A DNA stretch of 48,643 bases from Candidatus Micrarchaeota archaeon (lineage in GTDB: Archaea > Micrarchaeota > Micrarchaeia > Anstonellales > Bilamarchaeaceae). The stretch spans positions 1-48,643 of the forward strand of contig JACCLI010000011.1 of the NCBI GenBank assembly GCA_013425455.1, in the 5' to 3' direction. The translations under genes were made by a program, and so were the position numbers. This document shows, one piece after another, positions 1 to 48,643 of this stretch; the stretch's first letter is position 1; every line of letters starts with the position of its first letter. Under the pieces are notes generated by a model. The model was not told the origin of the DNA. It did not search any database and saw only the letters and a list, made by a program, of their open reading frames with translations.

Positions 1-10
1 TAAATATGAA

Positions 11-128
11 GTGTCAGCAGCAGTCCGCGTTCCCGTCCGTAGGACAGTACAGGCAAAACCGTAAAGGGGCTTAACTTCCGAGTTCGAGATGGGATCGGGT
101 GTTTCCCCCTTCCTATGGCCGCTGACAA
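11..128 (-). rRNA. 5S ribosomal RNA (stand-alone, ends +/-3 nt)
   Basis: Reverse complement reads GUCAGCGGCCAUAGGAAGGGGGAAACACCCGAUCCCAUCUCGAACUCGGAAGUUAAGCCCC...GGACUGCUGCUGAC. It contains the conserved 5S block CCCGAUCCCAUCUCGAACUCGGAAGUUAAGC. The terminal helix I is GUCAGCGG/CUGCUGAC. Confidence 0.85.
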
Positions 129-150
129 AATATTGATAGTCGGGAAGGGT

Positions 151-158
151 TTTTAAAA
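151..158. promoter_or_regulatory. Palindromic TATA-like box TTTTAAAA, possibly serving both the 5S rRNA (minus) and the CDS at 184 (plus)
   Basis: The box lies about 23-30 nt from the 5S 5' end (about 126-128) and about 26-33 nt from ATG 184. This is classical archaeal TATA spacing in both directions. Confidence 0.4.
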
Positions 159-183
159 CATATCCATACACTAATAATCTAAT

Positions 184-1332
184 ATGACCACCAAACCATC
201 CTACAAGATCCCTCCTATGAGCCATGACCATGTCCGCTGGGCAATAGGGGACATCCTGAAGGACCCGGAGGGGCCGCTCAAGGGCGTGAGGATGCCCGAG
301 GCGCTTTCCGGTGGCAAGCCTGACGCGCAGGCTGTGGTTGACCTCCTCTCATCCTGCGGCATAAGGCGGGGGGCGAAAGAATTCTTTTCCAGGGTGCTGG
401 AAAACGCGGATGAGGACGCGGATCTGGTGGACCGCCACATCGCCGGGTACGGAAAGGGGCTGAACATCGCCGCAAAATCGCTCATACGCATAATTGTCGT
501 GAACACGAAGGAAGAAAAGCCGGATATGGAGATGGAATCCGCCCTTTTCGCATGCATCGATGCCGCGGGCAAGATGCGTGAGAAGGACAGCGGGCTTGCG
601 CTCGCCTTCCTTGAATTCTGCGGAAGCGCGGCATTCGGCTCCGAGCATCTCAAGAAGGTTTCCAGGCATTGCGGAAGGGATGAGGTGATCGAAACGGCTC
701 TCTCGATCAAACAGTCCCCGAAGGAGAACACCGGCTCCGTAATGGAGGAATTCTTCCTTGCAGTGCACCAAGTGGCCTGCAACATAAAGGAGGAACACGA
801 AATCGAGGGGATCCTCCGATTCTTCCTGGAAGCGTGCCTTACCGTCTCAGGGAAATGCCCAGAAGCGCTCTATTCCTTCATATATTATTTCTGCAATTCC
901 TCCTGGGAGAGCATCGAGGAAGGTTTGCTCTACATTGGAATATTCTCAACCCCGGGAGTTCTGCAGGCATTCTCTTCCATGGGCAAGAACTATGCGCGCA
1001 TAGCGGAACTTGCGGATGAATGCTTTAATATCGCGAAGTCGGCGGCGAATAGGGCGGATGAAGGCTGCGACGGCATCCAGGAGGCGGTCCCATGCTTCTC
1101 CGAAGCTCTTGGAAAGCTGGGCGGCAGCTGGCCGGCGGCAACAATCCCCTTCGCTCGGTATTTCCACATGCTTCTGAAGGACAAAAAACTAGAGAGTGTG
1201 CAGCGGCTTGCGGACAATTTCACCTCGGAAGATAACCTCCGGGCGCTGGAAGACCTGAAGGACGACCCGCGGATGCAGCTTGCCCTTATGGAAGCCTGCT
1301 ACATGGCCGCGGTGGGCACCGCAGCAAACTAG
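184..1332 (+). CDS. Hypothetical all-alpha cytoplasmic protein (382 aa)
   Basis: Long ORF with protein-like composition and TATA-like spacing upstream. No motif I can assign. The antisense ORFs are Arg/Pro/Ser-rich shadows. Confidence 0.6.
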   Translation: MTTKPSYKIPPMSHDHVRWAIGDILKDPEGPLKGVRMPEALSGGKPDAQAVVDLLSSCGIRRGAKEFFSRVLENADEDADLVDRHIAGYGKGLNIAAKSLIRIIVVNTKEEKPDMEMESALFACIDAAGKMREKDSGLALAFLEFCGSAAFGSEHLKKVSRHCGRDEVIETALSIKQSPKENTGSVMEEFFLAVHQVACNIKEEHEIEGILRFFLEACLTVSGKCPEALYSFIYYFCNSSWESIEEGLLYIGIFSTPGVLQAFSSMGKNYARIAELADECFNIAKSAANRADEGCDGIQEAVPCFSEALGKLGGSWPAATIPFARYFHMLLKDKKLESVQRLADNFTSEDNLRALEDLKDDPRMQLALMEACYMAAVGTAAN

Positions 1333-1368
1333 CAAACGAGTTAAATCCTTTTGCTGCAAATTCCTTTC

Positions 1369-2523
1369 ATGTCCCTTCTTGTAGGCATAGTGGGCAAGCC
1401 CAACGCGGGCAAAAGCACCTTCTTCTCTTCCCTCACGATGGTTGATGCGAAGATTGCGCCTTATCCGTTCACTACTCTGGAGCCGAACACCGGGGTCGGG
1501 CACGTGCGCAAGAAGTGCCCGCATTTGGAAAGGGGGAAGAAATGCTCGCCCCAGGATTCCGCGTGCGAAAATGGAATTCGGTATGTGCCGGTGAAGCTTT
1601 TGGATGTTGCCGGGCTTGTGCCCGAGGCGCACAAGGGGCGCGGGCTGGGATTGCAGTTTTTGGACGACCTCCGGACCGCGGACGGCTTCATACAGGTGGT
1701 GGACGGGAGCGGCAAGAGCGATTTGGAGGGGAACCCCACGCAGGGGGCGGACCCGGCGGACGAAGTGCGCTTTTTGGAGCTGGAGCTAGAACAGTGGATA
1801 TTCGGCATTTTGGAGAAGAATTGGAAGAAGATAAAGGGGCGCGGGATTGCGGAGCTCGCGGAAATCCTCACTGGATTGAAGGTCACTATCCCGCAGGCGG
1901 AGAGGATTGCAAAGGAGCTGAACCTGCCTTTGGAGAGAATAGAGTGGAACGAGGCGGAGCGCCTCTCCTTTGCGAAAAAGATACTCGAGACGAAGCCGAT
2001 GGTGGTTGCGGCTAACAAGATGGACTCCGGCGCGGATTTGAAGGCACTGCAAAAGGAATTGCACGGTAAAAAGGTAATCCCCTGCTCCGCGCTCTACGAA
2101 CTGGTCCTGAGGAAGGCTGCGAAAGCGGGGAGCATCGAATACTGGCCAGGGGACGCGGACTTCAAGATTCTGAAGGCAACCAAGGAGCAGGAGGAGGCGC
2201 TGAAGCGCGTAAAGGATTATCTTTCCACGCACGGAAGCAGCGGGGTGCAGCAGGCGCTCGAGTCCCTTGTGTTTGGCGGCTTGCACCGGATCGCGGCATA
2301 CCCTGTGGAGGATGAGTCCAAATGGGAGGACAGGAAGGGCAATCTCCTCCCGAACGTGCACCTGATGGAGGAGGGAAGCACCGCAATCGATCTGGCGGAG
2401 AGGGTGCACACCGACCTCGCGAAGAAATTCATAGGCGCGATAGACGCAAAAACGGGAAAACGCATAGGAAAAGAATATGTATTAAAAGACTCTGATGTGA
2501 TTAAGATAGTCTCAGGAAGGTGA
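1369..2523 (+). CDS. Obg-superfamily GTPase with C-terminal TGS domain (Ygr210/YchF-like)
   Basis: G1 GKPNAGKST, G3 DVAGLVPEAHKGRGLG, G4 AANKMD, and a C-terminal TGS-like KDSDVIKIVSGR. Start taken at ATG 1369 (MSLLVGIVG). The ORF track starts at TTG 1351. Confidence 0.8.
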   Translation: MSLLVGIVGKPNAGKSTFFSSLTMVDAKIAPYPFTTLEPNTGVGHVRKKCPHLERGKKCSPQDSACENGIRYVPVKLLDVAGLVPEAHKGRGLGLQFLDDLRTADGFIQVVDGSGKSDLEGNPTQGADPADEVRFLELELEQWIFGILEKNWKKIKGRGIAELAEILTGLKVTIPQAERIAKELNLPLERIEWNEAERLSFAKKILETKPMVVAANKMDSGADLKALQKELHGKKVIPCSALYELVLRKAAKAGSIEYWPGDADFKILKATKEQEEALKRVKDYLSTHGSSGVQQALESLVFGGLHRIAAYPVEDESKWEDRKGNLLPNVHLMEEGSTAIDLAERVHTDLAKKFIGAIDAKTGKRIGKEYVLKDSDVIKIVSGR

Positions 2524-2527
2524 TTTT

Positions 2528-3865
2528 TTGGACAAGAATATATTATATCCAATAATATCAGTAATCGTGGTCATACTGGTCGCGGCGGGCATATACATTG
2601 CCGCAGAGGCGCTGGGCGGAACGAAGCCACACGACGGGGGTGGGGAAACCGCCATAAATGCAAGCGAACTCTACTTCCGCGCGATAGAGAAGCCCATCGG
2701 GGCCGGCGATTATATCTATTCATACAGGGAATCCTACGAGAACGGCTACTGGATGGACGTGACGGTTTCCAGGAAGGGGGACCTGCAATACGTGGAAAAG
2801 AGGGACCCTGCATACGGAAGACAGGCGTATCTCCAGCCGAATTCCACAATATTGTGCATAAAACACCTGAACGATAACATATGCGTCTCCCTGAACAGCA
2901 CCTCCCGCTTCATCAGCTATGCTGGAGACCTCGGAAGGATGCTCTACGACCAGGAGGCGCTGCGCCAGATGTCCGAGATGAACAGGAAGCTCCATTCCCA
3001 TGGCGCGCTTGTTTTTGAGGAGGCCTCGGAAAAAACAGTGAACGGCCATGAATGCGTGGAATTGAATTATAGCATAGATTATTCCGGCCTCACCGTGGCA
3101 CAGCTCAACGACATGGGCCTCTCGGTGAACAGCCCGCTTGTGCTCCGATCCAAGCAATACAACTATTCCATGTGCGTGGACCCGGAGAGCTACGAAATGT
3201 ACGAGAAGAGGATAGACTTCGTGGACCTGGGCCAGTACCGGATGATAAGGTCTGAGACCTCGACCATCACCTGGGGCACGGGGATGGATGTAACGGTGCC
3301 CACCCAGCTCTCCAGCGAGGATGACCTGTACGGGCTTTATGCAAACGTGAAGCAGGAGGCTGATGAATACTATGCCTGCCTTGGCCAGAACGGCTCCGAC
3401 AGGTGCATAGCCGAGGTTGCGATCGGCTGGAAGGACCCGGTGCTTTGCGAAGAGACGCAGGCAGAGAAAGATTTCTGCTTCCTCAACGCGGGCCTGGGTG
3501 CTGAGGACCCTTCAGCATGCGATAAGGTGAGCGCAAGCATAAAGGACACCTGCTATATAGAATTCGCGAACAAGATGAAGAATACGAGCTTCTGCGGGCT
3601 CATCATCAACGCTACGATGAAGCAGCAGTGCCTCGCGCTCAACATGACCGGGACCGGTGAATGCGGCAGGGATGCGGACTGCGTGCGCGCGGGATGCTCC
3701 TCTCAATTGTGCCTGCCGGCCTCACAGAGCGACACGATTACAACGTGCGAATATGTGCCCGAGTTCGCATGCCTCGCGCAGACTACATGCGGATGTGTGG
3801 ACGGGCGGTGCTCCTGGAGGCAGACGCCGGAGTACCTTAACTGCTTAAACCAAACTATGGGGTGA
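2528..3865 (+). CDS. Membrane-anchored/secreted protein with cysteine-rich C-terminal domain
   Basis: N-terminal hydrophobic helix ILYPIISVIVVILVAAGIYIAA. Several N-x-S/T sequons. The C-terminus is CGRDADCVRAGCSSQLCLPAS..TCEYVPEFACLAQTTCGCVDGRCSW, with 9 Cys in about 55 aa. TTG start in the ORF track. Confidence 0.6.
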   Translation: MDKNILYPIISVIVVILVAAGIYIAAEALGGTKPHDGGGETAINASELYFRAIEKPIGAGDYIYSYRESYENGYWMDVTVSRKGDLQYVEKRDPAYGRQAYLQPNSTILCIKHLNDNICVSLNSTSRFISYAGDLGRMLYDQEALRQMSEMNRKLHSHGALVFEEASEKTVNGHECVELNYSIDYSGLTVAQLNDMGLSVNSPLVLRSKQYNYSMCVDPESYEMYEKRIDFVDLGQYRMIRSETSTITWGTGMDVTVPTQLSSEDDLYGLYANVKQEADEYYACLGQNGSDRCIAEVAIGWKDPVLCEETQAEKDFCFLNAGLGAEDPSACDKVSASIKDTCYIEFANKMKNTSFCGLIINATMKQQCLALNMTGTGECGRDADCVRAGCSSQLCLPASQSDTITTCEYVPEFACLAQTTCGCVDGRCSWRQTPEYLNCLNQTMG

Positions 3866-3869
3866 AAAA

Positions 3870-4250
3870 ATGATAGTGAACTCTAGAGTGAATAAGATAG
3901 AAGCGACAAGGGATAAGGACGGGCCGGGAAAGGGCCTCAAGATAAAGATTGACATCAAGGATGTCGGCGGCAAGGGCGAGGACGTGGATGTCGGATACGA
4001 ATTCACGGCCGAATACTTGGAGGATGTGGGAAAAATCTTCTTGGCCGGGGAGATAACCGACCGCGTGGAGAAGAAGGCCGCGGATGAGGCAAGGAAGATG
4101 TGGAAGGAGAAGAAGGAGATTTCCCCTGAATACAAGCTTTCCCTGCTCAATTCCATAAACTATGTGGCCAGCATAGAGGGTGTGCTTGCATCCAAAATCG
4201 TTAGGCTTCCGCCTCCGATTGCGCCACCGCGCCTCACGAAGAAAGAGTGA
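3870..4250 (+). CDS. Hypothetical small acidic/basic protein (126 aa)
   Basis: Clean ORF 4 nt after the previous stop, with protein-like composition. No recognisable motif. Confidence 0.55.
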   Translation: MIVNSRVNKIEATRDKDGPGKGLKIKIDIKDVGGKGEDVDVGYEFTAEYLEDVGKIFLAGEITDRVEKKAADEARKMWKEKKEISPEYKLSLLNSINYVASIEGVLASKIVRLPPPIAPPRLTKKE

Positions 4251-5406
4251 CCGCACCTTTCAGGAGAAGGTACATTCCATACGAAAGGGGAACTTCTTTC
4301 TTTTCCCCTTTCTCCAATTTTTCCATCGTTGAGTTTAGGAACTCCTGCGCAGGTATTGGCTGGAGCGCCTCTATTTTGATTGGCTCCCCCCCAAAAGCTG
4401 CCGCATCCCTGTAAGGCTCGAAGTTATCTAGCGATTTGAGCTCCTTTGCAATCAGGCCAGTGGAGCCGTGCAGTGTGTTCGGGACGCGGATGAGCCTCTT
4501 GGTGTCTATTGTCACGCCCGTATCCACATCTATGCATTGCACCGGCAGCATCTTCGCCACCACCCCCATCCTGTCCACGATGTCCTTGATGCTGGTCTTG
4601 CTCCAGAGCCCCGTGCGCATCCCCTCCCTCAAAAGGGCGGCTTCCTCCGGCTTCAGGAGCCTGCGGTGGATTGCGCCCGGATTCTCCTCCAACAACTTCA
4701 CGGCCATCCTGTAGAACCTTCCGCGATAGCCCCAATCCCCCTCCCTCGGCCCGTATGTTTTCCATTTGTCCTCCTCCGGGGAGGAGAAGAAACTCCTGTA
4801 ATCTAATCCTTTTCCTGCTATGTAATCGCTTATCTCCCTTCTCGCGTCCCCCTCCAGCATCCTGTACGCCGGGTCCCGCACGTGCACATGGTATCCCCGG
4901 TTCCCTGAGAACACTATCTTGAGGCTGTCCCTCCGCACGCCGAAATCCGAGAGCAGGAAGTCCTCCACCAGCCTCATTGCGTCGCTTCTCACTTTTTCCT
5001 GCTCCTCCTTAGATAGGAAAAGCCCCGCGTGCACGTCCAGGTCAAATATGAGGTCCCCGCCGCCCCACCCCTTGTTCTCCATCGGGGTCGCCTTCGGGAA
5101 CTTGTAGTATGCGATTGAATGTGAGATGTAGAGCGGGGTGTCCTTGATTAGGTAATTCTGCAGGGCCGCGTTGCTCTCGAAGCCCATGTGCCTGGACTCT
5201 ATCTTCTTCTCGAAGCCGCCCACCCCGAACTCCCTCTGCTCCACGCTGGGCACCTCTATGCTAGCCTTCCGGTAGTATTCCGAGAAGCGCTTCAGGACGA
5301 ACTGCTTTTCCTTTTCTTCCAATTTTCCACCTTTCCCTTCCAATTCAGCGGGCTGCCTATCCTGCAGTCCGCGACGCAAATCCCGTAGCTCAGGAGCGTT
5401 GCGCAC
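4234..5406 (-). CDS. priS: DNA primase small (catalytic) subunit PriS
   Basis: Archaeo-eukaryotic primase motifs DLIFDLDVH, SGNRGYHVHV and RVPNTLHGSTGL. ATG 5406 overlaps priL by about 115 nt. A TTG at 5322 (giving MEEKEKQFVLKRFSEYY) or at 5343 is the more likely start. Confidence 0.85.
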   Translation of the reverse strand: MRNAPELRDLRRGLQDRQPAELEGKGGKLEEKEKQFVLKRFSEYYRKASIEVPSVEQREFGVGGFEKKIESRHMGFESNAALQNYLIKDTPLYISHSIAYYKFPKATPMENKGWGGGDLIFDLDVHAGLFLSKEEQEKVRSDAMRLVEDFLLSDFGVRRDSLKIVFSGNRGYHVHVRDPAYRMLEGDARREISDYIAGKGLDYRSFFSSPEEDKWKTYGPREGDWGYRGRFYRMAVKLLEENPGAIHRRLLKPEEAALLREGMRTGLWSKTSIKDIVDRMGVVAKMLPVQCIDVDTGVTIDTKRLIRVPNTLHGSTGLIAKELKSLDNFEPYRDAAAFGGEPIKIEALQPIPAQEFLNSTMEKLEKGEKKEVPLSYGMYLLLKGAVTLSS

Positions 5407-6245
5407 GCGGGCATGGTGTACCCCCTCTTGACCACGTGCTCCAGCTGGTATTTGGTTTTCTTTTCATCGTAATCCGGCAGGTTTGAGAAGATTGAATGGA
5501 CCTTTTCCATTGATACATTTTTCGATAATAGATAAACTGCCAGCGCCCACCTCGCCTGGTGGTTGAGGTTCTGGTGCGCCCTCGCCTGTTCCAATAGTTT
5601 TTCTATGCAGGGGGGGTTGTCGCCCTCCTTGAAGCTCATCTTCATCACCGCCTCCTTCGGGACGAGCACCATGAGCTTTTTGGAATATTCCTGGATTATC
5701 TTCGGAGGGCTCTGCACCGGCTTGAGCGCCTCCATCCTTATTCTCACCGCCTCCTCCATCAGCCTGATTACCTCCGGCCTTTTCACCTCCACGAAACCTT
5801 TCGCGACGTTGCGGAAGATGAGGCGGTAGTCCACGGAGCGGGGAGAAAAGGAAACGTACTGGGAGACGGGCAGCACCATCCTTCCCTCGAACTCAGTGGG
5901 CTTTATGCCCAGTTCGTCACCCAATTTTCTGATGTTTTCCTCGGAGTCCGAGCGCATAAATGAAGAGGCGCGCTTCGCCTCCGCGACCGCGAACCTCCCG
6001 GTGAGAAACCTGTTTTTCAGATATGCGAGCATCACCCTCGCCGCCGCATACGAGCCTAATTCGATAAGTTCGTCCGAGGGGTGCAGGCGGTAGGCGTGCT
6101 CCTTTTCCCCTTTCAGCGCGGCGACCACCCTCTGCACCGCCCTTTCCATTATCTCATCATTCAGTTCCAGGGAGGAGCCTTCCACCTTCTGTTTCGCTTC
6201 GGAGGTGAAGGGGTATTTGGATGAAAACGAGAACTCCATACGCAC
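5292..6245 (-). CDS. priL: DNA primase large subunit PriL
   Basis: Fe-S cluster cysteines in PPCIEKLL and MPACATLLSYGICVADC. Lies immediately upstream of and overlapping priS. Confidence 0.85.
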   Translation of the reverse strand: MRMEFSFSSKYPFTSEAKQKVEGSSLELNDEIMERAVQRVVAALKGEKEHAYRLHPSDELIELGSYAAARVMLAYLKNRFLTGRFAVAEAKRASSFMRSDSEENIRKLGDELGIKPTEFEGRMVLPVSQYVSFSPRSVDYRLIFRNVAKGFVEVKRPEVIRLMEEAVRIRMEALKPVQSPPKIIQEYSKKLMVLVPKEAVMKMSFKEGDNPPCIEKLLEQARAHQNLNHQARWALAVYLLSKNVSMEKVHSIFSNLPDYDEKKTKYQLEHVVKRGYTMPACATLLSYGICVADCRIGSPLNWKGKVENWKKRKSSSS

Positions 6246-6297
6246 CTATTTTGCGCTGGAGGGAATAAAACTGTTTTGGGACCGGGTTTCCGCTAAT

Positions 6298-6687
6298 TCA
6301 GGCGGCATCCTTCTGGCTGGCCCTGCCCTCGAACCTGTCGAATTCCGCTGTCGCCACGAAAAGAAGCTCGGTGCTGAGTATCGCGAAAAATTCCGCCTTG
6401 GGCCAGACGCCTGTGACGGTTTTCGCCGATTCCAGGGCCGTGTCCACATCCTTTGCCTTCCACGCTTCCAGCCCAGCCTTCATTCTGGCTGCCACAATCT
6501 CTACCGCGACAAGCTGCAGCTCCCTCACTTCCTTCTGTGTGGAGGGGGGTTTTGGGGGCTGCTCCACAGCCAGTCTATCCTTAAAATCAGGGGTTTCTAC
6601 CCTTCCCCTTCGTTCAGAAACAGGAGTTATGTGAGAGATTTTCGCCTCTCGCCCTTGGATAACAAACCCTACGCCACTCGATTCCAT
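6298..6687 (-). CDS. Hypothetical protein upstream of priL
   Basis: Minus-strand ORF starting MESSGVGFVIQGREAKI. It is more protein-like than the overlapping plus-strand ORFs 6205..6720 and 6371..6634. Same strand as priL. Start ATG 6687 (ORF track: TTG 6702). Confidence 0.4.
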   Translation of the reverse strand: MESSGVGFVIQGREAKISHITPVSERRGRVETPDFKDRLAVEQPPKPPSTQKEVRELQLVAVEIVAARMKAGLEAWKAKDVDTALESAKTVTGVWPKAEFFAILSTELLFVATAEFDRFEGRASQKDAA

Positions 6688-6771
6688 ATTCTCGCCTTGC
6701 AATTATACAAAGAGGTGTGAATTAAGTAAAATAAATGCACCGAACCAAGGTTCCAAAATCCTCATGCCGAC

Positions 6772-7110
6772 TCAGGCAGCCCTATCCGCAGAACGCGGCT
6801 CCTGCAACAGCTCGCCAACGTATGGCACCAGCGCCTCAGTCACAGCAGAGCCAACGATTACAAAGAACTCCTGCATCATCCTCCTATTATCGTACGGCAT
6901 GGTGATGTCCGCCTCAATCATGGCGCCCTCCGCGGCCTTCTTAAGGCGCGGGTCGGTGAGCTTATCCACCAGCGCCGCGAGCTTGGCCAATACCGCTTCC
7001 CTTTCCGGGTCTTTCTTCAGTTCCCTCTTCCCAAAATCAGCAACTTCTCTGCCGTAACTGAACTTTCGCACTTTTCTTACTTCGGTCGCCGCGCTTGCCA
7101 TTCCTTCCAT
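6772..7110 (-). CDS. Hypothetical protein (112 aa)
   Basis: ORF with balanced composition. The upstream element ATAAATTTATATT (reverse complement of about 7146-7158) lies about 35-45 nt from the ATG. Confidence 0.5.
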   Translation of the reverse strand: MEGMASAATEVRKVRKFSYGREVADFGKRELKKDPEREAVLAKLAALVDKLTDPRLKKAAEGAMIEADITMPYDNRRMMQEFFVIVGSAVTEALVPYVGELLQEPRSADRAA

Positions 7111-7178
7111 TTTCGCACTTGCATCTAGATTAATCTGAAAAAGAATATAAATTTATGCACTACAGCATCCGCGGAGAA

Positions 7179-7679
7179 TCATCTGGGCTCGGTAATCATT
7201 CTTGCCGGATCAAGAAGATCTGCAGGAAGCTTTGAGAAGAATTCGCTCATCGGGCTCATTCCGTCGGGCACAAACCTCGCATCCCTTGCCGCAACCTCCA
7301 GCCTGCACATCAGCCCCAGCAATTCAATCTCGGACAAATCCGGAAACAGGTAGCGCATGCGCCTAGACAGACCCTCCTGCACAAGCCATATCTCCATTAT
7401 TTCCATTCCGCGGGGAATCTCATCTTTTTTTGGTCTGAAAGGCACATCACGGGTAATCTCATCCGCGCTCGACCTTGCCCGGGCCTCCTGTTTCCCGCAG
7501 GCCGCCATTGGCTCCGGAGGCACGATAAAGGAGCGGTTATGCCTTATCCTTGCAACCAGCAGCGCCTGCACAGGGAACTCGCTGGTGTCTTCCGGGTCCT
7601 CGCTCCTGAGCCTTGCGCGTGGAGCGCCCTGCCTGAAAAGAATTCGCCTGGGCATTTTACCATTTGTATCTGCGCACAT
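7179..7679 (-). CDS. Hypothetical protein (166 aa)
   Basis: ORF preceded (reverse complement of about 7708-7722) by the same ATAAATTTATATT element about 30 nt upstream of ATG 7679. No motif assigned. Confidence 0.5.
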   Translation of the reverse strand: MCADTNGKMPRRILFRQGAPRARLRSEDPEDTSEFPVQALLVARIRHNRSFIVPPEPMAACGKQEARARSSADEITRDVPFRPKKDEIPRGMEIMEIWLVQEGLSRRMRYLFPDLSEIELLGLMCRLEVAARDARFVPDGMSPMSEFFSKLPADLLDPARMITEPR

Positions 7680-7724
7680 GGGAACCGGTCTGAGCGCCTA
7701 TAAGCAAAAAAAAGAAATATAAAT

Positions 7725-8234
7725 TTATCTCCTGCGCATGGGCCGGATTTTCTCCCCGAGGTAATGCGCCACGGTGAGGTACGCCATGTCGAATGCGACG
7801 AGGAGTATGAAGTACGTCCACGCGCCCGTGATCAATCCGATGCTTAGCGCCCCTCCCTTCAGCCAGAGCCTGTATTCGCCCAGAGGTGCGAGGTCGCCCG
7901 TGAGCGGTATCTCGTCTATGCATGAGAGGATGAAGAACGCGAGCAGGAACCACATGTCTATGGCGCCTATCCCGTAGAAAAGGGCGATCACGACCGCAAC
8001 CAGCACCGCGAGCCCGTGCGCGACCCTGTCCACCTTCGCCATGAAGACCTGCGCCGCGATTATCGCAAGGAACAGTGATGCGGCGGGGGAGAACGAGAGC
8101 AAAAATGCGTATGCGAGCCCGGCGATTATCGCGAGGGGCCATTTGATAAGGCCTTTCCCCGCCCTCTCGTCTTCTATGAAGTCGACGACCTTTATCGACC
8201 CTCCGGAAATCACAGCCGCAAGAACATCGTACAT
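7725..8234 (-). CDS. Integral membrane protein, unknown function
   Basis: Four to five hydrophobic helices (LAIIAGLAYAFLLSF, LFLAIIAAQVF, LAVLVAVVIALFYGIGAI, WFLLAFFILS, ITGAWTYFILLVAF). Confidence 0.6.
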   Translation of the reverse strand: MYDVLAAVISGGSIKVVDFIEDERAGKGLIKWPLAIIAGLAYAFLLSFSPAASLFLAIIAAQVFMAKVDRVAHGLAVLVAVVIALFYGIGAIDMWFLLAFFILSCIDEIPLTGDLAPLGEYRLWLKGGALSIGLITGAWTYFILLVAFDMAYLTVAHYLGEKIRPMRRR

Positions 8235-8279
8235 ATTCTACCCCGCGCAGAGTATCTTTCGGAAAAGTTAAATGCGTTC

Positions 8280-9185
8280 CTACTCCTGCGCCGCGTACCA
8301 AATAAGCGGGAAGGCGAGCGTGGCATCCGCCCTTACAGTAACGTGCTTCCCTGCTTCCGAAATCTTTCCCCAGCTTATTGCTTCGGATGCTGGGGCGCCG
8401 CTTAAACTGCCGTCGTAGGATTCGGAGGTGGAAACATAGAGGGCGTAGTCAAGGCCGCCGCGAAGCAGGTTTACCCCAATTGTGTGATGCTTGGAAATCC
8501 CCCCTCCCAAAACTATCGCCGCGGTCTTGTCCGCGTTCAGCACAATGTCCGCCAGCCCCTTCATATCTTTCGTCACATCTATGGCAAACTCCCTGTGCTT
8601 CTGCTTCGCAAAATATGCCTGCAAACCGATTGCGGAATCGGTTATTCCAGGGGAGAACACGGGCACCTTCCTCTCATATGCCCAATGCAAAAACGAGTTC
8701 TCATCCTTTATGTTCCTGCCCATCTCAAAGGCGAATTCAGAAGGGGAGACGGGCGAGCGCTTCGCAAGCTCCGCGAAAATGGGTTTCAGTTTTTCTTCCA
8801 ATAATTCGTATCTGTCATTCGGAACAAGTATATTCCCTATCCTATTCACCCCCTCCTGGTGGAGCTTCGCGTCATCCGCGGAAAAGGAGCCCAGGAAATA
8901 TGATTCGTATGCCTTGATCATGTCGTGGTCCAATGAGCCGCCTGTTGTGATGATTGCATTCACCCATCCCTTTTTCACCATCTGCGCAAAAATCCCGCGG
9001 AGCCCGGAAGCCGCCATGTTTGCGGTGAACGCCAAAAAAACAGTGCACTTCTCCTTTTTTATCCTCTTTATGAGTTCCACTGCCTTCTGTAATTCCGTTG
9101 CCTGGAACCCCGCGTCACCGTAAGCATTTATGAGTTCGGAAAGCTTCGGCGCCTTCTCGAATTTGAAATCCTTTATCTCGTCCAT
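8280..9185 (-). CDS. dys: Deoxyhypusine synthase
   Basis: About 300 aa with the characteristic blocks TTGGSLDHD, VFSPGITDSAIG, LGGGISKHH and VSTSESYDGSLSGA. TATA-like TTTTTATATT lies about 25 nt upstream. Confidence 0.9.
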   Translation of the reverse strand: MDEIKDFKFEKAPKLSELINAYGDAGFQATELQKAVELIKRIKKEKCTVFLAFTANMAASGLRGIFAQMVKKGWVNAIITTGGSLDHDMIKAYESYFLGSFSADDAKLHQEGVNRIGNILVPNDRYELLEEKLKPIFAELAKRSPVSPSEFAFEMGRNIKDENSFLHWAYERKVPVFSPGITDSAIGLQAYFAKQKHREFAIDVTKDMKGLADIVLNADKTAAIVLGGGISKHHTIGVNLLRGGLDYALYVSTSESYDGSLSGAPASEAISWGKISEAGKHVTVRADATLAFPLIWYAAQE

Positions 9186-9251
9186 GGGTTGGATTGGGCT
9201 TCAGGAATATAAAAAGATGACGGAATGGAATAAGAAAGGAAAAAAGAAAAG

Positions 9252-9581
9252 TCACTCTATTGCGTTCAGGAGGTCCTGGTTCTTGTAGAACATGTACAGG
9301 AACGGTATGCCAAGCAGGAGGAACGAGAGCACGTACATCACAGTCGCCCCAAACATGAAGCCTGCCTTTCCCTTCGCAATGGCCGCCTTCTCCACATCCG
9401 AGAACAGCTTCCACAGGAAGTATATGTTCGCGAACGGGACCAGCATGAGGACCAAGCGTATTATCGGGTCGTAGTCCGCCTTTGTCGCCGCCTTGAGCTC
9501 CACCCACCAATTGTAGAGCAGGTAGAGGTTCACGAACGGTATGCACGCCATTACCAACGCCATTAACGGGCTTCTTGCCAT
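9252..9581 (-). CDS. Small membrane protein (DUF4234-like, tentative)
   Basis: Three hydrophobic helices. The motif NLYLLYNWW / ANIYFLWKLF occurs twice. Confidence 0.55.
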   Translation of the reverse strand: MARSPLMALVMACIPFVNLYLLYNWWVELKAATKADYDPIIRLVLMLVPFANIYFLWKLFSDVEKAAIAKGKAGFMFGATVMYVLSFLLLGIPFLYMFYKNQDLLNAIE

Positions 9582-9668
9582 TTCAAATCACCTGCTAGTG
9601 CTTCTTTGGAAAGGGTATTAAAGGCGGCGGCGAAGCGGTTAAAAGCATAAACCCACATAAATGATTAC

Positions 9669-10181
9669 GTGCAGAGGATGGGTGGCGGAAGAAACACTTT
9701 GGCCGCGGCACGCGTAGCCTTTGCGCTTATGGCCCCGGCGGTTGCGGGCTGCGCACATTCGCCCCGTGCCCCGATTTCTGAAATTTGCATCCCTCCTTCC
9801 GCATCCCTTTGGGGAGCGCGGGAACGTGTGGAAACCGCCGTGGGGAGGATAAACGAGCTGCAGGGCATTCTCCTGGACCGGCTTAGGAAGGTGGAGGGGG
9901 AGGTACAGGAGCTCGGGCTCTCGCTCGCATACAGCCGGCAGCCCCTGCGCTACTGGCTGGACACCGGGATGCCCAATGCAGAGGGAATGCTGATGGGCTT
10001 CAAGGAGAGCCTGGATATGCTGCGCGAAGGCATTTTGGAGGCCGGGGAAGATGCAGGAAGGATGAGGGAGCTCGCGCAGAGGGCCTGCGCCTCCCGGGAA
10101 TTTGCAGAAATAAGCTTTGTGAGCGCCATGGACTTACTGGACATGGTTTCCGCGGAGATAAGGGCTGTTGAAAAGGAATAA
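9669..10181 (+). CDS. Putative secreted lipoprotein, helical
   Basis: Signal-like N-terminus with lipobox-like APAVAGC. The remainder is predicted helical or coiled (ELQGILLDRLRKVEGEVQELG). Confidence 0.5.
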   Translation: MQRMGGGRNTLAAARVAFALMAPAVAGCAHSPRAPISEICIPPSASLWGARERVETAVGRINELQGILLDRLRKVEGEVQELGLSLAYSRQPLRYWLDTGMPNAEGMLMGFKESLDMLREGILEAGEDAGRMRELAQRACASREFAEISFVSAMDLLDMVSAEIRAVEKE

Positions 10182-10228
10182 GCGGGATTTAAAAACCGTC
10201 TGTGGTATGTTATAATAAAGGTAATAAT

Positions 10229-10870
10229 ATGAATACTCGCGCCATACATGAGATTGGAAACGGGACCAACCCTACGCTGCTAAAGGCGAACGAGGCGCGC
10301 TCCCGCGTCTACGAGGTTGTGCACTCCGGAAGGTGCAGGGGCGGATGCCTCAGGTACGCCCTTCTTGAGGATATGGAGACCGCAAAATCCCTGAATCCCC
10401 GCGAGGCGATAGGGGTGCTGCTCAACGTGGCGAACAGCGCGGTTGGCCATGGGATGGCTGAGCTTGCGAAGGACTGCGCCCGCGTGATGGTCGCCGCCTC
10501 CAAGGCTTCCGGCTGCGTGGATTTCGTGTGCATGATTTCTATTGAGAAGTTCGGGCTGGAGAGGGAAGAGGCGCTTGAGATTCTCGATAAATCTCCTTCT
10601 GAATTCGGGGAGGGGAGGAGCGTCCACCCGTCCGATGCGCAGGGGCTTTTCCTTGCGGTCGCACAGCTGGCGAAGGATATGGGCTACAGCAAGGTGGCGA
10701 AAGCCGCGGCTGAACTCATGCTGGTTGCCTCCAAGAAGGAGGGAAGCGCCGTATTCGCGGAGAGGCAGGCCCTTGACTACGGGCTTTCGCCCGAGGAAAT
10801 CAAGGAAGTGATCTCCAGGGCCCCGGCAAAGCCGGCTGAAAAAACCGACCTGATGGCTGGTCAAAGATGA
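10229..10870 (+). CDS. Hypothetical helical-repeat protein with two [FY]GLxxEE modules
   Basis: Internal duplication: AELAKDCARVMVAASKASG..EKFGLEREEALEIL and AKAAAELMLVASKKEGS..LDYGLSPEEIKEVI. ATG 10229 is preferred over GTG 10202. Confidence 0.5.
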   Translation: MNTRAIHEIGNGTNPTLLKANEARSRVYEVVHSGRCRGGCLRYALLEDMETAKSLNPREAIGVLLNVANSAVGHGMAELAKDCARVMVAASKASGCVDFVCMISIEKFGLEREEALEILDKSPSEFGEGRSVHPSDAQGLFLAVAQLAKDMGYSKVAKAAAELMLVASKKEGSAVFAERQALDYGLSPEEIKEVISRAPAKPAEKTDLMAGQR

Positions 10871-11370
10871 ACGCCCAAAAGTTAGTCGGAAGGCGCGAAT
10901 TCGTTCTCGGCGCCTTTTCTTCCGCAGTGCTTGTCGCTCTCCCCTCCTGCGTGAGGGGGAACGGGGGCCCAACCATAATTTCCGCCAATAATGGGAAGGA
11001 GATTCCTTTGTTTTTGGGAAGCAATGCGCTTAGCCAGGATTCCCTCGTGAACATGCGCAATGATGTTGTAAATTTGCGCGGGCTTCTCGAAAAGCTGATG
11101 GACGCGGCGAGGAGGGTGTCCAGCTACAGGGAGTTTGATTTCTCCGGGTGCAGGGGCACTGCACGCGCCTCCCTTGAGCTTGCCACGGATTTCATGAGTG
11201 AGAGCGAAAACCCCTCTCCCGAGAGGATGGATTACCTGAACAGGCGCTGGGAGTTCGTGCACTCACAACTCGTGGATTCCATAAGGAGGTACAACGAGGG
11301 GCTTTCTGGGATGGGCGTCGGGACCAGGACTCTCGGGCAGGAGTTCGGCGTGGATTTGAACGATATCTGA
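10867..11370 (+). CDS. Putative secreted lipoprotein (Tat-like RREF motif plus lipobox-like ALPSC)
   Basis: N-terminus MNAQKLVGRREFVLGAFSSAVLVALPSC. ATGA overlap with the upstream stop suggests translational coupling. Confidence 0.5.
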   Translation: MNAQKLVGRREFVLGAFSSAVLVALPSCVRGNGGPTIISANNGKEIPLFLGSNALSQDSLVNMRNDVVNLRGLLEKLMDAARRVSSYREFDFSGCRGTARASLELATDFMSESENPSPERMDYLNRRWEFVHSQLVDSIRRYNEGLSGMGVGTRTLGQEFGVDLNDI

Positions 11371-11433
11371 TTTTTTCCGGCACAAATTGCTGATAATTGC
11401 ACCCTGCTGCTCAGGCGTATTATGTTATTGCGA

Positions 11434-11489
11434 AGCATACCATTAAATATAACCAGCATACCTAACATAATAAGCATAAGGTGCATACA
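11434..11489 (+). promoter_or_regulatory. Phased AGCATA(C/A) direct repeats around a TATA-like box, upstream of the AbrB-like gene
   Basis: AGCATACC at 11434 and 11455, AGCATAAG at 11473, GCATACA at 11483. Spacing is 21 and 18 nt. They bracket CATTAAATATAACC (11441-11454). Confidence 0.35.
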
Positions 11490-11711
11490 ATGAAAGACGA
11501 TGAAACGACCAAAAAGCCGGAAAAGTATTCGAAAATGGTCCTTGTGAAGGGCTACCTGAGGCCTGACGGGACCTCCTATTATGTTTCGATACCCCGGGAG
11601 ATAAGGGATTCCCTCAACCTCAAAGGCGGCGAGTATTTCGTCATGAGGGCGAAGAAGGAGAAAAAGAGGATCATGATGAGGATCGTGGAGCTTGCCGCGG
11701 ACGAGGAATGA
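11481..11711 (+). CDS. AbrB/SpoVT-type DNA-binding protein
   Basis: YYVSIPREIRDSLNLKGGEYFVMRA matches the swapped-hairpin AbrB/SpoVT signature (IPxxIRxxLxLxxGD). Start is GTG 11481 or ATG 11490. Confidence 0.6.
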   Translation: MHTMKDDETTKKPEKYSKMVLVKGYLRPDGTSYYVSIPREIRDSLNLKGGEYFVMRAKKEKKRIMMRIVELAADEE

Positions 11712-11718
11712 AGCGGCA

Positions 11719-11740
11719 TTTTTTCTTTTATCTTATTCTT
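11719..11740 (+). terminator. Oligo-T tract (archaeal-type terminator candidate)
   Basis: TTTTTTCTTTTATCTTATTCTT lies directly after the stop of the AbrB-like gene. Confidence 0.35.
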
Positions 11741-11742
11741 AT

Positions 11743-11802
11743 ACGTTGTATAAGCGCTAATAATCTGATTTATTAGACTTTCTGCACAAATGAGAGCGGG
11801 GA
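11743..11802 (+). repeat. Conserved upstream element, copy 1 (core ATAATCTGATT..GCACAAA..CGGGG)
   Basis: Core 11760-11801 aligns with 12233-12276 at roughly three-quarters identity by eye with one 1-nt indel. Weaker similarity (TTGT..AAGCG) extends about 17 nt further upstream. Confidence 0.6.
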
Positions 11803-12179
11803 TGAACATGAATGAGGCAAGAACATTAATGCTGAAGGAAAAGGGCTTAAAAAAGCCTGCCGAGGTAAGGGCAATAAAGGACCCGGTTGCCAGGGCGTTC
11901 CAGGCTGCATTCATGGATACCGGGAAGGGGCTCAATGTGCTCGCCGGCAGGGCATGCCTGCGCAGGGCTGCCGAACTTGCCTTGCTGGAAGGCGACACCG
12001 AAACCGCACGTACGGTATTGGGAAGGGACATGAGAAGGGACGGGGAGGACATGATGAGGCCTTATGCCCGGGCAATAAAGCAGCTTGCGAAAACCGGGGA
12101 TACCGAAAACCTGGTGAACGTCCTGGATGCAATGCCGAGAGACGTTATTTCGCTGTGCAACTTCGCCATGTCAGCTTGA
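11790..12179 (+). CDS. Hypothetical helical protein A
   Basis: ORF follows upstream-element copy 1. ATGs at 11790, 11802 and 11808. The 11808 start gives MNEARTL, which parallels MTEARTL of the ORF at 13750. Confidence 0.5.
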   Translation: MRAGMNMNEARTLMLKEKGLKKPAEVRAIKDPVARAFQAAFMDTGKGLNVLAGRACLRRAAELALLEGDTETARTVLGRDMRRDGEDMMRPYARAIKQLAKTGDTENLVNVLDAMPRDVISLCNFAMSA

Positions 12180-12201
12180 TGGGAATGCCTCTCTCCCTGA
12201 A

Positions 12202-12212
12202 TTTTTTCTTTT
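12202..12212 (+). terminator. Oligo-T tract
   Basis: TTTTTTCTTTT lies about 20 nt after the stop at 12179. Confidence 0.3.
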
Positions 12213-12213
12213 A

Positions 12214-12277
12214 ACTTGTTGCAGAAGCGGAGATAATCTGATTAATAAGGATTTTGGCACAAAATAGGAACGGGGGT
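12214..12277 (+). repeat. Conserved upstream element, copy 2
   Basis: See copy 1. ATAATCTGATT at 12233-12243, GGCACAAA at 12257-12264, CGGGGG at 12271-12276, followed by ATG 12284. Confidence 0.6.
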
Positions 12278-12283
12278 ATTTCT

Positions 12284-12628
12284 ATGGCGAGTGTGACTAA
12301 ACCTGCTGAAACACCTGTGGGGAAGGCTTCTGGTGCGGAGGTTATCCGCCCGTCCGGTGAGCTCTGCCTGCGAAGAATCAGCGGAGGGGGAAGCAGCATG
12401 AAGGTTGTCCTAGAGGCCGCGATAATGCGCTACGGGCCAAACAGGAGGATAGAAAACACATTCGGATGCGAGGAGGATGAGATCAGGGATGCCGCCCGTA
12501 GCGTCGCAAAATGCTGGATTGCAAACGGGCTGAAGGAGAAGGCTCTGGCACTCATCAAGACTTATGGGCTGGATGCCGAAGAGGTGGCTCGTTCTTCTTC
12601 ACTGCCCCCTCAGCCGAAGAAGGGATAG
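12284..12628 (+). CDS. Hypothetical protein B with one YGLxxEE module
   Basis: ATG 12284 follows element copy 2 (ORF track TTG 12254). The C-terminal AKCWIANGLKEKALALIKTYGLDAEEVARS resembles the modules in the 10229..10870 protein. Confidence 0.45.
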   Translation: MASVTKPAETPVGKASGAEVIRPSGELCLRRISGGGSSMKVVLEAAIMRYGPNRRIENTFGCEEDEIRDAARSVAKCWIANGLKEKALALIKTYGLDAEEVARSSSLPPQPKKG

Positions 12629-12639
12629 GGGGATTTGAA

Positions 12640-13152
12640 ATGACACACAAGCAAGAACCGGATGGAAAGGGAGCGGGGAAGCCTGAGTTGCTGAGGCAAG
12701 CAGGCGCGGGGTTTGCGCCAAGGCCACCCTTCGGCGGAAGGGGGCGGCAGCCTGCAGGGGAGGACCGTGTTTCCCCCTACAGCGAGGAGAACGCCCTTCG
12801 CCTTGAGAAGGAGGGTAAATTTGCCGAGGCCGCGCATGAGTTCTGGGGCTCGGCGAGCGCGGAGCTTGGAAGAACCGTTCCGCCGAAAGAAAAGAATCTG
12901 CCCAAGGCGATTGGGCTGTTTGAGAAGGCCGCCTTCAACCATCTGCGCGCCAGGGATGGCAGGGCAGTGATGGCATTCATGGAAATAATGAGAATTGACA
13001 GGGGAATGGCGAGAGAGGCTGTCGGAAGGCTTACCAAATTCTGCGGCGAGGAGGCGGAGAGGGTAAAGGGTGAGAACCCTGGCGATGCCGCATACCTGCA
13101 AAGGGTTTCGGAGCATATAACCGGGCTAGCCGAGGGGAAAGCCGATAGATGA
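12640..13152 (+). CDS. Hypothetical helical (TPR/SNAP-like) protein C, paralog of D
   Basis: ATG 12640 lies 12 nt after the stop of B. Shares VSP..E[KE][ED]G[KR]xxEAxH[EK]F and RLxxFCxxEAxxxK blocks with the next ORF. Confidence 0.55.
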   Translation: MTHKQEPDGKGAGKPELLRQAGAGFAPRPPFGGRGRQPAGEDRVSPYSEENALRLEKEGKFAEAAHEFWGSASAELGRTVPPKEKNLPKAIGLFEKAAFNHLRARDGRAVMAFMEIMRIDRGMAREAVGRLTKFCGEEAERVKGENPGDAAYLQRVSEHITGLAEGKADR

Positions 13153-13739
13153 TGAAGGGGATTTGCATGGCTAACAACGAAATGATGAGGAGGATGGCCG
13201 CACAGGCGCGCAGGGTGGGCGCGGTTCCGCAGAGGCGAGGGGACATAATAGACTGCATAAGCCCGCAGGAGAGGGCAGAGATACGAAGGGTGCTTGCGGA
13301 AGGCGAGAACGTCCCGGTCTCCCCAGAAAGGGTTGGCGTGTGCCATGAGGAGGACGGCAGGCACGATGAAGCCGGGCATAAGTTCAGGCTGGCCGCAATA
13401 GCAGCAAAGAGAAAGGACTTCCAGAGGGGCTTAGCGCTCATTGAGCGTGCGGTGAGGAATTTCGCATTGGCTGGGAATGAATATAGTGCAACCTCGACAC
13501 TGCGCATCGCGTTTTGCTCGCTCCAGCCGGAGGAATCGGAAAGGATGGCGAGGAGGCTCGCCGAATTCTGCGAGATCGAAGCCGGGAAGGCGAAGAAAAC
13601 TCTCCCGCACCGCGCCGGCGGGCTGCTGAAGGTCGCCTCCTGCCTGCTGGACCCGTTCGATTACGCGATGGCGACTATGCTCAAGGCAAAGGGGGAGATA
13701 TTGATAGAGAACGCAAAAAGGACGGCGCAGAGCGGATAG
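13149..13739 (+). CDS. Hypothetical helical protein D, paralog of C
   Basis: ATGA overlap with the stop of C. VSPERVGVCHEEDGRHDEAGHKF and ARRLAEFCEIEAGKAK align with VSPYSEENALRLEKEGKFAEAAHEF and VGRLTKFCGEEAERVK of C. Confidence 0.55.
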   Translation: MMKGICMANNEMMRRMAAQARRVGAVPQRRGDIIDCISPQERAEIRRVLAEGENVPVSPERVGVCHEEDGRHDEAGHKFRLAAIAAKRKDFQRGLALIERAVRNFALAGNEYSATSTLRIAFCSLQPEESERMARRLAEFCEIEAGKAKKTLPHRAGGLLKVASCLLDPFDYAMATMLKAKGEILIENAKRTAQSG

Positions 13740-13749
13740 GTGTTCTGAG

Positions 13750-14247
13750 ATGACGGAAGCCAGAACTTTGGAAGCCGGAAAGGAAAGGCATTCCAGAGCT
13801 GCGGCTCCGCACAGAAGGGCGCCGCTTGAGAAGGCGCCCGGGAAAAATCTGCTTAAGGATGCGAAACGCTGGATGGATGATGCGCTCAGGCTGAGGCATA
13901 GGGATCCGTTGAGGGCAGCACGTGCCGCGGAGAGGGCGTTCGGGTTTTATTTCGCGGCCACGTGCACTGCCTTTTCAGAGAGGACAAAGGCGGACTGCCT
14001 GGTGGGCGCGGGAACCGCGCTTTCACTTGCCGCTGCGCTTTGCGAAGGAAGGGATCCGCGTAGGGCGGGGAGGCTGCATGAGGAGGCTGGGGACCATCTT
14101 TACAGGGGGGCGAGGCACGGGACGAAGCCCGAGGAGGAAGTGAGGAAGATGGCGCGGGAGCAGTTTGCGCGGGCTCTGGAACTGGGCGGGACTGTGCGCG
14201 TGCTGGAAAGGAAGGTTGCGATGTGCGACAGGGCGATTGGGGAGTGA
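13750..14247 (+). CDS. Hypothetical helical protein E (Ala/Arg-rich)
   Basis: Starts 11 nt after D. The N-terminus MTEARTL resembles protein A. RAGRLHEEAGDHLYRGA loosely resembles the C/D motif. Confidence 0.5.
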   Translation: MTEARTLEAGKERHSRAAAPHRRAPLEKAPGKNLLKDAKRWMDDALRLRHRDPLRAARAAERAFGFYFAATCTAFSERTKADCLVGAGTALSLAAALCEGRDPRRAGRLHEEAGDHLYRGARHGTKPEEEVRKMAREQFARALELGGTVRVLERKVAMCDRAIGE

Positions 14248-14258
14248 TTCTGTTTTTA
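14248..14258 (+). terminator. Oligo-T tract
   Basis: TTCTGTTTTTA lies immediately after the stop at 14247. Confidence 0.3.
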
Positions 14259-14322
14259 ACGCATAAATGTTATAAAAAGAGTAAAATAAAGGTTTTTAAA
14301 GCCCTCTAGGCATAATATTAAT

Positions 14323-15651
14323 GTGGACAAAGCCAGCGGATGCCCTAAAGAAATTGCACATTCTCCTAGCGCGAAGCATGCGGCAAAACCAGTGCGGGAT
14401 GGGTTCGAAAAGGAGGGTCCGCTTGTGGAATTGGGGAGTGGCAGGAAGAGGGAGATGCCGAAGTTGGTGAGGATGGATAGGGAAGGCTGCCTGGGGCAGG
14501 CACTCGTAATATGCACATCCAAGGGATTTGGGAAATTATGCGGAAGGGAACTGATGGCAGCCGGGATGGTGGAAACCATAGAATGCGTGCTCCATGATTC
14601 TCAGGACATTGACGTGTTCCATGTCCTTGAGCTGACAGAGTTTGCCAGAGAAACAGATGACGAAACGCTCGGCAGATTGCTCGAATTCGAAGGTTATGAA
14701 GGAAGGGCCAGGGATGCCATTTTTGACGTGTTGCTTGCACTTGCATGCCACCCGAATCCAGATACGCGGGAAGGGGCCTATGACGTGCTGGGTGCGTCCG
14801 GAAAGCCAGAAGCGCTTGAATTTCTGCTTGAACGCGCAAAGGAGGAGAGGGGGCCGCTGGTCAAGGTGCTTACGGCAATCGCGAACATAGCGAAAAAAAT
14901 GCCGCAGGAAAAAGAAAAGATTGTTGAGAGGCTGGAGCCCCTCCTTTCCGATGCTGGCAGTTCGGTGAGGAAGGAAACGGCGCTGATGTTCGTTGATTTT
15001 ACAGACAGATCCAAAATACTTGTGCTGAAAATGCTCGCCGGGGAACAGGATGGGGACGTGGCCATGGTCCTGTTTGAACACATCCCCATCGCAGGGTCGC
15101 ATGACCACAGCAGATACGCTGGATGCATTGCAATGGCGATAAACCGCCATATAAGTAAAAATCCGGAAATTGCATCGGCGTTCTTCAACCGGGTTGCGCC
15201 AAAAACCGACATGGAAAAGCTGGTGGGGAAGCTTACGCTGGAGTCGCGGAGGCTGCTGGCCGAACTTGGAAGACCCGATGGCAGGTTTGCATTCGGCTAC
15301 ATTGTGGCTTATGAACATTTCATGGCTGCTTGCGAAGGGCGCCTGATTGGGGCGGAAGTGATGGGAAACCGGTTCAAATACTTCCTGCTTCCCTCAGAGA
15401 GAATGGGCGATACGCCCGGGAGGGTGAATGAACGCGCAATCGCGGTTTCTGAAGATGTTCCTGAGAGGCTCCGCCCGATAGTGGCCTACCATGAATATGT
15501 TGAAGGGCAGACCGGCTCCCACAAGAAAGCAAAAAGGGCGGAAATCAAAGCCGTGCGCTCGCTCGGGCTGGAGCAGGAGTATGTGGAATGGCTAAGGGAA
15601 ATGGGGCCAAAAGTAAGGAAACCCGAGGAGTTCGAGGGAGCATTCCGGTAA
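14323..15651 (+). CDS. HEAT-repeat (PBS-lyase-type) protein with unassigned C-terminal domain
   Basis: HEAT-like repeats: NPDTREGAYDVLGASGKPEALEFLLERAK, LEPLLSDAGSSVRKETALMFVDF. The C-terminal roughly 150 aa (..IVAYHEYVEGQTGSHKKAKRAE..) are unassigned. GTG start. TATA-like GGTTTTTAAAG lies about 25 nt upstream. Confidence 0.6.
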   Translation: MDKASGCPKEIAHSPSAKHAAKPVRDGFEKEGPLVELGSGRKREMPKLVRMDREGCLGQALVICTSKGFGKLCGRELMAAGMVETIECVLHDSQDIDVFHVLELTEFARETDDETLGRLLEFEGYEGRARDAIFDVLLALACHPNPDTREGAYDVLGASGKPEALEFLLERAKEERGPLVKVLTAIANIAKKMPQEKEKIVERLEPLLSDAGSSVRKETALMFVDFTDRSKILVLKMLAGEQDGDVAMVLFEHIPIAGSHDHSRYAGCIAMAINRHISKNPEIASAFFNRVAPKTDMEKLVGKLTLESRRLLAELGRPDGRFAFGYIVAYEHFMAACEGRLIGAEVMGNRFKYFLLPSERMGDTPGRVNERAIAVSEDVPERLRPIVAYHEYVEGQTGSHKKAKRAEIKAVRSLGLEQEYVEWLREMGPKVRKPEEFEGAFR

Positions 15652-15691
15652 TTTTCGTCTTTTAACGTATATCTATATGGCTAAAAGGAAG

Positions 15692-15700
15692 CTTTATATA
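15692..15700 (+). promoter_or_regulatory. TATA-like box CTTTATATA
   Basis: Lies 21-30 nt upstream of GTG 15721 / ATG 15730. Confidence 0.4.
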
Positions 15701-15720
15701 GCGTTCCGGACGAATTAACT

Positions 15721-16419
15721 GTGGATTCTATGGATAAATTAAAGCTAAAGATAGCCGGGGAAATAAGCCTTTCCGAGGACCCGGGCTCCACCATGAAGAA
15801 GTGGAGGGAGATATTCGGAATTACGCAGGCAGAGCTCTCCAGGCACCTGAAGATTAGCGTTTCTACCATTAGTGATTACGAAAGCAACCGGAGGAAATCC
15901 CCGGGCGCAGGCATCATAAAGAGGTTCGTGAACGCGCTCCTTGATCTGGATGCGACAAAGGGAGGGGGGATAGCCCAGAAGCTCACCGAGGGCAAGAGCA
16001 CCACGGAAGAATACTTTGAGGTGCACGAGTTCGCCCGGAGCGTGGATTTGGCGGACTTCATCAAACTGATTGAGGGAGAGATAATACTCGGGGAAGGGAT
16101 GATCGAGGGGAAGAAGCTCTACGGCTATACCCTGATTGATTCTATTAAGGTAATTTTGGAGATGCCCTCCAATTTTTTTACGGGCATTTATGGGAATATG
16201 AACGAGCGCGCGATGATATTCACCGGCGTTTCCACTGGAAGAAGCCCGATGGTCGTTATTCGGCTCAGCCCGTCCAAGCCCTCCGCGGTAATCCTGCACG
16301 GCCTGGACAGGAAGAAGGTGGATAAGCTGGCGGTGAAGATTGCGGAGAAGGAGCAGATTCCTTTGATTGCCACTAATTTGGAAGTGAGCCAAATAAAAGA
16401 GCGACTGAACAAGATATAA
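15721..16419 (+). CDS. XRE-family HTH transcriptional regulator (archaeal COG1395-like)
   Basis: HTH_3 signature WREIFGITQAELSRHLKISVSTISDYESNRRKSP plus a roughly 150-aa C-terminal domain. ATG 15730 is an alternative start. Confidence 0.7.
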   Translation: MDSMDKLKLKIAGEISLSEDPGSTMKKWREIFGITQAELSRHLKISVSTISDYESNRRKSPGAGIIKRFVNALLDLDATKGGGIAQKLTEGKSTTEEYFEVHEFARSVDLADFIKLIEGEIILGEGMIEGKKLYGYTLIDSIKVILEMPSNFFTGIYGNMNERAMIFTGVSTGRSPMVVIRLSPSKPSAVILHGLDRKKVDKLAVKIAEKEQIPLIATNLEVSQIKERLNKI

Positions 16420-16575
16420 CGGGTATTCACATGGCAGGACCTTACGGAAAGCCGCTGTTTTTCTCGAAGCTCCAGATGATACCGGTAAAAGAAGAGCCGG
16501 TTGCGGAGCAGAAGCCAGAAACCGGAGGCAGGGAGCCGGAAGCTGGAAGCCGCAAACGGAAAACAAAGTGATTCT

Positions 16576-17616
16576 ATGGTTGGCATCGTTGGCTACGGGG
16601 CCTATGTCCCGAAATACAGGATAAAGAGCGAAGTAATCGCAAAAGTGTGGGGGGAGGACCCCGACAGGATAAAGAACGGGCTGGGCGTGCACGAGAAGGC
16701 CGTTGCGTCAAATGATGAGGATGCGGCAACGCTTGCGGTGGAGGCGGCGAAGATTGCGATTCAACGCGCAGGAATTTCTCCGAAGAAGCTCGGGGCCTTG
16801 TATGTGGGGAGCGAATCCCACCCCTATGCGGTGAAGCCAACCGCGACCATTGTGGCCGAGGCGATTGGGGCGACCCCGGAATTGACTGCGGCGGACCTTG
16901 AGTTTGCCTGCAAGGCGGGGACCGCGGGAATACAGATGTGCATGGGCCTTGTGGGCTCTGGAATGGTGGACTACGGGATGGCGATTGGAACGGATACTTC
17001 CCAGGGAAGGCCTGGGGATGCATTAGAATATTCTACTGGATGCGGGGCCGCGGCTTACATAATCGGGAAGGATGCGGAATCCCTTGCCATAATAGAGGAT
17101 ACCTATTCCTACACCACCGATACTCCGGATTTCTGGAGGAGGAACGGCGCGGATTATCCCTCCCACGGAGGGAGATTTACCGGCCCGCCCGGCTATTTCA
17201 AGCACGTGAAGAATGCGACGCTCGGCCTGCTGAAGAAGATGAATGGAAAGGTGGAGGATTACGATTATTTTATTTTCCACCAGCCAAATGGAAAATTTCC
17301 GCGCGCTGTTGCGAAGATGCTCGGGGTGCCGAATGAGAAAATAGAGGAGGGGTTGCTCACTCCCCATATTGGAAACACCTATTCTGGCTCGTCTCCGCTC
17401 GGGCTTGCGAACGTATTGGATGTGGCGAAGGCCGGGGACAGGATTTTCGTGACCTCTTTCGGGAGCGGAGCCGGAAGCGACGCGTTCTCTATTCGTGTGA
17501 CGGATAACATCAAGAATAGGGAGAGGGGAAAGCCTGCTTCCTATTTCATCGAGCAGAAGGAATATCTGGATTACGCAACTTATGCGAAGTATAGGCGCAA
17601 GTTCAAGGGGATGTGA
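16576..17616 (+). CDS. Hydroxymethylglutaryl-CoA synthase (archaeal type)
   Basis: N-terminus [16 protein letters not shown], catalytic Cys context [11 protein letters not shown], and FHQPNGKFP. Sits in an operon with thiolase and DUF35. Confidence 0.9.
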
Positions 17617-18785
17617 TACTCATGAGGAAAGTCGCAATAGTCGGAGTGGGAATGACCAAGTTCGGGGAGCACTGGGAAAGGGGCTTCCGCGACCTTGTTA
17701 CCGAAGCCGGAGTAAAGGCCCTGGAAGATGCGGGGATGTCCGGCGCGGAGATTTCCGCTGGATATGTGGGAACGATGGCCGCTGGGAGCCTTATAGGGCA
17801 GGAGCACACCGGCGCTTTGATTGCGGACTATATGGGATTGAATCCTATTCCAATTACGCGTGTGGAAGGGGCTTGCGCCTCGGGAAGCCTCGCTCTGAGG
17901 CAGGGGCTGATGGCCGTCGCATCCGGGATGCATGATGTAGTGGTGGTTGGGGGGGTGGAGAAGATGACCGACCTGGACACCGCGGAAGTGAGCGAAATTC
18001 TGGGCGGAGCCGGAGACCAGGAGTGGGAGCTTTTCCTAGGTGCTACCTTCCCGGCCCTTTATGCGATGATGGCGAGGAGGTACATGCACGATTACGGGGC
18101 CACGGAGGAGATGCTCGCCTCGGTTGCGGTAAAAAACCATAAGCACGGGAGCATGAACCCCCTTGCGCAATTCCAGAACGAGATTACCATACAGGATGTA
18201 TTGGACTCGAAAATGGTTTCGGATCCGCTTAAGATATTGGACTGCTCGCCCCTTACCGACGGGGCGGCAGCGGTTGTGCTCGCGCCGCTTGATATTGCAA
18301 AGAAATACACGGATACGCCGATAGAGATTGTGGCAAGCGCACAGGCAAGCGACACCATTACGCTTCATAACAGGGATTCCATTACCGGGGTGAAGGCTGC
18401 GCGCATAGCCGCCCAGGCCGCATACAAGCAGGCGGGGGTTTCCCCTTCGCAGATCAAAGTTGCGGAGGTGCACGACTGCTTCACGATTGCGGAACTCATG
18501 GCAATAGAAGATTTGGGCTTCTTCCCGAAAGGGAAGGGCGGGGAGGCCTCCCTGAATGGGGAGACGCAAATAGGCGCGAAGATCCCGATTAATACGAGCG
18601 GCGGGCTGAAGGCTGCGGGGCACCCTGTTGGGGCCACGGGAATAAAACAAGCGGTGGAGATTGCCTGGCAGTTGCAGGGCGAGGCGGGGAAGAGGCAGGT
18701 TTCCGGCGCGGACATCGGGCTTTCCCACAACGTGGGCGGAAGCGGCGCTACCGCCGTAGTGCACATATACAAGAGGGTGAACTAG
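17613..18785 (+). CDS. Acetyl-CoA acetyltransferase (archaeal thiolase)
   Basis: [12 protein letters not shown], active-site [10 protein letters not shown]-terminal [14 protein letters not shown] and [12 protein letters not shown] overlap with the HMGCS stop (ATG 17622 is an alternative start). Confidence 0.9.
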
Positions 18786-19190
18786 ATGAAGGAATCCATT
18801 CCACTCACATGGAGAAAGATACCTGACAGGTACAGGCTGCTCGGGAGCGTATGCAAGAACTGCAACGGCTACTATTTCCCTGCGAGGCACGTGTGCCCGA
18901 AATGCAGGAGGAAAGGGAAGGTTGACGGCTATCAGTTCTCTGGGAGGGGGAGGGTTTTCTCCTTTACGGAAATCCACGCTCCTCCCGCAGGCTTTGAGGA
19001 CCAGATTCCCTACGTGATGGCGATTGTGGAGCTGGCGGAGGGGGCGCGCTGCACCGCCGAGATCGTGGATGTGCTGAGCAAGGATGTGAAGATAGGGGAC
19101 GAGGTGGAGATGGTATTCAGGAAAATCCAGAGCCACGACCCGGAGGGCCTCATCCACTACGGGTTCAAGTTCAAGAAAGTGAAGAAGTAG
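18786..19190 (+). CDS. DUF35 OB-fold/zinc-ribbon protein (thiolase-HMGCS scaffold)
   Basis: Zn ribbon CKNCNGYYFPARHVCPKC followed by an OB-fold-like C-terminus. Starts 1 nt after the thiolase stop. Confidence 0.85.
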   Translation: MKESIPLTWRKIPDRYRLLGSVCKNCNGYYFPARHVCPKCRRKGKVDGYQFSGRGRVFSFTEIHAPPAGFEDQIPYVMAIVELAEGARCTAEIVDVLSKDVKIGDEVEMVFRKIQSHDPEGLIHYGFKFKKVKK

Positions 19191-19249
19191 GTTCCACAAA
19201 ATCCACCTAAATAAACCTTATTTAATTCTTTCCATGCATAATATTTACA

Positions 19250-19666
19250 GTGATTATGATGACTGGAAGATTGGCGGCTGCGGCTTTGATGGTTGGGTTG
19301 GCGGCGGGCGGCGCTTCATGCACAAAAAGGGTGAACCCTACTGAGGAATTCAATCGCATGGGCGAGAGATGCGCAAAGGTGCTCACTCTTACCGAAGGGC
19401 GCGGCTTTCAGATGGAGGCTACTCGTGAGGGGCAATTGCCGGAGAAGGTCGGTTCCGGGGTAGTCAAGAGGGTTGGAAACGGAGATATCCAGCTTGAGCT
19501 ATGGACAGCAAAGGGGCAGCCGGTGACGCTCACCATGAGGGTCGGTGACGAGATAAAAGTCGCCAGTGAAATGGACCCGGCAAGCAATAGGCCTGGCAGA
19601 GTAGTGTTGTGCTCAGCAGAAAATGGGGAAGCAAAATTCGCAGGCACAATCTGGACGCTAGAGTAG
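19250..19666 (+). CDS. Putative secreted lipoprotein
   Basis: Signal-like LAAAALMVGLAAGGASC (lipobox-like), followed by a beta-rich small domain. Confidence 0.5.
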   Translation: MIMMTGRLAAAALMVGLAAGGASCTKRVNPTEEFNRMGERCAKVLTLTEGRGFQMEATREGQLPEKVGSGVVKRVGNGDIQLELWTAKGQPVTLTMRVGDEIKVASEMDPASNRPGRVVLCSAENGEAKFAGTIWTLE

Positions 19667-19714
19667 CCCAGATATCCATTAAAGCTGATGTATGCAGATT
19701 TCTACTGATTTCCG

Positions 19715-20803
19715 ATGATTTCACTTTGCAAGGAGTGCTCTTCAAGATTTGAGAAATCCTTTTCTATTGGCGAATGCTCAATATGCGGCGGGAAGGTTGC
19801 GAAGATGGGCGAGCTTGCGGAGAGGGGCGCGCTTCTTGTTGGCGGGGATTGGGAGTCCTTTTCTGTTTCCACAACCATTCCGCGCGGTTTGCTTGCTGCA
19901 GAAGAGAAAGCCTTTGACTATTCCCCTGGTGAGAGCATCAAGACCTTTGCGAACAGGTATTTTTCCGAGAAGGTTGCTGCCATTTCCGGGCGGAAGTACG
20001 AACCTTCCGGAGGGGACGGGCGCATAATGTTTGATTTCCGCTCCTTCACCGCGAGGCGTGAGCCTGAACCACTATTTTTCTTTGGGCGCTACAGGAAATT
20101 GAAGGAGGGGCTTTCCCAGACCAAATGGGATTGCAGGAAATGCTTCGGGAGGGGATGTGAAAGGTGCAATGGGGAGGGGAAGATGTACCGCTCAGTGGAA
20201 GAGATTATAGGCGAGCCTTTTGTGAAAAAAACGGGCGGAACATTCTGCATGCACGCATCCGGGAGGGAGGACGTGGACGTGGTGAACACTGCCGGAAGGC
20301 CTTTCGTGCTTGAGATCTCCAATCCGGATGCGAGGAAAGTGGATTTGGGGGAGGTGGGAAAAGAGATTGCATCCGGAGGGGAAGTTGAGGTCTCGAATTT
20401 GCGCAGGGTTGGGAGGGGGGACGTGGAGCTGGTTGCGGATTCCCATTTTCCCAAGACGTACCGTGCGTGGATCGAGGTTGAGGGAGGCGCAGGCAGGAAG
20501 GATTTGGAAATGATTCGTGGTTTTTCAGAAATGCTGAAGCAGCAGACGCCGAACCGGGTGATGCACCGGAGGGCGGACAAGGTGAGGGAAAGGCACGCAA
20601 AAGTAGTAAACGCGGGGATGGACGGTGATCTTGTGATGGCGGATATTCTCGCTGATGCGGGAACATACATAAAAGAGCTCATCGGAGGGGACGACGGCAG
20701 GACCGAGCCTTCCTTTTCTTCCCTTCTGGGAAAGGGATGCATCTGCAAGAGGCTCGCGGTAGTGAAAATAGAGGACTATTTTTTGGACCTGGTTCTGGAG
20801 TAA
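19715..20803 (+). CDS. pus10: tRNA pseudouridine(54/55) synthase Pus10
   Basis: N-terminal Zn ribbon CKEC..CSIC, second Cys cluster CRKCFGRGCERCNG, then SGREDVDV..GRPFVLE and YIKELIGGDDGRTEPS blocks. Confidence 0.85.
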   Translation: MISLCKECSSRFEKSFSIGECSICGGKVAKMGELAERGALLVGGDWESFSVSTTIPRGLLAAEEKAFDYSPGESIKTFANRYFSEKVAAISGRKYEPSGGDGRIMFDFRSFTARREPEPLFFFGRYRKLKEGLSQTKWDCRKCFGRGCERCNGEGKMYRSVEEIIGEPFVKKTGGTFCMHASGREDVDVVNTAGRPFVLEISNPDARKVDLGEVGKEIASGGEVEVSNLRRVGRGDVELVADSHFPKTYRAWIEVEGGAGRKDLEMIRGFSEMLKQQTPNRVMHRRADKVRERHAKVVNAGMDGDLVMADILADAGTYIKELIGGDDGRTEPSFSSLLGKGCICKRLAVVKIEDYFLDLVLE

Positions 20804-20833
20804 AGATTAAAAGGAAGGCGCAGATAGAAACGC

Positions 20834-21688
20834 ATGCTTGAAGAACTGCTCTTTTCCCCGATGCAGATGCCCATGGAGACCGCGAGAATCTTCCTTGCGC
20901 TCCTGGGAATGGCGATTGGAACCTACTACGATTTGTTCAACAACAAGAATGTCCCAAATACGTTTTTGTATGCTTTCCTAGCAATCGCTTTCCTATTCAA
21001 TGTGGTGTTCTTTGATTACGATGTATTCGTGTATGCGATGATATTTGGTGTGATAGTAGCTCTTGCCGGGATTGTGCTATATAAAACTGGGCAGATGGGA
21101 GGAGCAGATGTTTTTGTCATTGTCTCGCTTATATTTCTGCTTCCAATCCATCCGTCCTACCTGGCGGTCCCGTTCAATTATCCGCTCATATTCTCGGTTT
21201 TGATTTACGGGGGGGCCGCATTCGCCCTTTATTCCTTTTTCTTCTTCGCGAAAATCCTCTCCGCCAAGAAAACAAAATCAAATCCAAAGTACATCTACCT
21301 CTCCCTTGTCCTCGTCTATGGCCTGTTCGCCTACCTCTTCTTCAACGCGCCCTTCTTTTCCATGGCGTATTTCGCGATAGCATCAATTCTACTGCTCTCC
21401 TCCATCATATTCCTCGTATACCGGGACGCGATAATGGAGGCGACGATGGACCAGGTGTTCGTTAAGGATTTGGAGCCCGAGGACGTGCTCGTTCCCGAGA
21501 GGATGGATGTGCACATGAAGAAGATGGGCATAGGGAACGTGCTTGGCCAGAAGGACATAGATGCATTGAAGAGAAGCGGGACGAAGCACGTGTGGGTCTA
21601 TTCCAACCTTCCGCCCTTCCTGCCTTTCCTGTTTATTGGATTGATTCTGGCGCTGTTCCTTGGAAACCAGCTATTCCTTGCGTTTTAG
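20834..21688 (+). CDS. A24-family aspartic peptidase-like membrane protein (prepilin/preflagellin peptidase type)
   Basis: Polytopic membrane protein. First Asp in IGTYYDLFN, second in a GxGD-like GQMGGADVFV. A soluble insert lies before the last helix, as in FlaK-type enzymes. Confidence 0.6.
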   Translation: MLEELLFSPMQMPMETARIFLALLGMAIGTYYDLFNNKNVPNTFLYAFLAIAFLFNVVFFDYDVFVYAMIFGVIVALAGIVLYKTGQMGGADVFVIVSLIFLLPIHPSYLAVPFNYPLIFSVLIYGGAAFALYSFFFFAKILSAKKTKSNPKYIYLSLVLVYGLFAYLFFNAPFFSMAYFAIASILLLSSIIFLVYRDAIMEATMDQVFVKDLEPEDVLVPERMDVHMKKMGIGNVLGQKDIDALKRSGTKHVWVYSNLPPFLPFLFIGLILALFLGNQLFLAF

Positions 21689-22233
21689 CGCACCAAATCC
21701 GCCTTGGTTATTATGCCGAGGATTTTTCCTTTTTCTACTACTAAAATGGCGGGGCTTTCCTTCAATAATTGGATCACGGATGAGTAGCGCGTATTCCTTC
21801 CCACCTGAGGAAGGGCGGGCTCCATCGCTTCCCGAACGGAGGTTTTCCGTATGTCCTCCATCCTGTACCCTTTTTCTATTAGTGAGAGGACCGCATTTTC
21901 GGAGATTGTCCCGACCACCACGCCCTCTTCCAATACGGGGAGCTGGGAAACCCCTTTCTCGCGCATAAGGGAGAGGGTCTTTCCAATCGGCTCGGAAATC
22001 CTTGCGGAGAAAACCGGGGAGAGCATTATCTCCTCCGCTTTTTTCTCCTCTTTGGCATGCAAAGAATCCAATGCCTCGAATATCCTTTTTGCATTCGAGT
22101 AGGATGGCTCCGCCTTTCCGCTCTCTATTTTTGCGACGAGGGACTGGGATACGCCTGCGAGGCGGGCGAGCTCGCCCTGTGTGAAGCCGAGCGAAACGCG
22201 CTTCTTCCTTATCTCGTTTAACGACGGCAACAT
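21685..22233 (-). CDS. HTH (XRE) plus CBS-pair domain transcriptional regulator
   Basis: LGFTQGELARLAGVSQSLVAKIESGKAEPS HTH followed by two CBS-like motifs. Confidence 0.75.
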   Translation of the reverse strand: MLPSLNEIRKKRVSLGFTQGELARLAGVSQSLVAKIESGKAEPSYSNAKRIFEALDSLHAKEEKKAEEIMLSPVFSARISEPIGKTLSLMREKGVSQLPVLEEGVVVGTISENAVLSLIEKGYRMEDIRKTSVREAMEPALPQVGRNTRYSSVIQLLKESPAILVVEKGKILGIITKADLVR

Positions 22234-22282
22234 GGCGATTACCGATAATAATTAAAAGAGGTGAATTCTAATATATATACCT

Positions 22283-23890
22283 ATGATGCACAGGTCAAAA
22301 TATATTGTTGTCATGGGCTCGATAATGTCCGGCCTAGGGAAAGGCATCTTATCCTCATCCATCGCAAGACTGCTCAAGAAGCGCGGGTACAAAGTGCTAC
22401 CCATCAAATTTGATGGATACCTGAACGTGGACTGCGGGACTATGAACCCCTTCAGGCACGGCGAGGTTTTCGTATTGGATGACGGTTCCGAGGTGGATAT
22501 GGATTTCGGGACTTATGAGAGGTTCCTGAACCAGTCCATTACCGGCAGGTCCAGCATAACCGGCGGGAAGATGTTCAAGAAGGTGATAGAGAAGGAGAGG
22601 CGCGGGGACTTCCTTGGGAGGGACGTGCAGTTCGTGCCTCATCTTACGGATGAGATAAAATGCTGGGTGAAGTGCGTCGCGGAGGAGGAGAAGGCGGATA
22701 TAGTGCTGATAGAAGTGGGCGGAACGGTCGGAGATTTGGAGAACGGATATTTCATAGAGGCGATGAGGCAGCTCAATTATGAGGTGGGGAAGGACCTCCT
22801 CTTTTTGCAATTGACTTTTGTTCCCAGCCTCGGGAAGGGGGAGCCGAAAACAAAACCTACGCAGCACGCGAACCGATTGATACAGAGCATGGGCATAAAG
22901 CCCGAGATAATAATATGCAGGGGCGACGAACCGCTCACGAAGGAGGCGAAGGAGAAGATAAGCCTCTACTGCAACGTTCCTTTTGAGAATGTCATTTATG
23001 ACCCGATGGTGCCGACGGTTTACCAATTGCCCGAAATGCTGGAGAAGCAGAATTTGTATGAGGTGCTCGCAAACAGATTGGAATTGAGGAAGGAGAGCGT
23101 GGAGCAGAGCGAATGGGACAAGCTCGTGGGCAGGATAATCAAGCCGACGCACGAATTGAAGATAGGGATTGTGGGCAAATACACCTCCGTGAGCGACGCG
23201 TATGTGAGCATAAAGGAGGCGCTGGTGCATGCGGGAGCTGCGGTGAATGCGAAGGCGGATTTCGAGTTCGTGGATTCCGAGGAGTTTGAGGGGAAGGTTG
23301 CGAAGGAACTGGAGAAATTTGATGCGATTATCGTTCCTGGAGGATTCGGGAAGAGGGGAATAGAGGGAAAGATAAAGGCGATACAGTATTGCCGGGAAAA
23401 TGGAGTTCCTTACCTCGGGCTGTGCCTGGGGATGCAGATGATGGTCGTGGAGTATGCGAGGAACATGTGCGGGATGAAGGGCGCGAATTCCTCGGAAATA
23501 GAGAAGGAGACGCCCCATCCTGTGATTGATATCCTGCCTGAGCAGGTGAGCATAATAGAGAAGGGCGCGACGATGCGCCTCGGGGCCTATCCGTGCATTC
23601 TGAAGGAAGGGACTAAGGCATTTGAGTTATATGGGGAGAAGAACATCAGTGAGCGGCACAGGCACAGGTATGAAGTGAATCCCAATTACGTTGCGAAATT
23701 GGAAGAGGGCGGCCTGATAATTTCCGGAGTTTCCCCCAAGAACAATATCGTGGAGATGTGCGAGTGGAAAGAAGGGTTTGGGATTGGGACTCAGGCGCAT
23801 CCGGAACTGAAGAGCAGGCTGGAGGCTCCGGCGCCACTATTTGTGGGATTATTGAAAGCTGCACTGAAGAGAAAAAAGAAGGAGAGCTAG
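22283..23890 (+). CDS. pyrG: CTP synthase
   Basis: YIVVMGSIMSGLGKGI N-terminus and the glutaminase active site YLGLCLGMQ. The 535-aa length fits. Confidence 0.95.
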   Translation: MMHRSKYIVVMGSIMSGLGKGILSSSIARLLKKRGYKVLPIKFDGYLNVDCGTMNPFRHGEVFVLDDGSEVDMDFGTYERFLNQSITGRSSITGGKMFKKVIEKERRGDFLGRDVQFVPHLTDEIKCWVKCVAEEEKADIVLIEVGGTVGDLENGYFIEAMRQLNYEVGKDLLFLQLTFVPSLGKGEPKTKPTQHANRLIQSMGIKPEIIICRGDEPLTKEAKEKISLYCNVPFENVIYDPMVPTVYQLPEMLEKQNLYEVLANRLELRKESVEQSEWDKLVGRIIKPTHELKIGIVGKYTSVSDAYVSIKEALVHAGAAVNAKADFEFVDSEEFEGKVAKELEKFDAIIVPGGFGKRGIEGKIKAIQYCRENGVPYLGLCLGMQMMVVEYARNMCGMKGANSSEIEKETPHPVIDILPEQVSIIEKGATMRLGAYPCILKEGTKAFELYGEKNISERHRHRYEVNPNYVAKLEEGGLIISGVSPKNNIVEMCEWKEGFGIGTQAHPELKSRLEAPAPLFVGLLKAALKRKKKES

Positions 23891-24237
23891 ATTTCTATTT
23901 CCTTGTGCGGAACAGAAGAGAGGGCGTTCCTCAGCCTGTAATCGTCTATGATTATGCCCGCCTTCCTGACCTTTTCCTCGCGCTTGTTCGCTTCCCCGAG
24001 GATGGATTCCACGTAGAGGCCGAAATCCGAAAGGTTTTCCGAGCCGTCCTCCATCATCTTCTCAATTATTTTCGCGATGAAAGATTTTCCCATCTCGTCG
24101 CTTCCCCAGATGCTCATGGCGAGGGCGACCTGGTCCACGAAGAAGTCCTTGTGCTTGTCTTCCATCTTCTCCCAGACCTTGACTATTTTCTTTTTTGTAT
24201 TTTCATCAACGTCTTCGAATACCCCCATCATCACCAC
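23887..24237 (-). CDS. Hypothetical acidic protein (116 aa), last gene of the DRG operon
   Basis: Protein-like ORF that overlaps the upstream small ORF by 7 nt. Confidence 0.5.
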   Translation of the reverse strand: MVMMGVFEDVDENTKKKIVKVWEKMEDKHKDFFVDQVALAMSIWGSDEMGKSFIAKIIEKMMEDGSENLSDFGLYVESILGEANKREEKVRKAGIIIDDYRLRNALSSVPHKEIEI

Positions 24238-24458
24238 CTGTCCAACGCCTTCACGCCTTTATCGAGGGCGTCCGCAAGCTTCTCAGCCAATTGCTGGGAT
24301 TTCTTGTCAACCTGCACTTCCGGAAGCTCCTGTATCCTCTTCCTGGGGACCTCGCCCGAAAGCTCCCCGTGCCTCCTTTCTATCCTTTGCTCAATCTCCC
24401 TGAAAACATCAGAATAAGACCGTTCCCGGACAATTTTCTCAGTCGGCTCCCTTGCCAT
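24231..24458 (-). CDS. Hypothetical charged helical protein (75 aa)
   Basis: Same strand and tight spacing within the DRG operon. Confidence 0.45.
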   Translation of the reverse strand: MAREPTEKIVRERSYSDVFREIEQRIERRHGELSGEVPRKRIQELPEVQVDKKSQQLAEKLADALDKGVKALDRW

Positions 24459-24500
24459 CCCAACACCTATTCATTCTCCTTATTTGGATTTTTATTATTA

Positions 24501-24767
24501 TCACTTGATTTTGATGTCGAACTCCGGCTCGATTTTTCTCCATTCATCCATATAATACTGGTAAAGCGCCTTGGTCGTTGAATCATACACGAGGCTTGTC
24601 TTGCTTGCGGCCTCGGTGGGCCGGTCTATCTCTATCAACGGAAACCGGTAGGTCCAGGGGATTTTCTCCCTCAATTCGTTCCTCTCCACCATGGAAACCA
24701 GCTTCCGCTCCTTCTTCCTCGCCTCGCACCAGTCTACTACCTGCTTTATTTCCTTTTCAGTCGGCAT
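24501..24767 (-). CDS. Hypothetical protein (88 aa)
   Basis: Starts 5 nt downstream of the DRG stop. Protein-like composition. Confidence 0.5.
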   Translation of the reverse strand: MPTEKEIKQVVDWCEARKKERKLVSMVERNELREKIPWTYRFPLIEIDRPTEAASKTSLVYDSTTKALYQYYMDEWRKIEPEFDIKIK

Positions 24768-24771
24768 TTTC

Positions 24772-25857
24772 TTACCTTTTGACTATGAATATTACGTCTC
24801 CGTCCTGGAGCACGTGGTCCAATCCCACTCTCTGCCCCTGGAACTTGGCGCTCTTTCCCCATATTAATGCGTATTTGAAGTCCTTGAGGAAAGCCTTCGG
24901 GAGCTTCCTGCACATGGCTTCGATAGTGGAGCCGGTCTTCATTATCATCGGTTCGTTCCATTTGATTTCCCCTGTGCGCGGCTTCGTGTACACCTTCATA
25001 AACCCCAATTTTTCGTATATGGCTTTCTTGACTTCTTCGATTCCAGCTCCCCTGTCCGCGGAGATTCCAACCGCGCCCGTTGGGAAGCCCGGCGGGATTC
25101 CTCCGGTGAGGTCCACCTTGTTCACTACGACGAGCGCCTTTGAATATACCCTGTTCGCCTCCAGGGCGTCAATCAAATCGTCCGTCGTATAATTGTCCCC
25201 GAAGGTAATGTCCCCGTTATGGAATCCGTATTCGTTGAGGACAGAGATTATCGCCTGCGGGGTGAGACGGGTGAGCTTCACCGCTGAGTGTATCCTTATG
25301 CCGCCCTTTATCCCCTTCTTTACGCTTATGCGGGGGGGATGGCCCTCCAGCCTTATCCCCACTTCCCGCAGCTCCTTTGTAATCACGTCATACTGCCAGG
25401 GGTTTAGCGGCTCGAGAAGGATTAGGATGAGGTCCGCCTTCCGGGCTACGGAAAGGATTTCCTTTCCCCTCCCCTTCCCCACCTGTGCGCCCGCTATTAT
25501 CCCGGGAAGGTCAAGGATTTGGATGCTCGCGCCCCCGTATTCCAGTATTCCGGGGATGCATTCCAGCGTCGTGAACTCGTAGGCGGCTATCTTTGATTTC
25601 GCATTTGTAAGTTTAGTAATTAGGGTTGACTTGCCCACGCTCGGGAACCCGACCATCACCACGGTCGCATCCCCCTCCTTCCTTATGTCGAAGCCTCCGC
25701 CGCTAATGGAGGACTTCTTGATTGCGCGGTCCACCCTCTCGCGCTTAAACCGGGCGACCTTCGCGAGCAGGAGGCCTATGTGATGCTCTGTCCCCTTGTG
25801 CCGCTTCGTATTGCGGATCTCGTCCTCTAATGCTTTTATCTTCTCGTCTACTCCCAT
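24772..25857 (-). CDS. Developmentally regulated GTP-binding protein (DRG) homolog with TGS domain
   Basis: G1 GFPSVGKSTL, G3 DLPGII, G4 NKVDL, C-terminal TGS (VLQDGDVIFIVKR). Start taken at ATG 25857 (MGVDEKIKALEDEI). The longer ORF to 26034 would overlap the divergent gene. Confidence 0.9.
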   Translation of the reverse strand: MGVDEKIKALEDEIRNTKRHKGTEHHIGLLLAKVARFKRERVDRAIKKSSISGGGFDIRKEGDATVVMVGFPSVGKSTLITKLTNAKSKIAAYEFTTLECIPGILEYGGASIQILDLPGIIAGAQVGKGRGKEILSVARKADLILILLEPLNPWQYDVITKELREVGIRLEGHPPRISVKKGIKGGIRIHSAVKLTRLTPQAIISVLNEYGFHNGDITFGDNYTTDDLIDALEANRVYSKALVVVNKVDLTGGIPPGFPTGAVGISADRGAGIEEVKKAIYEKLGFMKVYTKPRTGEIKWNEPMIMKTGSTIEAMCRKLPKAFLKDFKYALIWGKSAKFQGQRVGLDHVLQDGDVIFIVKR

Positions 25858-25951
25858 CGCTTCAGATATCGGAGATAAGGTTTTAATTCTCCTCTCCCAT
25901 TCAAAGCGCATGTGCAACATCGTCCTCGAAGGTACCCGCGGCGTAGTGGAC

Positions 25952-28180
25952 ATGTCGAAATGCCCTTTTGAGTTTGCATCCGCTGAATTCCTGAACTTCC
26001 ACCTGAAGGACCTCTCGACCATAGAGGAGCCCATAAAGACGCTCCGTTATGAGGAGGAAATCATTGTGGAATTGGATGAGGAGAAGACATACATCCTCGT
26101 GGAATACGCCTCTGTAATCAAGCAGATAGAGGGGATCATGCTCAACAAGGAGGTGTACGGGCTTGAGCAGGACGAGAATTATGCGAAGAGGAAGGAGGCA
26201 ATCCGAAAATTCTACGAATTCATATTCATGAACCCGCTAATGGCGGAGAAAATCCTCAAGGACTATAAGGAGCCGGCCGCCGAGCGCTCCGTGTTCGCAA
26301 AGGGGCAGCAGAACTTCAAGGCTTGGATAAACGGGATAATGAAGAGGTTTACTGAAACCCATCTCTTCCAATTGACTAAGGAGGTTGGGGACCTCCGGGC
26401 TGCGTTCCTTTCCCTTGCCGGCCTCCGGACAATGGGGTTCGTCTCATCCCTCCTTCTGGAGATACCCCAGAATGCGAAGACATTGGCAACCCCGGACGCA
26501 AAGTATGACCTCAGGTATGGTGTTTCCACGCAGATTTACGAAATTCCCGGAGGGGAGGCCTACCTCTACGTGCAGGAGAACAAGGGAATAAACGAACTTC
26601 CGGCCGAGCTCTCCGCGATGATGAAAACGCTCATAGAGGCGCAGATGAAGGAAACTTTCCCAGAGGAACAATTTGACATTCTCTATCAGTTGAAGACCCG
26701 CGAGTACAGGCAGTATTTCCTTGATGATGCAATCAAAAAAGGAATAGAAATTACGCCCCACCAGGCCCTGATAATGGGGCGTGAAGTGGCGAACTGGATT
26801 GTCGGCCTTGGTTCGCCGATTGAGAACCTCGCCCTGGACAATGAGAATATCACGGACATCTATATCGACTCGGAGAACTCTCCATTGTACATAGAGCACG
26901 CGAAATTCGGCATTTGCCATACCTTGTACAGGTATAGCCGTCCATTGCTGGAAAGGGCCTTCAGGAACATAGTCCTCTCGGAAAAGGGAAGGAAATTCGA
27001 CGACATGAACCCTGTGGTGGACGTGGTGGTTAAGAGGCACTCCATGAGGACGCACCTCCAGAGGCCCCCCGCGACCTTCGGGCCGCTCGTTGGCGCATTG
27101 AGGATAATGCAGGAGGCGCCCTTCACCTACCCGCAATATTTGTATTTCAAATCCTTCAACCCGTTCTTCGCTGGCTACGACGATGTGATGGTTGGGCTTG
27201 GCTGCAGCGAGGCGGTCCTCGGGCTAAAGGGAGTTGGTAAGACCGCGTTTACCGCCGCTAAAATTACCGCGATTGGAACGAAGAAGAGGATCATTCCCAT
27301 CCAGGATATCCAGGAAATCCCTGTGAGCGCTTTCAGGAAGCGCGGCTTCCATATAGGTGCTGCAAAAGTTAAATCCGGGATAGACGAAGGGCCCACGTAT
27401 AAGCCCACGGGCGAACTGGACCTTGTGCAGATGGCGAATGCATTGCTCAGGATGGGTGATGCGGCGCTCGTGATTAACGAAATCCGTTCGCGCAGCGCGG
27501 TGCAGGGAGTGATTAATCTCCTTAACACGCAGCCCGGGGTATTCCTTCTCTATAACCTGCACGCCGAATCCCTCAAGGATGTGCAGGACCGCCTCGAACT
27601 GGTGTTCGGGATTCCTTCCGCTTCCATGTTTGCGACCGACAGGTACACGTTCCTAAAGAAATTGAGGTTCGGGAGGAAGGGCAGGGTATACCGCGTGCTC
27701 GGATACGAGTATGAGAGCGACCCGGCAAACAGGCAGTTCGTGGAGGTCTTCAAATACAGGAGGGGCCCGACCATAGACACGTGCAGTTTGGAGCCCAAGT
27801 TCATCAAGAACCCGGAAGCAACCATGTGGGACTTCGACAAGGTGGATATGGGCAAACTGCAGGGGCACCTTGATTTGCAGTTCATTCCCCCGGTGCTTGT
27901 GCGCAGGAGCGAGGAGAGCGGAATTGCGCCCGAGCAGTACATCCTGCAGGCGTTCCTCAAGGGGAAGATGTACTACAAGGCATACAAGATGAGCGTTGAC
28001 ACGAATGACAAGCTATTGCGCGAGATAGATTTCGTGGTCAAATTGAACACCGCGACCAACCGCATGCTTGCGGACCTCGAGCAGGAGAACGGGACCGTGG
28101 ATTACAAGGTCGCGCAGGCAAGGCTGGAGGAAATCTTCAAGGAGCAGTACAGGGCGGAGATTGCCTCTAGGACCGCTTAG
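25952..28180 (+). CDS. Divergent secretion-superfamily ATPase (FlaI/VirB11/PilB-like, T2SSE fold) with long N-terminal extension
   Basis: Domain order typical of FlaI/VirB11. N-domain ..DVVVKRHSMRTHLQRPP..GALRIM. Walker A GLKGVGKT. IPIQDIQEIP (compare IEDxxEL). Walker B/Asp box AALVINEIRSRSAV. His box NLHAES. Start is uncertain (ATG 25910 or 25952). Confidence 0.7.
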   Translation: MSKCPFEFASAEFLNFHLKDLSTIEEPIKTLRYEEEIIVELDEEKTYILVEYASVIKQIEGIMLNKEVYGLEQDENYAKRKEAIRKFYEFIFMNPLMAEKILKDYKEPAAERSVFAKGQQNFKAWINGIMKRFTETHLFQLTKEVGDLRAAFLSLAGLRTMGFVSSLLLEIPQNAKTLATPDAKYDLRYGVSTQIYEIPGGEAYLYVQENKGINELPAELSAMMKTLIEAQMKETFPEEQFDILYQLKTREYRQYFLDDAIKKGIEITPHQALIMGREVANWIVGLGSPIENLALDNENITDIYIDSENSPLYIEHAKFGICHTLYRYSRPLLERAFRNIVLSEKGRKFDDMNPVVDVVVKRHSMRTHLQRPPATFGPLVGALRIMQEAPFTYPQYLYFKSFNPFFAGYDDVMVGLGCSEAVLGLKGVGKTAFTAAKITAIGTKKRIIPIQDIQEIPVSAFRKRGFHIGAAKVKSGIDEGPTYKPTGELDLVQMANALLRMGDAALVINEIRSRSAVQGVINLLNTQPGVFLLYNLHAESLKDVQDRLELVFGIPSASMFATDRYTFLKKLRFGRKGRVYRVLGYEYESDPANRQFVEVFKYRRGPTIDTCSLEPKFIKNPEATMWDFDKVDMGKLQGHLDLQFIPPVLVRRSEESGIAPEQYILQAFLKGKMYYKAYKMSVDTNDKLLREIDFVVKLNTATNRMLADLEQENGTVDYKVAQARLEEIFKEQYRAEIASRTA

Positions 28181-28545
28181 CTCGCCTCTATGGTCTTAAC
28201 CCCAAGGCGATTCAGTTCATTTACCACTTTTTCCATTTCTTCCAAAGCTCCTTCCCTGTTCGCCAGGTCTATGACGGGCCTTTTGAATAGGACTAACCTA
28301 GGCCTTGGCTTGCCGTAATATACTTTCATATGCGGCCTTATGATGTGCGGAACCCCCTGGGTGTATTCCACGCGCTCCACCTTGCTGATATCTATCACTG
28401 AGTCGGTATTCACACCCATTACGAAATATAATGGCGTCATCAAAATCGACAATATGCTTGCCATCGCACCGACTATCCCCTCGCGCTTAAGGGTTATTTT
28501 GCCGCCTTCTATAATTATCCTTCCCGATTTGGTCAGTGCTTCCAT
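28177..28545 (-). CDS. Hypothetical protein with one hydrophobic hairpin (PH-like, tentative)
   Basis: Start taken at MEALTKSGRIIIEGGKITLKREG to avoid overlap with the upstream gene. No firm motif. Confidence 0.45.
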   Translation of the reverse strand: MEALTKSGRIIIEGGKITLKREGIVGAMASILSILMTPLYFVMGVNTDSVIDISKVERVEYTQGVPHIIRPHMKVYYGKPRPRLVLFKRPVIDLANREGALEEMEKVVNELNRLGVKTIEAS

Positions 28546-28571
28546 GGGAGGTATTTTGCAAAGAAACGTAT

Positions 28572-29342
28572 TTATTCTGTGCCTTTTGGAGGGAATATTC
28601 CGGATAAATATTCGGAGTTCTTGAGCAGGACATTGTGGATTCCGCTCCCATACTGCAATGCTTTCTTTTTTCTCTTTACCGCCAGTTCCGGGACACCTAA
28701 GAACTTTGCCGCCTCCCTTAGGACGCACTTTTTCAAATTCTTGTCCTCCATCTTTTGCTGCAACGGAATGGAGAAGGCAATCTTTTCCAGTTCGGGGTTA
28801 TAGAAGGGGAACCTCGCCTCAATATCATATTTGCGCATCGCCTTCTTTATCATCTTTATTTCCCTGTTCTTGAGGGTGGAGTATTCCTCTCTTAGGAGCT
28901 TTTCCAAATCCCCGCCTTCTGCCGCATAAGTGTAATAGCGCTCGTATCCAACGAACAATTCCTCAGCTCCGGAGCCGAAGAGCATCACTTCGATTCCTTC
29001 CTTTTGGGCCATCTCCCCTGCTGCGCAGAGAGGCACGAGCAACTCCACTTTCAGGAAATCGCCTGGGAAAATGGAATAGGCGGTCTTGTACAGTTCCATT
29101 ATTTCCGGCTGGGAAAGGATGCGGGTGTGGAGAGGAAGGCCCATCTTTTGTGCGAGCACTTCGGAGTATTGTATGTCCTCGCACCTTTCCGTTCCCACCG
29201 TAAATAGTTCCGGAGAGGAGTATTTCTTCGCCACGTGCGCGATGAGGGTGGAGTCCAGCCCTCCGGAGAAGGCGATTCCCGGCCTTTCCTCTAATGTTTG
29301 CTGGACGCTTTCCTCCAACGCCTTGGCGAGTTCGACTAACAT
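28572..29342 (-). CDS. PP-loop ATP pyrophosphatase, asparagine-synthetase C-terminal-domain family (no glutaminase domain)
   Basis: PP-loop AFSGGLDST and GSGAEELFVGYERYY blocks of the AsnB synthetase domain. At 256 aa it lacks an N-terminal Ntn glutaminase domain. Confidence 0.7.
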   Translation of the reverse strand: MLVELAKALEESVQQTLEERPGIAFSGGLDSTLIAHVAKKYSSPELFTVGTERCEDIQYSEVLAQKMGLPLHTRILSQPEIMELYKTAYSIFPGDFLKVELLVPLCAAGEMAQKEGIEVMLFGSGAEELFVGYERYYTYAAEGGDLEKLLREEYSTLKNREIKMIKKAMRKYDIEARFPFYNPELEKIAFSIPLQQKMEDKNLKKCVLREAAKFLGVPELAVKRKKKALQYGSGIHNVLLKNSEYLSGIFPPKGTE

Positions 29343-29376
29343 AAATGAGGCCTGCTTAGAGCATAATAGCGAATAG

Positions 29377-29871
29377 TTATTTAAGCATCATCCTGTCGCC
29401 CTCCCTTATCCCGTGCCTTTCGCTGAATCCTTTGTTTACCTCCAAAACGTAGAGGGCGTCCGCATCCGGAGGGTAGTTTGGGCAGGGGTCGGCAATGCAG
29501 GGCTCCATCTGGAGAATATCTACTATTGTCCCGTTTTCATCCATGTAGATTGCATTCAGGGGTATTAGGGTATTTTTCATCCAGAAAGGATAATTTCCGG
29601 AACTGGGAAAGATGAAGAGCATCCCCTCGTCCTCTGGAAGGGATTCGCGATACATTAGCCCGCGCTCCATCTCATTCCAATCATCCGCGATTTCCACGTA
29701 GATATGGACTTCCTGCCCAGCGCTGTTGATTATGGTGATTTGCTCCTTCCCGGAATGCGAATTTTGGGTGAGGAGAAAGATTACAATTACTACGATGACG
29801 GCTGCGATTAGAACGTAGATTAGTTTGCTGTCCTTTTTCGGAGGTTCGGGGGGATTTGGTTTCTTTTTCAT
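29377..29871 (-). CDS. DUF192-family protein with N-terminal membrane anchor
   Basis: GLMYRESLPEDEGMLFIF, FWMKNTLIPLNAIYMD and ALYVLEVNKGF match the DUF192 pattern. Start set at MKKKPNPP because the longer ORF runs into the tRNA. Confidence 0.7.
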   Translation of the reverse strand: MKKKPNPPEPPKKDSKLIYVLIAAVIVVIVIFLLTQNSHSGKEQITIINSAGQEVHIYVEIADDWNEMERGLMYRESLPEDEGMLFIFPSSGNYPFWMKNTLIPLNAIYMDENGTIVDILQMEPCIADPCPNYPPDADALYVLEVNKGFSERHGIREGDRMMLK

Positions 29872-29977
29872 AAAACAGCCGTTTGGAGGGTTATGATTAT
29901 GGTAAAGAGATTCGCTCTTTGCGCCGATGTATGGGGCACGGAGCGAAGAAGGGGGGTATCCCCCCTCTTCTTCCAAT

Positions 29978-30075
29978 CGGGCCCGGTGGGATTTGAACCC
30001 ACGACCTACATCTTAGGAGGATGCCGCGCTATCCAGGCTGCGCTTCCCGGCGCAATTTCTTGCGCATACGGGCCC
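29978..30075 (-). tRNA. tRNA-Arg (anticodon CCU) with 23-nt insertion (putative non-canonical intron, about 30044..30066)
   Basis: Reverse complement: GGGCCCG UA [UGCGCAAGAAAUUGCGCCGGGAA] GCGC AGCCUGGAUA GCGC G GCAUC CUCCUAA GAUGU AGGUC GUGGG UUCAAAU CCCAC CGGGCCC G. With the bracketed 23 nt removed this is a perfect 75-nt cloverleaf. Confidence 0.8.
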
Positions 30076-30120
30076 AGAGGATAACCTCTATCGGCATTCC
30101 GAAAATTATTACCCCGTAAG

Positions 30121-30131
30121 AGTTTATAAAG
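30121..30131 (+). promoter_or_regulatory. TATA-like box AGTTTATAAAG
   Basis: Lies 30-40 nt upstream of ATG 30161. A second AT-rich box (reverse complement TAATAATTTT, about 30103-30112) lies about 30 nt upstream of the tRNA 5' end. Confidence 0.4.
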
Positions 30132-30160
30132 ATTAACCGGTAAAGCGGAGCGGGGTTCCT

Positions 30161-30970
30161 ATGCTTGAAGAAATCATCAAGCGACTTGATATCGTAGACA
30201 CGTCCACGCTTCTCCAGCATGAGGAGATTGTGCCCAAGAATCTGAAAAGGCTAAAAGAAGCCATGTTCAACATCGGGCAGATGGTGGACCCGATAATAAT
30301 GGACGAAAAAGACAGGGTGGTGCTTGACGGCAACCACCGCATGACCGTCCTTAAGGAAATGGAATGCCCACATGCGGCGGTCCAGCCGGTGAATTACTCT
30401 GACCCGAAGATTGAGCTGGGCACCTGGTACCCTGTTTCCAAGACATTTGATGTGGATAAATTTACGAAGGCGGGCGTGAAGGTAGAAAAAGTGGACTTCA
30501 ATGCGGGGCTGGAGGCGGTAAATGCCTCCAAAGCAGCGTTTATGCTCGGGAAGAAGAACGGCCACGGGAAGGAGGCATGGCTGCTTTCCCCAGGCAAATA
30601 CACTTCTATCGCATCCCTTCTTGAGGCGCAGAAGGCGGTTGTGGACTCCGCGGGGGTGAGCACAAACCCGGACGTCACGTACGTGGCGGACGATTTCGGG
30701 GATGTGGCAGAGAATAACGGGCTCGCGGTGCTGTACAGAAGGGCATATGCAAAGAAGGAGGTGGTGGAGAGGGCGAAGAGCGGCGTTCCTTTTCCGCCCA
30801 AATCCACTAGGCATCTTATTCCGAACAGAGTGGTACGCCTGAACATGAGGCTGGGATGGCTGTTTGAGAATAAGGACGAGGCGAGGAGGCTTATGCTGGA
30901 GATGCTCCAGAACAGGGTTTACTCTGGAAATGTGAGGAGGTATCCCGAGCCGGTAATTGTGATATACTAA
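30161..30970 (+). CDS. ParB/sulfiredoxin-fold protein, candidate serine kinase (SerK-like)
   Basis: ParB-like N-domain motif VVLDGNHRMTVL. About 270 aa. Lies immediately upstream of the aminotransferase and PGDH genes. Confidence 0.5.
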   Translation: MLEEIIKRLDIVDTSTLLQHEEIVPKNLKRLKEAMFNIGQMVDPIIMDEKDRVVLDGNHRMTVLKEMECPHAAVQPVNYSDPKIELGTWYPVSKTFDVDKFTKAGVKVEKVDFNAGLEAVNASKAAFMLGKKNGHGKEAWLLSPGKYTSIASLLEAQKAVVDSAGVSTNPDVTYVADDFGDVAENNGLAVLYRRAYAKKEVVERAKSGVPFPPKSTRHLIPNRVVRLNMRLGWLFENKDEARRLMLEMLQNRVYSGNVRRYPEPVIVIY

Positions 30971-30979
30971 ACAGAGGTT

Positions 30980-32053
30980 ATGACTATGGGGATATTGTTG
31001 TCGCCGGGGCCGGTGCACGTGCCGCAGGATGTGATGCTCGTGCAGGTGCAGGAGATGATCACGCACAGGAGCGGGGCGTTCAAGGCGCTTTATACGGACC
31101 TTTGCACGCGGAGCGCGAAATACCTGAACGCCGAGGAGGCGTACGTGATTACGGGTTCGGGCACGCTTGGGATAGAGACCGCGATACTGAACTGCTGCCT
31201 GCCCGAGGAGAAGATGCTCGTGCTGAGCAACGGGAACTTTGGGGATTTGCTTGCGGATACCGCGAAGGTATATACTAATGTGGACAAGAAGTCCATCCCC
31301 GCGGGAAAGGGCTGGGATTTGCACAAGGCGAAGGAGCACATAGACCACTCGGACGCGAAGGTTTTCGGGATGGTTTACAACGAGACGGGGTATGGGGTGC
31401 GAAACCACGCAAAGGAGATCTACCAGTATGCGAAAAAGAAGGGAATGTACACGATAATGGACTCTGTTTCCGCGTGGCCCTCCCTTCCCATGGACATGAA
31501 GGAGTTCGGGGTGGACTTCTTCGTCACTGGATGCCAGAAGGCGATTGGCGCGCCTCCGGGCGCCGCTATTGTAGGGCTGAGCAAGGAGGCAATCGGGAGG
31601 TTCGAGGGGCGGGAGAAGATTCCTTCCCATTACTGCAACCTAAACAGGCACAGGAAGACCTACAAGGAGAAGGGGCAGACCCCGAACACTCCGGCGATTA
31701 CGGTCTATTGGGCCATACAGAGATGCTACGACCACATGGACAAGGAGGGCGGGATTCCCGCATGGGTGGAGAAGCACCGTGTGATTTCTGAGTATGTGCG
31801 CGGGCGCATTACGGAAATGGGGTTGGAACTGATTCCGGAAAAAGGATTTGAGTCCTGGTCCCTTACTGCCTTTAAGCATGAGAAGGCGGCGGACGTGAAG
31901 AAGATGATGCTGGACAGGTACGGGATTACTATTGTGGGATGCAAGGGAGATTTCAAGGATAATGGATTGCGCATAGCGCACATGGGGCTCTTTGACAGGA
32001 AGAACCTTGAGATTGCGCTGGACCTCTTGGAAGAGGTAATTGAGCAGGTGTGA
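30980..32053 (+). CDS. Class V pyridoxal-phosphate aminotransferase (phosphoserine / serine-glyoxylate aminotransferase type)
   Basis: N-terminal LLSPGPVHVPQDV and PLP-lysine context FFVTGCQKAIGAPPG. Confidence 0.85.
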   Translation: MTMGILLSPGPVHVPQDVMLVQVQEMITHRSGAFKALYTDLCTRSAKYLNAEEAYVITGSGTLGIETAILNCCLPEEKMLVLSNGNFGDLLADTAKVYTNVDKKSIPAGKGWDLHKAKEHIDHSDAKVFGMVYNETGYGVRNHAKEIYQYAKKKGMYTIMDSVSAWPSLPMDMKEFGVDFFVTGCQKAIGAPPGAAIVGLSKEAIGRFEGREKIPSHYCNLNRHRKTYKEKGQTPNTPAITVYWAIQRCYDHMDKEGGIPAWVEKHRVISEYVRGRITEMGLELIPEKGFESWSLTAFKHEKAADVKKMMLDRYGITIVGCKGDFKDNGLRIAHMGLFDRKNLEIALDLLEEVIEQV

Positions 32054-32934
32054 GCATGAAAATAGTAATATCGGATGATTTGGACGCGGGAGCGGTGGAG
32101 AACATCAAGAAGGCCGGGCATGTAGTGTATAAGCCCGCGAACCTTGATACGGAACTCGCGGATGCGGATGCGCTGGTGGTGCGGAGCGCCACCAAGGTTA
32201 CGAAGGAGTTTTTGGGGAAGGCGCCGAAGCTCAAGATAGTTTTCCGCGCCGGGGTCGGTGTGGACAACATTGATGTGGAGGCGTGCAAGGCGCGGGGGAT
32301 AAAGGTGCAGAACACCCCTTCCGCTTCCACCAACGCGGTCGCGGAGATTGCGATGGGGCTGGTCATAGGGCTTTTCAGGAACCTTGGGAGGGCGCACCAC
32401 TCCATGAAAAGCGGGAAATGGGAGAAGAAGGCGCTCATGGGGCATGAGATAGAGAGGAAGACCTTGGGGATTATCGGGTGCGGAAGGATCGGGTGCGCGG
32501 TTGCGCACAAGGCGCACGCGCTCGGGATGAAGGTGGTTGCATATAACCCGCCTCCGAGAATTGATTGTGCGGGAGTCCATTATGTGGAGCTGGATGAGCT
32601 GCTTGCGCACTCGGATGTGATTACGATACATGCGGGGGCTTCCAAGGAAACGGAGAACATCATTAATGCGAAGAGCATTGGGAAGATGAAGAAGGGGGCT
32701 TATATCATAAATTTGGCGCGGGGAAACATGGTGGACGAGGAGGCGCTCTATAATGCGCTGAAGGAAGGGAAACTGGGCGGCGCTGCCCTGGATGTGTATA
32801 AGGAGGAACCTTACAAGGGGAAATTGCTGGAATTGGAAAATGTGATATTTACGCCCCATATCGGGGGGAGCACATTTGAGGCGCAGGATAAGATAGGGGC
32901 TGTTATTGCGGAGGAGCTGAAGAAAGGAATTTAA
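32050..32934 (+). CDS. serA: D-3-phosphoglycerate dehydrogenase-type 2-hydroxyacid dehydrogenase (no ACT domain)
   Basis: NAD fold GIIGCGRIGCAVA, NLARGNMVDEEAL, and catalytic His in TPHIGGST. 4-nt overlap with the aminotransferase. Confidence 0.8.
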   Translation: MSMKIVISDDLDAGAVENIKKAGHVVYKPANLDTELADADALVVRSATKVTKEFLGKAPKLKIVFRAGVGVDNIDVEACKARGIKVQNTPSASTNAVAEIAMGLVIGLFRNLGRAHHSMKSGKWEKKALMGHEIERKTLGIIGCGRIGCAVAHKAHALGMKVVAYNPPPRIDCAGVHYVELDELLAHSDVITIHAGASKETENIINAKSIGKMKKGAYIINLARGNMVDEEALYNALKEGKLGGAALDVYKEEPYKGKLLELENVIFTPHIGGSTFEAQDKIGAVIAEELKKGI

Positions 32935-32965
32935 TGCTTAGAGGAGATGGAAAAGAGGGATTCAT

Positions 32966-33184
32966 ATGGCAAAAGTAACACATCTGAAGGACATATGCAT
33001 AGGCTGCGGCGCGTGCGTGGCGGTCTGCCCAAAGTACTGGGAGATGAAGGGGGACGGGAAGTCCCACCTGAAGGGCGCGAAGATGATAAACCCGGACCAC
33101 TTTGAGCTTGTTCTCCCGAATGCGGAGTGCAATGCCGAAGCGGCGGCATCCTGCCCCGTGACCTGCATAAAAGTAGTAAAGTGA
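32966..33184 (+). CDS. Small single-cluster 4Fe-4S ferredoxin
   Basis: CIGCGACVAVCP plus a distal CPVTC. Confidence 0.8.
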   Translation: MAKVTHLKDICIGCGACVAVCPKYWEMKGDGKSHLKGAKMINPDHFELVLPNAECNAEAAASCPVTCIKVVK

Positions 33185-33188
33185 GACT

Positions 33189-33707
33189 GTGGGCATCTAC
33201 ACCCGTACTGGAGATTCAGGGGAAACCACTACTAATGTAGGGAAGAGGGTGAGGAAGGACGACCCTCTTGTGGAGGCTTACGGCTGCCTGGACGAGCTGA
33301 ACTCTTTTTTGGGCCTTGCCCTTGCGCAATCCTCGAGCAAGCACACGAGGGCGGTGATTGCGCGGGTGCAGAAGGAGATATTTGATTTGGGCGCTTCCAT
33401 TTTCTCCGGGCAGATACCTGTCGGAGAAACCAATGTGAAGGCATTGGAGAAGGATATAGATGAAATAGAGGCGAGATTGAAGCCCTTGAAACATTTCATC
33501 ATTCCGGGCGGAACAAAAGAAGCGTGCTACCTGCACTGTGCACGCACGGTTTGCAGGAGGGCGGAAAGGAGGCTTGTTGCCGCTAAGGCGGACAGGATGA
33601 TGGTTAAGTACCTCAATAGGCTGGGGGACCTGCTCTTTGTGCTTGCGAGGCATGAGAACGCGAAGGCTGGAGTGGGTGAGGAAATTTGGAAGAAGGGGAA
33701 AATCTGA
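33189..33707 (+). CDS. PduO-type ATP:cob(I)alamin adenosyltransferase
   Basis: N-terminal MGIYTRTGDSGETT, FIIPGG, RTVCRRAER and YLNRLGDLLFVLAR. GTG start. Confidence 0.85.
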   Translation: MGIYTRTGDSGETTTNVGKRVRKDDPLVEAYGCLDELNSFLGLALAQSSSKHTRAVIARVQKEIFDLGASIFSGQIPVGETNVKALEKDIDEIEARLKPLKHFIIPGGTKEACYLHCARTVCRRAERRLVAAKADRMMVKYLNRLGDLLFVLARHENAKAGVGEEIWKKGKI

Positions 33708-33710
33708 TTT

Positions 33711-34460
33711 TCATATTCTCAGCACGCCCCTCAGCAGAACGCTGGTTGAATCCGGCCCATCGAATGAGAAGTTGTGCCTTACCTGTGCGCCAAGCCCGAG
33801 CCAGGAAGTAAACATATAGTCCAAGGCCGCTTCCCCGGATACCGATTTTCTGTTAAGGACCCAGTCCCAGTATGTTTCAACTCTCAAATCGTCAGTTATG
33901 TTCATCCAGAAGTAAAGGGCAAGCTTAGTGTTGAGGAAATCCGTTGCTTCGCCGTGGTTTTGGGTGCCCACCGAGAAGGAAAGGACTCTCAATACTAGAT
34001 TGATGTCCTGGCTTATGAACGGGATGAAAACCAGCCCTGCGCGGAGCGAATCTTCCCCCGGTTCGATCTCATATTGTACAAGGGGGCCGAGCCAGCCAAA
34101 GAGCCTGTGCAGCCGGAACTCGGTATGGCCGAATTTCAATTCCGGAGAATCGGCCTCGGCTGCCAGCGCATTCACTATCCCGGTGGCGGCAATTCCGTAG
34201 GGCAGCCTCCCGCCCCCGCTCACCCTGAGGTTCATGCCGTGTGAGCCGTTCTGGATGCCGTATGAATATGCCGGATAAATAGTGAGCGACGCATCTTCAG
34301 CGTTCGCTGTTTTCGGTGCGAATGTGTATAGCGCAAGCGCGGCCGCGACGCCATAAATCCCAAACTTGGCCTTCCTGAAAAAGTTCCTTGTGCGGCTTCC
34401 CTTCCGCGCGTGATGGACATGCGGTTCCTTGTTCAAGTGCATTTCTTTTGTGGTATTCAT
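33711..34460 (-). CDS. Secreted protein with beta-barrel-like alternating-strand pattern
   Basis: Signal peptide FGIYGVAAALALYTFAPKTANA/ED. It is followed by about 10 short amphipathic strands (LTIYPAYSYG, MNLRVSGGG, LRAGLVFIPFI, INLVLRVLSFSVG, KLALYFWMNI, LRVETYWDWVL, AALDYMFTS, LGLGAQVRHNF, SVLLRGVLRI). Confidence 0.5.
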   Translation of the reverse strand: MNTTKEMHLNKEPHVHHARKGSRTRNFFRKAKFGIYGVAAALALYTFAPKTANAEDASLTIYPAYSYGIQNGSHGMNLRVSGGGRLPYGIAATGIVNALAAEADSPELKFGHTEFRLHRLFGWLGPLVQYEIEPGEDSLRAGLVFIPFISQDINLVLRVLSFSVGTQNHGEATDFLNTKLALYFWMNITDDLRVETYWDWVLNRKSVSGEAALDYMFTSWLGLGAQVRHNFSFDGPDSTSVLLRGVLRI

Positions 34461-34517
34461 GTAGTAGTTAGTTCAAGTATGTGGTATTTATTAACTTGTG
34501 GCATCCCTACAATACCA

Positions 34518-34527
34518 CTATAAATAT
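34518..34527 (+). promoter_or_regulatory. TATA-like box CTATAAATAT
   Basis: Lies 19-28 nt upstream of ATG 34546 (leaderless-type spacing). Confidence 0.45.
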
Positions 34528-34545
34528 TTGGCGCGTGAACTACAT

Positions 34546-35304
34546 ATGAAAATAGGGGAGTTGTTCAGGGACGTTGGCTTCTCGGAAGGTGAGGGAAGGG
34601 TTTATGCGGCAATCCTTGCGCACAAGTCGCCCACGCTGCAATCCATCCATGAGGATACCGGGATAGAGAGGAGGAACGTATATGATATTGTGAATAAGCT
34701 CATTTCTAAGGGGCTGGCCACGTATTACGTGGAAAACAAGAAGAAGATATATCACGTGACAAACCCGAACAAGATTCTGGGCTACCTCAACGAGCAGGAA
34801 GAGGAGATTGAAAATTCAAAGAAGCTGGTTGGCGCGCAGCTTGGCGACCTCACCAGGATGTATGAGGGCAGCAAGGAAGAGATACACGCCGAATTGTACC
34901 GGGGAAACGAGGGCGTGAAAACCCTGATGGAGGAGATGCTGGATTACAAGGACCATTATTTCATAGGCGGAAATTTAGGGGTGGTGAAATTCATAGGGGA
35001 GCTGTTCTGGACCAAGTGGAACAAGAAGAGGGAAGAAAAAAAGATTAGGTGGCATGACATAATAACCTGGCATAGCTTCGTAAGGGCCAATGACAGCAAG
35101 AGGCTTATGAAGATGAAATACTGCGAATACAAATTCCTGCCGAAGGAGTTCTGGTCGCCGCACGTCATCTTCATATATGGGGACAAGGTCGCGAATGTGC
35201 TGTGGAGGGAGCAGAGCTTCGCATTCCAGATCCAGAATGAGAGCATCGCGAAGAGCTACCTGGATTACTTCAATTACTTGTGGAAAACGCTCCCTAAGCC
35301 ATGA
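34546..35304 (+). CDS. TrmB-family transcriptional regulator
   Basis: N-terminal wHTH FSEGEGRVYAAILAHKSPTLQSIHEDTGIERRNVYDIVNKLISKGL plus a C-terminal TrmB-like domain. Confidence 0.75.
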   Translation: MKIGELFRDVGFSEGEGRVYAAILAHKSPTLQSIHEDTGIERRNVYDIVNKLISKGLATYYVENKKKIYHVTNPNKILGYLNEQEEEIENSKKLVGAQLGDLTRMYEGSKEEIHAELYRGNEGVKTLMEEMLDYKDHYFIGGNLGVVKFIGELFWTKWNKKREEKKIRWHDIITWHSFVRANDSKRLMKMKYCEYKFLPKEFWSPHVIFIYGDKVANVLWREQSFAFQIQNESIAKSYLDYFNYLWKTLPKP

Positions 35305-35353
35305 GCGCGGAAATGCGGCAACGAATTAAAAAACAACGGCGCCTTATGGAAGC

Positions 35354-35692
35354 ATGGACTGGAGCTTAACTGCCCGGATTCTGCTCGTGGCGCTTATGCT
35401 TTATGTGTTCTATGTGGTGGGGGTACCTTTGCCCGCCCTTTTGGTTTTGGGGATACTCCTTATTGCATTTGTTCTGCTGCGGGGGCATGCATATAGGCAG
35501 ATAGACCTCTTTCTCACAAACAGGTTCCCGTCCATGGCCGGATGGGCGCCCTGGCAGAAGATGCTGCTCGTCGCGATAGTGTTCCTGCTTGCATATGTGT
35601 TGCTGAAGCAGGCGGTTTTCTGGCTTTTGAAAAGTGCGGGGATGGACGTCCAGCAGATGATGCTGGACAGCATCCAGTCAATGAAGAAATGA
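35354..35692 (+). CDS. Small membrane protein (3 helices)
   Basis: Hydrophobic helices ILLVALMLYVFYVVGV, LLVLGILLIAFVLL and LLVAIVFLLAYVLL. Confidence 0.5.
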   Translation: MDWSLTARILLVALMLYVFYVVGVPLPALLVLGILLIAFVLLRGHAYRQIDLFLTNRFPSMAGWAPWQKMLLVAIVFLLAYVLLKQAVFWLLKSAGMDVQQMMLDSIQSMKK

Positions 35693-35697
35693 AGCGG

Positions 35698-36198
35698 CTA
35701 ATCCTTAAGGAAAAGCTTCCTATACTTGTCGGAAATCTTCACCATATTTGTCTTCCCGTATTTCTCGCTCGCCACTATTCCCCTTTTCTCAAGTTTTGCG
35801 AGAATGCGGTGGGCCTTCACCTTCCCTATCCCTTCTATCCTTGAAACCTCGGACTGAGTTATGCGCCCTCCTTCTGAAACGAGCTTGCTCAGGATTTTGG
35901 ACTCGTCCTTCTCCATTAAAGAAACCGAGAGCGCGGCGTCCGCTTCTTTTTTTACGGGTGCGGTGCGCTCATAGAAAAGATAATAGGCGATTGCGCCGAG
36001 AATTGCGCCCCCTCCTATAAACACGGGGATTAGTGTAATAAGTTGCCTTATCTGCTCCTCATGCTGGCACATCCCGTCTATTGTGCAAACAGAGGAGATG
36101 TTCTGCTCCGCAATCGCAGGCACGGATACTATTAGGATTATGATGAGCAAAACTCCGGAGATCCCTCCCAGGTATGCGAAATTTTTTGACATTGCCAT
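35698..36198 (-). CDS. Membrane-tethered winged-helix regulator (COG2512-like)
   Basis: Two TM helices flank a short Cys-containing loop (SSVCTIDGMCQHEEQ). C-terminal wHTH ILSKLVSEGGRITQSEVSRIEGIGKVKAHRILAKLEKRGIV. Divergent from the copper operon. Start at MAMSKNF. Confidence 0.65.
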   Translation of the reverse strand: MAMSKNFAYLGGISGVLLIIILIVSVPAIAEQNISSVCTIDGMCQHEEQIRQLITLIPVFIGGGAILGAIAYYLFYERTAPVKKEADAALSVSLMEKDESKILSKLVSEGGRITQSEVSRIEGIGKVKAHRILAKLEKRGIVASEKYGKTNMVKISDKYRKLFLKD

Positions 36199-36263
36199 GG
36201 TGGTATTTTGGTGCAAATAATATTTATGGCTTTTGGAGGCTAAAAACCGGAAAAACACCCCAC

Positions 36264-36394
36264 GGTTTCTGAAACCTTGAGCCCAACTATCCACCTTTGC
36301 CTAGGGGACAAATTCTGGGAAAAACTGCCCGCATTGGGCTCAAGGTTTCACTTTCCCCCGGGTTGGTTTCAGCAATTGAAATGTATGGTTTCAG
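36264..36394. promoter_or_regulatory. Copper-locus control region: 16-bp perfect inverted repeat plus phased GGTTTCA boxes
   Basis: TGAAACCTTGAGCCCA (36270-36285) pairs with TGGGCTCAAGGTTTCA (36335-36350), 49 nt apart. GGTTTCTGAAACC palindrome at 36264-36276. GGTTTCA at 36344, 36365 and 36387, spaced 21-22 nt. Confidence 0.5.
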
Positions 36395-36459
36395 CGTATG
36401 TAACTACTGCCTAGAGGGTGCGGGAACGGCAACCGCACGGGCAAAAGAGAGGTGGTCAA

Positions 36460-37707
36460 ATGAAAACGGAAAAAATAAAGGTCCGCGGGATGCGCTGCAA
36501 GTCCTGCGAGGAAAGAATTGAGAAAGCCGTGAAGGCGGTGGAGGGAGTGGTTAGCGTGAAGGTGTCCCAGCAGAAAGGGGAGGTGGAGGTGATAACGGAC
36601 GATGCGGACAGGAAGGACTTGGAAGAGGCGATAAGGAAGGAAGGGTACTCCGTGGGCGGAGGATGGTTCTGGGTAGCGATTGGGGTGGCGGCACTCTTTG
36701 CCGCCGCCCTTCTCCTGGAAAATCTTGGGCTGGGCATACGGTTTCCGGAGGTTGGGGGGGAAGTGGGATATGCTGCATTGTTTGTTTTGGGGCTGGCCAC
36801 GGGATTCCACTGCATAGCGATGTGCGGAGGATTCGTGCTTGGTTATTCCTCTAGATCTGGAGCGGCCATAACACCTCACATATTGTACGGGGCGGGCAAG
36901 CTGCTTTCATACACATTCATAGGCGCGGTTTTCGGGCTGATTGGCTCGGCGATTGCCTTCACCCCGGAGATGAGGGCCGGGGCAGCGCTGCTTGCGGGGA
37001 TATTTCTTCTATTGTACGGGCTGGGGATGCTCGGGATAAGCGGATTGGCGGGAATACGGTTCGGGATGCCTGGATTTGTTAACGGGATTATGCAAAAGTT
37101 CGGGGGGCGCGGACCACTCGTAACCGGATTATTGAACGGGCTGATGATTGCATGCGGGCCCCTGCAGGCGATGTACATATTCGCGGCTGGGACCGGTAGC
37201 ATTGTTGCTGGGGCAACTGCGCTATTCTTTTTTGGATTGGGCACTTTGCCGGTGATGCTCGGGTTTGGTGTGCTGGCTGCGAGGGCTGGCGGAAACGTTC
37301 CTGCTAAATTCGCCTCCATCTCCGGGTGGTTGGTTATTTTCCTAGGGATACTTCTGCTGAACCAGGGGCTTACGCTCGTGGGAAAGGGAGTGGTGGTTGG
37401 AACCGGCGGGGAGGGGAATGCAACTTTGCAGAATGGAACTGCATTCCAGGAGATTCGTATGAATGTAACCTACTACGGGTTTGAGCCGAATACATTCACA
37501 CTAAAGAAAGGGGTGCCGGTGAGGTGGGTGATTACTGGTGTGAGCCTTACTTCCTGCAACAATCGGATAATAGTGCCCGCGTATGGGCTGGAGTTTGATG
37601 TGCAGCCCGGAGAGCAAGTGATTGAATTTACTCCGACGGAGGTTGGAGAGATAAAGTGGTCGTGCTGGATGGGAATGATCCCCGGAAAATTCGTGGTGGT
37701 GGAATGA
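36460..37707 (+). CDS. HMA domain - DsbD_2/UreH-like permease - cupredoxin fusion protein
   Basis: N-terminal GMRCKSCEERIE (GMxCxxC). TM domain with GFHCIAMCGGFVLGY. C-terminal cupredoxin-like FEPNTFTLKKGVPVRWVI..SCNNRI..WSCWMGMIPGKFVVVE. Start ATG 36460 preceded by GAGAGGTGG. Confidence 0.8.
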   Translation: MKTEKIKVRGMRCKSCEERIEKAVKAVEGVVSVKVSQQKGEVEVITDDADRKDLEEAIRKEGYSVGGGWFWVAIGVAALFAAALLLENLGLGIRFPEVGGEVGYAALFVLGLATGFHCIAMCGGFVLGYSSRSGAAITPHILYGAGKLLSYTFIGAVFGLIGSAIAFTPEMRAGAALLAGIFLLLYGLGMLGISGLAGIRFGMPGFVNGIMQKFGGRGPLVTGLLNGLMIACGPLQAMYIFAAGTGSIVAGATALFFFGLGTLPVMLGFGVLAARAGGNVPAKFASISGWLVIFLGILLLNQGLTLVGKGVVVGTGGEGNATLQNGTAFQEIRMNVTYYGFEPNTFTLKKGVPVRWVITGVSLTSCNNRIIVPAYGLEFDVQPGEQVIEFTPTEVGEIKWSCWMGMIPGKFVVVE

Positions 37708-37800
37708 TTGGAAAGGATATAGGTGCGTCAGGAGTACGTGCAAAGGGTTGCAAAGTGAAGTGGGGGAGGGTCAGAATGACCGGTAAAAATGGGGCAATAG

Positions 37801-37911
37801 TTTCGCAGTGGCGAAACTGTGCGCATTTTTCCCGCTGGAAAAATAGCGAGGGTGCTCCCTCCGCGTTTTTCCGAGGGAATGATACCCGGGAAGTTTGTGG
37901 TTGTAGAATGA
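37801..37911 (+). pseudogene. Remnant of a cupredoxin-domain gene (3' end duplicate)
   Basis: Frame reads FRSGETVRIFPAGKIARVLPPRFSEGMIPGKFVVVE*. The last 12 codons (37876-37911) match the last 12 codons of the 36460..37707 gene, with 6 differences that are all synonymous third-position changes. There is an in-frame stop at 37798 and no ATG before 37879. Confidence 0.45.
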
Positions 37912-37915
37912 TGAG

Positions 37916-38509
37916 GTGAAAAAAATGGAAGGAAAGGCTTGGTTGTTGGCGGGCCTGTTTGTGGTCATGGTTTTTGCCGCGATCGTTTATGCGGCCACCA
38001 TGAAGCCGCAGCAGGCGGAGGATGATTTGGGAGGGGGCTCCTGCGGGAACGCCGGGGCGGATGGGTGCTTCGCGGACGGGGGCGGGGGTGCGGTGGCTGC
38101 GCCTGCGACATATGCGCCTTCCGCGACGGTAAACAGGAGCAGGGAGCTCGAGCTCCAGGCGGCTGGGGAGGTGCGAACGTTTGAGCTGGGTTTTGACTGG
38201 GGCTCCGGAAACTACGAGCCTGAAGAGATACGGGTGCGGGCAGGGGACAGGGTGAGGATTGAGGCGGACGCGGGCACGTTCACAGGATGCATGTCAACGC
38301 TAGTGATTAACGGGATGGGCATAAGCAAGAGTATTACAACGACGGACAATGTGCTGGAATTCACCGCGGGCACGCCGGGGCGGTACAGGCTCACCTGCGG
38401 GATGGGAATGGGCAACGGATTGCTCGTGGTGGAGGACGAAAACGGGCTTGTGCCCGAGGCGGCTCCTGCTGCGCCCGCGCGCACCGGAGGGTGTGGGTGC
38501 GGAGGATAG
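37916..38509 (+). CDS. Secreted/membrane-anchored cupredoxin-domain protein
   Basis: Signal/anchor [18 protein letters not shown]. Cupredoxin-like [43 protein letters not shown]-terminal GGCGCGG. GTG 37916 or ATG 37925. Confidence 0.65.
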
Positions 38510-38553
38510 GAAAGGTGCAAAAAAATAATAAGGAGAACGGAGAGGTGAAGGCC

Positions 38554-40770
38554 ATGCCTGAGAAGACCGAGACAATAATAATCCCCGTGGGCGGGATGGA
38601 CTGCGCGTCCTGCGCGATGAGCATAGAGACCATGCTGAAGAGCACAAAAGGAGTGAGGGATGCGCGGGTTAATTTCGCCTCCCAGAAGGCGACCGTGGAG
38701 TACGTGCCTTCAGAGATAGGGATGCCTGCGATTGAGGCAATCATAACCAAGCTGGGGTTTGAGGTGCTGAGGGAGAAGCCCGGAAAAGACGCGGAAAAAG
38801 AGGCGCGGGAGCGGGAGATAAACGGCTATAGGACGAGGCTTATGGTTGCGGTAGTTGCTGCCGTTCCTGCGGCGATTCTTGCGATGGGGGAGATGACGGG
38901 GATTCCTTTTCCTGAGTGGATAATGGAGAATTCCATGTGGATCCAGTTCCTCCTTGCGACTTTGGCGATAATGGCCGGCTCGCAGTTCTTCACGCGCGGG
39001 ACGAAAGCTCTTATTAACCGGATGCCGACGATGGATTCGCTTGTGGCGATTGGGGTGGGTGCGGCTTATCTGTACAGCGTTGCGGTCACATTTTTGGGAT
39101 TGGAGGGATTTGTCTACTATGAGATTGCGGCAATACTCATCTCGTTCCTACTTCTTGGACGATTGATGGAGGCGACTGCGAGGGGAAAGACCTCCGAGGC
39201 GATAAAAAGATTGATGGGGCTGCAGCCTAAGACCGCGAGGGTGATGCGGGGAAAGGAGGAAGTGGAAATTCCCATCGCGAACGTGAAAGTTGGGGATGTG
39301 CTGGTTATCCGTCCAGGAGAAAAGATTCCGGTGGACGGGAGTGTGCTGGACGGGGAGTCCTATGTGGACGAGGCCATGATTACCGGCGAACCGATACCTG
39401 TGGCGAAGAGGAAGGGGGCAGTAGTGATTGGGGCGACCATCAACGGGACCGGAAGTTTCAGGATGCGCGCGGAAAAAGTTGGGAAGGATACTATGCTCGC
39501 GCAAATCATCAAGCTGGTGGAGGAGGCGCAGGGCTCCAAGGCGCCAATTCAACGGCTTGTGGATAAGGTTTCTGCTTATTTTGTGCCCACGGTGATGGGG
39601 CTGGCGATAATCGCGGGATTATACTGGTATTTTATTGCGGGAATGGGGTTCGTGTTTGCCCTAACCGCATTTGTTACGACGCTCATAATCGCGTGCCCTT
39701 GCGCGCTCGGGCTGGCGACGCCCACGGCGGTCATGATGGGGACTGGAAAGGGCGCGGAGTACGGCGTGCTGTTCAAGACCGCGAAGGCGCTGGAGGAGGC
39801 GCACAAGGTGCGGATGGTGGTTTTTGACAAGACTGGAACGCTAACGAAGGGGGAGCCGGAGGTTACTGACATTGTCCCGATAGGTATGGATGCGGACGAC
39901 CTTCTCGCCTTTGCGGCCTCGGCTGAGAGGAATTCCGAGCATCCGCTGGGCGAGGCGATTGTGCGAGAGGCGAGGGAGAGCAAGGCCAGGATTGCGGAGC
40001 CGCGCTCCTTCAAGTCGATAACCGGGCGGGGGGTGGAGGCAGGCGTAGGCGGGAAGAAGGTTCTTGTGGGAAATAGAAAGCTCATGGAAGAGAGGAAGGT
40101 CAAGGTTGCTGGGGCGGAGGAGGCGATGACGCAGCTTGAGGAGAAGGGAAGGACCGCGGTTATGGTCGCGGTTGGCGGTAAGATTGCGGGAGTGATCGGG
40201 ATTGCGGATTCCCTAAAGGAGAATTCAGTGGACGCGGTAAGGATGCTCAAGAAGCAAGGGCTCAGGGTGGCGATGATTACTGGCGATAACAGGAGGACGG
40301 CGCAGGCGATTGCAAAGGAGGCGGGAATAGATATGGTGCTTGCGGAAGTGCTTCCCGAGGAGAAGGAGAAGGAAGTGAGGAGGCTGCAGGCAGAAGGGAT
40401 GAAGATTGCATTTGTTGGGGACGGGATAAATGACGCGCCTGCGCTTGCGGCTTCGGACATAGGAATTGCAATCGGGAGCGGGACGGATGTGGCGATAGAG
40501 AGCGGGGACATCGTGCTGGTGAAGGATGATTTGAGGGACGTGGCGAAGGCATTGGACATAAGCAAATACACGATGAAGAAGATAAGGCAGAACCTCTTCT
40601 GGGCGTTCTTCTACAACGTGATCGGGATTCCGGTTGCGATGGGCGTTCTCTATCCATTTACCGGGTTTTTGCTGAACCCGCTTGTTGCCGGGGGGGCGAT
40701 GGCCTTCAGCTCGGTGAGCGTGGTTTCTAATTCCCTTCTCATGAAGGGGTATAAGCCGATCGGGGGGTAA
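38554..40770 (+). CDS. copA: Copper-translocating P1B-type ATPase
   Basis: [17 protein letters not shown], the CPC motif [20 protein letters not shown] and GDGINDAP. Confidence 0.95.
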
Positions 40771-40773
40771 GGG

Positions 40774-41364
40774 ATGGAAAAGAAGCTCGGGATTGTTTTG
40801 CTCTTGGCCATCATTGCCAATCTGATAGGGGCATACTTCGGCTTCTTTGTGTATTACCAGGGGCAGATTGCGGCGACGCCCATTTACCTGCTGGCATTCG
40901 TGGCGGACTGCCCGCTCGCGGTTTTGCTGGTGGCGGCTTCCTTGTTTTTGGTTTGGATTGGGAAAAAGAATGATTTCCTTTCCTTCCTCGCTTCGGCGTA
41001 TGCGCTGAAATACGGGATTTGGACCGTGTTCGTGATACTGTTCTTCAACCAGATTTACTTCGCGCCCGCATACTGGGAATTATACGCAATTATGCTCGTG
41101 ACGCATTTCGGGATGGTGCTGGAATCTTTCGCATTGGTTGGGAGAATAGACGTGAAAAAGGAGCATTTGCTGATTGTGCTCGGATGGTTCCTGCTGAACG
41201 ATTACATGGACTATTTCTGGGGGCTGAAGCCCTGGACAGTGCCGAATGACGGCTTGCTATTGCCTTTCACTGTTTTGTTGAGTGTGGCAAGCGTATTGGC
41301 GCTCTATTTTGCATACACGAAAAAGAAGCCGAAGATATTCACGGATTTGCTTTTCCTTTTTTAG
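40774..41364 (+). CDS. DUF1405-like polytopic membrane protein
   Basis: Five to six TM helices. The FVADCPLAVLL motif is reminiscent of DUF1405. Starts 4 nt after the copA stop. Confidence 0.5.
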   Translation: MEKKLGIVLLLAIIANLIGAYFGFFVYYQGQIAATPIYLLAFVADCPLAVLLVAASLFLVWIGKKNDFLSFLASAYALKYGIWTVFVILFFNQIYFAPAYWELYAIMLVTHFGMVLESFALVGRIDVKKEHLLIVLGWFLLNDYMDYFWGLKPWTVPNDGLLLPFTVLLSVASVLALYFAYTKKKPKIFTDLLFLF

Positions 41365-41935
41365 GGTGGTGGTGCTTGTGTATCACTATGTGCTGCAGGT
41401 TCTTTGAGACTATTTTGGCTATGTCCAGGACGGCGCGGGCGTAGCGGAGCATCTTCGTGCGGGAGGTGCGGGTGCGACCGTGAATGTGCCCGTAGACCGG
41501 CAGGCACAAGGAGAATGTGGGATACTTCTTGCCGTAGACTATTGCCTCGTCCGGCTCTCCATCCGTGAATGTGATTTTGTAGGGAAGGGGGCGCAAAAGC
41601 TCGCGCAGTTTCTTCTTGTCTATCCTGTGGATGTGCTCTATTGTCACGTCGGAGCGCGGGCTCATTCCCGTAATGTCCAGGGCGATATAGAGGGCCTTCC
41701 CCTCCCTTTTCATCAGGCTCTTCGCCCCGCCCATCGTGGTCTCCTCGTGCATTGTGAAATATGTTTTTACGTTGTCCGGGTGCTTGTGGAGATTTACAAA
41801 AACAGCGGCAACAGTGACGAGGTTGTCAAGGTTTCCGTAGTACCAGACGCGGCGCCTCCTCTTGTAGGCAGAAATGTAGGCCGCATCCCAGACAGTGTCG
41901 GAATGGCAGCTCATCACAACTTTGGTTGGGCTCAT
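41339..41935 (-). CDS. Small M20/M28/M42-like metallohydrolase-fold protein (tentative)
   Basis: The residue order SCHSDTV .. GNLDNL .. MHEETTMGGAKS .. ALDIT resembles the HxD / D / EE / D ligand order of co-catalytic zinc peptidases. At 198 aa it is short for the family. Confidence 0.4.
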   Translation of the reverse strand: MSPTKVVMSCHSDTVWDAAYISAYKRRRRVWYYGNLDNLVTVAAVFVNLHKHPDNVKTYFTMHEETTMGGAKSLMKREGKALYIALDITGMSPRSDVTIEHIHRIDKKKLRELLRPLPYKITFTDGEPDEAIVYGKKYPTFSLCLPVYGHIHGRTRTSRTKMLRYARAVLDIAKIVSKNLQHIVIHKHHHPKKGKANP

Positions 41936-41944
41936 AAGGATGCC

Positions 41945-43303
41945 TCAGAACAGGTAGCCCCAGGTTTGGAGCCGGTCGCTGTCCGTGTACCAGCGGACCC
42001 CGATGTCCGTCCGGTAGAACATGTTGGGTATCTGTATGTTCTTAACCCTCTTGTAGGCGCTCTTCCTCGCCTCCTCCATTGTGGAGCCGAAGCCCGTGAC
42101 GACGAGCGCGTAGCCGGACTCGCCGGCGAGGCGCCATTCGCCCTCGTCCAATTTAACATCCCCTATGTGAACGCCCTCGGTCACCGGCTTCTTGAATATT
42201 ATCGCCGCGTCCTCGGAATACTTCCTGAAGGCGGAGGGGTCCTTGAAAGGGAACGGGGGGGTTGCGATCACCACGCCTATTTCGAAGCCCCTCTTTGTCT
42301 TGAGTTCGTATTTCTCTCCGCTTGCGAGCGCGTGGAGGAACTCGCCCCACGGGGAGGTAACGCCCTCCATCTGTATCTGGATGGTCGGAACGCCGAACCT
42401 GCAGGTCCACTCAAGAGGGAACACGCCCCTCCAGTTCGCGATGCAGTTCAAATCCAGGTAGCCGCAGTAGCCTGAGGCCGCGAGCTTCGCCTTCATTTTC
42501 TCAAACGTTTCGTTGAAGATGCGGTTCGCGGGACCCCAGTACATAGAAGTTCCCATCTCGCCCGTGTTCGGGCCAACATCGCCCGGAAACATCTTCTTGT
42601 GCTCGAAATTCACGCAGATTGGGGTGATGAATTCTTTTCCGTTGAAGAAGACTCCCACCGCGATCTCGACGCCAGGTGCGAACTTCTGTATCTGGAAGCT
42701 CTTTATCGCCTTTCCCCATTTTTTCTTGTATCGCTCAAGAATCTGGATAAGATCGCTTCCGTCCTCCTCCTGCCCCACGAAGGAGAGTTCCTTCTCCCCC
42801 TGCGCTTTTCCGTTGGGCTTGATGACGTAGCGGCCCGGGTTCTTCTTTATGAAATCGACCGCCGCGTCGAAGGACTCGAAGTTCCAGTGGGGGAGGACCG
42901 CGACCCCGACGGATTTCAGCTCCTCCTGGCCGAAGTCCCTCTCGTCCTCCAGCTTGTCGGTGTACGAGCTGCACCCGATTACCTTCTTTCCTTTCTTGCG
43001 CAGGTCGTCCGCCTCCTTTCCAAAACCAATATCGTCGAAGATGATTACGTCCGCCCAATCCACGTCCTTTTTCCAATCCTCGCTTTTGGGGACGAAGCCG
43101 TCGAACACGTTCTTCTCGGATTTCTGCTCTATGGAATATTTCGCCTCGTGGCCCTCTTTTATCAACTGCCAGGCGAGGTCTCCTATGAGGCCTTCAATCG
43201 ATACGAAGAGGAATTTGTATTTCTTAGGATGAGGAATCACCGGCTTTTCATGGTTTCCGTTGTGATTATGGCCATTCATTGAGGATAGTAAGAAGGGAAA
43301 CAA
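41945..43303 (-). CDS. PurD-like ATP-grasp ligase (divergent phosphoribosylamine-glycine ligase homolog)
   Basis: FEHKKMFPGDVGPNTGEMGT matches the PurD block DHKRxxDGDxGPNTGGMG, with an ATP-grasp core. The N-terminal GGREHA motif is replaced by SIEGLIGDLAWQL. Confidence 0.65.
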   Translation of the reverse strand: MFPFLLSSMNGHNHNGNHEKPVIPHPKKYKFLFVSIEGLIGDLAWQLIKEGHEAKYSIEQKSEKNVFDGFVPKSEDWKKDVDWADVIIFDDIGFGKEADDLRKKGKKVIGCSSYTDKLEDERDFGQEELKSVGVAVLPHWNFESFDAAVDFIKKNPGRYVIKPNGKAQGEKELSFVGQEEDGSDLIQILERYKKKWGKAIKSFQIQKFAPGVEIAVGVFFNGKEFITPICVNFEHKKMFPGDVGPNTGEMGTSMYWGPANRIFNETFEKMKAKLAASGYCGYLDLNCIANWRGVFPLEWTCRFGVPTIQIQMEGVTSPWGEFLHALASGEKYELKTKRGFEIGVVIATPPFPFKDPSAFRKYSEDAAIIFKKPVTEGVHIGDVKLDEGEWRLAGESGYALVVTGFGSTMEEARKSAYKRVKNIQIPNMFYRTDIGVRWYTDSDRLQTWGYLF

Positions 43304-43307
43304 TAAA

Positions 43308-44243
43308 TTACTTCTCTTTCTTTTTCTCCCCGTTTATCTTCTGGAGGGATTTCCAGTAGAAATAGCCGACTATTATGAATGTGATTATCGGCGAGAACCA
43401 GCTCGGGATTTCGAAGCCGAAGCTGTCCAGCACCATTATCCCGCCGAGGAAGAGGATGGAGTACATCGCCCCGTTCTTCAGGTATGCGTATTTCTTCACC
43501 TCGTCTATCCCCTTCATGGTGAGCTCCCTCACCACTATGGCGCCGAGGCCGTTGCCGATGAGGATGAGCGGGACGGAAAGCGTGAAGGCGAAGGCGCCGA
43601 GGACGCCGTCTATGGAGAATGTCATGTCTATTACTTCCAGATACATCAGCTTGCTCAGGTCGGAGAGGTTCCCCGAGCCCTCGAGCATCTCCTTCTCGCG
43701 CAATTCTGCATTTTGCTTGAAGCCGTGCGTTATGAAGAAGGCGGTGGAGCCGACCACGGCGCCGAAGGCCATTATGGGATGGACCTGGATTGCGAACCAG
43801 ACTATGAGGGAGAGGAGTACGGATACCACGGCGAAGAACCAGATGCCCTGGGAGGAGATGAACTTCTCGCCCCACATCCCGTAGTTCTTGGGCTCCAGGA
43901 ATAGCCAGTGGAAGAACAGGAAAACGAGGAATACGCCGCCGCCTATGAGGAGGACGGGGGCGGACTGCTCCATCGCATGGGCGACCGCAGGGTCCTCGCT
44001 GAAGGTCGCGGTGAATACTTCGTAAACCCCGAGGGAGGGGTTCGCCACCCACATTATGAGGAGGGGAAGGACGCCCCGGACCACGAACACTGCGAAAAGG
44101 ATGCCCCAGAGAAGGAACCATTTCCTGGCCTTCTGGGACATTTTTGAGAGTATGTCCGCGTTTATTATCGCATTATCCACGCTGCTGACTGTTTCGAAAA
44201 GGCACAGGCCGAGTATTGTGAGAATTGCGGCGAGGATGTCCAT
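43308..44243 (-). CDS. TerC/DUF475-family integral membrane protein
   Basis: LFETVSSVDNAIINA and FSIDGVLGAFAFT signature blocks. Polytopic. Confidence 0.75.
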   Translation of the reverse strand: MDILAAILTILGLCLFETVSSVDNAIINADILSKMSQKARKWFLLWGILFAVFVVRGVLPLLIMWVANPSLGVYEVFTATFSEDPAVAHAMEQSAPVLLIGGGVFLVFLFFHWLFLEPKNYGMWGEKFISSQGIWFFAVVSVLLSLIVWFAIQVHPIMAFGAVVGSTAFFITHGFKQNAELREKEMLEGSGNLSDLSKLMYLEVIDMTFSIDGVLGAFAFTLSVPLILIGNGLGAIVVRELTMKGIDEVKKYAYLKNGAMYSILFLGGIMVLDSFGFEIPSWFSPIITFIIVGYFYWKSLQKINGEKKKEK

Positions 44244-44358
44244 TGGAAAGTCCCTTGTCCTTAAATTATAAAAATAGTGGCTCGTTAGCTACTCTGCTCA
44301 TCATATATCAGTCTGGGACGGTGCAGTCATCGCCACGTATGTAATTGCGCGAAGGATG

Positions 44359-44366
44359 TTTATAAG
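44359..44366 (+). promoter_or_regulatory. TATA-like box TTTATAAG
   Basis: Lies 23-30 nt upstream of ATG 44389. A divergent TTTTTATAAT (reverse complement of about 44262-44272) lies upstream of the TerC-like gene. Confidence 0.4.
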
Positions 44367-44388
44367 CGTATTGGGGGGAAGAAGGATT

Positions 44389-44925
44389 ATGCGGATAATG
44401 GTGCTGAGGCTCGGGCACAGGCTCCCGAGGGATGAGCGCGTCACGACGCACGTGTGCCTCACTTCCCGGGCTTTCGGGGCTTCTGGAGTAATCTACTCGG
44501 GGCAGAAGGACAATTCCCTGGAGGCGAGCGTTAAGAGGATTGCAAACAACTGGGGCGGGGAGTTTTCAATAGAGTATGAGGCGAAGCCGATTCCACGGAT
44601 TGAAAAAATGAAAAAGGAGGGGTGGGCGGTGGTTCACCTTACCATGTACGGAATGCCGCTTCCGGAAAAGGTTAAGGATGTTGCAGGAAAGGGAAAAGTA
44701 TTGGTAGTAGTCGGGGCGGAGAAGGTTCCTTCGGAGGTTTATGAGCTCGCGGACTTCAATATCGCGGTGGGGAACCAGCCGCATTCGGAGATTGCGGCGC
44801 TCGCAGTAACGCTGGACAGATTGCAGGGCGGAAAGGAGCTGGAACGGGCATTCGAATCTAATTTTGGAGGGGCATCAATATCGCTGGAGCCAGCGGAAAA
44901 AGGAAAAAAGATAAGAAGGGGCTAA
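44389..44925 (+). CDS. tRNA (cytidine56-2'-O)-methyltransferase aTrm56 (SPOUT)
   Basis: MRIMVLRLGHRLPRDERVTTHVCLTSRAFGA is the characteristic aTrm56 N-terminus. About 178 aa. Confidence 0.85.
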   Translation: MRIMVLRLGHRLPRDERVTTHVCLTSRAFGASGVIYSGQKDNSLEASVKRIANNWGGEFSIEYEAKPIPRIEKMKKEGWAVVHLTMYGMPLPEKVKDVAGKGKVLVVVGAEKVPSEVYELADFNIAVGNQPHSEIAALAVTLDRLQGGKELERAFESNFGGASISLEPAEKGKKIRRG

Positions 44926-46586
44926 GGAGCCCCTGTTGCGCTTGTGCAGGTCATGGTCTGGCCGCAGTAGTATGGGCTGCAGCAATCTGCGGTGCTCGTG
45001 CAGTAGGTGCCGTACCCACCGCAGGTCTGCTCAGGCATGCAAACGAGGTTGTCGTTGCAATAGTAGCCATCGCAGCATACTGCGGCGCCCACTGCGCAGG
45101 AGCCGGATGTCGCGCAGGTTGTGGTGCTCCTTGTGCAAACCTTGTTCTCGCTGCAGTAGTAGCCGTCGCAGCAGTCGGAGGTCTTTTCACAGGAGCCTTC
45201 CCTCTTGCACGGAACCACGCATCTGCTGTTGGAGCAGGACATGCCTGCGCAGCATTCCTTCCTGCCCGCTAGGCAGGAGCCGCCCTCTGTGGCTGTGCAC
45301 TCGCTGCTGCATTTGCCGTCCTTGCACCAGGAGCCCTGGCAGCAGTCGGAATCGTACGCGCATGTGCCGCCGTTCTGCTCGCATGGGGTTACGCATCTGC
45401 CATCCATGCACTCGTAGCCCTCGCAGCAGGATATCTGCCCGTAGGCGCAGGTCTGGCCCTGCCCGGAGCATCCCTGGTTCGGGGTGCACCTTCCGTTCGC
45501 GCAGTAGTCCCCCTCGCAGCAGGTTCCGTAGTAGTTAGAACCCGCAGGCGCGGCGGTAGTCGCGTACTGCGTCCCGTAGCCGCATGTGCCTGCTGTCTGC
45601 ACGCAGTTCTGTGCCGGCGGTGAGCAGTATCCGTTCACGCACTGGTCATCACCACAGCAATCCCCGTAGTAGGCCGGGTTCTGGTAGTTGGCCGTGAAGG
45701 TCTGCGGGCCGTAGCCGCAGAACTGTCCGCGCTCGTTGCACTGTTCTTCAGGCGGCTGGCATGTTCCATCCACGCACGCCATCTGGTTGCAGCACTGGCC
45801 GTAGTAGTTCGAGGTCGCGGGCACTAGCGCCGTAACCGTTGTCTGGCCGTAACCGCAGGTCGCTCCCTGCTCTATGCACTCCTGTTGCGGGGTGCAGTAC
45901 CCTTCCATGCACTGCGAGTTGCCGCAGCATTCCCCATAATAGGTCGGGCGGTAGATTGAATTGTAGTTGCTGGTGCCCATGTTGTTGTTCGCAGTTCCAG
46001 CGGTGTTGGTGTTGGCGCCCGCAGCATTGGTACCATCGGTGTTGATGTTGGTCGCGCTGGTGTAAGTCCCTGGATTATATGGCAGGGTGTCGCGCTCGCC
46101 GGTCGGGCCGTATTGGCAGAGCCGGCCGTCAGGAACACACTCATCCCTCCTGCAGTAGCCGTCCCTGCATGCCGTCCCGTCACAGCAGTCGCCGTAGAAC
46201 GGGGTGCTTGCTGCGAGGTTGGTCAGCGGACTCTGCCCGTAGCCGCACTGGTTCCCCTCCTGGACGCATTCCTCTTCGCAGGTCGGGGTCTCAACGCAGT
46301 ATTCCATCGCGTAGCAGTTCACGCCCCTGGTCCTTCCGCCCGTATCTACATACGTGGAAGGCCTTCCGAGGGCGCTGCTCGCGTCGAGCACGTTTCCTCC
46401 GGACGTTTGGATCGTCCTCCCCGTTTCGTTCGGGGCGTAATATGCCGTGCCTCCGGTCTGACCGGTTATCGAGCTGCCTCCGCACTCGTTTGTGCAGGGC
46501 TTGAACCCGAGGACCGAAGCCGCCACGAAGGCCAGCATCAGAATCACTATTCCAAGCAAGAATAAGGTTAATTTGCCGGTATCCAT
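44922..46586 (-). CDS. Secreted/anchored protein with 11 tandem six-cysteine C-C-CC-C-C (knottin-framework) modules
   Basis: N-terminal hydrophobic helix LTLFLLGIVILMLAFVAASVLGF. 71 Cys in 554 aa. There are 11 modules between C107 and C547 with spacing C-x5-7-C-x(5-6 or 19-62)-CC-x4-C-x4-5-C. Confidence 0.7.
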   Translation of the reverse strand: MDTGKLTLFLLGIVILMLAFVAASVLGFKPCTNECGGSSITGQTGGTAYYAPNETGRTIQTSGGNVLDASSALGRPSTYVDTGGRTRGVNCYAMEYCVETPTCEEECVQEGNQCGYGQSPLTNLAASTPFYGDCCDGTACRDGYCRRDECVPDGRLCQYGPTGERDTLPYNPGTYTSATNINTDGTNAAGANTNTAGTANNNMGTSNYNSIYRPTYYGECCGNSQCMEGYCTPQQECIEQGATCGYGQTTVTALVPATSNYYGQCCNQMACVDGTCQPPEEQCNERGQFCGYGPQTFTANYQNPAYYGDCCGDDQCVNGYCSPPAQNCVQTAGTCGYGTQYATTAAPAGSNYYGTCCEGDYCANGRCTPNQGCSGQGQTCAYGQISCCEGYECMDGRCVTPCEQNGGTCAYDSDCCQGSWCKDGKCSSECTATEGGSCLAGRKECCAGMSCSNSRCVVPCKREGSCEKTSDCCDGYYCSENKVCTRSTTTCATSGSCAVGAAVCCDGYYCNDNLVCMPEQTCGGYGTYCTSTADCCSPYYCGQTMTCTSATGAP

Positions 46587-46667
46587 TTGTACACCTGGCT
46601 ATGCTACCAAAACAAGGATTAAAAATGCACCTGCAACCTTTTGGAGAACATTACCGGCATCAGTGGC

Positions 46668-46693
46668 GGGGAGGCCTCCCCTCCTTTATAAAG
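46668..46693 (+). promoter_or_regulatory. 14-bp perfect palindrome GGGGAGGCCTCCCC abutting TATA-like TTTATAAAG
   Basis: Palindrome at 46668-46681, TATA-like box at 46685-46693, and GGAGGTGG about 8 nt before ATG 46756. Confidence 0.35.
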
Positions 46694-46755
46694 AACAGAA
46701 TTCCTCATTCCCGTGCGACCAGGCGGCCCTCGGCAAGGGGCCGGAGGTGGGCGAT

Positions 46756-47022
46756 ATGCCCGTAGAAGATGAGATAATACATTGGTGGAAGGATGATAAG
46801 GGCGAACAGCACCGGACCATCCTCCGCATAGAGAGCGAGGAGCCCCAGAGTGCGAACGGATTCCCCAGGGATGGGATAATCATCGTAAGGGTGTCGAACA
46901 CGACCGGGATGGCTGCGATGAAGCTGAGCCCGGACGAGGGATTGCGGCTGTCCAACCAGATTCTGACCATCTCCAAGGAACTGCTGAACAAGAAAAGAAA
47001 AATGTGGAGGGAACGGGACTAG
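46756..47022 (+). CDS. Small hypothetical protein (88 aa) between the two Cys-rich genes
   Basis: ATG preceded by GGAGGTGG. Protein-like sequence MPVEDEIIHWWKDDKGEQHRTILRIE... No motif assigned. Confidence 0.4.
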   Translation: MPVEDEIIHWWKDDKGEQHRTILRIESEEPQSANGFPRDGIIIVRVSNTTGMAAMKLSPDEGLRLSNQILTISKELLNKKRKMWRERD

Positions 47023-47880
47023 CTAACTCTCGCACACGTGCGTGTTCATGTTGCAGGCTTCCCCGCTCTCGCAATCTGAGTTGGTATTGCAGTTTCCTGC
47101 CTTGGGGACGCAGTGGTGGTTCGCAGTGTAGCAGACCTCCCAGGAATTGCAATTCGCTGTCGCATCGCAGTAGCCCGGCTTCGGCCTGCAGGTGTGGGTA
47201 TTCCCAATTTCGCAGTACTGCCATTCGTTGCAATCCGTGTCGTGACCGCAGAAACCAGGGCCTGTAACGCACCTGCTGGTTTCCCTGTTGCACGATTGCC
47301 AGTTGGCGCAATCATCCGCGCTCACGCAGAAGCCCGGCCTGGGCTTGCAGAAATGTGACTCCGCGTCGCAGGCCTGCCAGCCCACGCAGTCCACGTCGTC
47401 GTTGCACCTGTCCTGGAACGCCACGCACACCTTCTGCGCGACATCGCATCCCTCCCATGAGTTGCAGTCATAGTCGTTCTCGCACCTTCCGGGGAGCAGG
47501 GAGCACCTGTGCGACTCTGGATCGCAGGCCTCTATCTCCGCCCTGCAGTCCCCGTTTGAGGCACAGTAGCCTGAGAGCGGCTTGCATGTGCCGTCCGTGC
47601 CGCAGGTCTGCCAGCGCACGTCACAGTCCGTAGCCTGTGCGCAGGCGCCCGCCTTCATAAGGCAGATGTGCGTGGTGGTGTTGCACTGCTGGTTCGAGGT
47701 GCAGTCGGCGTTCGCGGAACAGTATCCAGCCTTAACCGCGCAGGTGCCGTTCTGGCAGGACTGCCATGTTTGGCAGTTGGAATCGGAAGTGCATCCGGCC
47801 GGGGCTGTGCTTTCTCCGCCCGTGCAGCCATAAAGGATAATCATAACAGCCATAAGACCTGCAATAAGTAACTTCTGCAT
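47023..47880 (-). CDS. Lipobox protein with 10 tandem ~24-aa four-cysteine modules
   Basis: Signal plus lipobox-like MQKLLIAGLMAVMIILYGC. Then 10 repeats of G-x-C-x5-C-x5-6-C-x4-7-C, often ..DCxxWQxC.. 41 Cys in 285 aa. Confidence 0.7.
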   Translation of the reverse strand: MQKLLIAGLMAVMIILYGCTGGESTAPAGCTSDSNCQTWQSCQNGTCAVKAGYCSANADCTSNQQCNTTTHICLMKAGACAQATDCDVRWQTCGTDGTCKPLSGYCASNGDCRAEIEACDPESHRCSLLPGRCENDYDCNSWEGCDVAQKVCVAFQDRCNDDVDCVGWQACDAESHFCKPRPGFCVSADDCANWQSCNRETSRCVTGPGFCGHDTDCNEWQYCEIGNTHTCRPKPGYCDATANCNSWEVCYTANHHCVPKAGNCNTNSDCESGEACNMNTHVCES

Positions 47881-47922
47881 TTTCACACCTTTTGTGATAG
47901 ATATGCGCAAAATCATTAAAAA

Positions 47923-48588
47923 TCAGAGTCTTTTGACAACGCCAAGCAATTCTGAGAAATTGCTTATGTGCGCGTCCGCCTTCCCCTTTTCCTTCGAGTA
48001 CGGGCCCTGCAGGACGCGGATGGTATATATTCCCAATTTCTTCGCCGGGGCGATGTCCGAATCCATCCTGTCCCCGACCATTATGCACTCGGACGGGTGC
48101 GCCTTTATCTCGGCAAGGACCTTCCGGAAGAAGTGCGGGCTTTTTTCCTCCCCTACCTCCCCGGAGACGAAAACATCCTCGAAGAAGAGGTGGATTCCCA
48201 TTCGGATGAGCTTGTCCCATTGTTTTACCGCGTCCCCGTTCGTTGCAACGTATAATTTGTATCCCCTTTCCTTCAGCTCCATCAGGGTTTTCGGCACCTC
48301 GGGGTAGGGCTGTATTGAGGATTTGGTATTATGGTAGGCGGCCACCGCCGCCGCGACGAAGCGGGCCGGGCGCTTTACTCCAATCCTTTTGAGTATGAGG
48401 TCGAAATGGTTCGGGTAGTTGGAGCCCTTTTCCTTAATGAGCCTCTGCAATTCCTTGTAGATTTGCTCCTCTGTGGCATCCAATCCGGTTTCTATCATCG
48501 CGCGGATTGCGTTCCTCCTCGCGAGTTCCGCGAACTCCGCTGTTGGGAACAGGGTATTATCCACATCGAAGAAAATGCAGACCTTCAT
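47923..48588 (-). CDS. HAD-superfamily hydrolase (subfamily IA)
   Basis: Motif I FFDVDNTLF, motif III K in GYKLYVATNG, motif IV VGDRMDSDI. Start at MKVCIFFDVD. Confidence 0.8.
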   Translation of the reverse strand: MKVCIFFDVDNTLFPTAEFAELARRNAIRAMIETGLDATEEQIYKELQRLIKEKGSNYPNHFDLILKRIGVKRPARFVAAAVAAYHNTKSSIQPYPEVPKTLMELKERGYKLYVATNGDAVKQWDKLIRMGIHLFFEDVFVSGEVGEEKSPHFFRKVLAEIKAHPSECIMVGDRMDSDIAPAKKLGIYTIRVLQGPYSKEKGKADAHISNFSELLGVVKRL

Positions 48589-48643
48589 CAAAAGGATTGG
48601 GGATAAATAGCTTTTTATACTGTTCCTCAAGAAATTCTTCTAC

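What the first reader, a model, noticed from the sequence alone, without database searches (positions are those of the whole stretch)
9669..15651. Same-strand island of about 10 ORFan genes between housekeeping blocks
**What is there**
- From 9.7 to 15.7 kb every gene is on the plus strand.
- None has a recognisable enzymatic motif.
- The genes are two lipobox/Tat-like secreted helical proteins, a repeat protein between them, an AbrB-like DNA binder, five small Ala/Arg/Glu-rich helical proteins, and a 442-aa HEAT-repeat protein.

**Signs of organisation**
- Several junctions are ATGA overlaps or gaps of about 12 nt or less (10867, 12640, 13149, 13750). This indicates operons.
- Oligo-T tracts and a duplicated upstream element delimit at least three transcription units.

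**Why it matters**
- The island is flanked by deoxyhypusine synthase and the mevalonate-entry operon.
- It is the best candidate in the window for a lineage-specific multi-gene system of unknown function, combining secreted components, a regulator and a cytoplasmic scaffold.
Basis: partly seen in the sequence, partly recalled or inferred. Interest (0 to 1): 0.7.

Follow-up and report, generated by a model that had tools for sequence, protein, structure and literature searches.

The report
Fast-evolving gene cluster in a Micrarchaeota genus
The region is a real ten-gene cluster found in only one small group of Micrarchaeota (tiny DPANN archaea); it encodes two exported lipoproteins, a DNA-binding regulator and a rapidly changing set of helical-repeat proteins, its function is unknown, and it is ordinary for these gene-poor, hypothetical-rich genomes.

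Summary
Ten plus-strand genes fill 9678-15651.

The organism is a Micrarchaeota (DPANN) archaeon. In the outgroup clade, deoxyhypusine synthase (DHS) and the downstream HTH gene are separated by as little as 113-127 bp. In about ten genomes of one narrow clade the same gap holds this cluster in a conserved order:
- lipoprotein p1, (p2), Tat-lipoprotein p3, AbrB regulator p4, (p5), p6;
- then 1-6 copies of one TPR-like family (p7, p8, p9);
- then sometimes the HEAT protein p10, and in some relatives a toxin-antitoxin pair.

Main findings:
- **Divergence.** Island proteins diverge far faster than the flanks (33-62% against 85-93% identity; dN/dS 0.15-0.42 against 0.03-0.16). p4 and the promoters are strongly conserved.
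- **Origin.** Composition matches the host. I found no integrase, no flanking repeats and no viral relatives, so it is not a recent mobile element.
- **Restriction.** The TPR-like family is confined to this clade among 5.8 billion proteins.
- **p10.** It carries an uncharacterised C-terminal domain with invariant H-E...H...E residues.

No enzyme or known system is recognisable. The best reading is a regulated, envelope-linked protein-interaction module that gains and loses genes. Interest is moderate to low.

The parts
9252..9581 (-). m109: small membrane protein, weakly DUF4234-like. It belongs to the variable region between DHS and the plus-strand cluster.
   Evidence: Present in the window, L003, L007, L086 and L091; absent in L005, L008 and L017. 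DUF4234 E = 0.018. Highest 19-residue hydropathy 2.04.
9678..10181 (+). p1: predicted Sec-type lipoprotein. Signal peptide ends in the lipobox-like VAGC; the mature part is about 140 aa.
   Evidence: The stretch ALMAPA..(G)C and two further Cys are conserved in homologues 36-52% identical. Family present in 5 loci. No library hit.
10229..10870 (+). p2: cytoplasmic protein made of two ~72-aa repeats. Its stop overlaps the p3 start (ATGA).
   Evidence: Internal repeat z = 17. Homologues only in L086 and a truncated 93-aa copy in L003. Upstream 48 nt are 92% identical to L003.
10867..11370 (+). p3: predicted Tat-type lipoprotein with a twin-arginine motif (RREFV), a hydrophobic stretch and an invariant Cys. 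It is followed by T6.
   Evidence: The twin arginine is present in 5 of 6 homologues and the Cys is invariant. The family is in 9 of 9 loci that cover this position. Identities are 21-64%.
11405..11485 (+). Conserved p4 promoter and 5'UTR. An inverted repeat, TATTATGTTA / TAACATAATA, flanks a TATA-like TTAAATATAA.
   Evidence: Inverted repeat I1. Mean column identity 87% over about 125 nt in six genomes; in the one far pair measured (window vs L003) dS is about 1 or more.
11490..11711 (+). p4: 73-aa SpoVT/AbrB-type DNA-binding protein, the likely regulator.
   Evidence: TIGR01439 28.3 bits, PF04014 24.2 bits. 89-99% identical wherever the island has it. dN/dS 0.05. Relatives at 51-68% identity in other contexts.
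11718..11790 (+). Copy 1 of the duplicated cassette (T-rich terminator plus promoter), upstream of p5.
   Evidence: Repeat families D1 and D2; alignment A10.
11790..12179 (+). p5: small basic protein. The true start may be ATG 11808. Found only in the closest strains.
   Evidence: Homologues only in L086, L087 and L098. dN/dS 0.40. Not related to the TPR-like family by hhalign.
12201..12283 (+). Copy 2 of the cassette. It is the conserved array promoter: ATAATCTGATTAATAA...TTTTGGCACAAA...GGGG, then ATG.
   Evidence: Present upstream of the first gene of the p6/TPR-like array in the nine loci aligned in A10; 22 invariant columns.
12284..12628 (+). p6: small basic protein with a conserved ~60-aa core ending in KTYGL.
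   Evidence: Family in 8 of 10 loci, 33-61% identical. No library hit.
12640..13152 (+). p7: divergent member of the TPR-like family (T family).
   Evidence: Iterative HMM E = 2e-6. blastp against p8 6e-5. Only 63% identical to its counterpart in the otherwise ~90-99% identical strain L087.
13149..13739 (+). p8: T-family member with the Arg-rich N-terminal leader.
   Evidence: HMM 4e-17. Leader HMM 1.3e-11. 39% identical to its L003 homologue.
13750..14247 (+). p9: T-family member with a disordered basic leader (residues 1-30) and three helical hairpins. It is followed by T5.
   Evidence: AlphaFold2 pLDDT 84, six helices. Foldseek best matches are TPR and designed repeat proteins, E 0.015 or weaker. 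15 homologues in 5.8 billion proteins, all of this clade.
14323..15651 (+). p10: ARM/HEAT solenoid (about residues 45-330) plus a conserved C-terminal 'AYHE' domain (about residues 320-430).
   Evidence: HEAT_2 43.8 bits. Model pLDDT 75-90 in the solenoid and low in the C-terminal part. Foldseek matches importin-alpha, PP2A-A and YibA at E about 5e-3. C-terminal domain: 54 representatives, invariant H390, E391, H400, E407, no Pfam or PDB match.

Best explanation
The region is a vertically inherited accessory gene cluster restricted to roughly one genus of Micrarchaeota (DPANN). It grew inside the short divergent spacer between the DHS gene and the HTH-XRE / HMG-CoA-synthase operon.

**What it encodes**
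- Two exported, probably lipid-anchored proteins: p1 by the Sec route and p3 by the Tat route.
- p2, a two-repeat protein translationally coupled to p3.
- p4, a SpoVT/AbrB-type DNA-binding protein whose own promoter carries an inverted repeat.
- An array of small basic cytoplasmic proteins (p5, p6, p7-p9) behind a highly conserved promoter that is duplicated in this genome.
- p7-p9 belong to one family of three-hairpin TPR-like proteins. Most members, including p8 and p9, carry a disordered Arg-rich N-terminal leader.
- p10, an ARM/HEAT solenoid with an uncharacterised C-terminal domain.

**Shown**
- Gene reality, family relationships and conserved order.
- Conserved cis elements.
- Fast but constrained protein evolution.
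- Gain and loss of array members.

**Inferred**
- p4 regulates itself and perhaps the array promoter.
- The TPR-like and HEAT proteins, which have no recognised enzymatic domain, act as protein-binding adaptors or chaperones.
- The module works at or through the cell envelope, together with the two lipoproteins.
- Its rapid turnover reflects an interaction under changing pressure, such as a host cell or a virus.
For: **Site and order**
- In the outgroup clade DHS and the HTH gene are 113-127 bp apart in L012 and L014; five other loci of that clade also keep DHS within about 0.1-1.1 kb (L010, L011, L013, L015, L016), with a single ORF in the gap of L010, L013 and L015.
- The cluster sits at the same site and in the same order in the window, L003, L005, L007, L008, L017, L086/L087, L089/L090 and L091, and in the fragments L097-L105.

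**The genes are real**
- Positive coding scores for all ten genes.
- dN/dS of 0.15-0.42, against 0.03-0.16 in the flanks and 0.05 for p4.

**Not foreign DNA**
- GC3 is 0.59-0.73 in the island and 0.64-0.69 in the flanks.

**Export signals and regulation**
- Lipobox and twin-arginine motifs are conserved in homologues.
- Lipoproteins and the lipidation enzyme AliA are reported as prevalent in DPANN (PMC12462473).
- The p4 promoter is 87% identical across six genomes and carries an inverted repeat.
- The array promoter has 22 invariant columns across 11 sequences from nine loci.

**The TPR-like family**
- 28 members in 10 loci.
- The p9 model has three helical hairpins.
- The leader HMM hits only island proteins: E at or below 1.7e-6, with the next best at 0.03, among 17,661 ORF segments.

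**Turnover**
- The close strains (window against L086/L087, dS about 0.1-0.2) differ by two genes.
- L005 carries a fusion of p9 and p10. L003 and L086 carry truncated copies.
Against: - No experiment or known homologue ties any of p1-p3 or p5-p9 to a function.
- I found no evidence that the lipoproteins and the cytoplasmic array interact.
- The genes form five or six transcription units, and several members are dispensable.
- Tat and lipoprotein-processing genes could not be checked, because only 48 kb of the genome is in hand and none is in the window.
- p4 homologues elsewhere sit in unrelated contexts, so its link to the array promoter is only positional.
- TPR and HEAT folds are generic, and the fold matches are not significant (best E 0.015 and 0.0055).
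- The leader HMM was built from the very proteins it recovers, so its specificity is partly circular.
Confidence: 0.55

Rival explanations
1. It is a decaying integrated virus or plasmid. On this reading, a mobile element inserted between DHS and the HTH gene and has since lost its integrase.
For: - The genes are small, same-strand and tightly packed, and most lack known homologues.
- An AbrB-type regulator is typical of archaeal mobile elements (my own knowledge).
- Toxin-antitoxin modules sit at the same site in relatives.
- The junction holds unrelated genes in the outgroup locus L018.
Against: - No integrase was found, the only tRNA gene is 14 kb away, and no flanking direct repeats were found.
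- GC and GC3 equal the host's.
- PHROGs gives no hit at E below 0.03.
- No relatives of p3, p4, p6, p9 or the p10 domain were found in 2.9 million viral contigs.
- No significant structural match to viral proteins (best E 0.27).
- Site and order are the same in about ten genomes; in the far pair measured (window vs L003) synonymous sites are near or beyond saturation.
Confidence: 0.08
2. It is a defence or conflict island. The fast-evolving repeat proteins would be sensors, immunity proteins or anti-defence proteins. p10's C-terminal domain would be an effector, either metal-dependent or HEPN-like through its R-x5-H motif.
For: - An AbiEii pair lies in L003, and MNT/HEPN pairs lie in L005 and L017, inside the same island.
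- p10 has weak PADLOC hits: OloA 0.0024 and HEAT_CxxC_PD-DEXK 0.011.
- Tandem diversified paralogues and rapid gain and loss.
- p10's C-terminal domain has invariant H-E...H...E.
Against: - No PADLOC hit has an E-value below 0.002.
- The window's own island has no toxin-antitoxin pair, nuclease, ATPase or other recognisable effector.
- dN/dS stays well below 1.
- The C-terminal domain has no Pfam or PDB relative, so no activity can be assigned.
Confidence: 0.15
3. It is a toxin-immunity-like arrangement. The exported proteins p1 and p3 would be contact-dependent effectors, and the tandem TPR-like proteins would be an array of immunity proteins.
For: - Exported proteins sit next to a variable tandem array of small diversified paralogues.
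- This layout recalls polymorphic toxin loci with orphan immunity genes (my own knowledge).
Against: - p1 and p3 are about 140-aa proteins with no toxin domain.
- The array proteins are basic (pI 9-10) and share a leader, which is not a known property of immunity proteins.
- p4 and p6 sit between the putative toxins and the array.
- The array has its own promoter.
Confidence: 0.07
4. It is a collection of unrelated, weakly constrained lineage-specific genes that merely accumulate in a permissive intergenic site, with no common function.
For: - Content is variable, and unrelated genes (histidine kinase, radical SAM, AsnC) occupy the same junction in L018.
- There are several transcription units.
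- dN/dS is 3-10 times that of the flanks.
Against: - The order p3-p4-p6-array is kept across the nine or so loci that cover it; dS is about 1 or more in the far pair measured.
- Promoters are more conserved than the coding sequences.
- Gene overlaps suggest translational coupling.
Confidence: 0.15

Closest known systems
SpoVT/AbrB (swapped-hairpin) transcription regulators and MazE/VapB-type antitoxins
   Same: p4 matches the AbrB domain models over residues 31-64. It is small and basic, and it sits behind a promoter with an inverted repeat, as autoregulated AbrB-type regulators do.
   Different: No toxin partner lies next to it, and it has no C-terminal toxin-binding tail, only about 10 residues after the domain. 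Its targets are unknown.
Archaeal Sec and Tat lipoproteins (lipobox proteins lipidated by AliA/AliB)
   Same: p1 and p3 have an N-terminal signal with a lipobox-like motif and a conserved Cys. p3 also has a twin-arginine motif. Lipoproteins are reported as common in DPANN (PMC12462473).
   Different: That paper reports that archaea other than halobacteria use mainly Sec for lipoproteins, so a Tat-lipoprotein here would be the less common kind. The p3 lipobox (L-P-S-C) has Pro at position -2, which departs from the consensus. Neither export nor lipidation has been tested.
TPR-type helical-hairpin adaptors (Sgt1, Sec72, FKBP TPR domains, SNAPs, the MIT domain of Vps4)
   Same: The p9 model is three stacked helical hairpins, and its best fold matches are TPR proteins. 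The family profile's best PDB sequence match is the Vps4 MIT domain.
   Different: All matches are non-significant (E 0.015 to 0.3). No TPR Pfam model reaches its threshold. The conserved Arg-rich leader and the tandem, clade-restricted expansion have no counterpart in those families.
Bacterial and archaeal HEAT_2 / PBS-lyase-type HEAT-repeat proteins (e.g. E. coli YibA) and ARM solenoids such as importin-alpha
   Same: p10 residues 128-181 match HEAT_2. The model is a solenoid, and Foldseek matches importin-alpha, PP2A-A and YibA.
   Different: It is fused to a ~110-aa C-terminal domain with invariant H-E...H...E. That domain has no Pfam or PDB relative and occurs in only 54 representative clusters. 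Of ten clusters checked for a source name, the two that carry an organism name are DPANN archaea.

Membership tests
SpoVT/AbrB DNA-binding domain family (p4) | Sequence match to the swapped-hairpin AbrB domain at the curated threshold | tested here: met
   TIGR01439 scores 28.3 bits, equal to its cut-off of 28.3. PF04014 scores 24.2 against a cut-off of 24.7, just below. A source names a 90%-cluster member as an AbrB/MazE/SpoVT protein.
Type II toxin-antitoxin antitoxin (MazE/VapB type) (p4) | An adjacent toxin gene in the same operon | tested here: not met
   p4 is flanked by a 119-nt and a 78-nt spacer with its own T-rich terminator. Its neighbours p3 and p5 match no toxin family.
Archaeal/bacterial lipoproteins (p1, p3) | N-terminal signal peptide ending in a lipobox [LVI][ASTVI][GAS]C with a conserved Cys | tested here: inconclusive
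   p1 has V-A-G-C, which fits the consensus. p3 has L-P-S-C, with Pro at position -2 off consensus. The Cys is invariant in both families. No signal-peptide predictor was available.
Archaeal/bacterial lipoproteins (p1, p3) | Lipid modification and signal-peptide cleavage at the Cys | not testable with these tools
   This needs an experiment. AliA/AliB genes were not found in the 48-kb window.
Tat substrates (p3) | Twin-arginine motif (S/T-R-R-x-F-L-K) before the hydrophobic stretch, with Tat machinery in the genome | tested here: inconclusive
   The twin arginine (R-R-E/A-F/L) is present in 5 of 6 homologues. TatA and TatC could not be looked for beyond the window.
Tetratricopeptide repeat (TPR) proteins (p7-p9) | Match to a TPR sequence model at threshold | tested here: not met
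   The best hit is TPR_12 at E = 0.02 and 15.5 bits, against a cut-off of 30.1, and only for p8.
Tetratricopeptide repeat (TPR) proteins (p7-p9) | Stacked helix-turn-helix hairpins forming a right-handed superhelix | tested here: inconclusive
   The p9 model has six helices in three hairpins (pLDDT 84). TPR proteins head the fold search, but with E of 0.015 or weaker and TM-scores of 0.35-0.56.
HEAT-repeat proteins (p10) | Match to a HEAT repeat model above the gathering score, and a solenoid fold | tested here: met
   HEAT_2 scores 43.8 bits against a cut-off of 27.7. The model is a helical solenoid.
Integrated archaeal virus / plasmid | Integrase, attachment-site repeats (often at a tRNA), and capsid or replication genes or viral homologues | tested here: not met
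   No integrase family hit. No flanking direct repeats. The only tRNA gene is at 29977. No relatives in viral contigs.
Known anti-phage defence systems (PADLOC) | Significant match of at least one gene to a defence-system model | tested here: not met
   Only p10 is hit, and weakly: E 0.0024 to 0.022 at 10-15 bits, through its HEAT repeats.

The most novel reading that the evidence does not exclude
The tandem TPR-like proteins would be a diversifying set of effectors of an episymbiotic DPANN archaeon. Their shared Arg-rich N-terminal leader (MAxxRTxEA...GRAPRRRG) would be a targeting signal. It would be recognised by a common partner, for example the importin-alpha-like ARM/HEAT solenoid p10. 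The proteins would be handed to an envelope apparatus that includes the lipoproteins p1 and p3, for delivery to the host cell. That would be a new leader-dependent protein-delivery system in archaea.
Probability: 0.05. Interest if true: 0.8.

Novelty: new member of a known kind. Interest (0 to 1): 0.35.

Why it matters
DPANN archaea have tiny genomes in which much of the gene content is uncharacterised, and how they interact with their hosts is largely unknown. This cluster is a clean, well-delimited example of clade-specific genes that:
- are certainly real;
- evolve several times faster than their neighbours;
- gain and lose members between close strains;
- keep their regulator and promoters almost unchanged.

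It supplies three concrete handles for experiments: the AbrB protein with its conserved operator-like repeat, the conserved array promoter, and a family-specific N-terminal leader. It also defines several new protein families (p1, p3, p6, the TPR-like family and the 'AYHE' domain). None of this yet points to a new mechanism.

Tried and rejected
**Library and similarity searches that gave nothing**
- Pfam, NCBIfam, PHROGs and PADLOC on all ten proteins returned only AbrB and HEAT.
- Profile searches of the PDB with the TPR-like family, p10 and the p10 C-terminal domain gave nothing significant. The best hits were the Vps4 MIT domain at E = 0.31 and an ArsR-type regulator at E = 1.1.
- Foldseek with the p9 and p10 models gave only generic TPR and ARM/HEAT matches.
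- Rfam found nothing in the island.

**Relationships between island families**
- hhalign found no relationship between p1 and p3, p5 and the TPR-like family, p6 and the TPR-like family, or p2 and p6, beyond a shared 'YGL..EE' peptide.

**Mobile-element tests**
- Viral-contig scans for p3, p4, p6, p9 and the p10 domain were all negative.

- The bacterial promoter and terminator scan is not informative for an archaeon.
- My first gene picker, which simply took the longest ORFs, chose antisense ORFs. I replaced it with a codon model trained on the flanks.

**Ideas considered and dropped or left as leads**
- The R-x5-H in p10's C-terminal domain as a HEPN motif: only a resemblance, with no supporting match.
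- The similarity of p10 to importin-alpha as evidence that it binds the basic leaders: this is a generic solenoid similarity (TM about 0.3).

**Literature**
- Two literature searches found no description of this cluster.

Full report

Yes. The ORF list shows ten plus-strand ORFs between 9669 and 15651. A gene caller applied to an identical public contig reports the same ten genes and nothing on the other strand. I trained a codon model on the flanking housekeeping genes. It gives every one of the ten a positive score (+0.10 to +0.50 per codon; flanks +0.31 to +0.37). It gives a negative score to each of the ten antisense ORFs of 100 aa or more.

The sequence shows the following junctions:
- ATGA overlaps at 10867 and 13149;
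- an 11-nt gap before p7, whose ATG is at 12640;
- a 10-nt gap before p9.

Five of the seven T5+ runs lie in the 15% of the island that is intergenic. Four directly follow the stops of p3, p4, p5 and p9; the fifth also lies in the p9-p10 spacer. The duplicated upstream element is real: 46 nt at 76% identity plus a 20-nt T-rich piece at 90% identity, upstream of p5 and p6.

The protein descriptions also hold.
- p1 and p3 have lipobox-type signals, and p3 has a twin-arginine motif. Both features are conserved in homologues.
- p2 contains two repeats of about 72 aa (z = 17).
- p4 matches AbrB/MazE models.
- p10 matches HEAT_2.
- No enzymatic family is hit in Pfam, NCBIfam, PHROGs or PADLOC.

**2. 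Whose genome, and what is at this site elsewhere?**

The nearest relatives of p10 and p9 are named Candidatus Micrarchaeota. I scanned one genome per species with the downstream neighbour, a 229-aa HTH_3 protein. This returned 80 loci, nearly all labelled Micrarchaeota or a subgroup of it.

In the next clade out (HTH protein 74-77% identical), the DHS gene lies 113-127 bp from the HTH gene in L012 and L014. In L010, L013 and L015 a single ORF sits in between. In L018 there are four unrelated genes: a PAS histidine kinase, a DUF4234 protein, an AsnC-type regulator and a radical SAM enzyme.

In the clade whose HTH protein is 90-93% identical, the gap holds 3.5-7.6 kb of plus-strand genes. So the cluster fills what is elsewhere a short divergent spacer. 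Its GC (0.50-0.62) and GC3 (0.59-0.73) match the flanks.

**3. Is the content conserved?**

I collected the islands of ten loci: the window, L086, L087, L003, L005, L007, L008, L017, L089/L090 and L091. I grouped their 91 proteins by iterative HMM searches. The order is the same throughout:

m109 (minus strand) | p1 - (p2) - p3 - p4 - (p5) - p6 - TPR-like family x 1-6 - (p10) - (toxin-antitoxin pair).

- p3 is present in all nine loci that cover its position. p6 is in eight of ten. The TPR-like family is in all.
- p4 is in seven loci and is 89-99% identical wherever it is found.
- A metagenome scan with p4 recovered nine more fragments with the same order (L097-L105). It also recovered about 70 loci with 51-68% identical AbrB proteins in unrelated contexts, several next to ABC-transporter genes.

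**4. How do the genes evolve?**

| Comparison | Island genes | Flanking genes |
|---|---|---|
| Window vs L003, protein identity | 33-62% | 85-93% |
| Window vs L003, dN/dS | 0.29-0.38 | 0.04-0.08 |
| Window vs L086, dN/dS | 0.15-0.42 | 0.03-0.16 |

The m109 membrane gene, which belongs to the variable region, is intermediate against L003 (80% identity, dN/dS 0.20).

Against the close strain L086, dS is about 0.1-0.2. There p4 stands out with dN/dS of 0.05. The genes are therefore under purifying selection, but a much weaker one, or one mixed with diversifying pressure.

Content also turns over quickly:
- L086 and L087 have two extra genes (193 and 152 aa) between p6 and p8.
- p7 is only 63% identical to its L087 counterpart, although the neighbouring genes are about 90-99% identical.
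- L005 carries an in-frame fusion of the N-terminal part of p9 with the C-terminal domain of p10.
- L003 and L086 carry truncated copies.

**5. Non-coding elements are the most conserved part.**

The roughly 125 nt upstream of p4 are 87% identical across six genomes; in the far pair I measured (window vs L003) synonymous sites are near or beyond saturation. They contain a 10-nt perfect inverted repeat, TATTATGTTA / TAACATAATA, on either side of a TATA-like box.

A second element, ATAATCTGATTAATAA-n-TTTTGGCACAAA-n-GGGG-n-ATG, precedes the first gene of the cytoplasmic array in every locus aligned. It is present twice in the window, before p5 and before p6, and has 22 invariant columns in 11 sequences. 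Its layout fits an archaeal promoter: a TATA box, a start site about 25 nt downstream, and a short leader with a G-rich ribosome-binding site. This places the p6 start at ATG 12284. The assignment of these parts is my inference. No Rfam family matches.

**6. What are the proteins?**

*The TPR-like family.* It has 28 members, among them p7, p8 and p9. The AlphaFold2 model of p9, built from 16 sequences, is confident (pLDDT 84). It shows six helices in three hairpins after a disordered basic N-terminus of 30 residues. The best fold matches are TPR proteins and designed helical repeats, but none is significant. The best sequence match in the PDB is the MIT domain of Vps4 at E = 0.31. So the fold is TPR-like and membership of the TPR family is not shown.

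Many members share an N-terminal leader, MAxxRTxEA...GRAPRRRG. So does a separate 150-152-aa family. An HMM of this leader hits only island proteins in 1.36 Mb of related sequence: E at or below 1.7e-6, with the next best at 0.03. The hits are the seed proteins and their orthologues, so this shows specificity but not independent recurrence.

Searches of 5.8 billion proteins with p9 and with a family profile found 15 and 16 proteins. Those that carry a source name or whose contigs I examined belong to this clade.

*p10.* It is an ARM/HEAT solenoid followed by a C-terminal domain of about 110 aa. An exhaustive profile search found 54 representatives of that domain (18 at E of 1e-10 or better). 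It is always C-terminal, behind HEAT repeats, pentapeptide repeats or an HTH. H390, E391, H400 and E407 are invariant across a trimmed set of 25 relatives; across all 55 hits only H390 and E391 are strictly invariant and the other two are near-invariant. It has no Pfam or PDB relative. Of ten clusters I looked up, the only two carrying an organism name are Micrarchaeota and Woesearchaeota. One relative again lies beside DHS. This is the only candidate catalytic or metal-binding motif in the island. It is a lead, not a finding.

*The rest.* p1, p2, p3, p5 and p6 have no detectable relatives outside the clade in the material I could search. They are not related to one another by profile comparison.

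**7. Explanations.**

*Best reading (confidence 0.55).* The region is a vertically inherited accessory cluster restricted to about one genus. It is regulated through p4 and the conserved promoters. Its products are exported lipoproteins plus cytoplasmic protein-binding repeat proteins. The repeat family gains and loses members. An envelope-linked role in an interaction under changing pressure is my inference. It rests on the lipoproteins, the absence of enzymes, the fast evolution, and the episymbiotic lifestyle known for cultivated Micrarchaeota (my own knowledge).

*Decayed mobile element (0.08).* This is unlikely. I found no integrase, no flanking repeats, no nearby tRNA gene and no viral relatives. 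Composition matches the host, and the site and order are fixed.

*Defence or conflict island (0.15).* Toxin-antitoxin pairs in relatives and the evolutionary pattern hint at this, but no model matches.

*Toxin-immunity layout (0.07) and a mere accumulation of unrelated genes (0.15).* I could not exclude either.

**8. Verdict.**

The cluster is a new example of a familiar kind, namely clade-specific, fast-evolving accessory genes in a symbiont-type genome. It contains several new protein families and unusually well-conserved regulatory DNA. Nothing found here is very surprising to a specialist, so I rate its interest as moderate to low.

Noticed in passing
window 15277-15648 (p10 residues 319-442); relatives P0023-P0073: An uncharacterised C-terminal domain of about 110 aa, with consensus '..G..F.Y.L....GR....FV...PE....IVAYHE..E...SH..A...E..LG..EY..W'. 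H, E, H and E are invariant in a trimmed set of 25 relatives. It is fused to HEAT repeats, pentapeptide repeats or an HTH, and it has no Pfam or PDB relative. Of ten clusters looked up, the two that carry an organism name are DPANN archaea.
   Followed up: partly
L005 10001-10828: A 275-aa gene that fuses the N-terminal two-thirds of a p9-type TPR-like protein in frame to the C-terminal domain of p10. It is evidence of a deletion that joined two island genes.
   Followed up: partly
L005 10894-11855 and L017 8959-9920; L003 8443-9740 (minus strand): Toxin-antitoxin pairs sit at the 3' end of the island in relatives: MNT/HEPN, 82-89% identical between two otherwise divergent islands, and an AbiEii pair. 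The window has none.
   Followed up: partly
L106-L176 (e.g. L114 9986-10225, L161, L172): AbrB proteins 51-68% identical to p4 are common in peat and wetland metagenome contigs, outside any such island. Several lie just upstream of an ABC-transporter ATPase and permease pair.
   Followed up: partly
window 16431-16571 (+): A 46-aa ORF lies between the HTH_3 gene and HMG-CoA synthase. It is called as a gene of 43-55 aa at the same place in all relatives examined, and it has no family match.
   Followed up: no
window 36418-40770 (+): A heavy-metal (probably copper) cluster: an HMA-DsbD_2 membrane protein, a cupredoxin-like protein and an HMA P-type ATPase.
   Followed up: no
window 25796-28180 (+) and 44922-46586 (-): Two large ORFs (794 and 554 aa) with coding signal but no Pfam match at E of 1e-5 or better.
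   Followed up: no
window 18036-19199 (-), 10280-10972 (-), 14536-15318 (-): Long antisense ORFs of up to 387 aa lie opposite real genes. Those inside the island that I scored have negative coding scores. They are a trap for ORF-length-based gene calling in this genome.
   Followed up: yes
L094 5614-9886: In a more distant Micrarchaeota contig, a p10 relative (P0030, 432 aa) lies beside DHS, and two DHS paralogues flank an EamA transporter gene.
   Followed up: no
window 12-126 (-) and 29977-30054 (-): A 5S rRNA gene lies at the very start of the window, and a tRNA-Arg(CCT) gene lies at 29977-30054. Neither is near the island.
   Followed up: no
window 12640-12760; L087 2235; L007 7547: A second shared N-terminal segment, MxKQEPxxKDGxGKxPE..R, occurs on proteins of two different island families: p7 (TPR-like) and a p6-type protein. 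This suggests that N-terminal pieces are exchanged between paralogues.
   Followed up: no

Follow-up and report, generated by a model that had tools for sequence, protein, structure and literature searches.

Outer-membrane-type transmembrane beta-barrels are usually regarded as a mark of diderm bacteria and of the organelles that descend from them, and their insertion is thought to need machines of the Omp85 family. Small porins of this class can be under dedicated control; kdgM and nanC, for example, are controlled by KdgR and NanR, respectively. In the double-membraned archaeon Ignicoccus, the outer-membrane pore protein is described as helical and is not known to be a beta-barrel. It has been reported that ARMAN cells and the cultivated Micrarchaeon ARM-1 have both inner and outer membranes (PMC4243693, PMC8784108), whereas the cultivated Ca. 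Micrarchaeum harzensis was described as having no second membrane but an S-layer (doi 10.1101/2021.04.28.441871). For the DPANN lineage Altiarchaeales, a paper from 2025 mentions a possible distal relative (PopA-like) of a 16-stranded bacterial outer-membrane protein (OMP) (PMC12228718). Our literature searches found no report of such a beta-barrel from Micrarchaeota.

We analyzed a stretch of 48,643 nucleotides of Micrarchaeota DNA (the window, by which we mean this whole stretch) that comes from a 986-kb, 85.8%-complete bin of a lineage from freshwater sediment. An open reading frame on its minus strand at 33711..34460, stop codon included, encodes a 249-aa precursor (P0001) that ends in ..SVLLRGVLRI; frame and terminus are exactly as given by a first-pass annotation, which had interpreted the product as a secreted protein resembling a bacterial outer-membrane barrel. 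We refer to it as the barrel gene. Comparison with the congeneric ortholog in genome G101 gave a dN/dS of 0.13, which demonstrates that this is a real gene under purifying selection, and its start codon and upstream control region are kept in four assemblies.

The annotation had also raised the question of a chimeric contig. The GC content (0.537) and GC3 (0.648) of the barrel gene are like those of its neighbors, and its tetranucleotide profile falls within one standard deviation of the window mean. The surrounding genes encode a D-2-hydroxyacid dehydrogenase, a ferredoxin, a cobalamin adenosyltransferase, TrmB-type regulators and a copper locus, and this gene order is repeated in one congeneric genome and on two independent metagenome contigs. 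Furthermore, a contig of 2206 nt, assembled separately from what is probably the source run, spans 32788-34993 with a single mismatch, bridging the gene and both of its neighbors at a depth of about 10, like that of the contigs on either side. Normal composition, conserved gene order and the bridging contig together demonstrate that the locus is not chimeric.

The precursor begins with a putative extended signal peptide (residues 1-54; 34299..34460, minus strand), delimited by charge and hydrophobicity analysis and by the conserved residues P49, A52 and A54. Its n-region (residues 1-32/33) is unusually long and basic, with a net charge of about +7, and is followed by an h-region of 17 hydrophobic residues (33-49) and a c-region, KTANA, with AxA at positions -3/-1. 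Pro-49 (-6) and Ala-52 (-3) are nearly invariant throughout the family, and Ala-54 (-1) is invariant in an 11-sequence alignment. The basic N-terminus, hydrophobic signal and AxA site (KTANA/ED) recognized in the first-pass annotation are thus borne out, and the basic n-region, the h-region and the conserved P-x-x-A-x-A are those of a probably cleavable Sec signal of the kind found in bacterial OMPs. In the predicted model (see below), residues 23-47 form a helix. We rejected Tat export: the n-region, which reads SRTRNFFRK, has no twin-arginine motif, and TatC was not found in the source genome. The genome does contain a weak archaeal signal-peptidase-I-like open frame; this, together with the failure to find TatC, makes Sec export with cleavage likely. 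The precursor would therefore leave the cell through Sec, and archaeal signal peptidase I would probably cut after Ala-54 (ANA/ED). The genome's sole match of this kind (G000 contig C67, about 24069-24701, minus strand; loci L058/L059) falls within an open frame of 349 aa; it is under the family cut-off and consists of two separate stretches, and the frame may encode a divergent or extended archaeal signal peptidase.

The remainder of the protein (residues 55-249; 33714..34298, minus strand) is the mature domain. The protein was modeled with AlphaFold2 from a shallow alignment (A4) of 24 sequences, 22 of them distinct, collected by protein and whole-genome searches. The best model had a mean pLDDT of 81 and a pTM of 0.69, and all five models had mean values of 73-81; within the mature part, most 10-residue blocks exceeded 90 and the blocks lay mostly at 85-96. 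With the single sequence as input, the pLDDT was 34 and no usable model was obtained. The prediction contains 12 antiparallel strands of 9-13 residues each between residues 58 and 248, connected by turns of 2-13 residues. About 10 short alternating strands had been expected from the first-pass annotation; the alternation stands, and the predicted number is 12.

Structure comparisons placed this model among bacterial outer-membrane proteins. Foldseek searches of the PDB returned outer-membrane barrels only, with KdgM (4pr7) as the top match (E 4.8e-6). VIA-align, an all-against-representatives alignment independent of Foldseek, ranked Tsx (1tlw) first at Z 17.0, followed by NanC (Z 16.7), PcoB (7pge; Z 16.6), OMPLA (1fw2; Z 15.7), VhGalP (Z 15.2) and KdgM (Z 14.9). 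The top 12-stranded matches aligned over 164-186 residues at 3.2-3.7 A, and the best superpositions, on closed 12-stranded barrels, covered 178-186 residues at 3.2-3.5 A, whereas soluble 10-stranded barrels reached Z 10-12 over merely 121-137 residues. In addition, a protein language-model search found KdgM-family clusters as the nearest neighbors (score 0.96-0.97). A fold other than a barrel would have spoken against the first-pass interpretation; the prediction is instead a 12-stranded barrel of outer-membrane type, and its even strand number and antiparallel hairpins agree with the closed barrels of the bacterial OMP class. The mature part, about 195 residues long, is thus predicted to form a monomer-sized 12-stranded antiparallel barrel of bacterial outer-membrane type, and DSSP, sequence and superpositions suggest its closure, the outward orientation of one face and the size of the pore.

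The two faces of the 12 predicted strands differ strongly. One face is 70% hydrophobic and 10% polar or charged, and the opposite face 34% and 35%, a contrast that none of 2000 within-strand shuffles equaled; it therefore places the alternation of hydrophobic and polar residues, as claimed earlier, beyond chance. One face is clearly hydrophobic in 10 of the 12 strands, an alternation like that of bacterial OMPs, and probably points outward; its aromatic residues, judged from sequence and DSSP, appear to cluster at strand ends. The polar face carries all of the invariant or near-invariant residues R116, R158, Y183, E195, E210, Q226, R228 and R244. On the predicted strands, this is the pattern expected when a barrel is embedded in lipid and has a polar lumen, and it is the opposite of that of a lipocalin-like binder; a soluble binder of this kind, offered as an alternative in the first-pass annotation, fits poorly with 12 long strands, a hydrophobic face and conserved charges on the polar one. 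The hydrophobic face would meet lipid, and the conserved Arg, Glu, Gln and Tyr residues would point into the lumen.

The C-terminus differs between the two clades that make up the family. The window protein ends in ...RGVLRI, and the termini of its clade are I, L or M, so that the aromatic C-terminal beta-signal of bacterial OMPs is absent there. In the larger clade the terminus reads ...ARVGVRF, and a terminal F is found in 12 of the 22 distinct family members, mainly in this sister clade.

We found no sequence-level relationship between this family and any known one. Neither the window protein nor any other member matched a Pfam or NCBIfam family, and for Pfam this held for 17 family members at E up to 10. 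A family-profile search of PDB sequences gave just two chance matches with E above 3, and phmmer against 1.84 billion representatives found three proteins, none of them bacterial. When the family was compared by hhalign with an alignment of seven KdgM/NanC/OmpL sequences (from E. coli and plasmid records), a probability of 38.9% was obtained over the signal peptide and first strands only; with the mature parts alone, the score was 19.8, compared to 16.5-23.6 for reversed-sequence controls. Homology to KdgM was therefore rejected, as the 38.9% is lost without the signal peptides and reversed controls score as high. Uroviricota proteins among the language-model neighbors and a viral fold search led only to phage-borne OMP-like barrels with no specific tie to the family, and phage relatives were set aside as well. 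Thus, the protein has the form of the 12-stranded barrels of about 200-215 residues that characterize KdgM/NanC and does not match their Pfam profile (PF06178): as modeled, it is shaped like a barrel of the KdgM/NanC/Tsx class, yet it is no demonstrable member of those families.

The distribution of the family is narrow and patchy. Of 99 genomes from one GTDB Micrarchaeota family, 11 contain it, whereas it was detected in none of 77 genomes of the order's other families and in none of the samples of the class and phylum; one genome carries three copies. A metagenome scan with the close alignment yielded only two loci, and all named relatives are designated 'Candidatus Micrarchaeota/Micrarchaeia archaeon'. 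With 11 of 99 genomes carrying the family, it is no core envelope component. In a crude scan of all open frames of the genome for a signal plus strand alternation, which is a weak test, the barrel gene ranked fifth and no other convincing small barrel emerged.

Weak matches also led to two further Micrarchaeota families of similar design. Their members, of 234-242 aa, have a long basic signal with an AxA-E/D site, are beta-rich and end in Phe; examples lie at 1249-1953 of locus L054 (minus strand) and at 1486-2214 of locus L057 (plus strand), the latter adjoined by a divergent TrmB gene. One of these families aligns to the barrel-family profile over 142 columns with a probability of 65.8% (direct member match, E 5e-4), and the other resembles it in the signal region only. 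Of the 99 genomes, 14 have one of these two families and 9 have the other, and when the barrel family is included about 31 carry at least one of the three.

The barrel gene has a dedicated neighbor. A gene for a TrmB-family regulator (34546..35304, plus strand; Pfam TrmB E 2.4e-13) is transcribed divergently from it; the frame opens at a GTG at 34498, but translation probably starts at a conserved ATG at 34546. The 85-nt control region between the two genes (34461..34545), read directly, contains two TATA-like boxes of archaeal type at leaderless-type distances, one for the barrel gene at 34485-34494 on the minus strand (TTAATAAATA, 25-34 nt before the ATG) and one for the TrmB gene at 34519-34526. 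Both are overlapped by a perfect 8-bp inverted repeat, GTGGTATT-N22-AATACCAC (34481-34488 and 34511-34518), which is a candidate TrmB operator within a putative promoter region. Across four orthologous loci the core of this region hardly differs, though the coding flanks vary. Furthermore, 9 of 10 related loci have a divergent regulator, either TrmB or a tandem Lrp/AsnC protein, beside the barrel gene; in the window the TrmB-type regulator would control expression of the barrel.

We also made two observations on these related loci. The partner regulator at L005, L006, L014, L015, L018 and L020 is an unusual tandem of two Lrp/AsnC units of about 325 aa, with two AsnC-type HTH domains and a ligand-binding domain. 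The second concerns L004 581-1420 (plus strand) in genome G113, where no divergent regulator accompanies the barrel homologue; before it lies a gene for a 279-aa protein with no Pfam match, whose stop overlaps the start of the barrel gene.

Barrel and TrmB genes make up a stretch of about 1.64 kb (33708..35345) between the cobalamin adenosyltransferase gene and a gene for a 112-aa membrane protein. In the congeners G329, G412 and G113, the serA-ferredoxin-adenosyltransferase locus continues straight into the 112-aa gene or a wHTH gene, and barrel and TrmB are both absent at that site; the uninterrupted locus of these congeners demonstrates that the two genes are present or absent as a unit. 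Two of the three have a family member at some other place in the genome. The borders of the stretch are not marked by flanking direct repeats of more than 6 nt. The best explanation is that the family is specific to one Micrarchaeota lineage, in which it is gained or lost together with its regulator, and is no recent import from bacteria.

The surroundings of this stretch vary further. On a groundwater metagenome contig (run X4), position 33705 is joined directly to 35698, skipping 1992 nt, which matches the arrangement in G113; the joint is only a hint, because its shorter side comprises 33 letters and the likeness threshold was relaxed. The 112-aa hydrophobic protein just past the two-gene stretch (35354-35692, plus strand) has no Pfam match; its gene is at this locus in G329 and G412 and is missing in G113, and is a second variable element there. 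A link between barrel and copper locus, prompted by the PcoB fold match, was rejected: the barrel genes of relatives lie elsewhere, and the copper locus of congeners has no barrel. The two adjoin here because the two-gene stretch happens to sit at this place, and a PcoB-like role is without contextual support, since the copper locus is not linked to the barrel gene in relatives.

What membrane could hold such a barrel? Our tentative first choice, which falls somewhat short of being probable, is a regulated small porin-like channel in an outer lipid layer of the organism itself. The barrel would act as a small channel for polar solutes in a lipid layer that lies beyond the cytoplasmic membrane, and this second layer would most likely be the outer membrane that electron microscopy has shown in some Micrarchaeota. 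Of the alternatives offered in the first-pass annotation, an unusual envelope fits best with this published microscopy and is contested by the S-layer report. In the genome, which is 85.8% complete, a search for Omp85/BamA (PF01103) had no match at E up to 1, in line with the expectation that BAM-type machinery would be missing; the control search found matches in 8 of 14 control genomes. With no Omp85/BamA found, insertion would be spontaneous or would occur via some further factor. We infer the outer-membrane location, the channel function, BAM-free insertion and the outward face from the evidence above. Against this reading stand the prediction of the fold from a shallow alignment and the failure to find Omp85/BamA, as well as the non-aromatic terminus in the window clade, the S-layer of Ca. 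M. harzensis and the occurrence in just 11 of 99 genomes. Taken together, the fold prediction and the chimerism check failed to overturn the overall interpretation as an outer-membrane-like barrel, which is supported.

Some of the same evidence has been weighed for a barrel that is secreted and inserts into the membrane of a host as a monomeric pore, tapping host solutes for a dependent symbiont, i.e. a weapon or feeding device rather than part of the organism's own envelope. With no BAM-like machine found, self-insertion is needed anyway, and the patchy distribution, the paralogues and the presence or absence as a unit fit an accessory host-interaction gene better than a core component of the envelope. 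We nevertheless consider such a host pore unlikely, as known secreted beta-barrel pore formers are oligomers to which each subunit contributes hairpins and are not pre-formed monomeric 12-stranded barrels; moreover, the structural matches are all resident outer-membrane proteins, and it is difficult to see how a barrel with a fully hydrophobic exterior could pass through a soluble secreted stage.

The N-terminal segment could alternatively remain uncleaved and anchor the protein in the cytoplasmic membrane, with an external barrel that binds or carries a hydrophobic ligand, e.g. a host lipid, and a hydrophobic face buried by ligand or by oligomerization. The long helix of the model (residues 23-47) and the long basic n-region, which resembles that of a signal anchor, are in keeping with this, and the weaker fold matches include soluble 10-stranded binders (nitrobindin, Rv2717c-like), with Z about 10. 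An anchored binder is rather improbable, however: the conserved -3/-1 AxA and the Pro at -6 are those of a cleaved signal, the conserved charges lie on the polar face, which is the reverse of a hydrophobic ligand pocket, and the best matches (164-186 residues) are 12-stranded membrane barrels.

We give a similarly low probability to the possibility that the barrel model is an artefact and that the protein is really an exported, beta-rich surface protein of a different fold, for instance a sandwich, a solenoid or the subunit of an amyloid-like fiber. The pLDDT of 34 for the single-sequence model, the alignment of only 22 distinct sequences and the failure to find a sequence-level link to any solved barrel would fit such an error, but the five models agree (mean pLDDT 73-81), the 12 hairpin-connected strands are long enough to span a membrane, and two structure aligners and the language-model search independently indicate one 12-stranded family group. 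The least likely rival, that the gene is for a KdgM/NanC-type porin recently taken up from a bacterium or is a bacterial contaminant of the bin, is hardly credible: KdgM-family porins are the top fold and language-model matches, but the 17 members have no Pfam KdgM match at E up to 10, the mature-part score lies within the range of the reversed controls, no bacterial match was found among the 1.84 billion representatives, the loci are all from Micrarchaeota, and the GC, GC3 and tetranucleotide profile are native, with archaeal neighbors and a bridging contig, so that acquisition from bacteria, the remaining alternative of the first-pass annotation, is unsupported.

It is possible, though on balance doubtful, that some Micrarchaeota have a true outer membrane with several lineage-specific barrel families of about 240 aa, each with an extended basic signal peptide and all assembling without a machine of the Omp85/BAM type. 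In that case, Archaea would have native OMP-type transmembrane barrels, either independently invented or diverged from the bacterial ones beyond sequence recognition. A conserved archaeal family with this predicted fold would be a molecular marker that could help to settle the dispute over a second membrane in Micrarchaeota, and a test case for BAM-free assembly, possibly in ether-lipid membranes. Were it to enter the membranes of a host instead, the barrel would represent a novel type of pore through which DPANN symbionts feed. With its small size and its lack of cysteines, the protein is tractable and its refolding may be feasible.

Among known systems, the KdgM/NanC porins (PF06178; 4pr7, 4fqe, 2wjr, 8xua) are most like the predicted protein in that they share a signal peptide, 12 antiparallel strands, short turns and a charged lumen. 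Their structures superpose on the model at Z 14.9-16.7, they are also its language-model neighbors, and a dedicated regulator gene adjoins the barrel gene here as a further likeness. The size is also similar, with a mature part of about 195 aa here and of about 215 aa in KdgM/NanC. The protein differs in having no detectable sequence relationship to these porins, an archaeal host in which Omp85/BamA was not detected, a terminal Ile (in the window clade) in place of Phe, a far longer basic n-region and no adjoining sugar-catabolism genes. Tsx (1tlw), PcoB (7pge) and OMPLA (1fw2) are the best or near-best fold matches, over 178-186 residues, and share no sequence similarity with it. Compared to the Altiarchaeales relative of 16-stranded OMPs, the barrel described here has 12 predicted strands and belongs to another family. 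It resembles the situation in the double-membraned archaea Ignicoccus and Altiarchaeales in that any archaeon for which a second membrane is reported would need pore proteins there (PMC4243693).

Follow-up and report, generated by a model that had tools for sequence, protein, structure and literature searches.

The Locus and Its Cysteine-Rich Gene

The window analysed here is a whole stretch of 48,643 nt from a Candidatus Micrarchaeota contig. It carries on its minus strand a gene with a very regular cysteine pattern, which we refer to as the target gene and whose features are the following:

44922..46586, minus strand: target gene, 554 aa from an ATG start; putative transmembrane anchor, juxtamembrane region and 11 knottin-like modules.
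46506..46571, minus strand: N-terminal hydrophobic helix (about aa 6-27), putative export signal or signal-anchor (Kyte-Doolittle).
46269..46439, minus strand: conserved juxtamembrane region (aa 50-106) with an N-x-T sequon and Cys 91, 97 and 103 (alignment).
45486..46268, minus strand: modules 1-5 (aa 107-367), long-loop form C-x6-C-GYG-x(~14)-YYG-x-CC-x4-C-x4-C (Cys spacing).
45948..46100, minus strand: Asn/Thr/Gly-rich insert in loop 2 of module 2 (about aa 163-213), low-complexity and hypervariable (sequence).
44946..45470, minus strand: modules 6-11 (aa 373-547), minimal knottin-like modules of 25-27 aa (Cys spacing).

Cysteine accounts for 71 of the 554 residues (12.8%), against 0-5% in the other ORFs of the window, with the one exception of a neighbouring ORF at 47023-47916 (13.8%). 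The gaps between cysteines place 66 of them in 11 consecutive modules running from C107 to C547, and the five cysteines outside the modules, an odd number, are C31, C35, C91, C97 and C103. All modules follow the formula C-x5-7-C-x5-62-CC-x4-C-x4-5-C: loop 1 has 5-7 residues throughout, Cys III directly precedes Cys IV, loop 4 has 4 residues and loop 5 has 4-5, while loop 2 has 19, 62, 20, 19 and 20 residues in modules 1 to 5, respectively, and 5-6 residues in modules 6-11. The linkers between modules 6-11 are 3-6 residues long (VTP, SSE, VVP, TPNQG, etc.), often with a Pro, and many of the 40 Tyr of the protein lie beside the CC pair and in loop 2.

An earlier sequence-only reading of this DNA had given exactly these cysteine counts and had described the C-C-CC-C-C framework, which we find in 11 of 11 modules. 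Its nucleotide range for the array, 44946-46268, is correct for residues 107-547, and the GYG...YYG motifs in the long loop 2 of modules 1-5, the Asn/Thr-rich insert of module 2 and the length of 25-27 aa for the minimal modules were all recovered. A repeat search found no tandem repeats at the DNA level; the modules are thus old, diverged duplications kept by selection.

Gene Neighbourhood

Three further features lie around the gene:

46618..46625, minus strand: TATA-like TTTTTAAT, read from the sequence about 35 nt upstream of the start codon ATG; possible archaeal promoter element.
44917..44934, minus strand: GC-rich hairpin at the stop codon with a T-rich tail behind it; weak, terminator-like (consensus scan).
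47023..47916, minus strand: Cys-rich neighbour of 297 aa; a lipoprotein-like signal at its start (...IILYGC), then about ten four-Cys repeats in tandem, C-x5-C-x5-C-x6-C.

The first two have to be read with the result of the promoter and terminator consensus scan as a whole, in which sites were no more numerous than in shuffled sequence. According to the ORF coordinates, the target gene is convergent with the gene for aTrm56, an archaeal tRNA methyltransferase, with a 4-nt overlap. In loci with a target of only 46-52% identity, the genes still stand in the order HAD hydrolase, Cys-rich lipoprotein, 88-aa gene, target, Trm56, TerC; the gene context is different in a more distant subclade. The target and the Cys-rich lipoprotein are a conserved gene pair; function is not indicated by the neighbourhood, the conserved HAD hydrolase, aTrm56 and TerC being unrelated housekeeping genes. 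The lipoprotein scores 32 bits against DUF5885, slightly under the 33.2-bit cutoff; its repeats were also considered as degenerate knottin modules, an idea that we rejected at a score of about 0 bits against the module HMM. A copper-handling cluster (DsbD_2-HMA-cupredoxin, cupredoxin and P-type ATPase) is found about 4-8 kb away, neither adjacent to the target nor within the conserved synteny.

Homologues and Conservation

We found 20 homologues. Orthologues at 66-77% identity are on Candidatus Micrarchaeota assemblies, which, together with the adjacent archaeal aTrm56 gene, speaks for an archaeal origin of the locus. In a 16-sequence orthologue alignment spanning 36-80% identity, the majority of the 66 framework Cys do not vary at all, the others are at least 90% conserved, and the module positions are individually conserved. 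As nearly all framework Cys persist even at 36% identity and orthologues occur in Micrarchaeota-type (DPANN) assemblies, we take the ORF to be a real gene. The module 2 insert differs in length and sequence between close orthologues and is missing in P0011-P0014 (46-52% identical). Many orthologues have a dibasic RR after module 1 (CRRDEC), 114 long-loop modules were collected from relatives, and in many relatives the stalk of modules ends in an extra Cys-containing, non-knottin domain of about 60 aa, which is also arrayed in other surface proteins.

Pfam and NCBIfam scans of the whole protein matched no curated family; the sequence-only reading had left room for a strong match to an already described prokaryotic Cys-rich repeat family, and neither of these two collections gave one. 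One homologue, P0017, has a precomputed match to PF07740. An alignment of three modules searched against the protein database returned one fragment only, the word index of that search being ill-suited to such queries.

N-Terminus and Juxtamembrane Region

The sole hydrophobic segment of the protein covers about residues 6-27 (Kyte-Doolittle, 19-residue window, peak 2.95) and appears as a helix at residues 3-26 in the AlphaFold2 model, as the sequence-only reading had anticipated. That reading had called the protein secreted, which stands as far as export is concerned; as for release, the hydrophobic helix suggests instead that the exported protein probably remains anchored at its N-terminus by a putative signal-anchor. 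Paralogous family members have N-terminal lipoprotein-like signals, for example, ...LLLGC.

We also considered an archaeal type IV pilin. Class III signal peptides have a short charged N-terminus ending in [KR]-[GA] right before the hydrophobic helix, and the alignment of orthologue N-termini revealed no conserved K/R-G cleavage motif; the match to Pilin_N (PF07790; E = 0.068, 14.5 bits) is below the cutoff of 25.2, and this candidate was discarded.

Between the helix and the first module, the orthologue alignment shows a series of invariant residues (T55, G64, G74, D81, G84, C91, Y96, C97 and P101) and a single conserved N-x-T sequon, N53-E-T (nt 46422-46430), kept in 13 of 16 homologues. AlphaFold2 models this region with low confidence (pLDDT < 50).

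Sequence Likeness to Knottins

A profile of the minimal modules yielded about 100 matches in the PDB, nearly all of them inhibitor-cystine-knot (ICK)/knottin peptides, with about 9 at E < 1e-3. The best is the double-ICK toxin Xt3a (E = 1.2e-8), cyriotoxin-1a reaches 8e-6, and the ICK lectin Selenocosmia huwena lectin-I is also present (E = 0.06). It should be borne in mind that HMMER E-values are optimistic for Cys-rich profiles, a bias that we addressed with a control profile in which the Cys framework and the composition were kept and the columns permuted inside each loop. This control produced only 8 matches in the PDB, the best at E = 0.013; since permutation loses the PDB signal of the module profile, the resemblance to ICK peptides exceeds, at the level of sequence profiles, what Cys spacing alone provides. 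The profile of the long-loop modules gave only weak ICK matches in the PDB, none of which spans the long loop.

Single modules also match the Pfam family Toxin_12 (PF07740), which comprises ion-channel inhibitory toxins of spiders: 86 of 110 do so at E <= 1, the lowest E being 7.9e-5 and most matches lying below the curated threshold. The whole 554-aa protein has no match to Toxin_12 at E <= 1 and stays under the gathering threshold of 21 bits, and a relative, P0029, attains 36 bits. In profile terms, then, the modules act like Toxin_12, and the whole protein is not a member of the family.

Two other domain types were examined and set aside. The hevein/chitin-binding family CBM18 (PF00187) matches neither the protein nor appears among the 25 families most matched by the modules. 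The Dickkopf N-terminal/colipase-type domain (PF04706) is hit by 60 of 110 modules at E <= 1, with the full ten-Cys domain not matched; in the bacterial relatives whose alignments were seen, the matches mostly cover the last 20-27 profile positions, that is, one six-Cys unit.

Predicted Structure and Disulfide Pairing

AlphaFold2 predicts a beta-hairpin in each of modules 6-11 (pLDDT 70-83) and models the long-loop module 4 with a pLDDT of 83.6, the module 2 insert falling below 50. In all modules, DSSP on these models assigns short strands that pair around Cys V and VI, such as 392-394 with 397-399 and 450-452 with 455-457 in the minimal modules or 35-37 with 40-42 in the long-loop module model. 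The top Foldseek matches are mostly knottins, namely EETI-II (TMt 0.70), Pn3a, GXIA, DkTx and U5-scytotoxin; modules 6-11 superpose on Pn3a with an rmsd of 1.0 A over 29 columns and on conotoxin GXIA with 1.1 A over 30 columns, and the best fold matches of the module 4 model are spider ICK peptides. The Foldseek E-values are non-significant (best 0.23-0.65), as these are tiny domains of fewer than 45 residues. For the full model, the top match is wheat-germ agglutinin (E = 0.23, Foldseek probability 0.08, TM 0.13). AlphaFold2 might also simply replay a knottin geometry learned from the C-C-CC-C-C pattern. The sequence-only reading had likened the modules to ICK peptides and had proposed structure prediction and profile-HMM searches as checks; the likeness is supported by both, through the PDB profile (best E = 1.2e-8) with its permuted control, the Toxin_12 matches and the superposition of models of both module types on knottins.

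The pattern of cysteine loss bears indirectly on the pairing. We aligned 1279 module windows; whenever a variant retains the CC pair and is short of two framework Cys, the missing ones are II and V (n = 4). In other proteins, about 200 modules with four Cys jointly lack I and IV. These losses were counted on the HMM alignment, a regex count of all 15 pairs being confounded by register shifts in tandem arrays. They fit a I-IV, II-V and III-VI connectivity, which we infer indirectly from these paired losses and from the superposition of the model backbones on knottins at about 1 A. A true cystine knot would further have its III-VI disulfide pass through a ring made of I-IV, II-V and the backbone.

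These data bear on a quite different explanation, in which the cysteines remain in the reduced state and serve to bind metals or metal-sulfide surfaces, the protein being an extracellular metallothionein or a mineral attachment device with no cystine knots at all. The Cys content itself, the copper-handling cluster in the vicinity and a habitat that, given where the homologous assemblies come from, is probably anoxic sediment or groundwater would agree with it. We nevertheless regard it as highly improbable: the modules, unlike the permuted control, have the non-Cys signature of disulfide-bonded knottins, the joint losses of Cys agree with disulfide partners, the models show regular beta-hairpins at good confidence, ligand patterns with His or Asp are absent, and the copper genes lie outside the conserved block.

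Proposed Role

We slightly favour, over all else taken together, the reading that the protein is an N-terminally anchored, disulfide-locked extracellular stalk or adhesin made of knottin-like modules on a DPANN archaeon. The hydrophobic N-terminal helix would carry the protein across the membrane and most likely stay there as an anchor, followed by a membrane-proximal stretch of about 60 residues bearing the sole conserved N-glycosylation sequon. The 11 modules could form up to 33 disulfides, assuming extracellular oxidation in a probably anaerobic organism, each module adopting a knottin-like fold with I-IV, II-V and III-VI pairing and a C-terminal beta-hairpin. Joined by short linkers of 3-6 residues, often containing Pro, the modules would line up as "beads on a rod" in a stiff stalk, expected to resist proteases and denaturation. 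Likely contact surfaces are the GYG...YYG loop 2 of the five membrane-nearest modules and the hypervariable Asn/Thr-rich insert of module 2, and the C-terminal domain of about 60 aa in relatives fits a stalk presenting a tip. The most probable role would be structural and adhesive, with the protein serving an episymbiotic archaeon as a spacer or adhesin in its cell envelope, possibly acting jointly with the neighbouring Cys-rich lipoprotein.

Adhesion could also be of a more specific kind, and DPANN archaea do attach to host cells. The modules might form a multivalent lectin, resembling hevein (CBM18) or the spider lectin and binding host-envelope glycans through exposed Tyr (CC-x-G-Y-Y-C, YYG), with avidity arising as in wheat-germ agglutinin. 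The abundance of Tyr near the CC pair and in loop 2 is compatible with this, as are the ICK lectin among the profile matches (E = 0.06) and the position of wheat-germ agglutinin, also a tandem disulfide array, at the top of the Foldseek list for the full model, although this match is very weak and non-significant. We consider a lectin unlikely, as no Chitin_bind_1 (PF00187) match was obtained for the protein or among the top module families, the next Cys comes 4 residues after the CC pair instead of 5 as in hevein, and the hevein binding triad of Ser plus aromatics is unrecognisable.

Of the three roles put forward by the sequence-only reading (adhesin, surface stalk and polyprotein precursor), we favour the first two, and the third is the least supported. 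In a precursor, cleavage between the modules would set free up to 11 knottins acting as toxins, antimicrobials or signals on the host or on competitors. Multi-knottin precursors and double-ICK toxins do exist in eukaryotes (Xt3a, PMC9950431), secreted toxins are what the modules most resemble, and many orthologues have the dibasic RR behind module 1. The linkers, however, are short and mutually different with no common cleavage motif, a membrane helix sits at the N-terminus, the individual conservation of module positions argues for a fixed architecture and not for interchangeable cargo, and relatives end in a different, non-knottin domain; release of free peptides thus seems very improbable to us. 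It is the N-terminal anchor, the linkers devoid of a general processing motif and the appended C-terminal domain of relatives that lead us to prefer a stalk.

Implications

Few mini-protein scaffolds are as stable or as much engineered as knottins. A conserved archaeal family of 11-module proteins, with relatives in Polyangiales/Myxococcales bacteria, would extend the knottin fold to the third domain of life and would show it as a structural repeat, not as a free toxin, reopening the question of knottin origin. The long-loop GYG...YYG module would be a natural knottin-like case tolerating a loop 2 graft of 20-60 residues, which is relevant to scaffold engineering. To our knowledge, few of the proteins that hold the tiny DPANN episymbionts on their hosts have been described, and a knottin-like stalk with a Cys-rich lipoprotein, strongly conserved and predicted to be exported, is a concrete candidate pair for host attachment.

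A bolder version goes further: the modules would be true cystine knots, co-ancestral with the knottins of animals, plants and fungi and used early in prokaryotic surface repeats, and the array would be more than a spacer: as its toxin relatives do, it would directly engage the host membrane or its proteins for episymbiotic attachment or access. We hold this to be distinctly unlikely; if it were true, the knottin fold would have been a surface-protein repeat unit in DPANN archaea and Myxococcota before, or alongside, the free toxins of eukaryotes.

Comparison with Known Systems

According to the KNOTTIN database paper of 2017, knottins were still absent from archaea (PMC5753296), and in the literature on knottins in archaea, DPANN or Micrarchaeota, we found no report of archaeal knottins. 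The sequence-only reading had called the protein unusual, and this holds for the occurrence of a knottin-like fold in an archaeon; the array itself is less exceptional than that reading suggested, as tandem arrays with the same six-Cys framework are present in Polyangiales/Myxococcales bacteria and in one insect protein, and both double-ICK toxins (PMC9950431) and secreted cysteine-rich repeat proteins (SCREPs; Maxwell et al. 2018, PMC6262176) have been described.

The closest known relatives in form are the ICK toxins known from spiders, cone snails and remipedes, among them the Toxin_12 members huwentoxin, hainantoxin and cyriotoxin-1a, delta-conotoxin TxVIA and several two-domain toxins, which have the same C-C-CC-C-C framework and the loop lengths of modules 6-11. 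They also have several non-Cys positions in common with the modules (a Gly in loop 1, an acidic residue or Ser before the CC pair, CC-x-G-[LY]-x-C and N/D-G-x-C), the predicted module backbone superposes on them at about 1 A, and the two-domain toxins Xt3a, DkTx and Hi1a likewise carry their modules in tandem. In contrast to these free animal peptides of one or two modules, the protein described here has an archaeal host and gathers 11 modules in one, probably anchored, 554-aa chain, with no venom-type propeptide or processing sites; loop 2 of its modules 1-5, with 19-62 residues and GYG...YYG, found no counterpart in the PDB.

The prokaryotic arrays found by the same profile (E = 1e-10 to 1e-26) include, besides those of Polyangiales/Myxococcales, bacterial-looking proteins with Tat-like N-termini and LPxTG-like C-termini. 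They too are tandem repeats, C-x5-6-C-x5-6-CC-x4-C-x4-6-C, in exported proteins, but differ in their N-termini and anchoring and have neither GYG...YYG modules nor the juxtamembrane region. These arrays are uncharacterised and offer no functional precedent; they may be related to the "bacterial knottins" for which the KNOTTIN database has entries but no structures. The "CysRReps" of a 2026 preprint that mentions Micrarchaeota were also compared and rejected, their framework being a different one (C-x6-9-C-x5-7-C-x8-11-C-x7-8-CC).

Hevein/CBM18 arrays, such as wheat-germ agglutinin, are also strings of small disulfide-rich domains, whose 30-43 aa include a CC pair, form a knottin-like core and expose aromatics, and the rigid multivalent architecture is common to wheat-germ agglutinin and the archaeal protein; hevein, however, has eight Cys and CC-x5-C, whereas the archaeal modules have six Cys and CC-x4-C. 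The SCREPs, finally, are a descriptive class, not a homologous family, defined by an export signal and at least two tandem disulfide-rich domains, an architecture that the archaeal protein displays with 11 modules. Their survey described a distribution over bacteria and eukaryotes, "two distinct domains of life" (PMC6262176); the present protein has an archaeal host and is probably anchored.

Eleven Cysteine Modules in One Chain

The ORF at 44922-46586 on the minus strand codes for a protein of 554 aa with 71 Cys, 66 of which belong to 11 modules placed back to back between C107 and C547 (nt 44946-46268), with the spacing C-x5-7-C-x(n)-CC-x4-C-x4-5-C between successive Cys. The sequence-only reading had described this array, and our Cys gap map confirmed it down to the nucleotide range; its division of the modules into two types also held. 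Modules 1-5 carry a long loop 2 (19, 62, 20, 19, and 20 residues, respectively), with GYG after Cys II and YYG-x ahead of the CC pair, module 2 bearing the Asn/Thr-rich insert; modules 6-11 are minimal, with a loop 2 of 5-6 residues. We found no DNA-level tandem repeat in the gene; the modules are, thus, old and diverged. All other ORFs of the window have a Cys content of about 5% at most, except the neighbor at 47023-47916 (13.8%).

45948-46100, minus strand: Asn/Thr/Gly-rich insert in loop 2 of module 2
C31, C35, C91, C97, C103: Cys outside the modules, N-terminal to the array (Cys map)

The insert varies in length and sequence even among orthologues 70-80% identical and is absent from relatives 46-52% identical; it is a hypervariable and probably disordered surface patch in an otherwise strongly constrained protein. 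Among the extra-modular Cys, C91 and C97 are invariant, C103 nearly so, and C31 and C35 variable. These five make the total of 71 odd, so that one Cys has to be free, ligand-bound, or engaged in an intermolecular disulfide.

Resemblance to Knottins

From 110 distinct minimal modules of 20 relatives we built a profile of 27 positions, and a search of every PDB sequence with it gave about 100 matching chains at E ≤ 10. Almost all of the best 60 were inhibitor-cystine-knot (ICK) peptides; those listed below were followed by hainantoxins, purotoxin-6, the double-knot Hi1a, and the plant alstotides and wrightides.

PDB chains matched by the minimal-module profile
7rz3: Xt3a, bivalent remipede toxin (PMC9950431), best match, E = 1.2e-8
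6gft: cyriotoxin-1a, E = 8e-6
6nk9: Aca toxin 1, E = 9e-6
1fu3: delta-conotoxin TxVIA, E = 1.3e-4

As Cys-rich profiles can inflate scores, a control profile was built in which sequences, Cys positions, and composition were kept and columns were permuted within each loop. It retrieved only 8 chains (best E = 0.013). What the profile detects is, therefore, not the framework alone but non-Cys residues at specific positions that known knottins share with the modules, and the resemblance first proposed from Cys spacing extends beyond it. When modules were scanned singly against Pfam (E ≤ 1), 86 of the 110 touched Toxin_12 (best 7.9e-5), with other conotoxin and spider-toxin families behind, and 60 of the 110 touched Dickkopf_N; in the bacterial relatives whose alignments were seen, the latter matches mostly reach only the C-terminal part of the profile. 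Most module matches lie under the curated thresholds, so the protein belongs to no single toxin family. The profile-HMM searches yielded the knottin match and no curated family for the whole protein in Pfam or NCBIfam. Pilin_N, the sole whole-protein match at E ≤ 1, fell below threshold (E = 0.068) and was rejected.

Over its full length, the AlphaFold2 model is of low quality (pLDDT 56), with values of 70-83 across modules 6-11, each of which is predicted to form a short beta-hairpin. Foldseek found no significant match to this model in the PDB, as expected for domains of only 25-30 residues; the top of the list consists mostly of knottins.

Non-significant Foldseek matches of the full-length model
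EETI-II, squash inhibitor: TM 0.70, normalized to the target
Pn3a, spider toxin: rmsd 1.0 Å over 29 columns
GXIA, conotoxin: rmsd 1.1 Å over 30 columns
DkTx, double-knot toxin: near the top of the list
Wheat-germ agglutinin: near the top of the list, match very weak

A hevein-like multivalent lectin is unlikely, since there is no CBM18 match and the CC-C spacing is wrong for hevein. One long-loop module (residues 281-323), for which 73 paralogous and orthologous modules were used in modeling, had a pLDDT of 83.6, and its best Foldseek matches, likewise not significant, were again spider ICK peptides, U5-scytotoxin-Sth1a being the first (probability 0.82). The corresponding profile gave weak ICK matches in the PDB, none of which covers the long loop; we, thus, found no solved counterpart of the GYG...YYG extension.

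Disulfide Pairing

A deep profile search collected 642 representative proteins at E ≤ 1e-3, and 1279 module-like windows from 167 sequences were aligned to the module HMM, all six Cys being present in 619. Among variants keeping the CC pair with two framework Cys substituted, only II and V were jointly lost (proteins P0068, P0059, P0067, and P0115). Cys I and IV are jointly absent from about 200 four-Cys modules of other proteins, and the apparent losses of IV only are I+IV losses in which the last Cys of the preceding module was aligned as Cys I. No other pair loss with both positions substituted occurs among the 1279 windows. Such joint losses are what a I-IV, II-V, III-VI pairing predicts, an indirect indication and no proof of a knot. 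A metal-binding protein with reduced Cys is highly improbable, given the shared knottin signature and the loss of Cys in pairs. A bolder combined reading, in which the modules would be true knots of common ancestry with the knottins of eukaryotes and would serve to engage the host membrane, seems quite unlikely as a whole.

Conservation and Genomic Context

A protein search returned 20 relatives, all unnamed or “hypothetical”, several from Candidatus Micrarchaeota assemblies, and, when species-representative genomes were scanned, orthologues (46-77% identical) were located on Micrarchaeota, “Ca. ainarchaeum”, and unclassified archaeal MAGs from sediment and groundwater. In an alignment of 16 sequences, with identity down to 36%, the majority of the 66 framework Cys never vary, and the others are at least 90% conserved; conservation extends to several Gly and Tyr. 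The flanking gene codes for aTrm56, an archaeal tRNA methyltransferase. Judged from sequence, this is a genuine archaeal gene, and a conserved one.

The genes follow one another in the order HAD hydrolase, Cys-rich lipoprotein, 88-aa gene on the opposite strand, target, aTrm56 (convergent with the target, 4-nt overlap), and TerC. This arrangement persists at loci whose copy of the target shows only 46-52% identity; in a more distant subclade, the target lies in a different context.

47023-47916, minus strand: Cys-rich lipoprotein, 297 aa, lipoprotein-type signal ...IILYGC
46756-47022, plus strand: 88-aa gene (MPVEDEIIHWWKDDKGEQHR...), between the two Cys-rich genes
2528-3865, plus strand: 445-aa protein, N-terminal membrane helix, many N-x-S/T sequons
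36418-40770, plus strand: copper-handling cluster, with a DsbD_2 (CcdA-like)-HMA-cupredoxin fusion, an anchored cupredoxin, and a P-type heavy-metal ATPase
12-126, minus strand: 5S rRNA gene
29977-30054, minus strand: tRNA-Arg(CCT) gene; beyond this and the 5S rRNA gene, no RNA gene was detected in the window

The lipoprotein (41 Cys) contains about ten tandem repeats of 26-27 aa with four Cys each (C-x5-C-x5-C-x6-C), often with Trp, which have no similarity to the knottin-like module; DUF5885 scores 32 bits, just short of its 33.2-bit cutoff. Identity across four syntenic loci is 61-70%, the lipoprotein gene always standing upstream of the knottin-like gene. The remaining neighbors being housekeeping genes, the context can support no more than a functional pairing between the two Cys-rich exported proteins. 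The 88-aa gene, without a Pfam family, is far more conserved (87-93% identical) than its neighbors (46-77%), and the antisense ORF 46686-46991 (minus strand) is probably its shadow. At L002, an orthologous locus 68% identical, an IS605-family OrfB/TnpB (Cas12f-like) gene (8354-9556) sits between Trm56 and TerC, an insertion that the window lacks.

The 445-aa protein has 22 Cys, most within its last ~170 residues, and no Pfam family; it may be another exported protein. In the copper-handling cluster, which lies outside the conserved synteny, the fusion is a membrane protein and the separate cupredoxin is membrane-anchored; the DsbD-type protein could in principle provide extracytoplasmic reducing power for disulfide isomerization.

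Topology and Proposed Function

The sole hydrophobic segment (about residues 6-27) is roughly 20 residues long, which would fit a signal-anchor better than a signal that is cleaved off. The only N-x-S/T sequon, N53-E-T, recurs in 13 of the 16 homologues; paralogues have lipoprotein-type signals at their N-termini, and other proteins with the same modules have Tat-like N-termini or LPxTG-like C-terminal motifs. Taken together, these features place the modules outside the cytoplasm. The inter-module linkers (3-6 residues, often with Pro) share no cleavage motif, and every module position is separately conserved among orthologues. A polyprotein precursor releasing free knottins, which the sequence-only reading had also envisaged, is, thus, very unlikely: processing sites are absent, the protein is probably anchored, and its architecture is fixed.

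In relatives 36-52% identical, a ~60-aa domain replaces the last module, and in P0010, an orthologue 66% identical, it is added after it. Absent from the window protein, this cap domain follows C-[TS]-D-S-D-G-x-x-Y-Y...Y-G-x-Y-x-D-Y-C...E-Y-x-C...C-x-x-G-C-x-x-G-x-C, with no Pfam match in the members scanned (P0025, P0043).

Distribution of the cap domain
C-terminus, capping the knottin-like stalk: P0010-P0014, P0016, P0018
Other exported/surface proteins, arrayed in as many as about ten copies: P0025, P0043, P0044, P0064, P0092, P0093, P0099

Most simply, the protein would be a rigid, disulfide-locked stalk able to carry a tip domain. As to function, which we infer throughout, we lean towards an extracellular stalk or adhesin, built from 11 knottin-like modules and anchored at its N-terminus, in the DPANN archaeal envelope; its contact surfaces would be the long loops, rich in Tyr and Gly, together with the hypervariable insert.

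Comparison with Known Systems

The 2017 paper on the KNOTTIN database (PMC5753296) described knottins as “still absent from archaea” and stated that no bacterial knottin had a structure determined by experiment; our literature search found no paper linking knottins to DPANN archaea. Tandem Cys-rich repeat proteins are described as spanning bacteria and eukaryotes (SCREP survey, PMC6262176). Such an architecture does not stand as much apart as the sequence-only reading had held, as the same framework occurs in tandem in Polyangiales/Myxococcales proteins and in proteins with Tat-like or LPxTG-like signals. P0033 (UniRef A0A1B6DZN5), an uncharacterized 491-aa protein of the spittlebug Clastoptera arizonana, is made up of over a dozen C-C-CC-C-C modules in tandem and matches the archaeal profile at E = 4.8e-28; long arrays of this framework, thus, also exist in animals. 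The nearest known systems are the animal ICK toxins, including the two-domain Xt3a, DkTx, and Hi1a, from which the archaeal protein differs by its host domain, its eleven modules in one probably anchored chain, and its long-loop subtype.

Follow-up and report, generated by a model that had tools for sequence, protein, structure and literature searches.

A conserved cysteine-rich protein of a Micrarchaeota archaeon, predicted to form a lipid-anchored surface rod of ten disulfide-stapled modules

A stretch of 48,643 nucleotides from Candidatus Micrarchaeota archaeon (contig JACCLI010000011.1 of assembly GCA_013425455.1, hereafter the window) encodes a 285-residue protein that we propose, with a probability of about 60%, to be a membrane-tethered, disulfide-stapled surface rod or stalk of this DPANN archaeon. 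Micrarchaeota live attached to host archaea, and to our knowledge the surface molecules of this contact are largely unknown; a predicted conserved surface rod is a concrete candidate for such a contact molecule in DPANN, and the product of a cysteine-rich neighboring gene is a second.

The gene, its conservation and its export signal

The open reading frame occupies positions 47023-47880 of the minus strand, and its translation bears out the original prediction of a 285-residue product with 41 cysteines (14.4%), to which 7 Trp can be added. The other reading frames examined in the window contain 0-5% Cys, with the single exception of a neighboring 554-residue knottin-array gene (12.8%). Our gene had been placed downstream of this neighbor on the same strand; the strand is correct, but on the minus strand the gene lies upstream (5'), and between the two Cys-rich genes there is one small ORF (46759-47022, plus strand) that converges on the 285-residue gene. 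The features of the locus are the following:

47915..47922, minus strand: TATA-like box TTTTTAAT, ~38 nt 5' of the ATG and directly past the stop codon of a HAD-hydrolase gene (pattern match only)
47886..47890, minus strand: Shine-Dalgarno-like AGGTG, separated by 5 nt from the ATG at 47880 (sequence reading)
47827..47880, minus strand: signal peptide, residues 1-18, composed of MQK, the hydrophobic stretch LLIAGLMAVMIIL and YG
47824..47826, minus strand: Cys19, lipobox +1 Cys and putative lipid-attachment site, kept in orthologs
47803..47823, minus strand: flexible tether TGGESTA, residues 20-26, with low pLDDT in the model
47023..47025, minus strand: stop codon TAG, directly adjoining that of the small convergent plus-strand ORF
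44922-46586, minus strand: neighboring 554-residue knottin-array gene

An alternative in-frame ATG at 47916 would give a 297-residue product, but the ATG at 47880 is the likelier start because of the Shine-Dalgarno motif and because the signal peptides of homologs are 18-22 residues long. Exact-sequence look-up returned no record for either the 285- or the 297-residue product. The gene may be transcribed together with the upstream HAD-hydrolase gene.

Judging from its sequence, the gene is real and conserved. Two Micrarchaeota orthologs (L003 and L004; identity with the window protein 82% in one and 69% in the other) are 284-285 residues long and keep all 41 Cys and the ten modules, with dN/dS values of 0.11-0.19 against these two close orthologs. 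The original prediction had raised the possibility that the array expands or contracts among related genomes, and we found a constant number of ten modules in all five full-length orthologs, down to ~40% identity. Module-specific features also hold to ~40% identity while surface positions vary, a conservation pattern that appears scaffold-like. The orthologous contigs are labeled Micrarchaeota, and the window also encodes aTrm56, an archaeal primase, deoxyhypusine synthase and Pus10, which we counted in favor of an archaeal DPANN origin.

The proposal that the protein is secreted or surface-exposed and carries a lipobox-like signal is supported by the N-terminal region, where Gly-Cys at residues 18-19 is kept in orthologs. 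Cys19 is preceded by ILYG and is conserved in all five orthologs, which read F-G-C or A-G-C and have the motif [LIVF]-[AFY]-G-C in common. The canonical lipobox is [L/V/I]-[A/S/T/V/I]-[G/A/S]-C after a positively charged n-region and a hydrophobic h-region (PMC12462473); in the window protein, Leu at -3, Gly at -1 and Cys at +1 fit this set but Tyr at -2 falls outside it, and we counted the Tyr or Phe found at -2, being outside the canonical bacterial set, against the lipoprotein reading. Lipoproteins, commonly, and AliA have been predicted in DPANN archaea (PMC12462473). A lipobox-like motif is present in the first 45 residues of 105 out of 152 homologs, with the array usually starting ~8 residues later. 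The 41 Cys consist of 40 distributed over ten four-Cys modules plus Cys19, which is not needed for a disulfide because the other 40 would pair up within modules. On this sequence evidence, the 285-residue product is probably a lipid-anchored surface protein: it would be exported via a lipoprotein-type signal peptide, the signal would be cleaved before Cys19, and the lipid on this residue would hold the protein at the membrane's outer face. The resulting mature protein has 267 residues and is acidic, with a pI of ~4.5.

Ten four-cysteine modules and their predicted fold

Following the tether, the protein is built of ten modules of 24-27 residues with the pattern C-x5-C-x5(6)-C-x4-7-C and six residues between modules:

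47731..47802, minus strand: module 1, residues 27-50
47653..47730, minus strand: module 2, residues 51-76, without Trp; N-x-T sequon present
47575..47652, minus strand: module 3, residues 77-102; 73% of its non-Cys residues invariant among the three close orthologs
47494..47574, minus strand: module 4, residues 103-129, without Trp
47416..47493, minus strand: module 5, residues 130-155; best conserved of the ten, 82% of its non-Cys residues being invariant among the three close orthologs
47338..47415, minus strand: module 6, residues 156-181
47260..47337, minus strand: module 7, residues 182-207
47179..47259, minus strand: module 8, residues 208-234
47101..47178, minus strand: module 9, residues 235-260
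47026..47100, minus strand: module 10, residues 261-285, without Trp; the protein ends two residues past the last Cys

Ten near-regular four-Cys modules with a recurrent Asp-Cys and Trp had been recognized beforehand, and this description holds: C2 is preceded by Asp in 8 of 10 modules and by Asn in the remaining 2, and a Trp stands two residues before C3 in 7 of 10. The three Trp-less modules (2, 4 and 10) are consistently without Trp in the orthologs as well. Outside the Cys positions identity between modules is only ~21%, and neither a DNA-level tandem repeat nor a recent expansion was found in the gene. A two-module super-period was also considered and discarded, with identities of 0.22 at offset 1 versus 0.21 at offset 2.

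The AlphaFold2 model of the protein (pLDDT 93.2, pTM 0.65) presents an identical turn-plus-hairpin in every module, consisting of a 3-10 turn followed by a beta-hairpin, and a construct of two consecutive modules, whose prediction had been suggested at the outset, reached a pLDDT of 90.3. In both models DSSP assigns C3 to strand 1 and C4 to strand 2 of every module. The mean pLDDT is 58 over the first ten mature residues versus 86-98 elsewhere; the six-residue linkers between modules are rigid in the model (pLDDT >90) and include a beta-bridge to the module that follows. Head-to-tail packing of the modules, which would give a rod, is predicted with high confidence. Knottins, on which the module superposes (see next section), have six Cys versus the four of the module, which implies a two-disulfide hairpin, and each module would most likely be locked by C1-C3 and C2-C4 disulfides. 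Among 1754 aligned units of the wider family Cys substitutions are few, too few for paired Cys loss to show connectivity. The sediments that yielded some relatives may be anoxic, as the assembly name of L003 suggests, an observation that sits awkwardly with 20 disulfides.

The original prediction also offered metal or mineral binding, in which the cysteines would act as thiolates instead of forming disulfides. The presence of four Cys per module and 14% Cys overall, a possibly anoxic habitat and a copper-resistance cluster ~6 kb away in the window would agree with this reading; however, the protein is predicted to be extracytoplasmic, neither CxxC nor CxC motifs are present in it, its predicted fold and the regular Cys spacing of 5-7 residues agree with scaffolds held by disulfides, and the copper cluster is neither adjacent to the 285-residue gene nor linked to it in the relatives examined, and we consider a metal-binding function very unlikely. 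A nearby DsbD_2 gene was examined as a possible partner in disulfide formation and set aside: its product is a fusion with HMA and cupredoxin domains and the gene adjoins a copper ATPase, which points to metal handling, and it was not used as evidence.

The modular organization also raises the alternative of a polyprotein precursor. In plants, tandem knottin precursors are cut into free peptides, and cleavage between the modules of the window protein would release ten free knottin-like peptides, an idea consistent with each module being an autonomous mini-fold and with the many linkers that contain a basic residue and then Pro-Gly or Ala-Gly (K-P-G or K-A-G, for example). But these linkers are six residues long and modeled as rigid, bacterial homologs have no basic residues in theirs, and a lipid anchor makes little sense for the precursor of secreted peptides, all of which renders this the hardest of the readings to believe.

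Likeness to knottins and membership in a wider family

When the predicted module was compared with known structures by Foldseek, over 30 knottins came up, EETI-II, MCoTI-II and spider toxins among them. The superpositions span 22-25 residues at 0.5-1.9 A, about 1 A on the knottin core, and have target-normalized TM-scores of 0.5-0.67; their E-values of 0.3-7 are not significant because the module is so small. Ascaris carboxypeptidase inhibitor was also matched, with a query-normalized TM-score of 0.45. The module model has the geometry of the knottin core, with a turn before Cys III and then a hairpin bearing Cys V and VI, whereas an inhibitor cystine knot has six Cys (I-IV, II-V, III-VI) and a knot, and the window modules have four, without counterparts of Cys I and IV. 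As the closest structural matches are inhibitors, with EETI-II and MCoTI-II at ~1 A, the protein could be imagined as an array of protease or enzyme inhibitors, similar to squash knottin trypsin inhibitors or the Ascaris carboxypeptidase inhibitor, that shields the cell surface. The likeness is, however, confined to the scaffold: squash inhibitors carry their inhibitory loop between knottin Cys I and II, a segment absent from the window modules, and in homologs the array serves as the N-terminal stalk of unrelated domains, a peptidase among them, so that an inhibitory function seems highly improbable.

With the disulfides proposed above, each module would be a disulfide-directed beta-hairpin (DDH), a fold characterized by a hairpin with C1-C3 and C2-C4 disulfides and previously reported only from arachnids and a sea star, in single-domain peptides (PMC11891777). 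Like it, the window modules have four Cys, with C2 preceded by a turn and with C3 and C4 on opposite strands of the hairpin, but known DDH proteins are single-domain animal toxins or peptides, whereas here we have a ten-module prokaryotic protein and putative lipoprotein in which the connectivity is deduced from the superposition.

The neighboring 554-residue gene likewise encodes a secreted tandem array of small disulfide modules, and the two architectures, which had been described as unrelated, are probably not so, since the module superposes on the knottin core and HMM-HMM comparison with hhalign also aligns the two, placing C1-C4 on Cys II, III, V and VI of the neighbor with a probability of only 22%. 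The neighbor differs in having six Cys per module with a CC doublet, and an N-terminus that is a transmembrane or pilin-like segment versus the lipobox-like signal of the 285-residue protein. The two genes may be structurally related. Their pairing is kept only in the close relative L004 and is absent around distant orthologs.

An exhaustive HMMER search retrieved 229 clusters from bacteria, archaea and one animal, the animal match being a protein of the brachiopod Lingula; a word-index homolog search had returned 1 match with the single protein, 4 with an alignment and 0 with a short two-module profile. Most family members are predicted lipoproteins in which the array directly follows the lipobox, often with a C-terminal domain that differs from one protein to another, such as RCC1 propellers, peptidase C25, VWA, amylase with CBM, or TSP3; some members contain malectin, CBM or amylase domains.

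The repeat could not be placed in a family by the original prediction, a view that our profile searches revise. With DUF5885 (PF19232) the window protein obtained 32.7 bits (E = 6.6e-8) in four matched stretches, 0.5 bit short of the gathering score of 33.2, a threshold that its orthologs L003 (44.1 bits) and L004 (54.5 bits) exceed, and several other relatives scored 18-33 bits; the best stretch in each protein falls within profile positions ~13-117 of 265. Among 75 family members scanned, 4 match Dickkopf_N (PF04706; best E = 1.2e-19) and 4 match DUF7107 (PF23416; best E = 1.1e-30), a further member (P0026) reaches 46.8 bits with DUF7107, and another (P0010) weakly matches the EB module (PF01683; E = 0.0013). 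The profiles of DUF7107 and the EB module span 48 and 52 positions, respectively, about the length of two modules. The window protein itself matched none of Dickkopf_N, DUF7107 and the EB module at E <= 1. The fold search also recovered the N-terminal region of Dkk4, as well as Dkk1 and draxin; the likeness to Dickkopf, a Wnt antagonist of eukaryotes, implies no common function. A match to a repeat family with known function, named in the original prediction as a result that would speak against it, was looked for, and none of the Pfam families of known function match. The literature search found no papers on DUF5885, PF19232 or DUF7107 and nothing relevant on cysteine-rich surface proteins of Micrarchaeota. 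The family is thus widespread, already catalogued as a DUF, and uncharacterized.

Proposed role of the predicted rod and other resemblances

We propose that the anchored protein would consist of a short flexible tether followed by a rod of ten modules, each with the core of a knottin but not its knotting disulfide. Elsewhere in the family the array would be a stalk keeping a working domain off the membrane; nothing follows the array in the window protein, and therefore the rod itself would be the working part. This stalk argument is an analogy with homologs that have C-terminal domains, from which the window protein differs in having none. The rod would most likely serve as a stable spacer or contact fiber in the envelope of the symbiont and could possibly be adhesive; conceivable partners are the surface of the host, the surface layer of the symbiont itself, or glycans. 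Of the extracellular functions suggested originally, a location at the surface agrees with our results, metal or mineral binding finds no support in them, and host attachment is a guess.

The predicted two-disulfide, knottin-like hairpins in long tandem arrays of bacteria and archaea bear on the origin of cystine-knot and Dickkopf-type modules, and if modules of 26 residues do stack into a rod as predicted, they could serve as a stable scaffold. A broader and more speculative proposal, which we regard as doubtful, is that tandem DDH-like modules are an old cross-domain surface block of prokaryotes, a lipid-anchored rigid stalk either related to or independent of the eukaryotic knottin, Dickkopf-N and EB modules, and that in Micrarchaeota the bare ten-module rod and the adjacent knottin-array protein form a host-contact apparatus.

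The array could also be a multivalent glycan-binding lectin or adhesin with one aromatic-plus-polar site per module (W-Q/E, with Asp) that binds sugars of the host or of its own envelope, in the manner of scytovirin or hevein-type domains, a reading compatible with a rod but with ligand binding as the main function. Scytovirin, a cyanobacterial lectin with the spacing C-x5-C-x5-C-x5-C, was the best match of the two-module profile among PDB sequences (E = 0.021; profiles overall 0.02-0.5, not significant), with both repeats aligned in Cys register, and it is also in the Foldseek list (E = 0.36, TM-score 0.10). In scytovirin the disulfides of the matching segment are 1-3 and 2-4; it differs in having two repeats, long linkers and a fifth disulfide. 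We rejected membership in the scytovirin-type lectins, as neither the sequence nor the structural similarity is significant. The Trp at a fixed position in most modules and the sugar-related domains of some family members would favor a lectin, but across the family this position is Gly about as often as Trp, the surface offers no conserved patch across the five orthologs, and three modules are consistently Trp-less in orthologs, which fits a packing role for Trp better than a binding role. Glycan binding as the main function is in our opinion unlikely.

Returning to the rod, a PDB sequence search with the window protein gave no match, and a PDB fold search with the full-length model gave nothing significant (best E = 3e-3, TM-score 0.14). 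The beetle antifreeze protein TmAFP (1EZG), a beta-solenoid of 12-residue coils with TCT motifs, matched by its periodic Cys only (E = 0.04) and the window protein has no T-x-T ladder; a beta-solenoid or antifreeze reading was rejected because the model shows discrete turn-plus-hairpin modules. LDL-receptor class A modules, which have six Cys in ~40 residues and an acidic calcium cage versus the four Cys of the window modules, gave matches at E = 0.06-7 and membership in this class was discarded because these are out of register, across the boundary of two modules; calcium might still be bound by the Asp-rich turn of the modules. The only statistically strong structural matches are predictions for Cys-rich membrane proteins of giant viruses (Pithovirus, Cedratvirus and Pandoravirus), themselves uncharacterized and some labeled 'EGF-like', with Foldseek E-values down to 8e-12 and probability 1.0; global TM-scores are low (~0.15), and the likeness is therefore local, module by module.

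The repeat gene and its orthologues

Translation of the ORF at 47023-47880 on the minus strand confirmed the original prediction of a lipobox-like signal followed by ten four-cysteine repeats; the 285-aa product contains 41 Cys (14.4%) and 7 Trp. This protein starts with MQK, a hydrophobic stretch and YG leading to Cys19, and its remaining 40 Cys make up ten modules of 24-27 aa each, spaced C-x5-C-x5(6)-C-x4-7-C (C1 to C4) and separated by gaps of six residues. The recurring Asp-Cys and Trp were likewise seen, at C2 (Asp-Cys or Asn-Cys) and two residues ahead of C3, respectively. Cys content is 0-5% in the other window ORFs examined, with the exception of a 554-aa neighbour (12.8%).

Features of the window
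12-126, minus strand: 5S rRNA gene
29977-30054, minus strand: tRNA-Arg(CCT) gene
47923-48630, minus strand: HAD hydrolase gene, preceding the repeat gene in minus-strand order
47023-47880, minus strand: repeat gene, between the HAD hydrolase gene and the small ORF
46759-47022, plus strand: small ORF of about 87 aa (MPVEDEIIHWWKDDKGEQHRT...), 0 Cys, no Pfam match, convergent with the repeat gene with abutting stop codons
44922-46586, minus strand: knottin-array gene (554 aa), beyond the small ORF in minus-strand order
After the knottin-array gene, plus strand: aTrm56 gene

The ATG at 47880 is preceded by a GGTG motif 5 nt upstream and by a TTTTTAAT box about 38 nt upstream, and an alternative in-frame ATG at 47916, which would add 12 residues, has no ribosome-binding motif and mismatches the signal-peptide length of homologues. 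The mature protein is acidic (pI ~4.5), with one or two N-glycosylation sequons near its membrane end.

Archaeal marker genes in the window are those for aTrm56, the two subunits of primase, deoxyhypusine synthase, Pus10 and HMG-CoA synthase. When one genome per species was scanned, two orthologues were recovered, both from contigs that carry the label Candidatus Micrarchaeota, with 82% (locus L003) and 69% (locus L004) identity across all 285 residues, ten modules each and all 41 Cys columns kept. This comparison gave a dN/dS of 0.11-0.19 at a dS of ~0.9-1.0, and the repeat ORF is a real, constrained Micrarchaeota gene. P0004 and P0151, two more distant but collinear orthologues of 287-292 aa at ~40% identity, likewise hold ten modules each and lack Trp in the same modules as the window protein. 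The expansion or contraction of the array considered in the original prediction was therefore not found among these four relatives, the repeat number being fixed even at ~40% identity. The array is also old, since the repeat gene has no tandem repeat at the DNA level and its modules share only ~21% identity outside Cys. The five orthologues all retain the Gly before C1, the Asp before C2, the Trp and the His before C4 but differ at other surface positions, and among close relatives conservation is highest in modules 3 and 5, a pattern that fits a scaffold. A separate 738-nt ENA contig encodes P0001 (197 aa), which joins an N-terminus that by eye is D-Ala-D-Ala-ligase-like to a stretch matching the final 2.5 modules of a close orthologue at 73% identity, and is probably an assembly chimera.

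Predicted structure of the module

The AF2 model of the mature protein, built from a 42-row alignment of family segments, reached a mean pLDDT of 93.2 and a pTM of 0.65, its only weak region being the first ten residues including the tether (pLDDT 58). Every module shows a one-residue bridge beside C1, a 3-10 turn ending at C2, a C3 strand, a tight loop and a C4 strand, and a two-module construct (114-row alignment, pLDDT 90.3) gave the same elements. By fold, the full-length model had no significant match in the PDB. With the two-module model, over 30 knottins aligned along 22-25 residues at 0.5-1.9 A (target-normalised TM-score 0.5-0.67). Owing to the very small size of the module these E-values fall short of significance, and the likeness is a consistent resemblance and not proof. 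Equally non-significant matches included the Ascaris carboxypeptidase inhibitor, Dkk4/Dkk1 and draxin; a reading of the protein as an inhibitor array found little support.

Set against the EETI-II sequence, the spacing of the module pairs C1-C4 with Cys II, III, V and VI of knottins, and Foldseek identity counts agree with this register, which implies disulfides C1-C3 and C2-C4. [quoted passage not shown] Going by the predicted model, a knottin core that lacks the knot is the best description of the module. Against predicted viral structures (BFVD), the model of 47026-47823 gave strong local Foldseek matches (E down to 8e-12) to uncharacterised cysteine-rich transmembrane proteins of Pithovirus, Cedratvirus and Pandoravirus, a likeness that is local and between predicted structures; arrays of such modules seem common in giant viruses.

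Family relationships

The repeat, which the original prediction could not place, indeed matched no characterised family, but the protein is a member of a catalogued, uncharacterised DUF5885-like family: it scores 32.7 bits against DUF5885 (PF19232; cut-off 33.2), which its orthologues at L003 (44.1 bits) and L004 (54.5 bits) pass, with only positions ~13-117 of the 265-position profile matched. Other members match DUF7107 (up to 1.1e-30), Dickkopf_N (up to 1.2e-19) and, weakly, EB. NCBIfam gave no match for the window protein, PDB sequences gave no significant match to the protein or the profiles, and we found no paper mentioning DUF5885 or DUF7107. Among the non-significant PDB matches, scytovirin (E = 0.02) aligned in the correct Cys register and LDL-A modules aligned out of register; that the protein is a lectin has little support. 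A beetle antifreeze protein (E = 0.04) was rejected, the match being due to Cys periodicity alone.

A word-index search gave almost no matches, and an exhaustive HMMER search gave 229 clusters at E <= 1e-3, 86 of them at E <= 1e-10. The few named members, 'hypothetical protein', come from Micrarchaeota MAGs, a Phycisphaerales bacterium and JGI metagenomes, together with a brachiopod protein (Lingula anatina XP_013409678.1, annotated 'prion-like-(Q/N-rich) domain-bearing protein 25'; E = 9e-16 against the archaeal protein), by which the module family spans bacteria, archaea and animals. The consensus module is P-G-x-C-x-[ST]-D-x-D-C-x-x-[GW]-[EQ]-x-C-[DN]-x-x-T-[GH]-x-C. Many members appear, by the look of their sequences, to be bacterial lipoproteins: 105 of 152 homologues have a lipobox-like motif inside the first 45 residues, the array usually starting ~8 residues further. 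C-terminal partners include RCC1 propellers, TSP type-3 repeats, peptidase C25 with PPC, VWA, alpha-amylase, malectin, CBM_4_9, beta-propeller, beta-helix and dockerin.

Cysteine-rich neighbour and proposed surface role

The 554-aa protein has 71 Cys, an N-terminal hydrophobic segment weakly matching the archaeal pilin model Pilin_N (E = 0.068) and tandem six-Cys knottin-type modules (C-x6-C...CC-x3-C-x4-C), some with long Asn/Thr-rich loops. Aligned to it with hhalign, the repeat module places C1-C4 in the same register (knottin Cys II, III, V, VI), at a probability of only 22%. The small ORF is kept at the same place in L003 and L004, and L004 retains the window gene order, its 554-aa homologue having visibly at least one additional C-terminal module. 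At the site of the knottin-array gene, L003 instead carries two small ORFs after the small ORF (1404-2007, minus strand; by eye a MazF/PemK-type toxin and a ribbon-helix-helix antitoxin), and P0004 and P0151 share a downstream AP_endonuc_2-type gene and have no cysteine-rich neighbour. The two cysteine-rich genes are therefore paired only among close relatives.

We propose, with a probability of about 0.6, that the repeat protein is a lipid-tethered, disulfide-stapled surface rod. Its signal peptide ends in a conserved Cys, and putative lipidation of Cys19 draws support from the odd number of Cys and from the prediction that lipoproteins and AliA are prevalent in DPANN (PMC12462473). Each module would form two disulfides, and the array a stiff rod serving as a stalk or spacer. 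Family arrays typically sit after the lipobox and ahead of varied domains; the window protein ends two residues past its final Cys, so the working part must be the rod itself, which may act in adhesion or glycan binding. Readings as a metal-binding protein or a polyprotein precursor have little support. The earlier interpretation of a dedicated extracellular or surface function is, as a whole, partly supported, and nothing in the repeat-gene result overturns expectations; a putative ten-module DDH-like lipoprotein beside a true knottin array in a DPANN symbiont offers a concrete candidate, open to testing, for a structure of the cell surface or of cell contact.

Elsewhere in the window, a 445-aa ORF (2528-3865, plus strand; N-terminal hydrophobic segment, 22 Cys or 4.9%, no Pfam match) may be a third cysteine-rich exported protein, and a metal-handling cluster (36418-40770, plus strand) encodes an HMA/DsbD_2/cupredoxin-like fusion, a signal-peptide cupredoxin-like protein and a heavy-metal P-type ATPase. 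Upstream of P0004, an ORF at 2-1042 (minus strand) of its locus L005 resembles by eye a TnpB/OrfB-type transposon protein. Between the aTrm56 and DUF475/TerC genes, where the window has only ~110 nt, L004 contains an additional ORF (~4580-5660) with LAGLIDADG-like motifs by eye, which may be a homing-endonuclease insertion.
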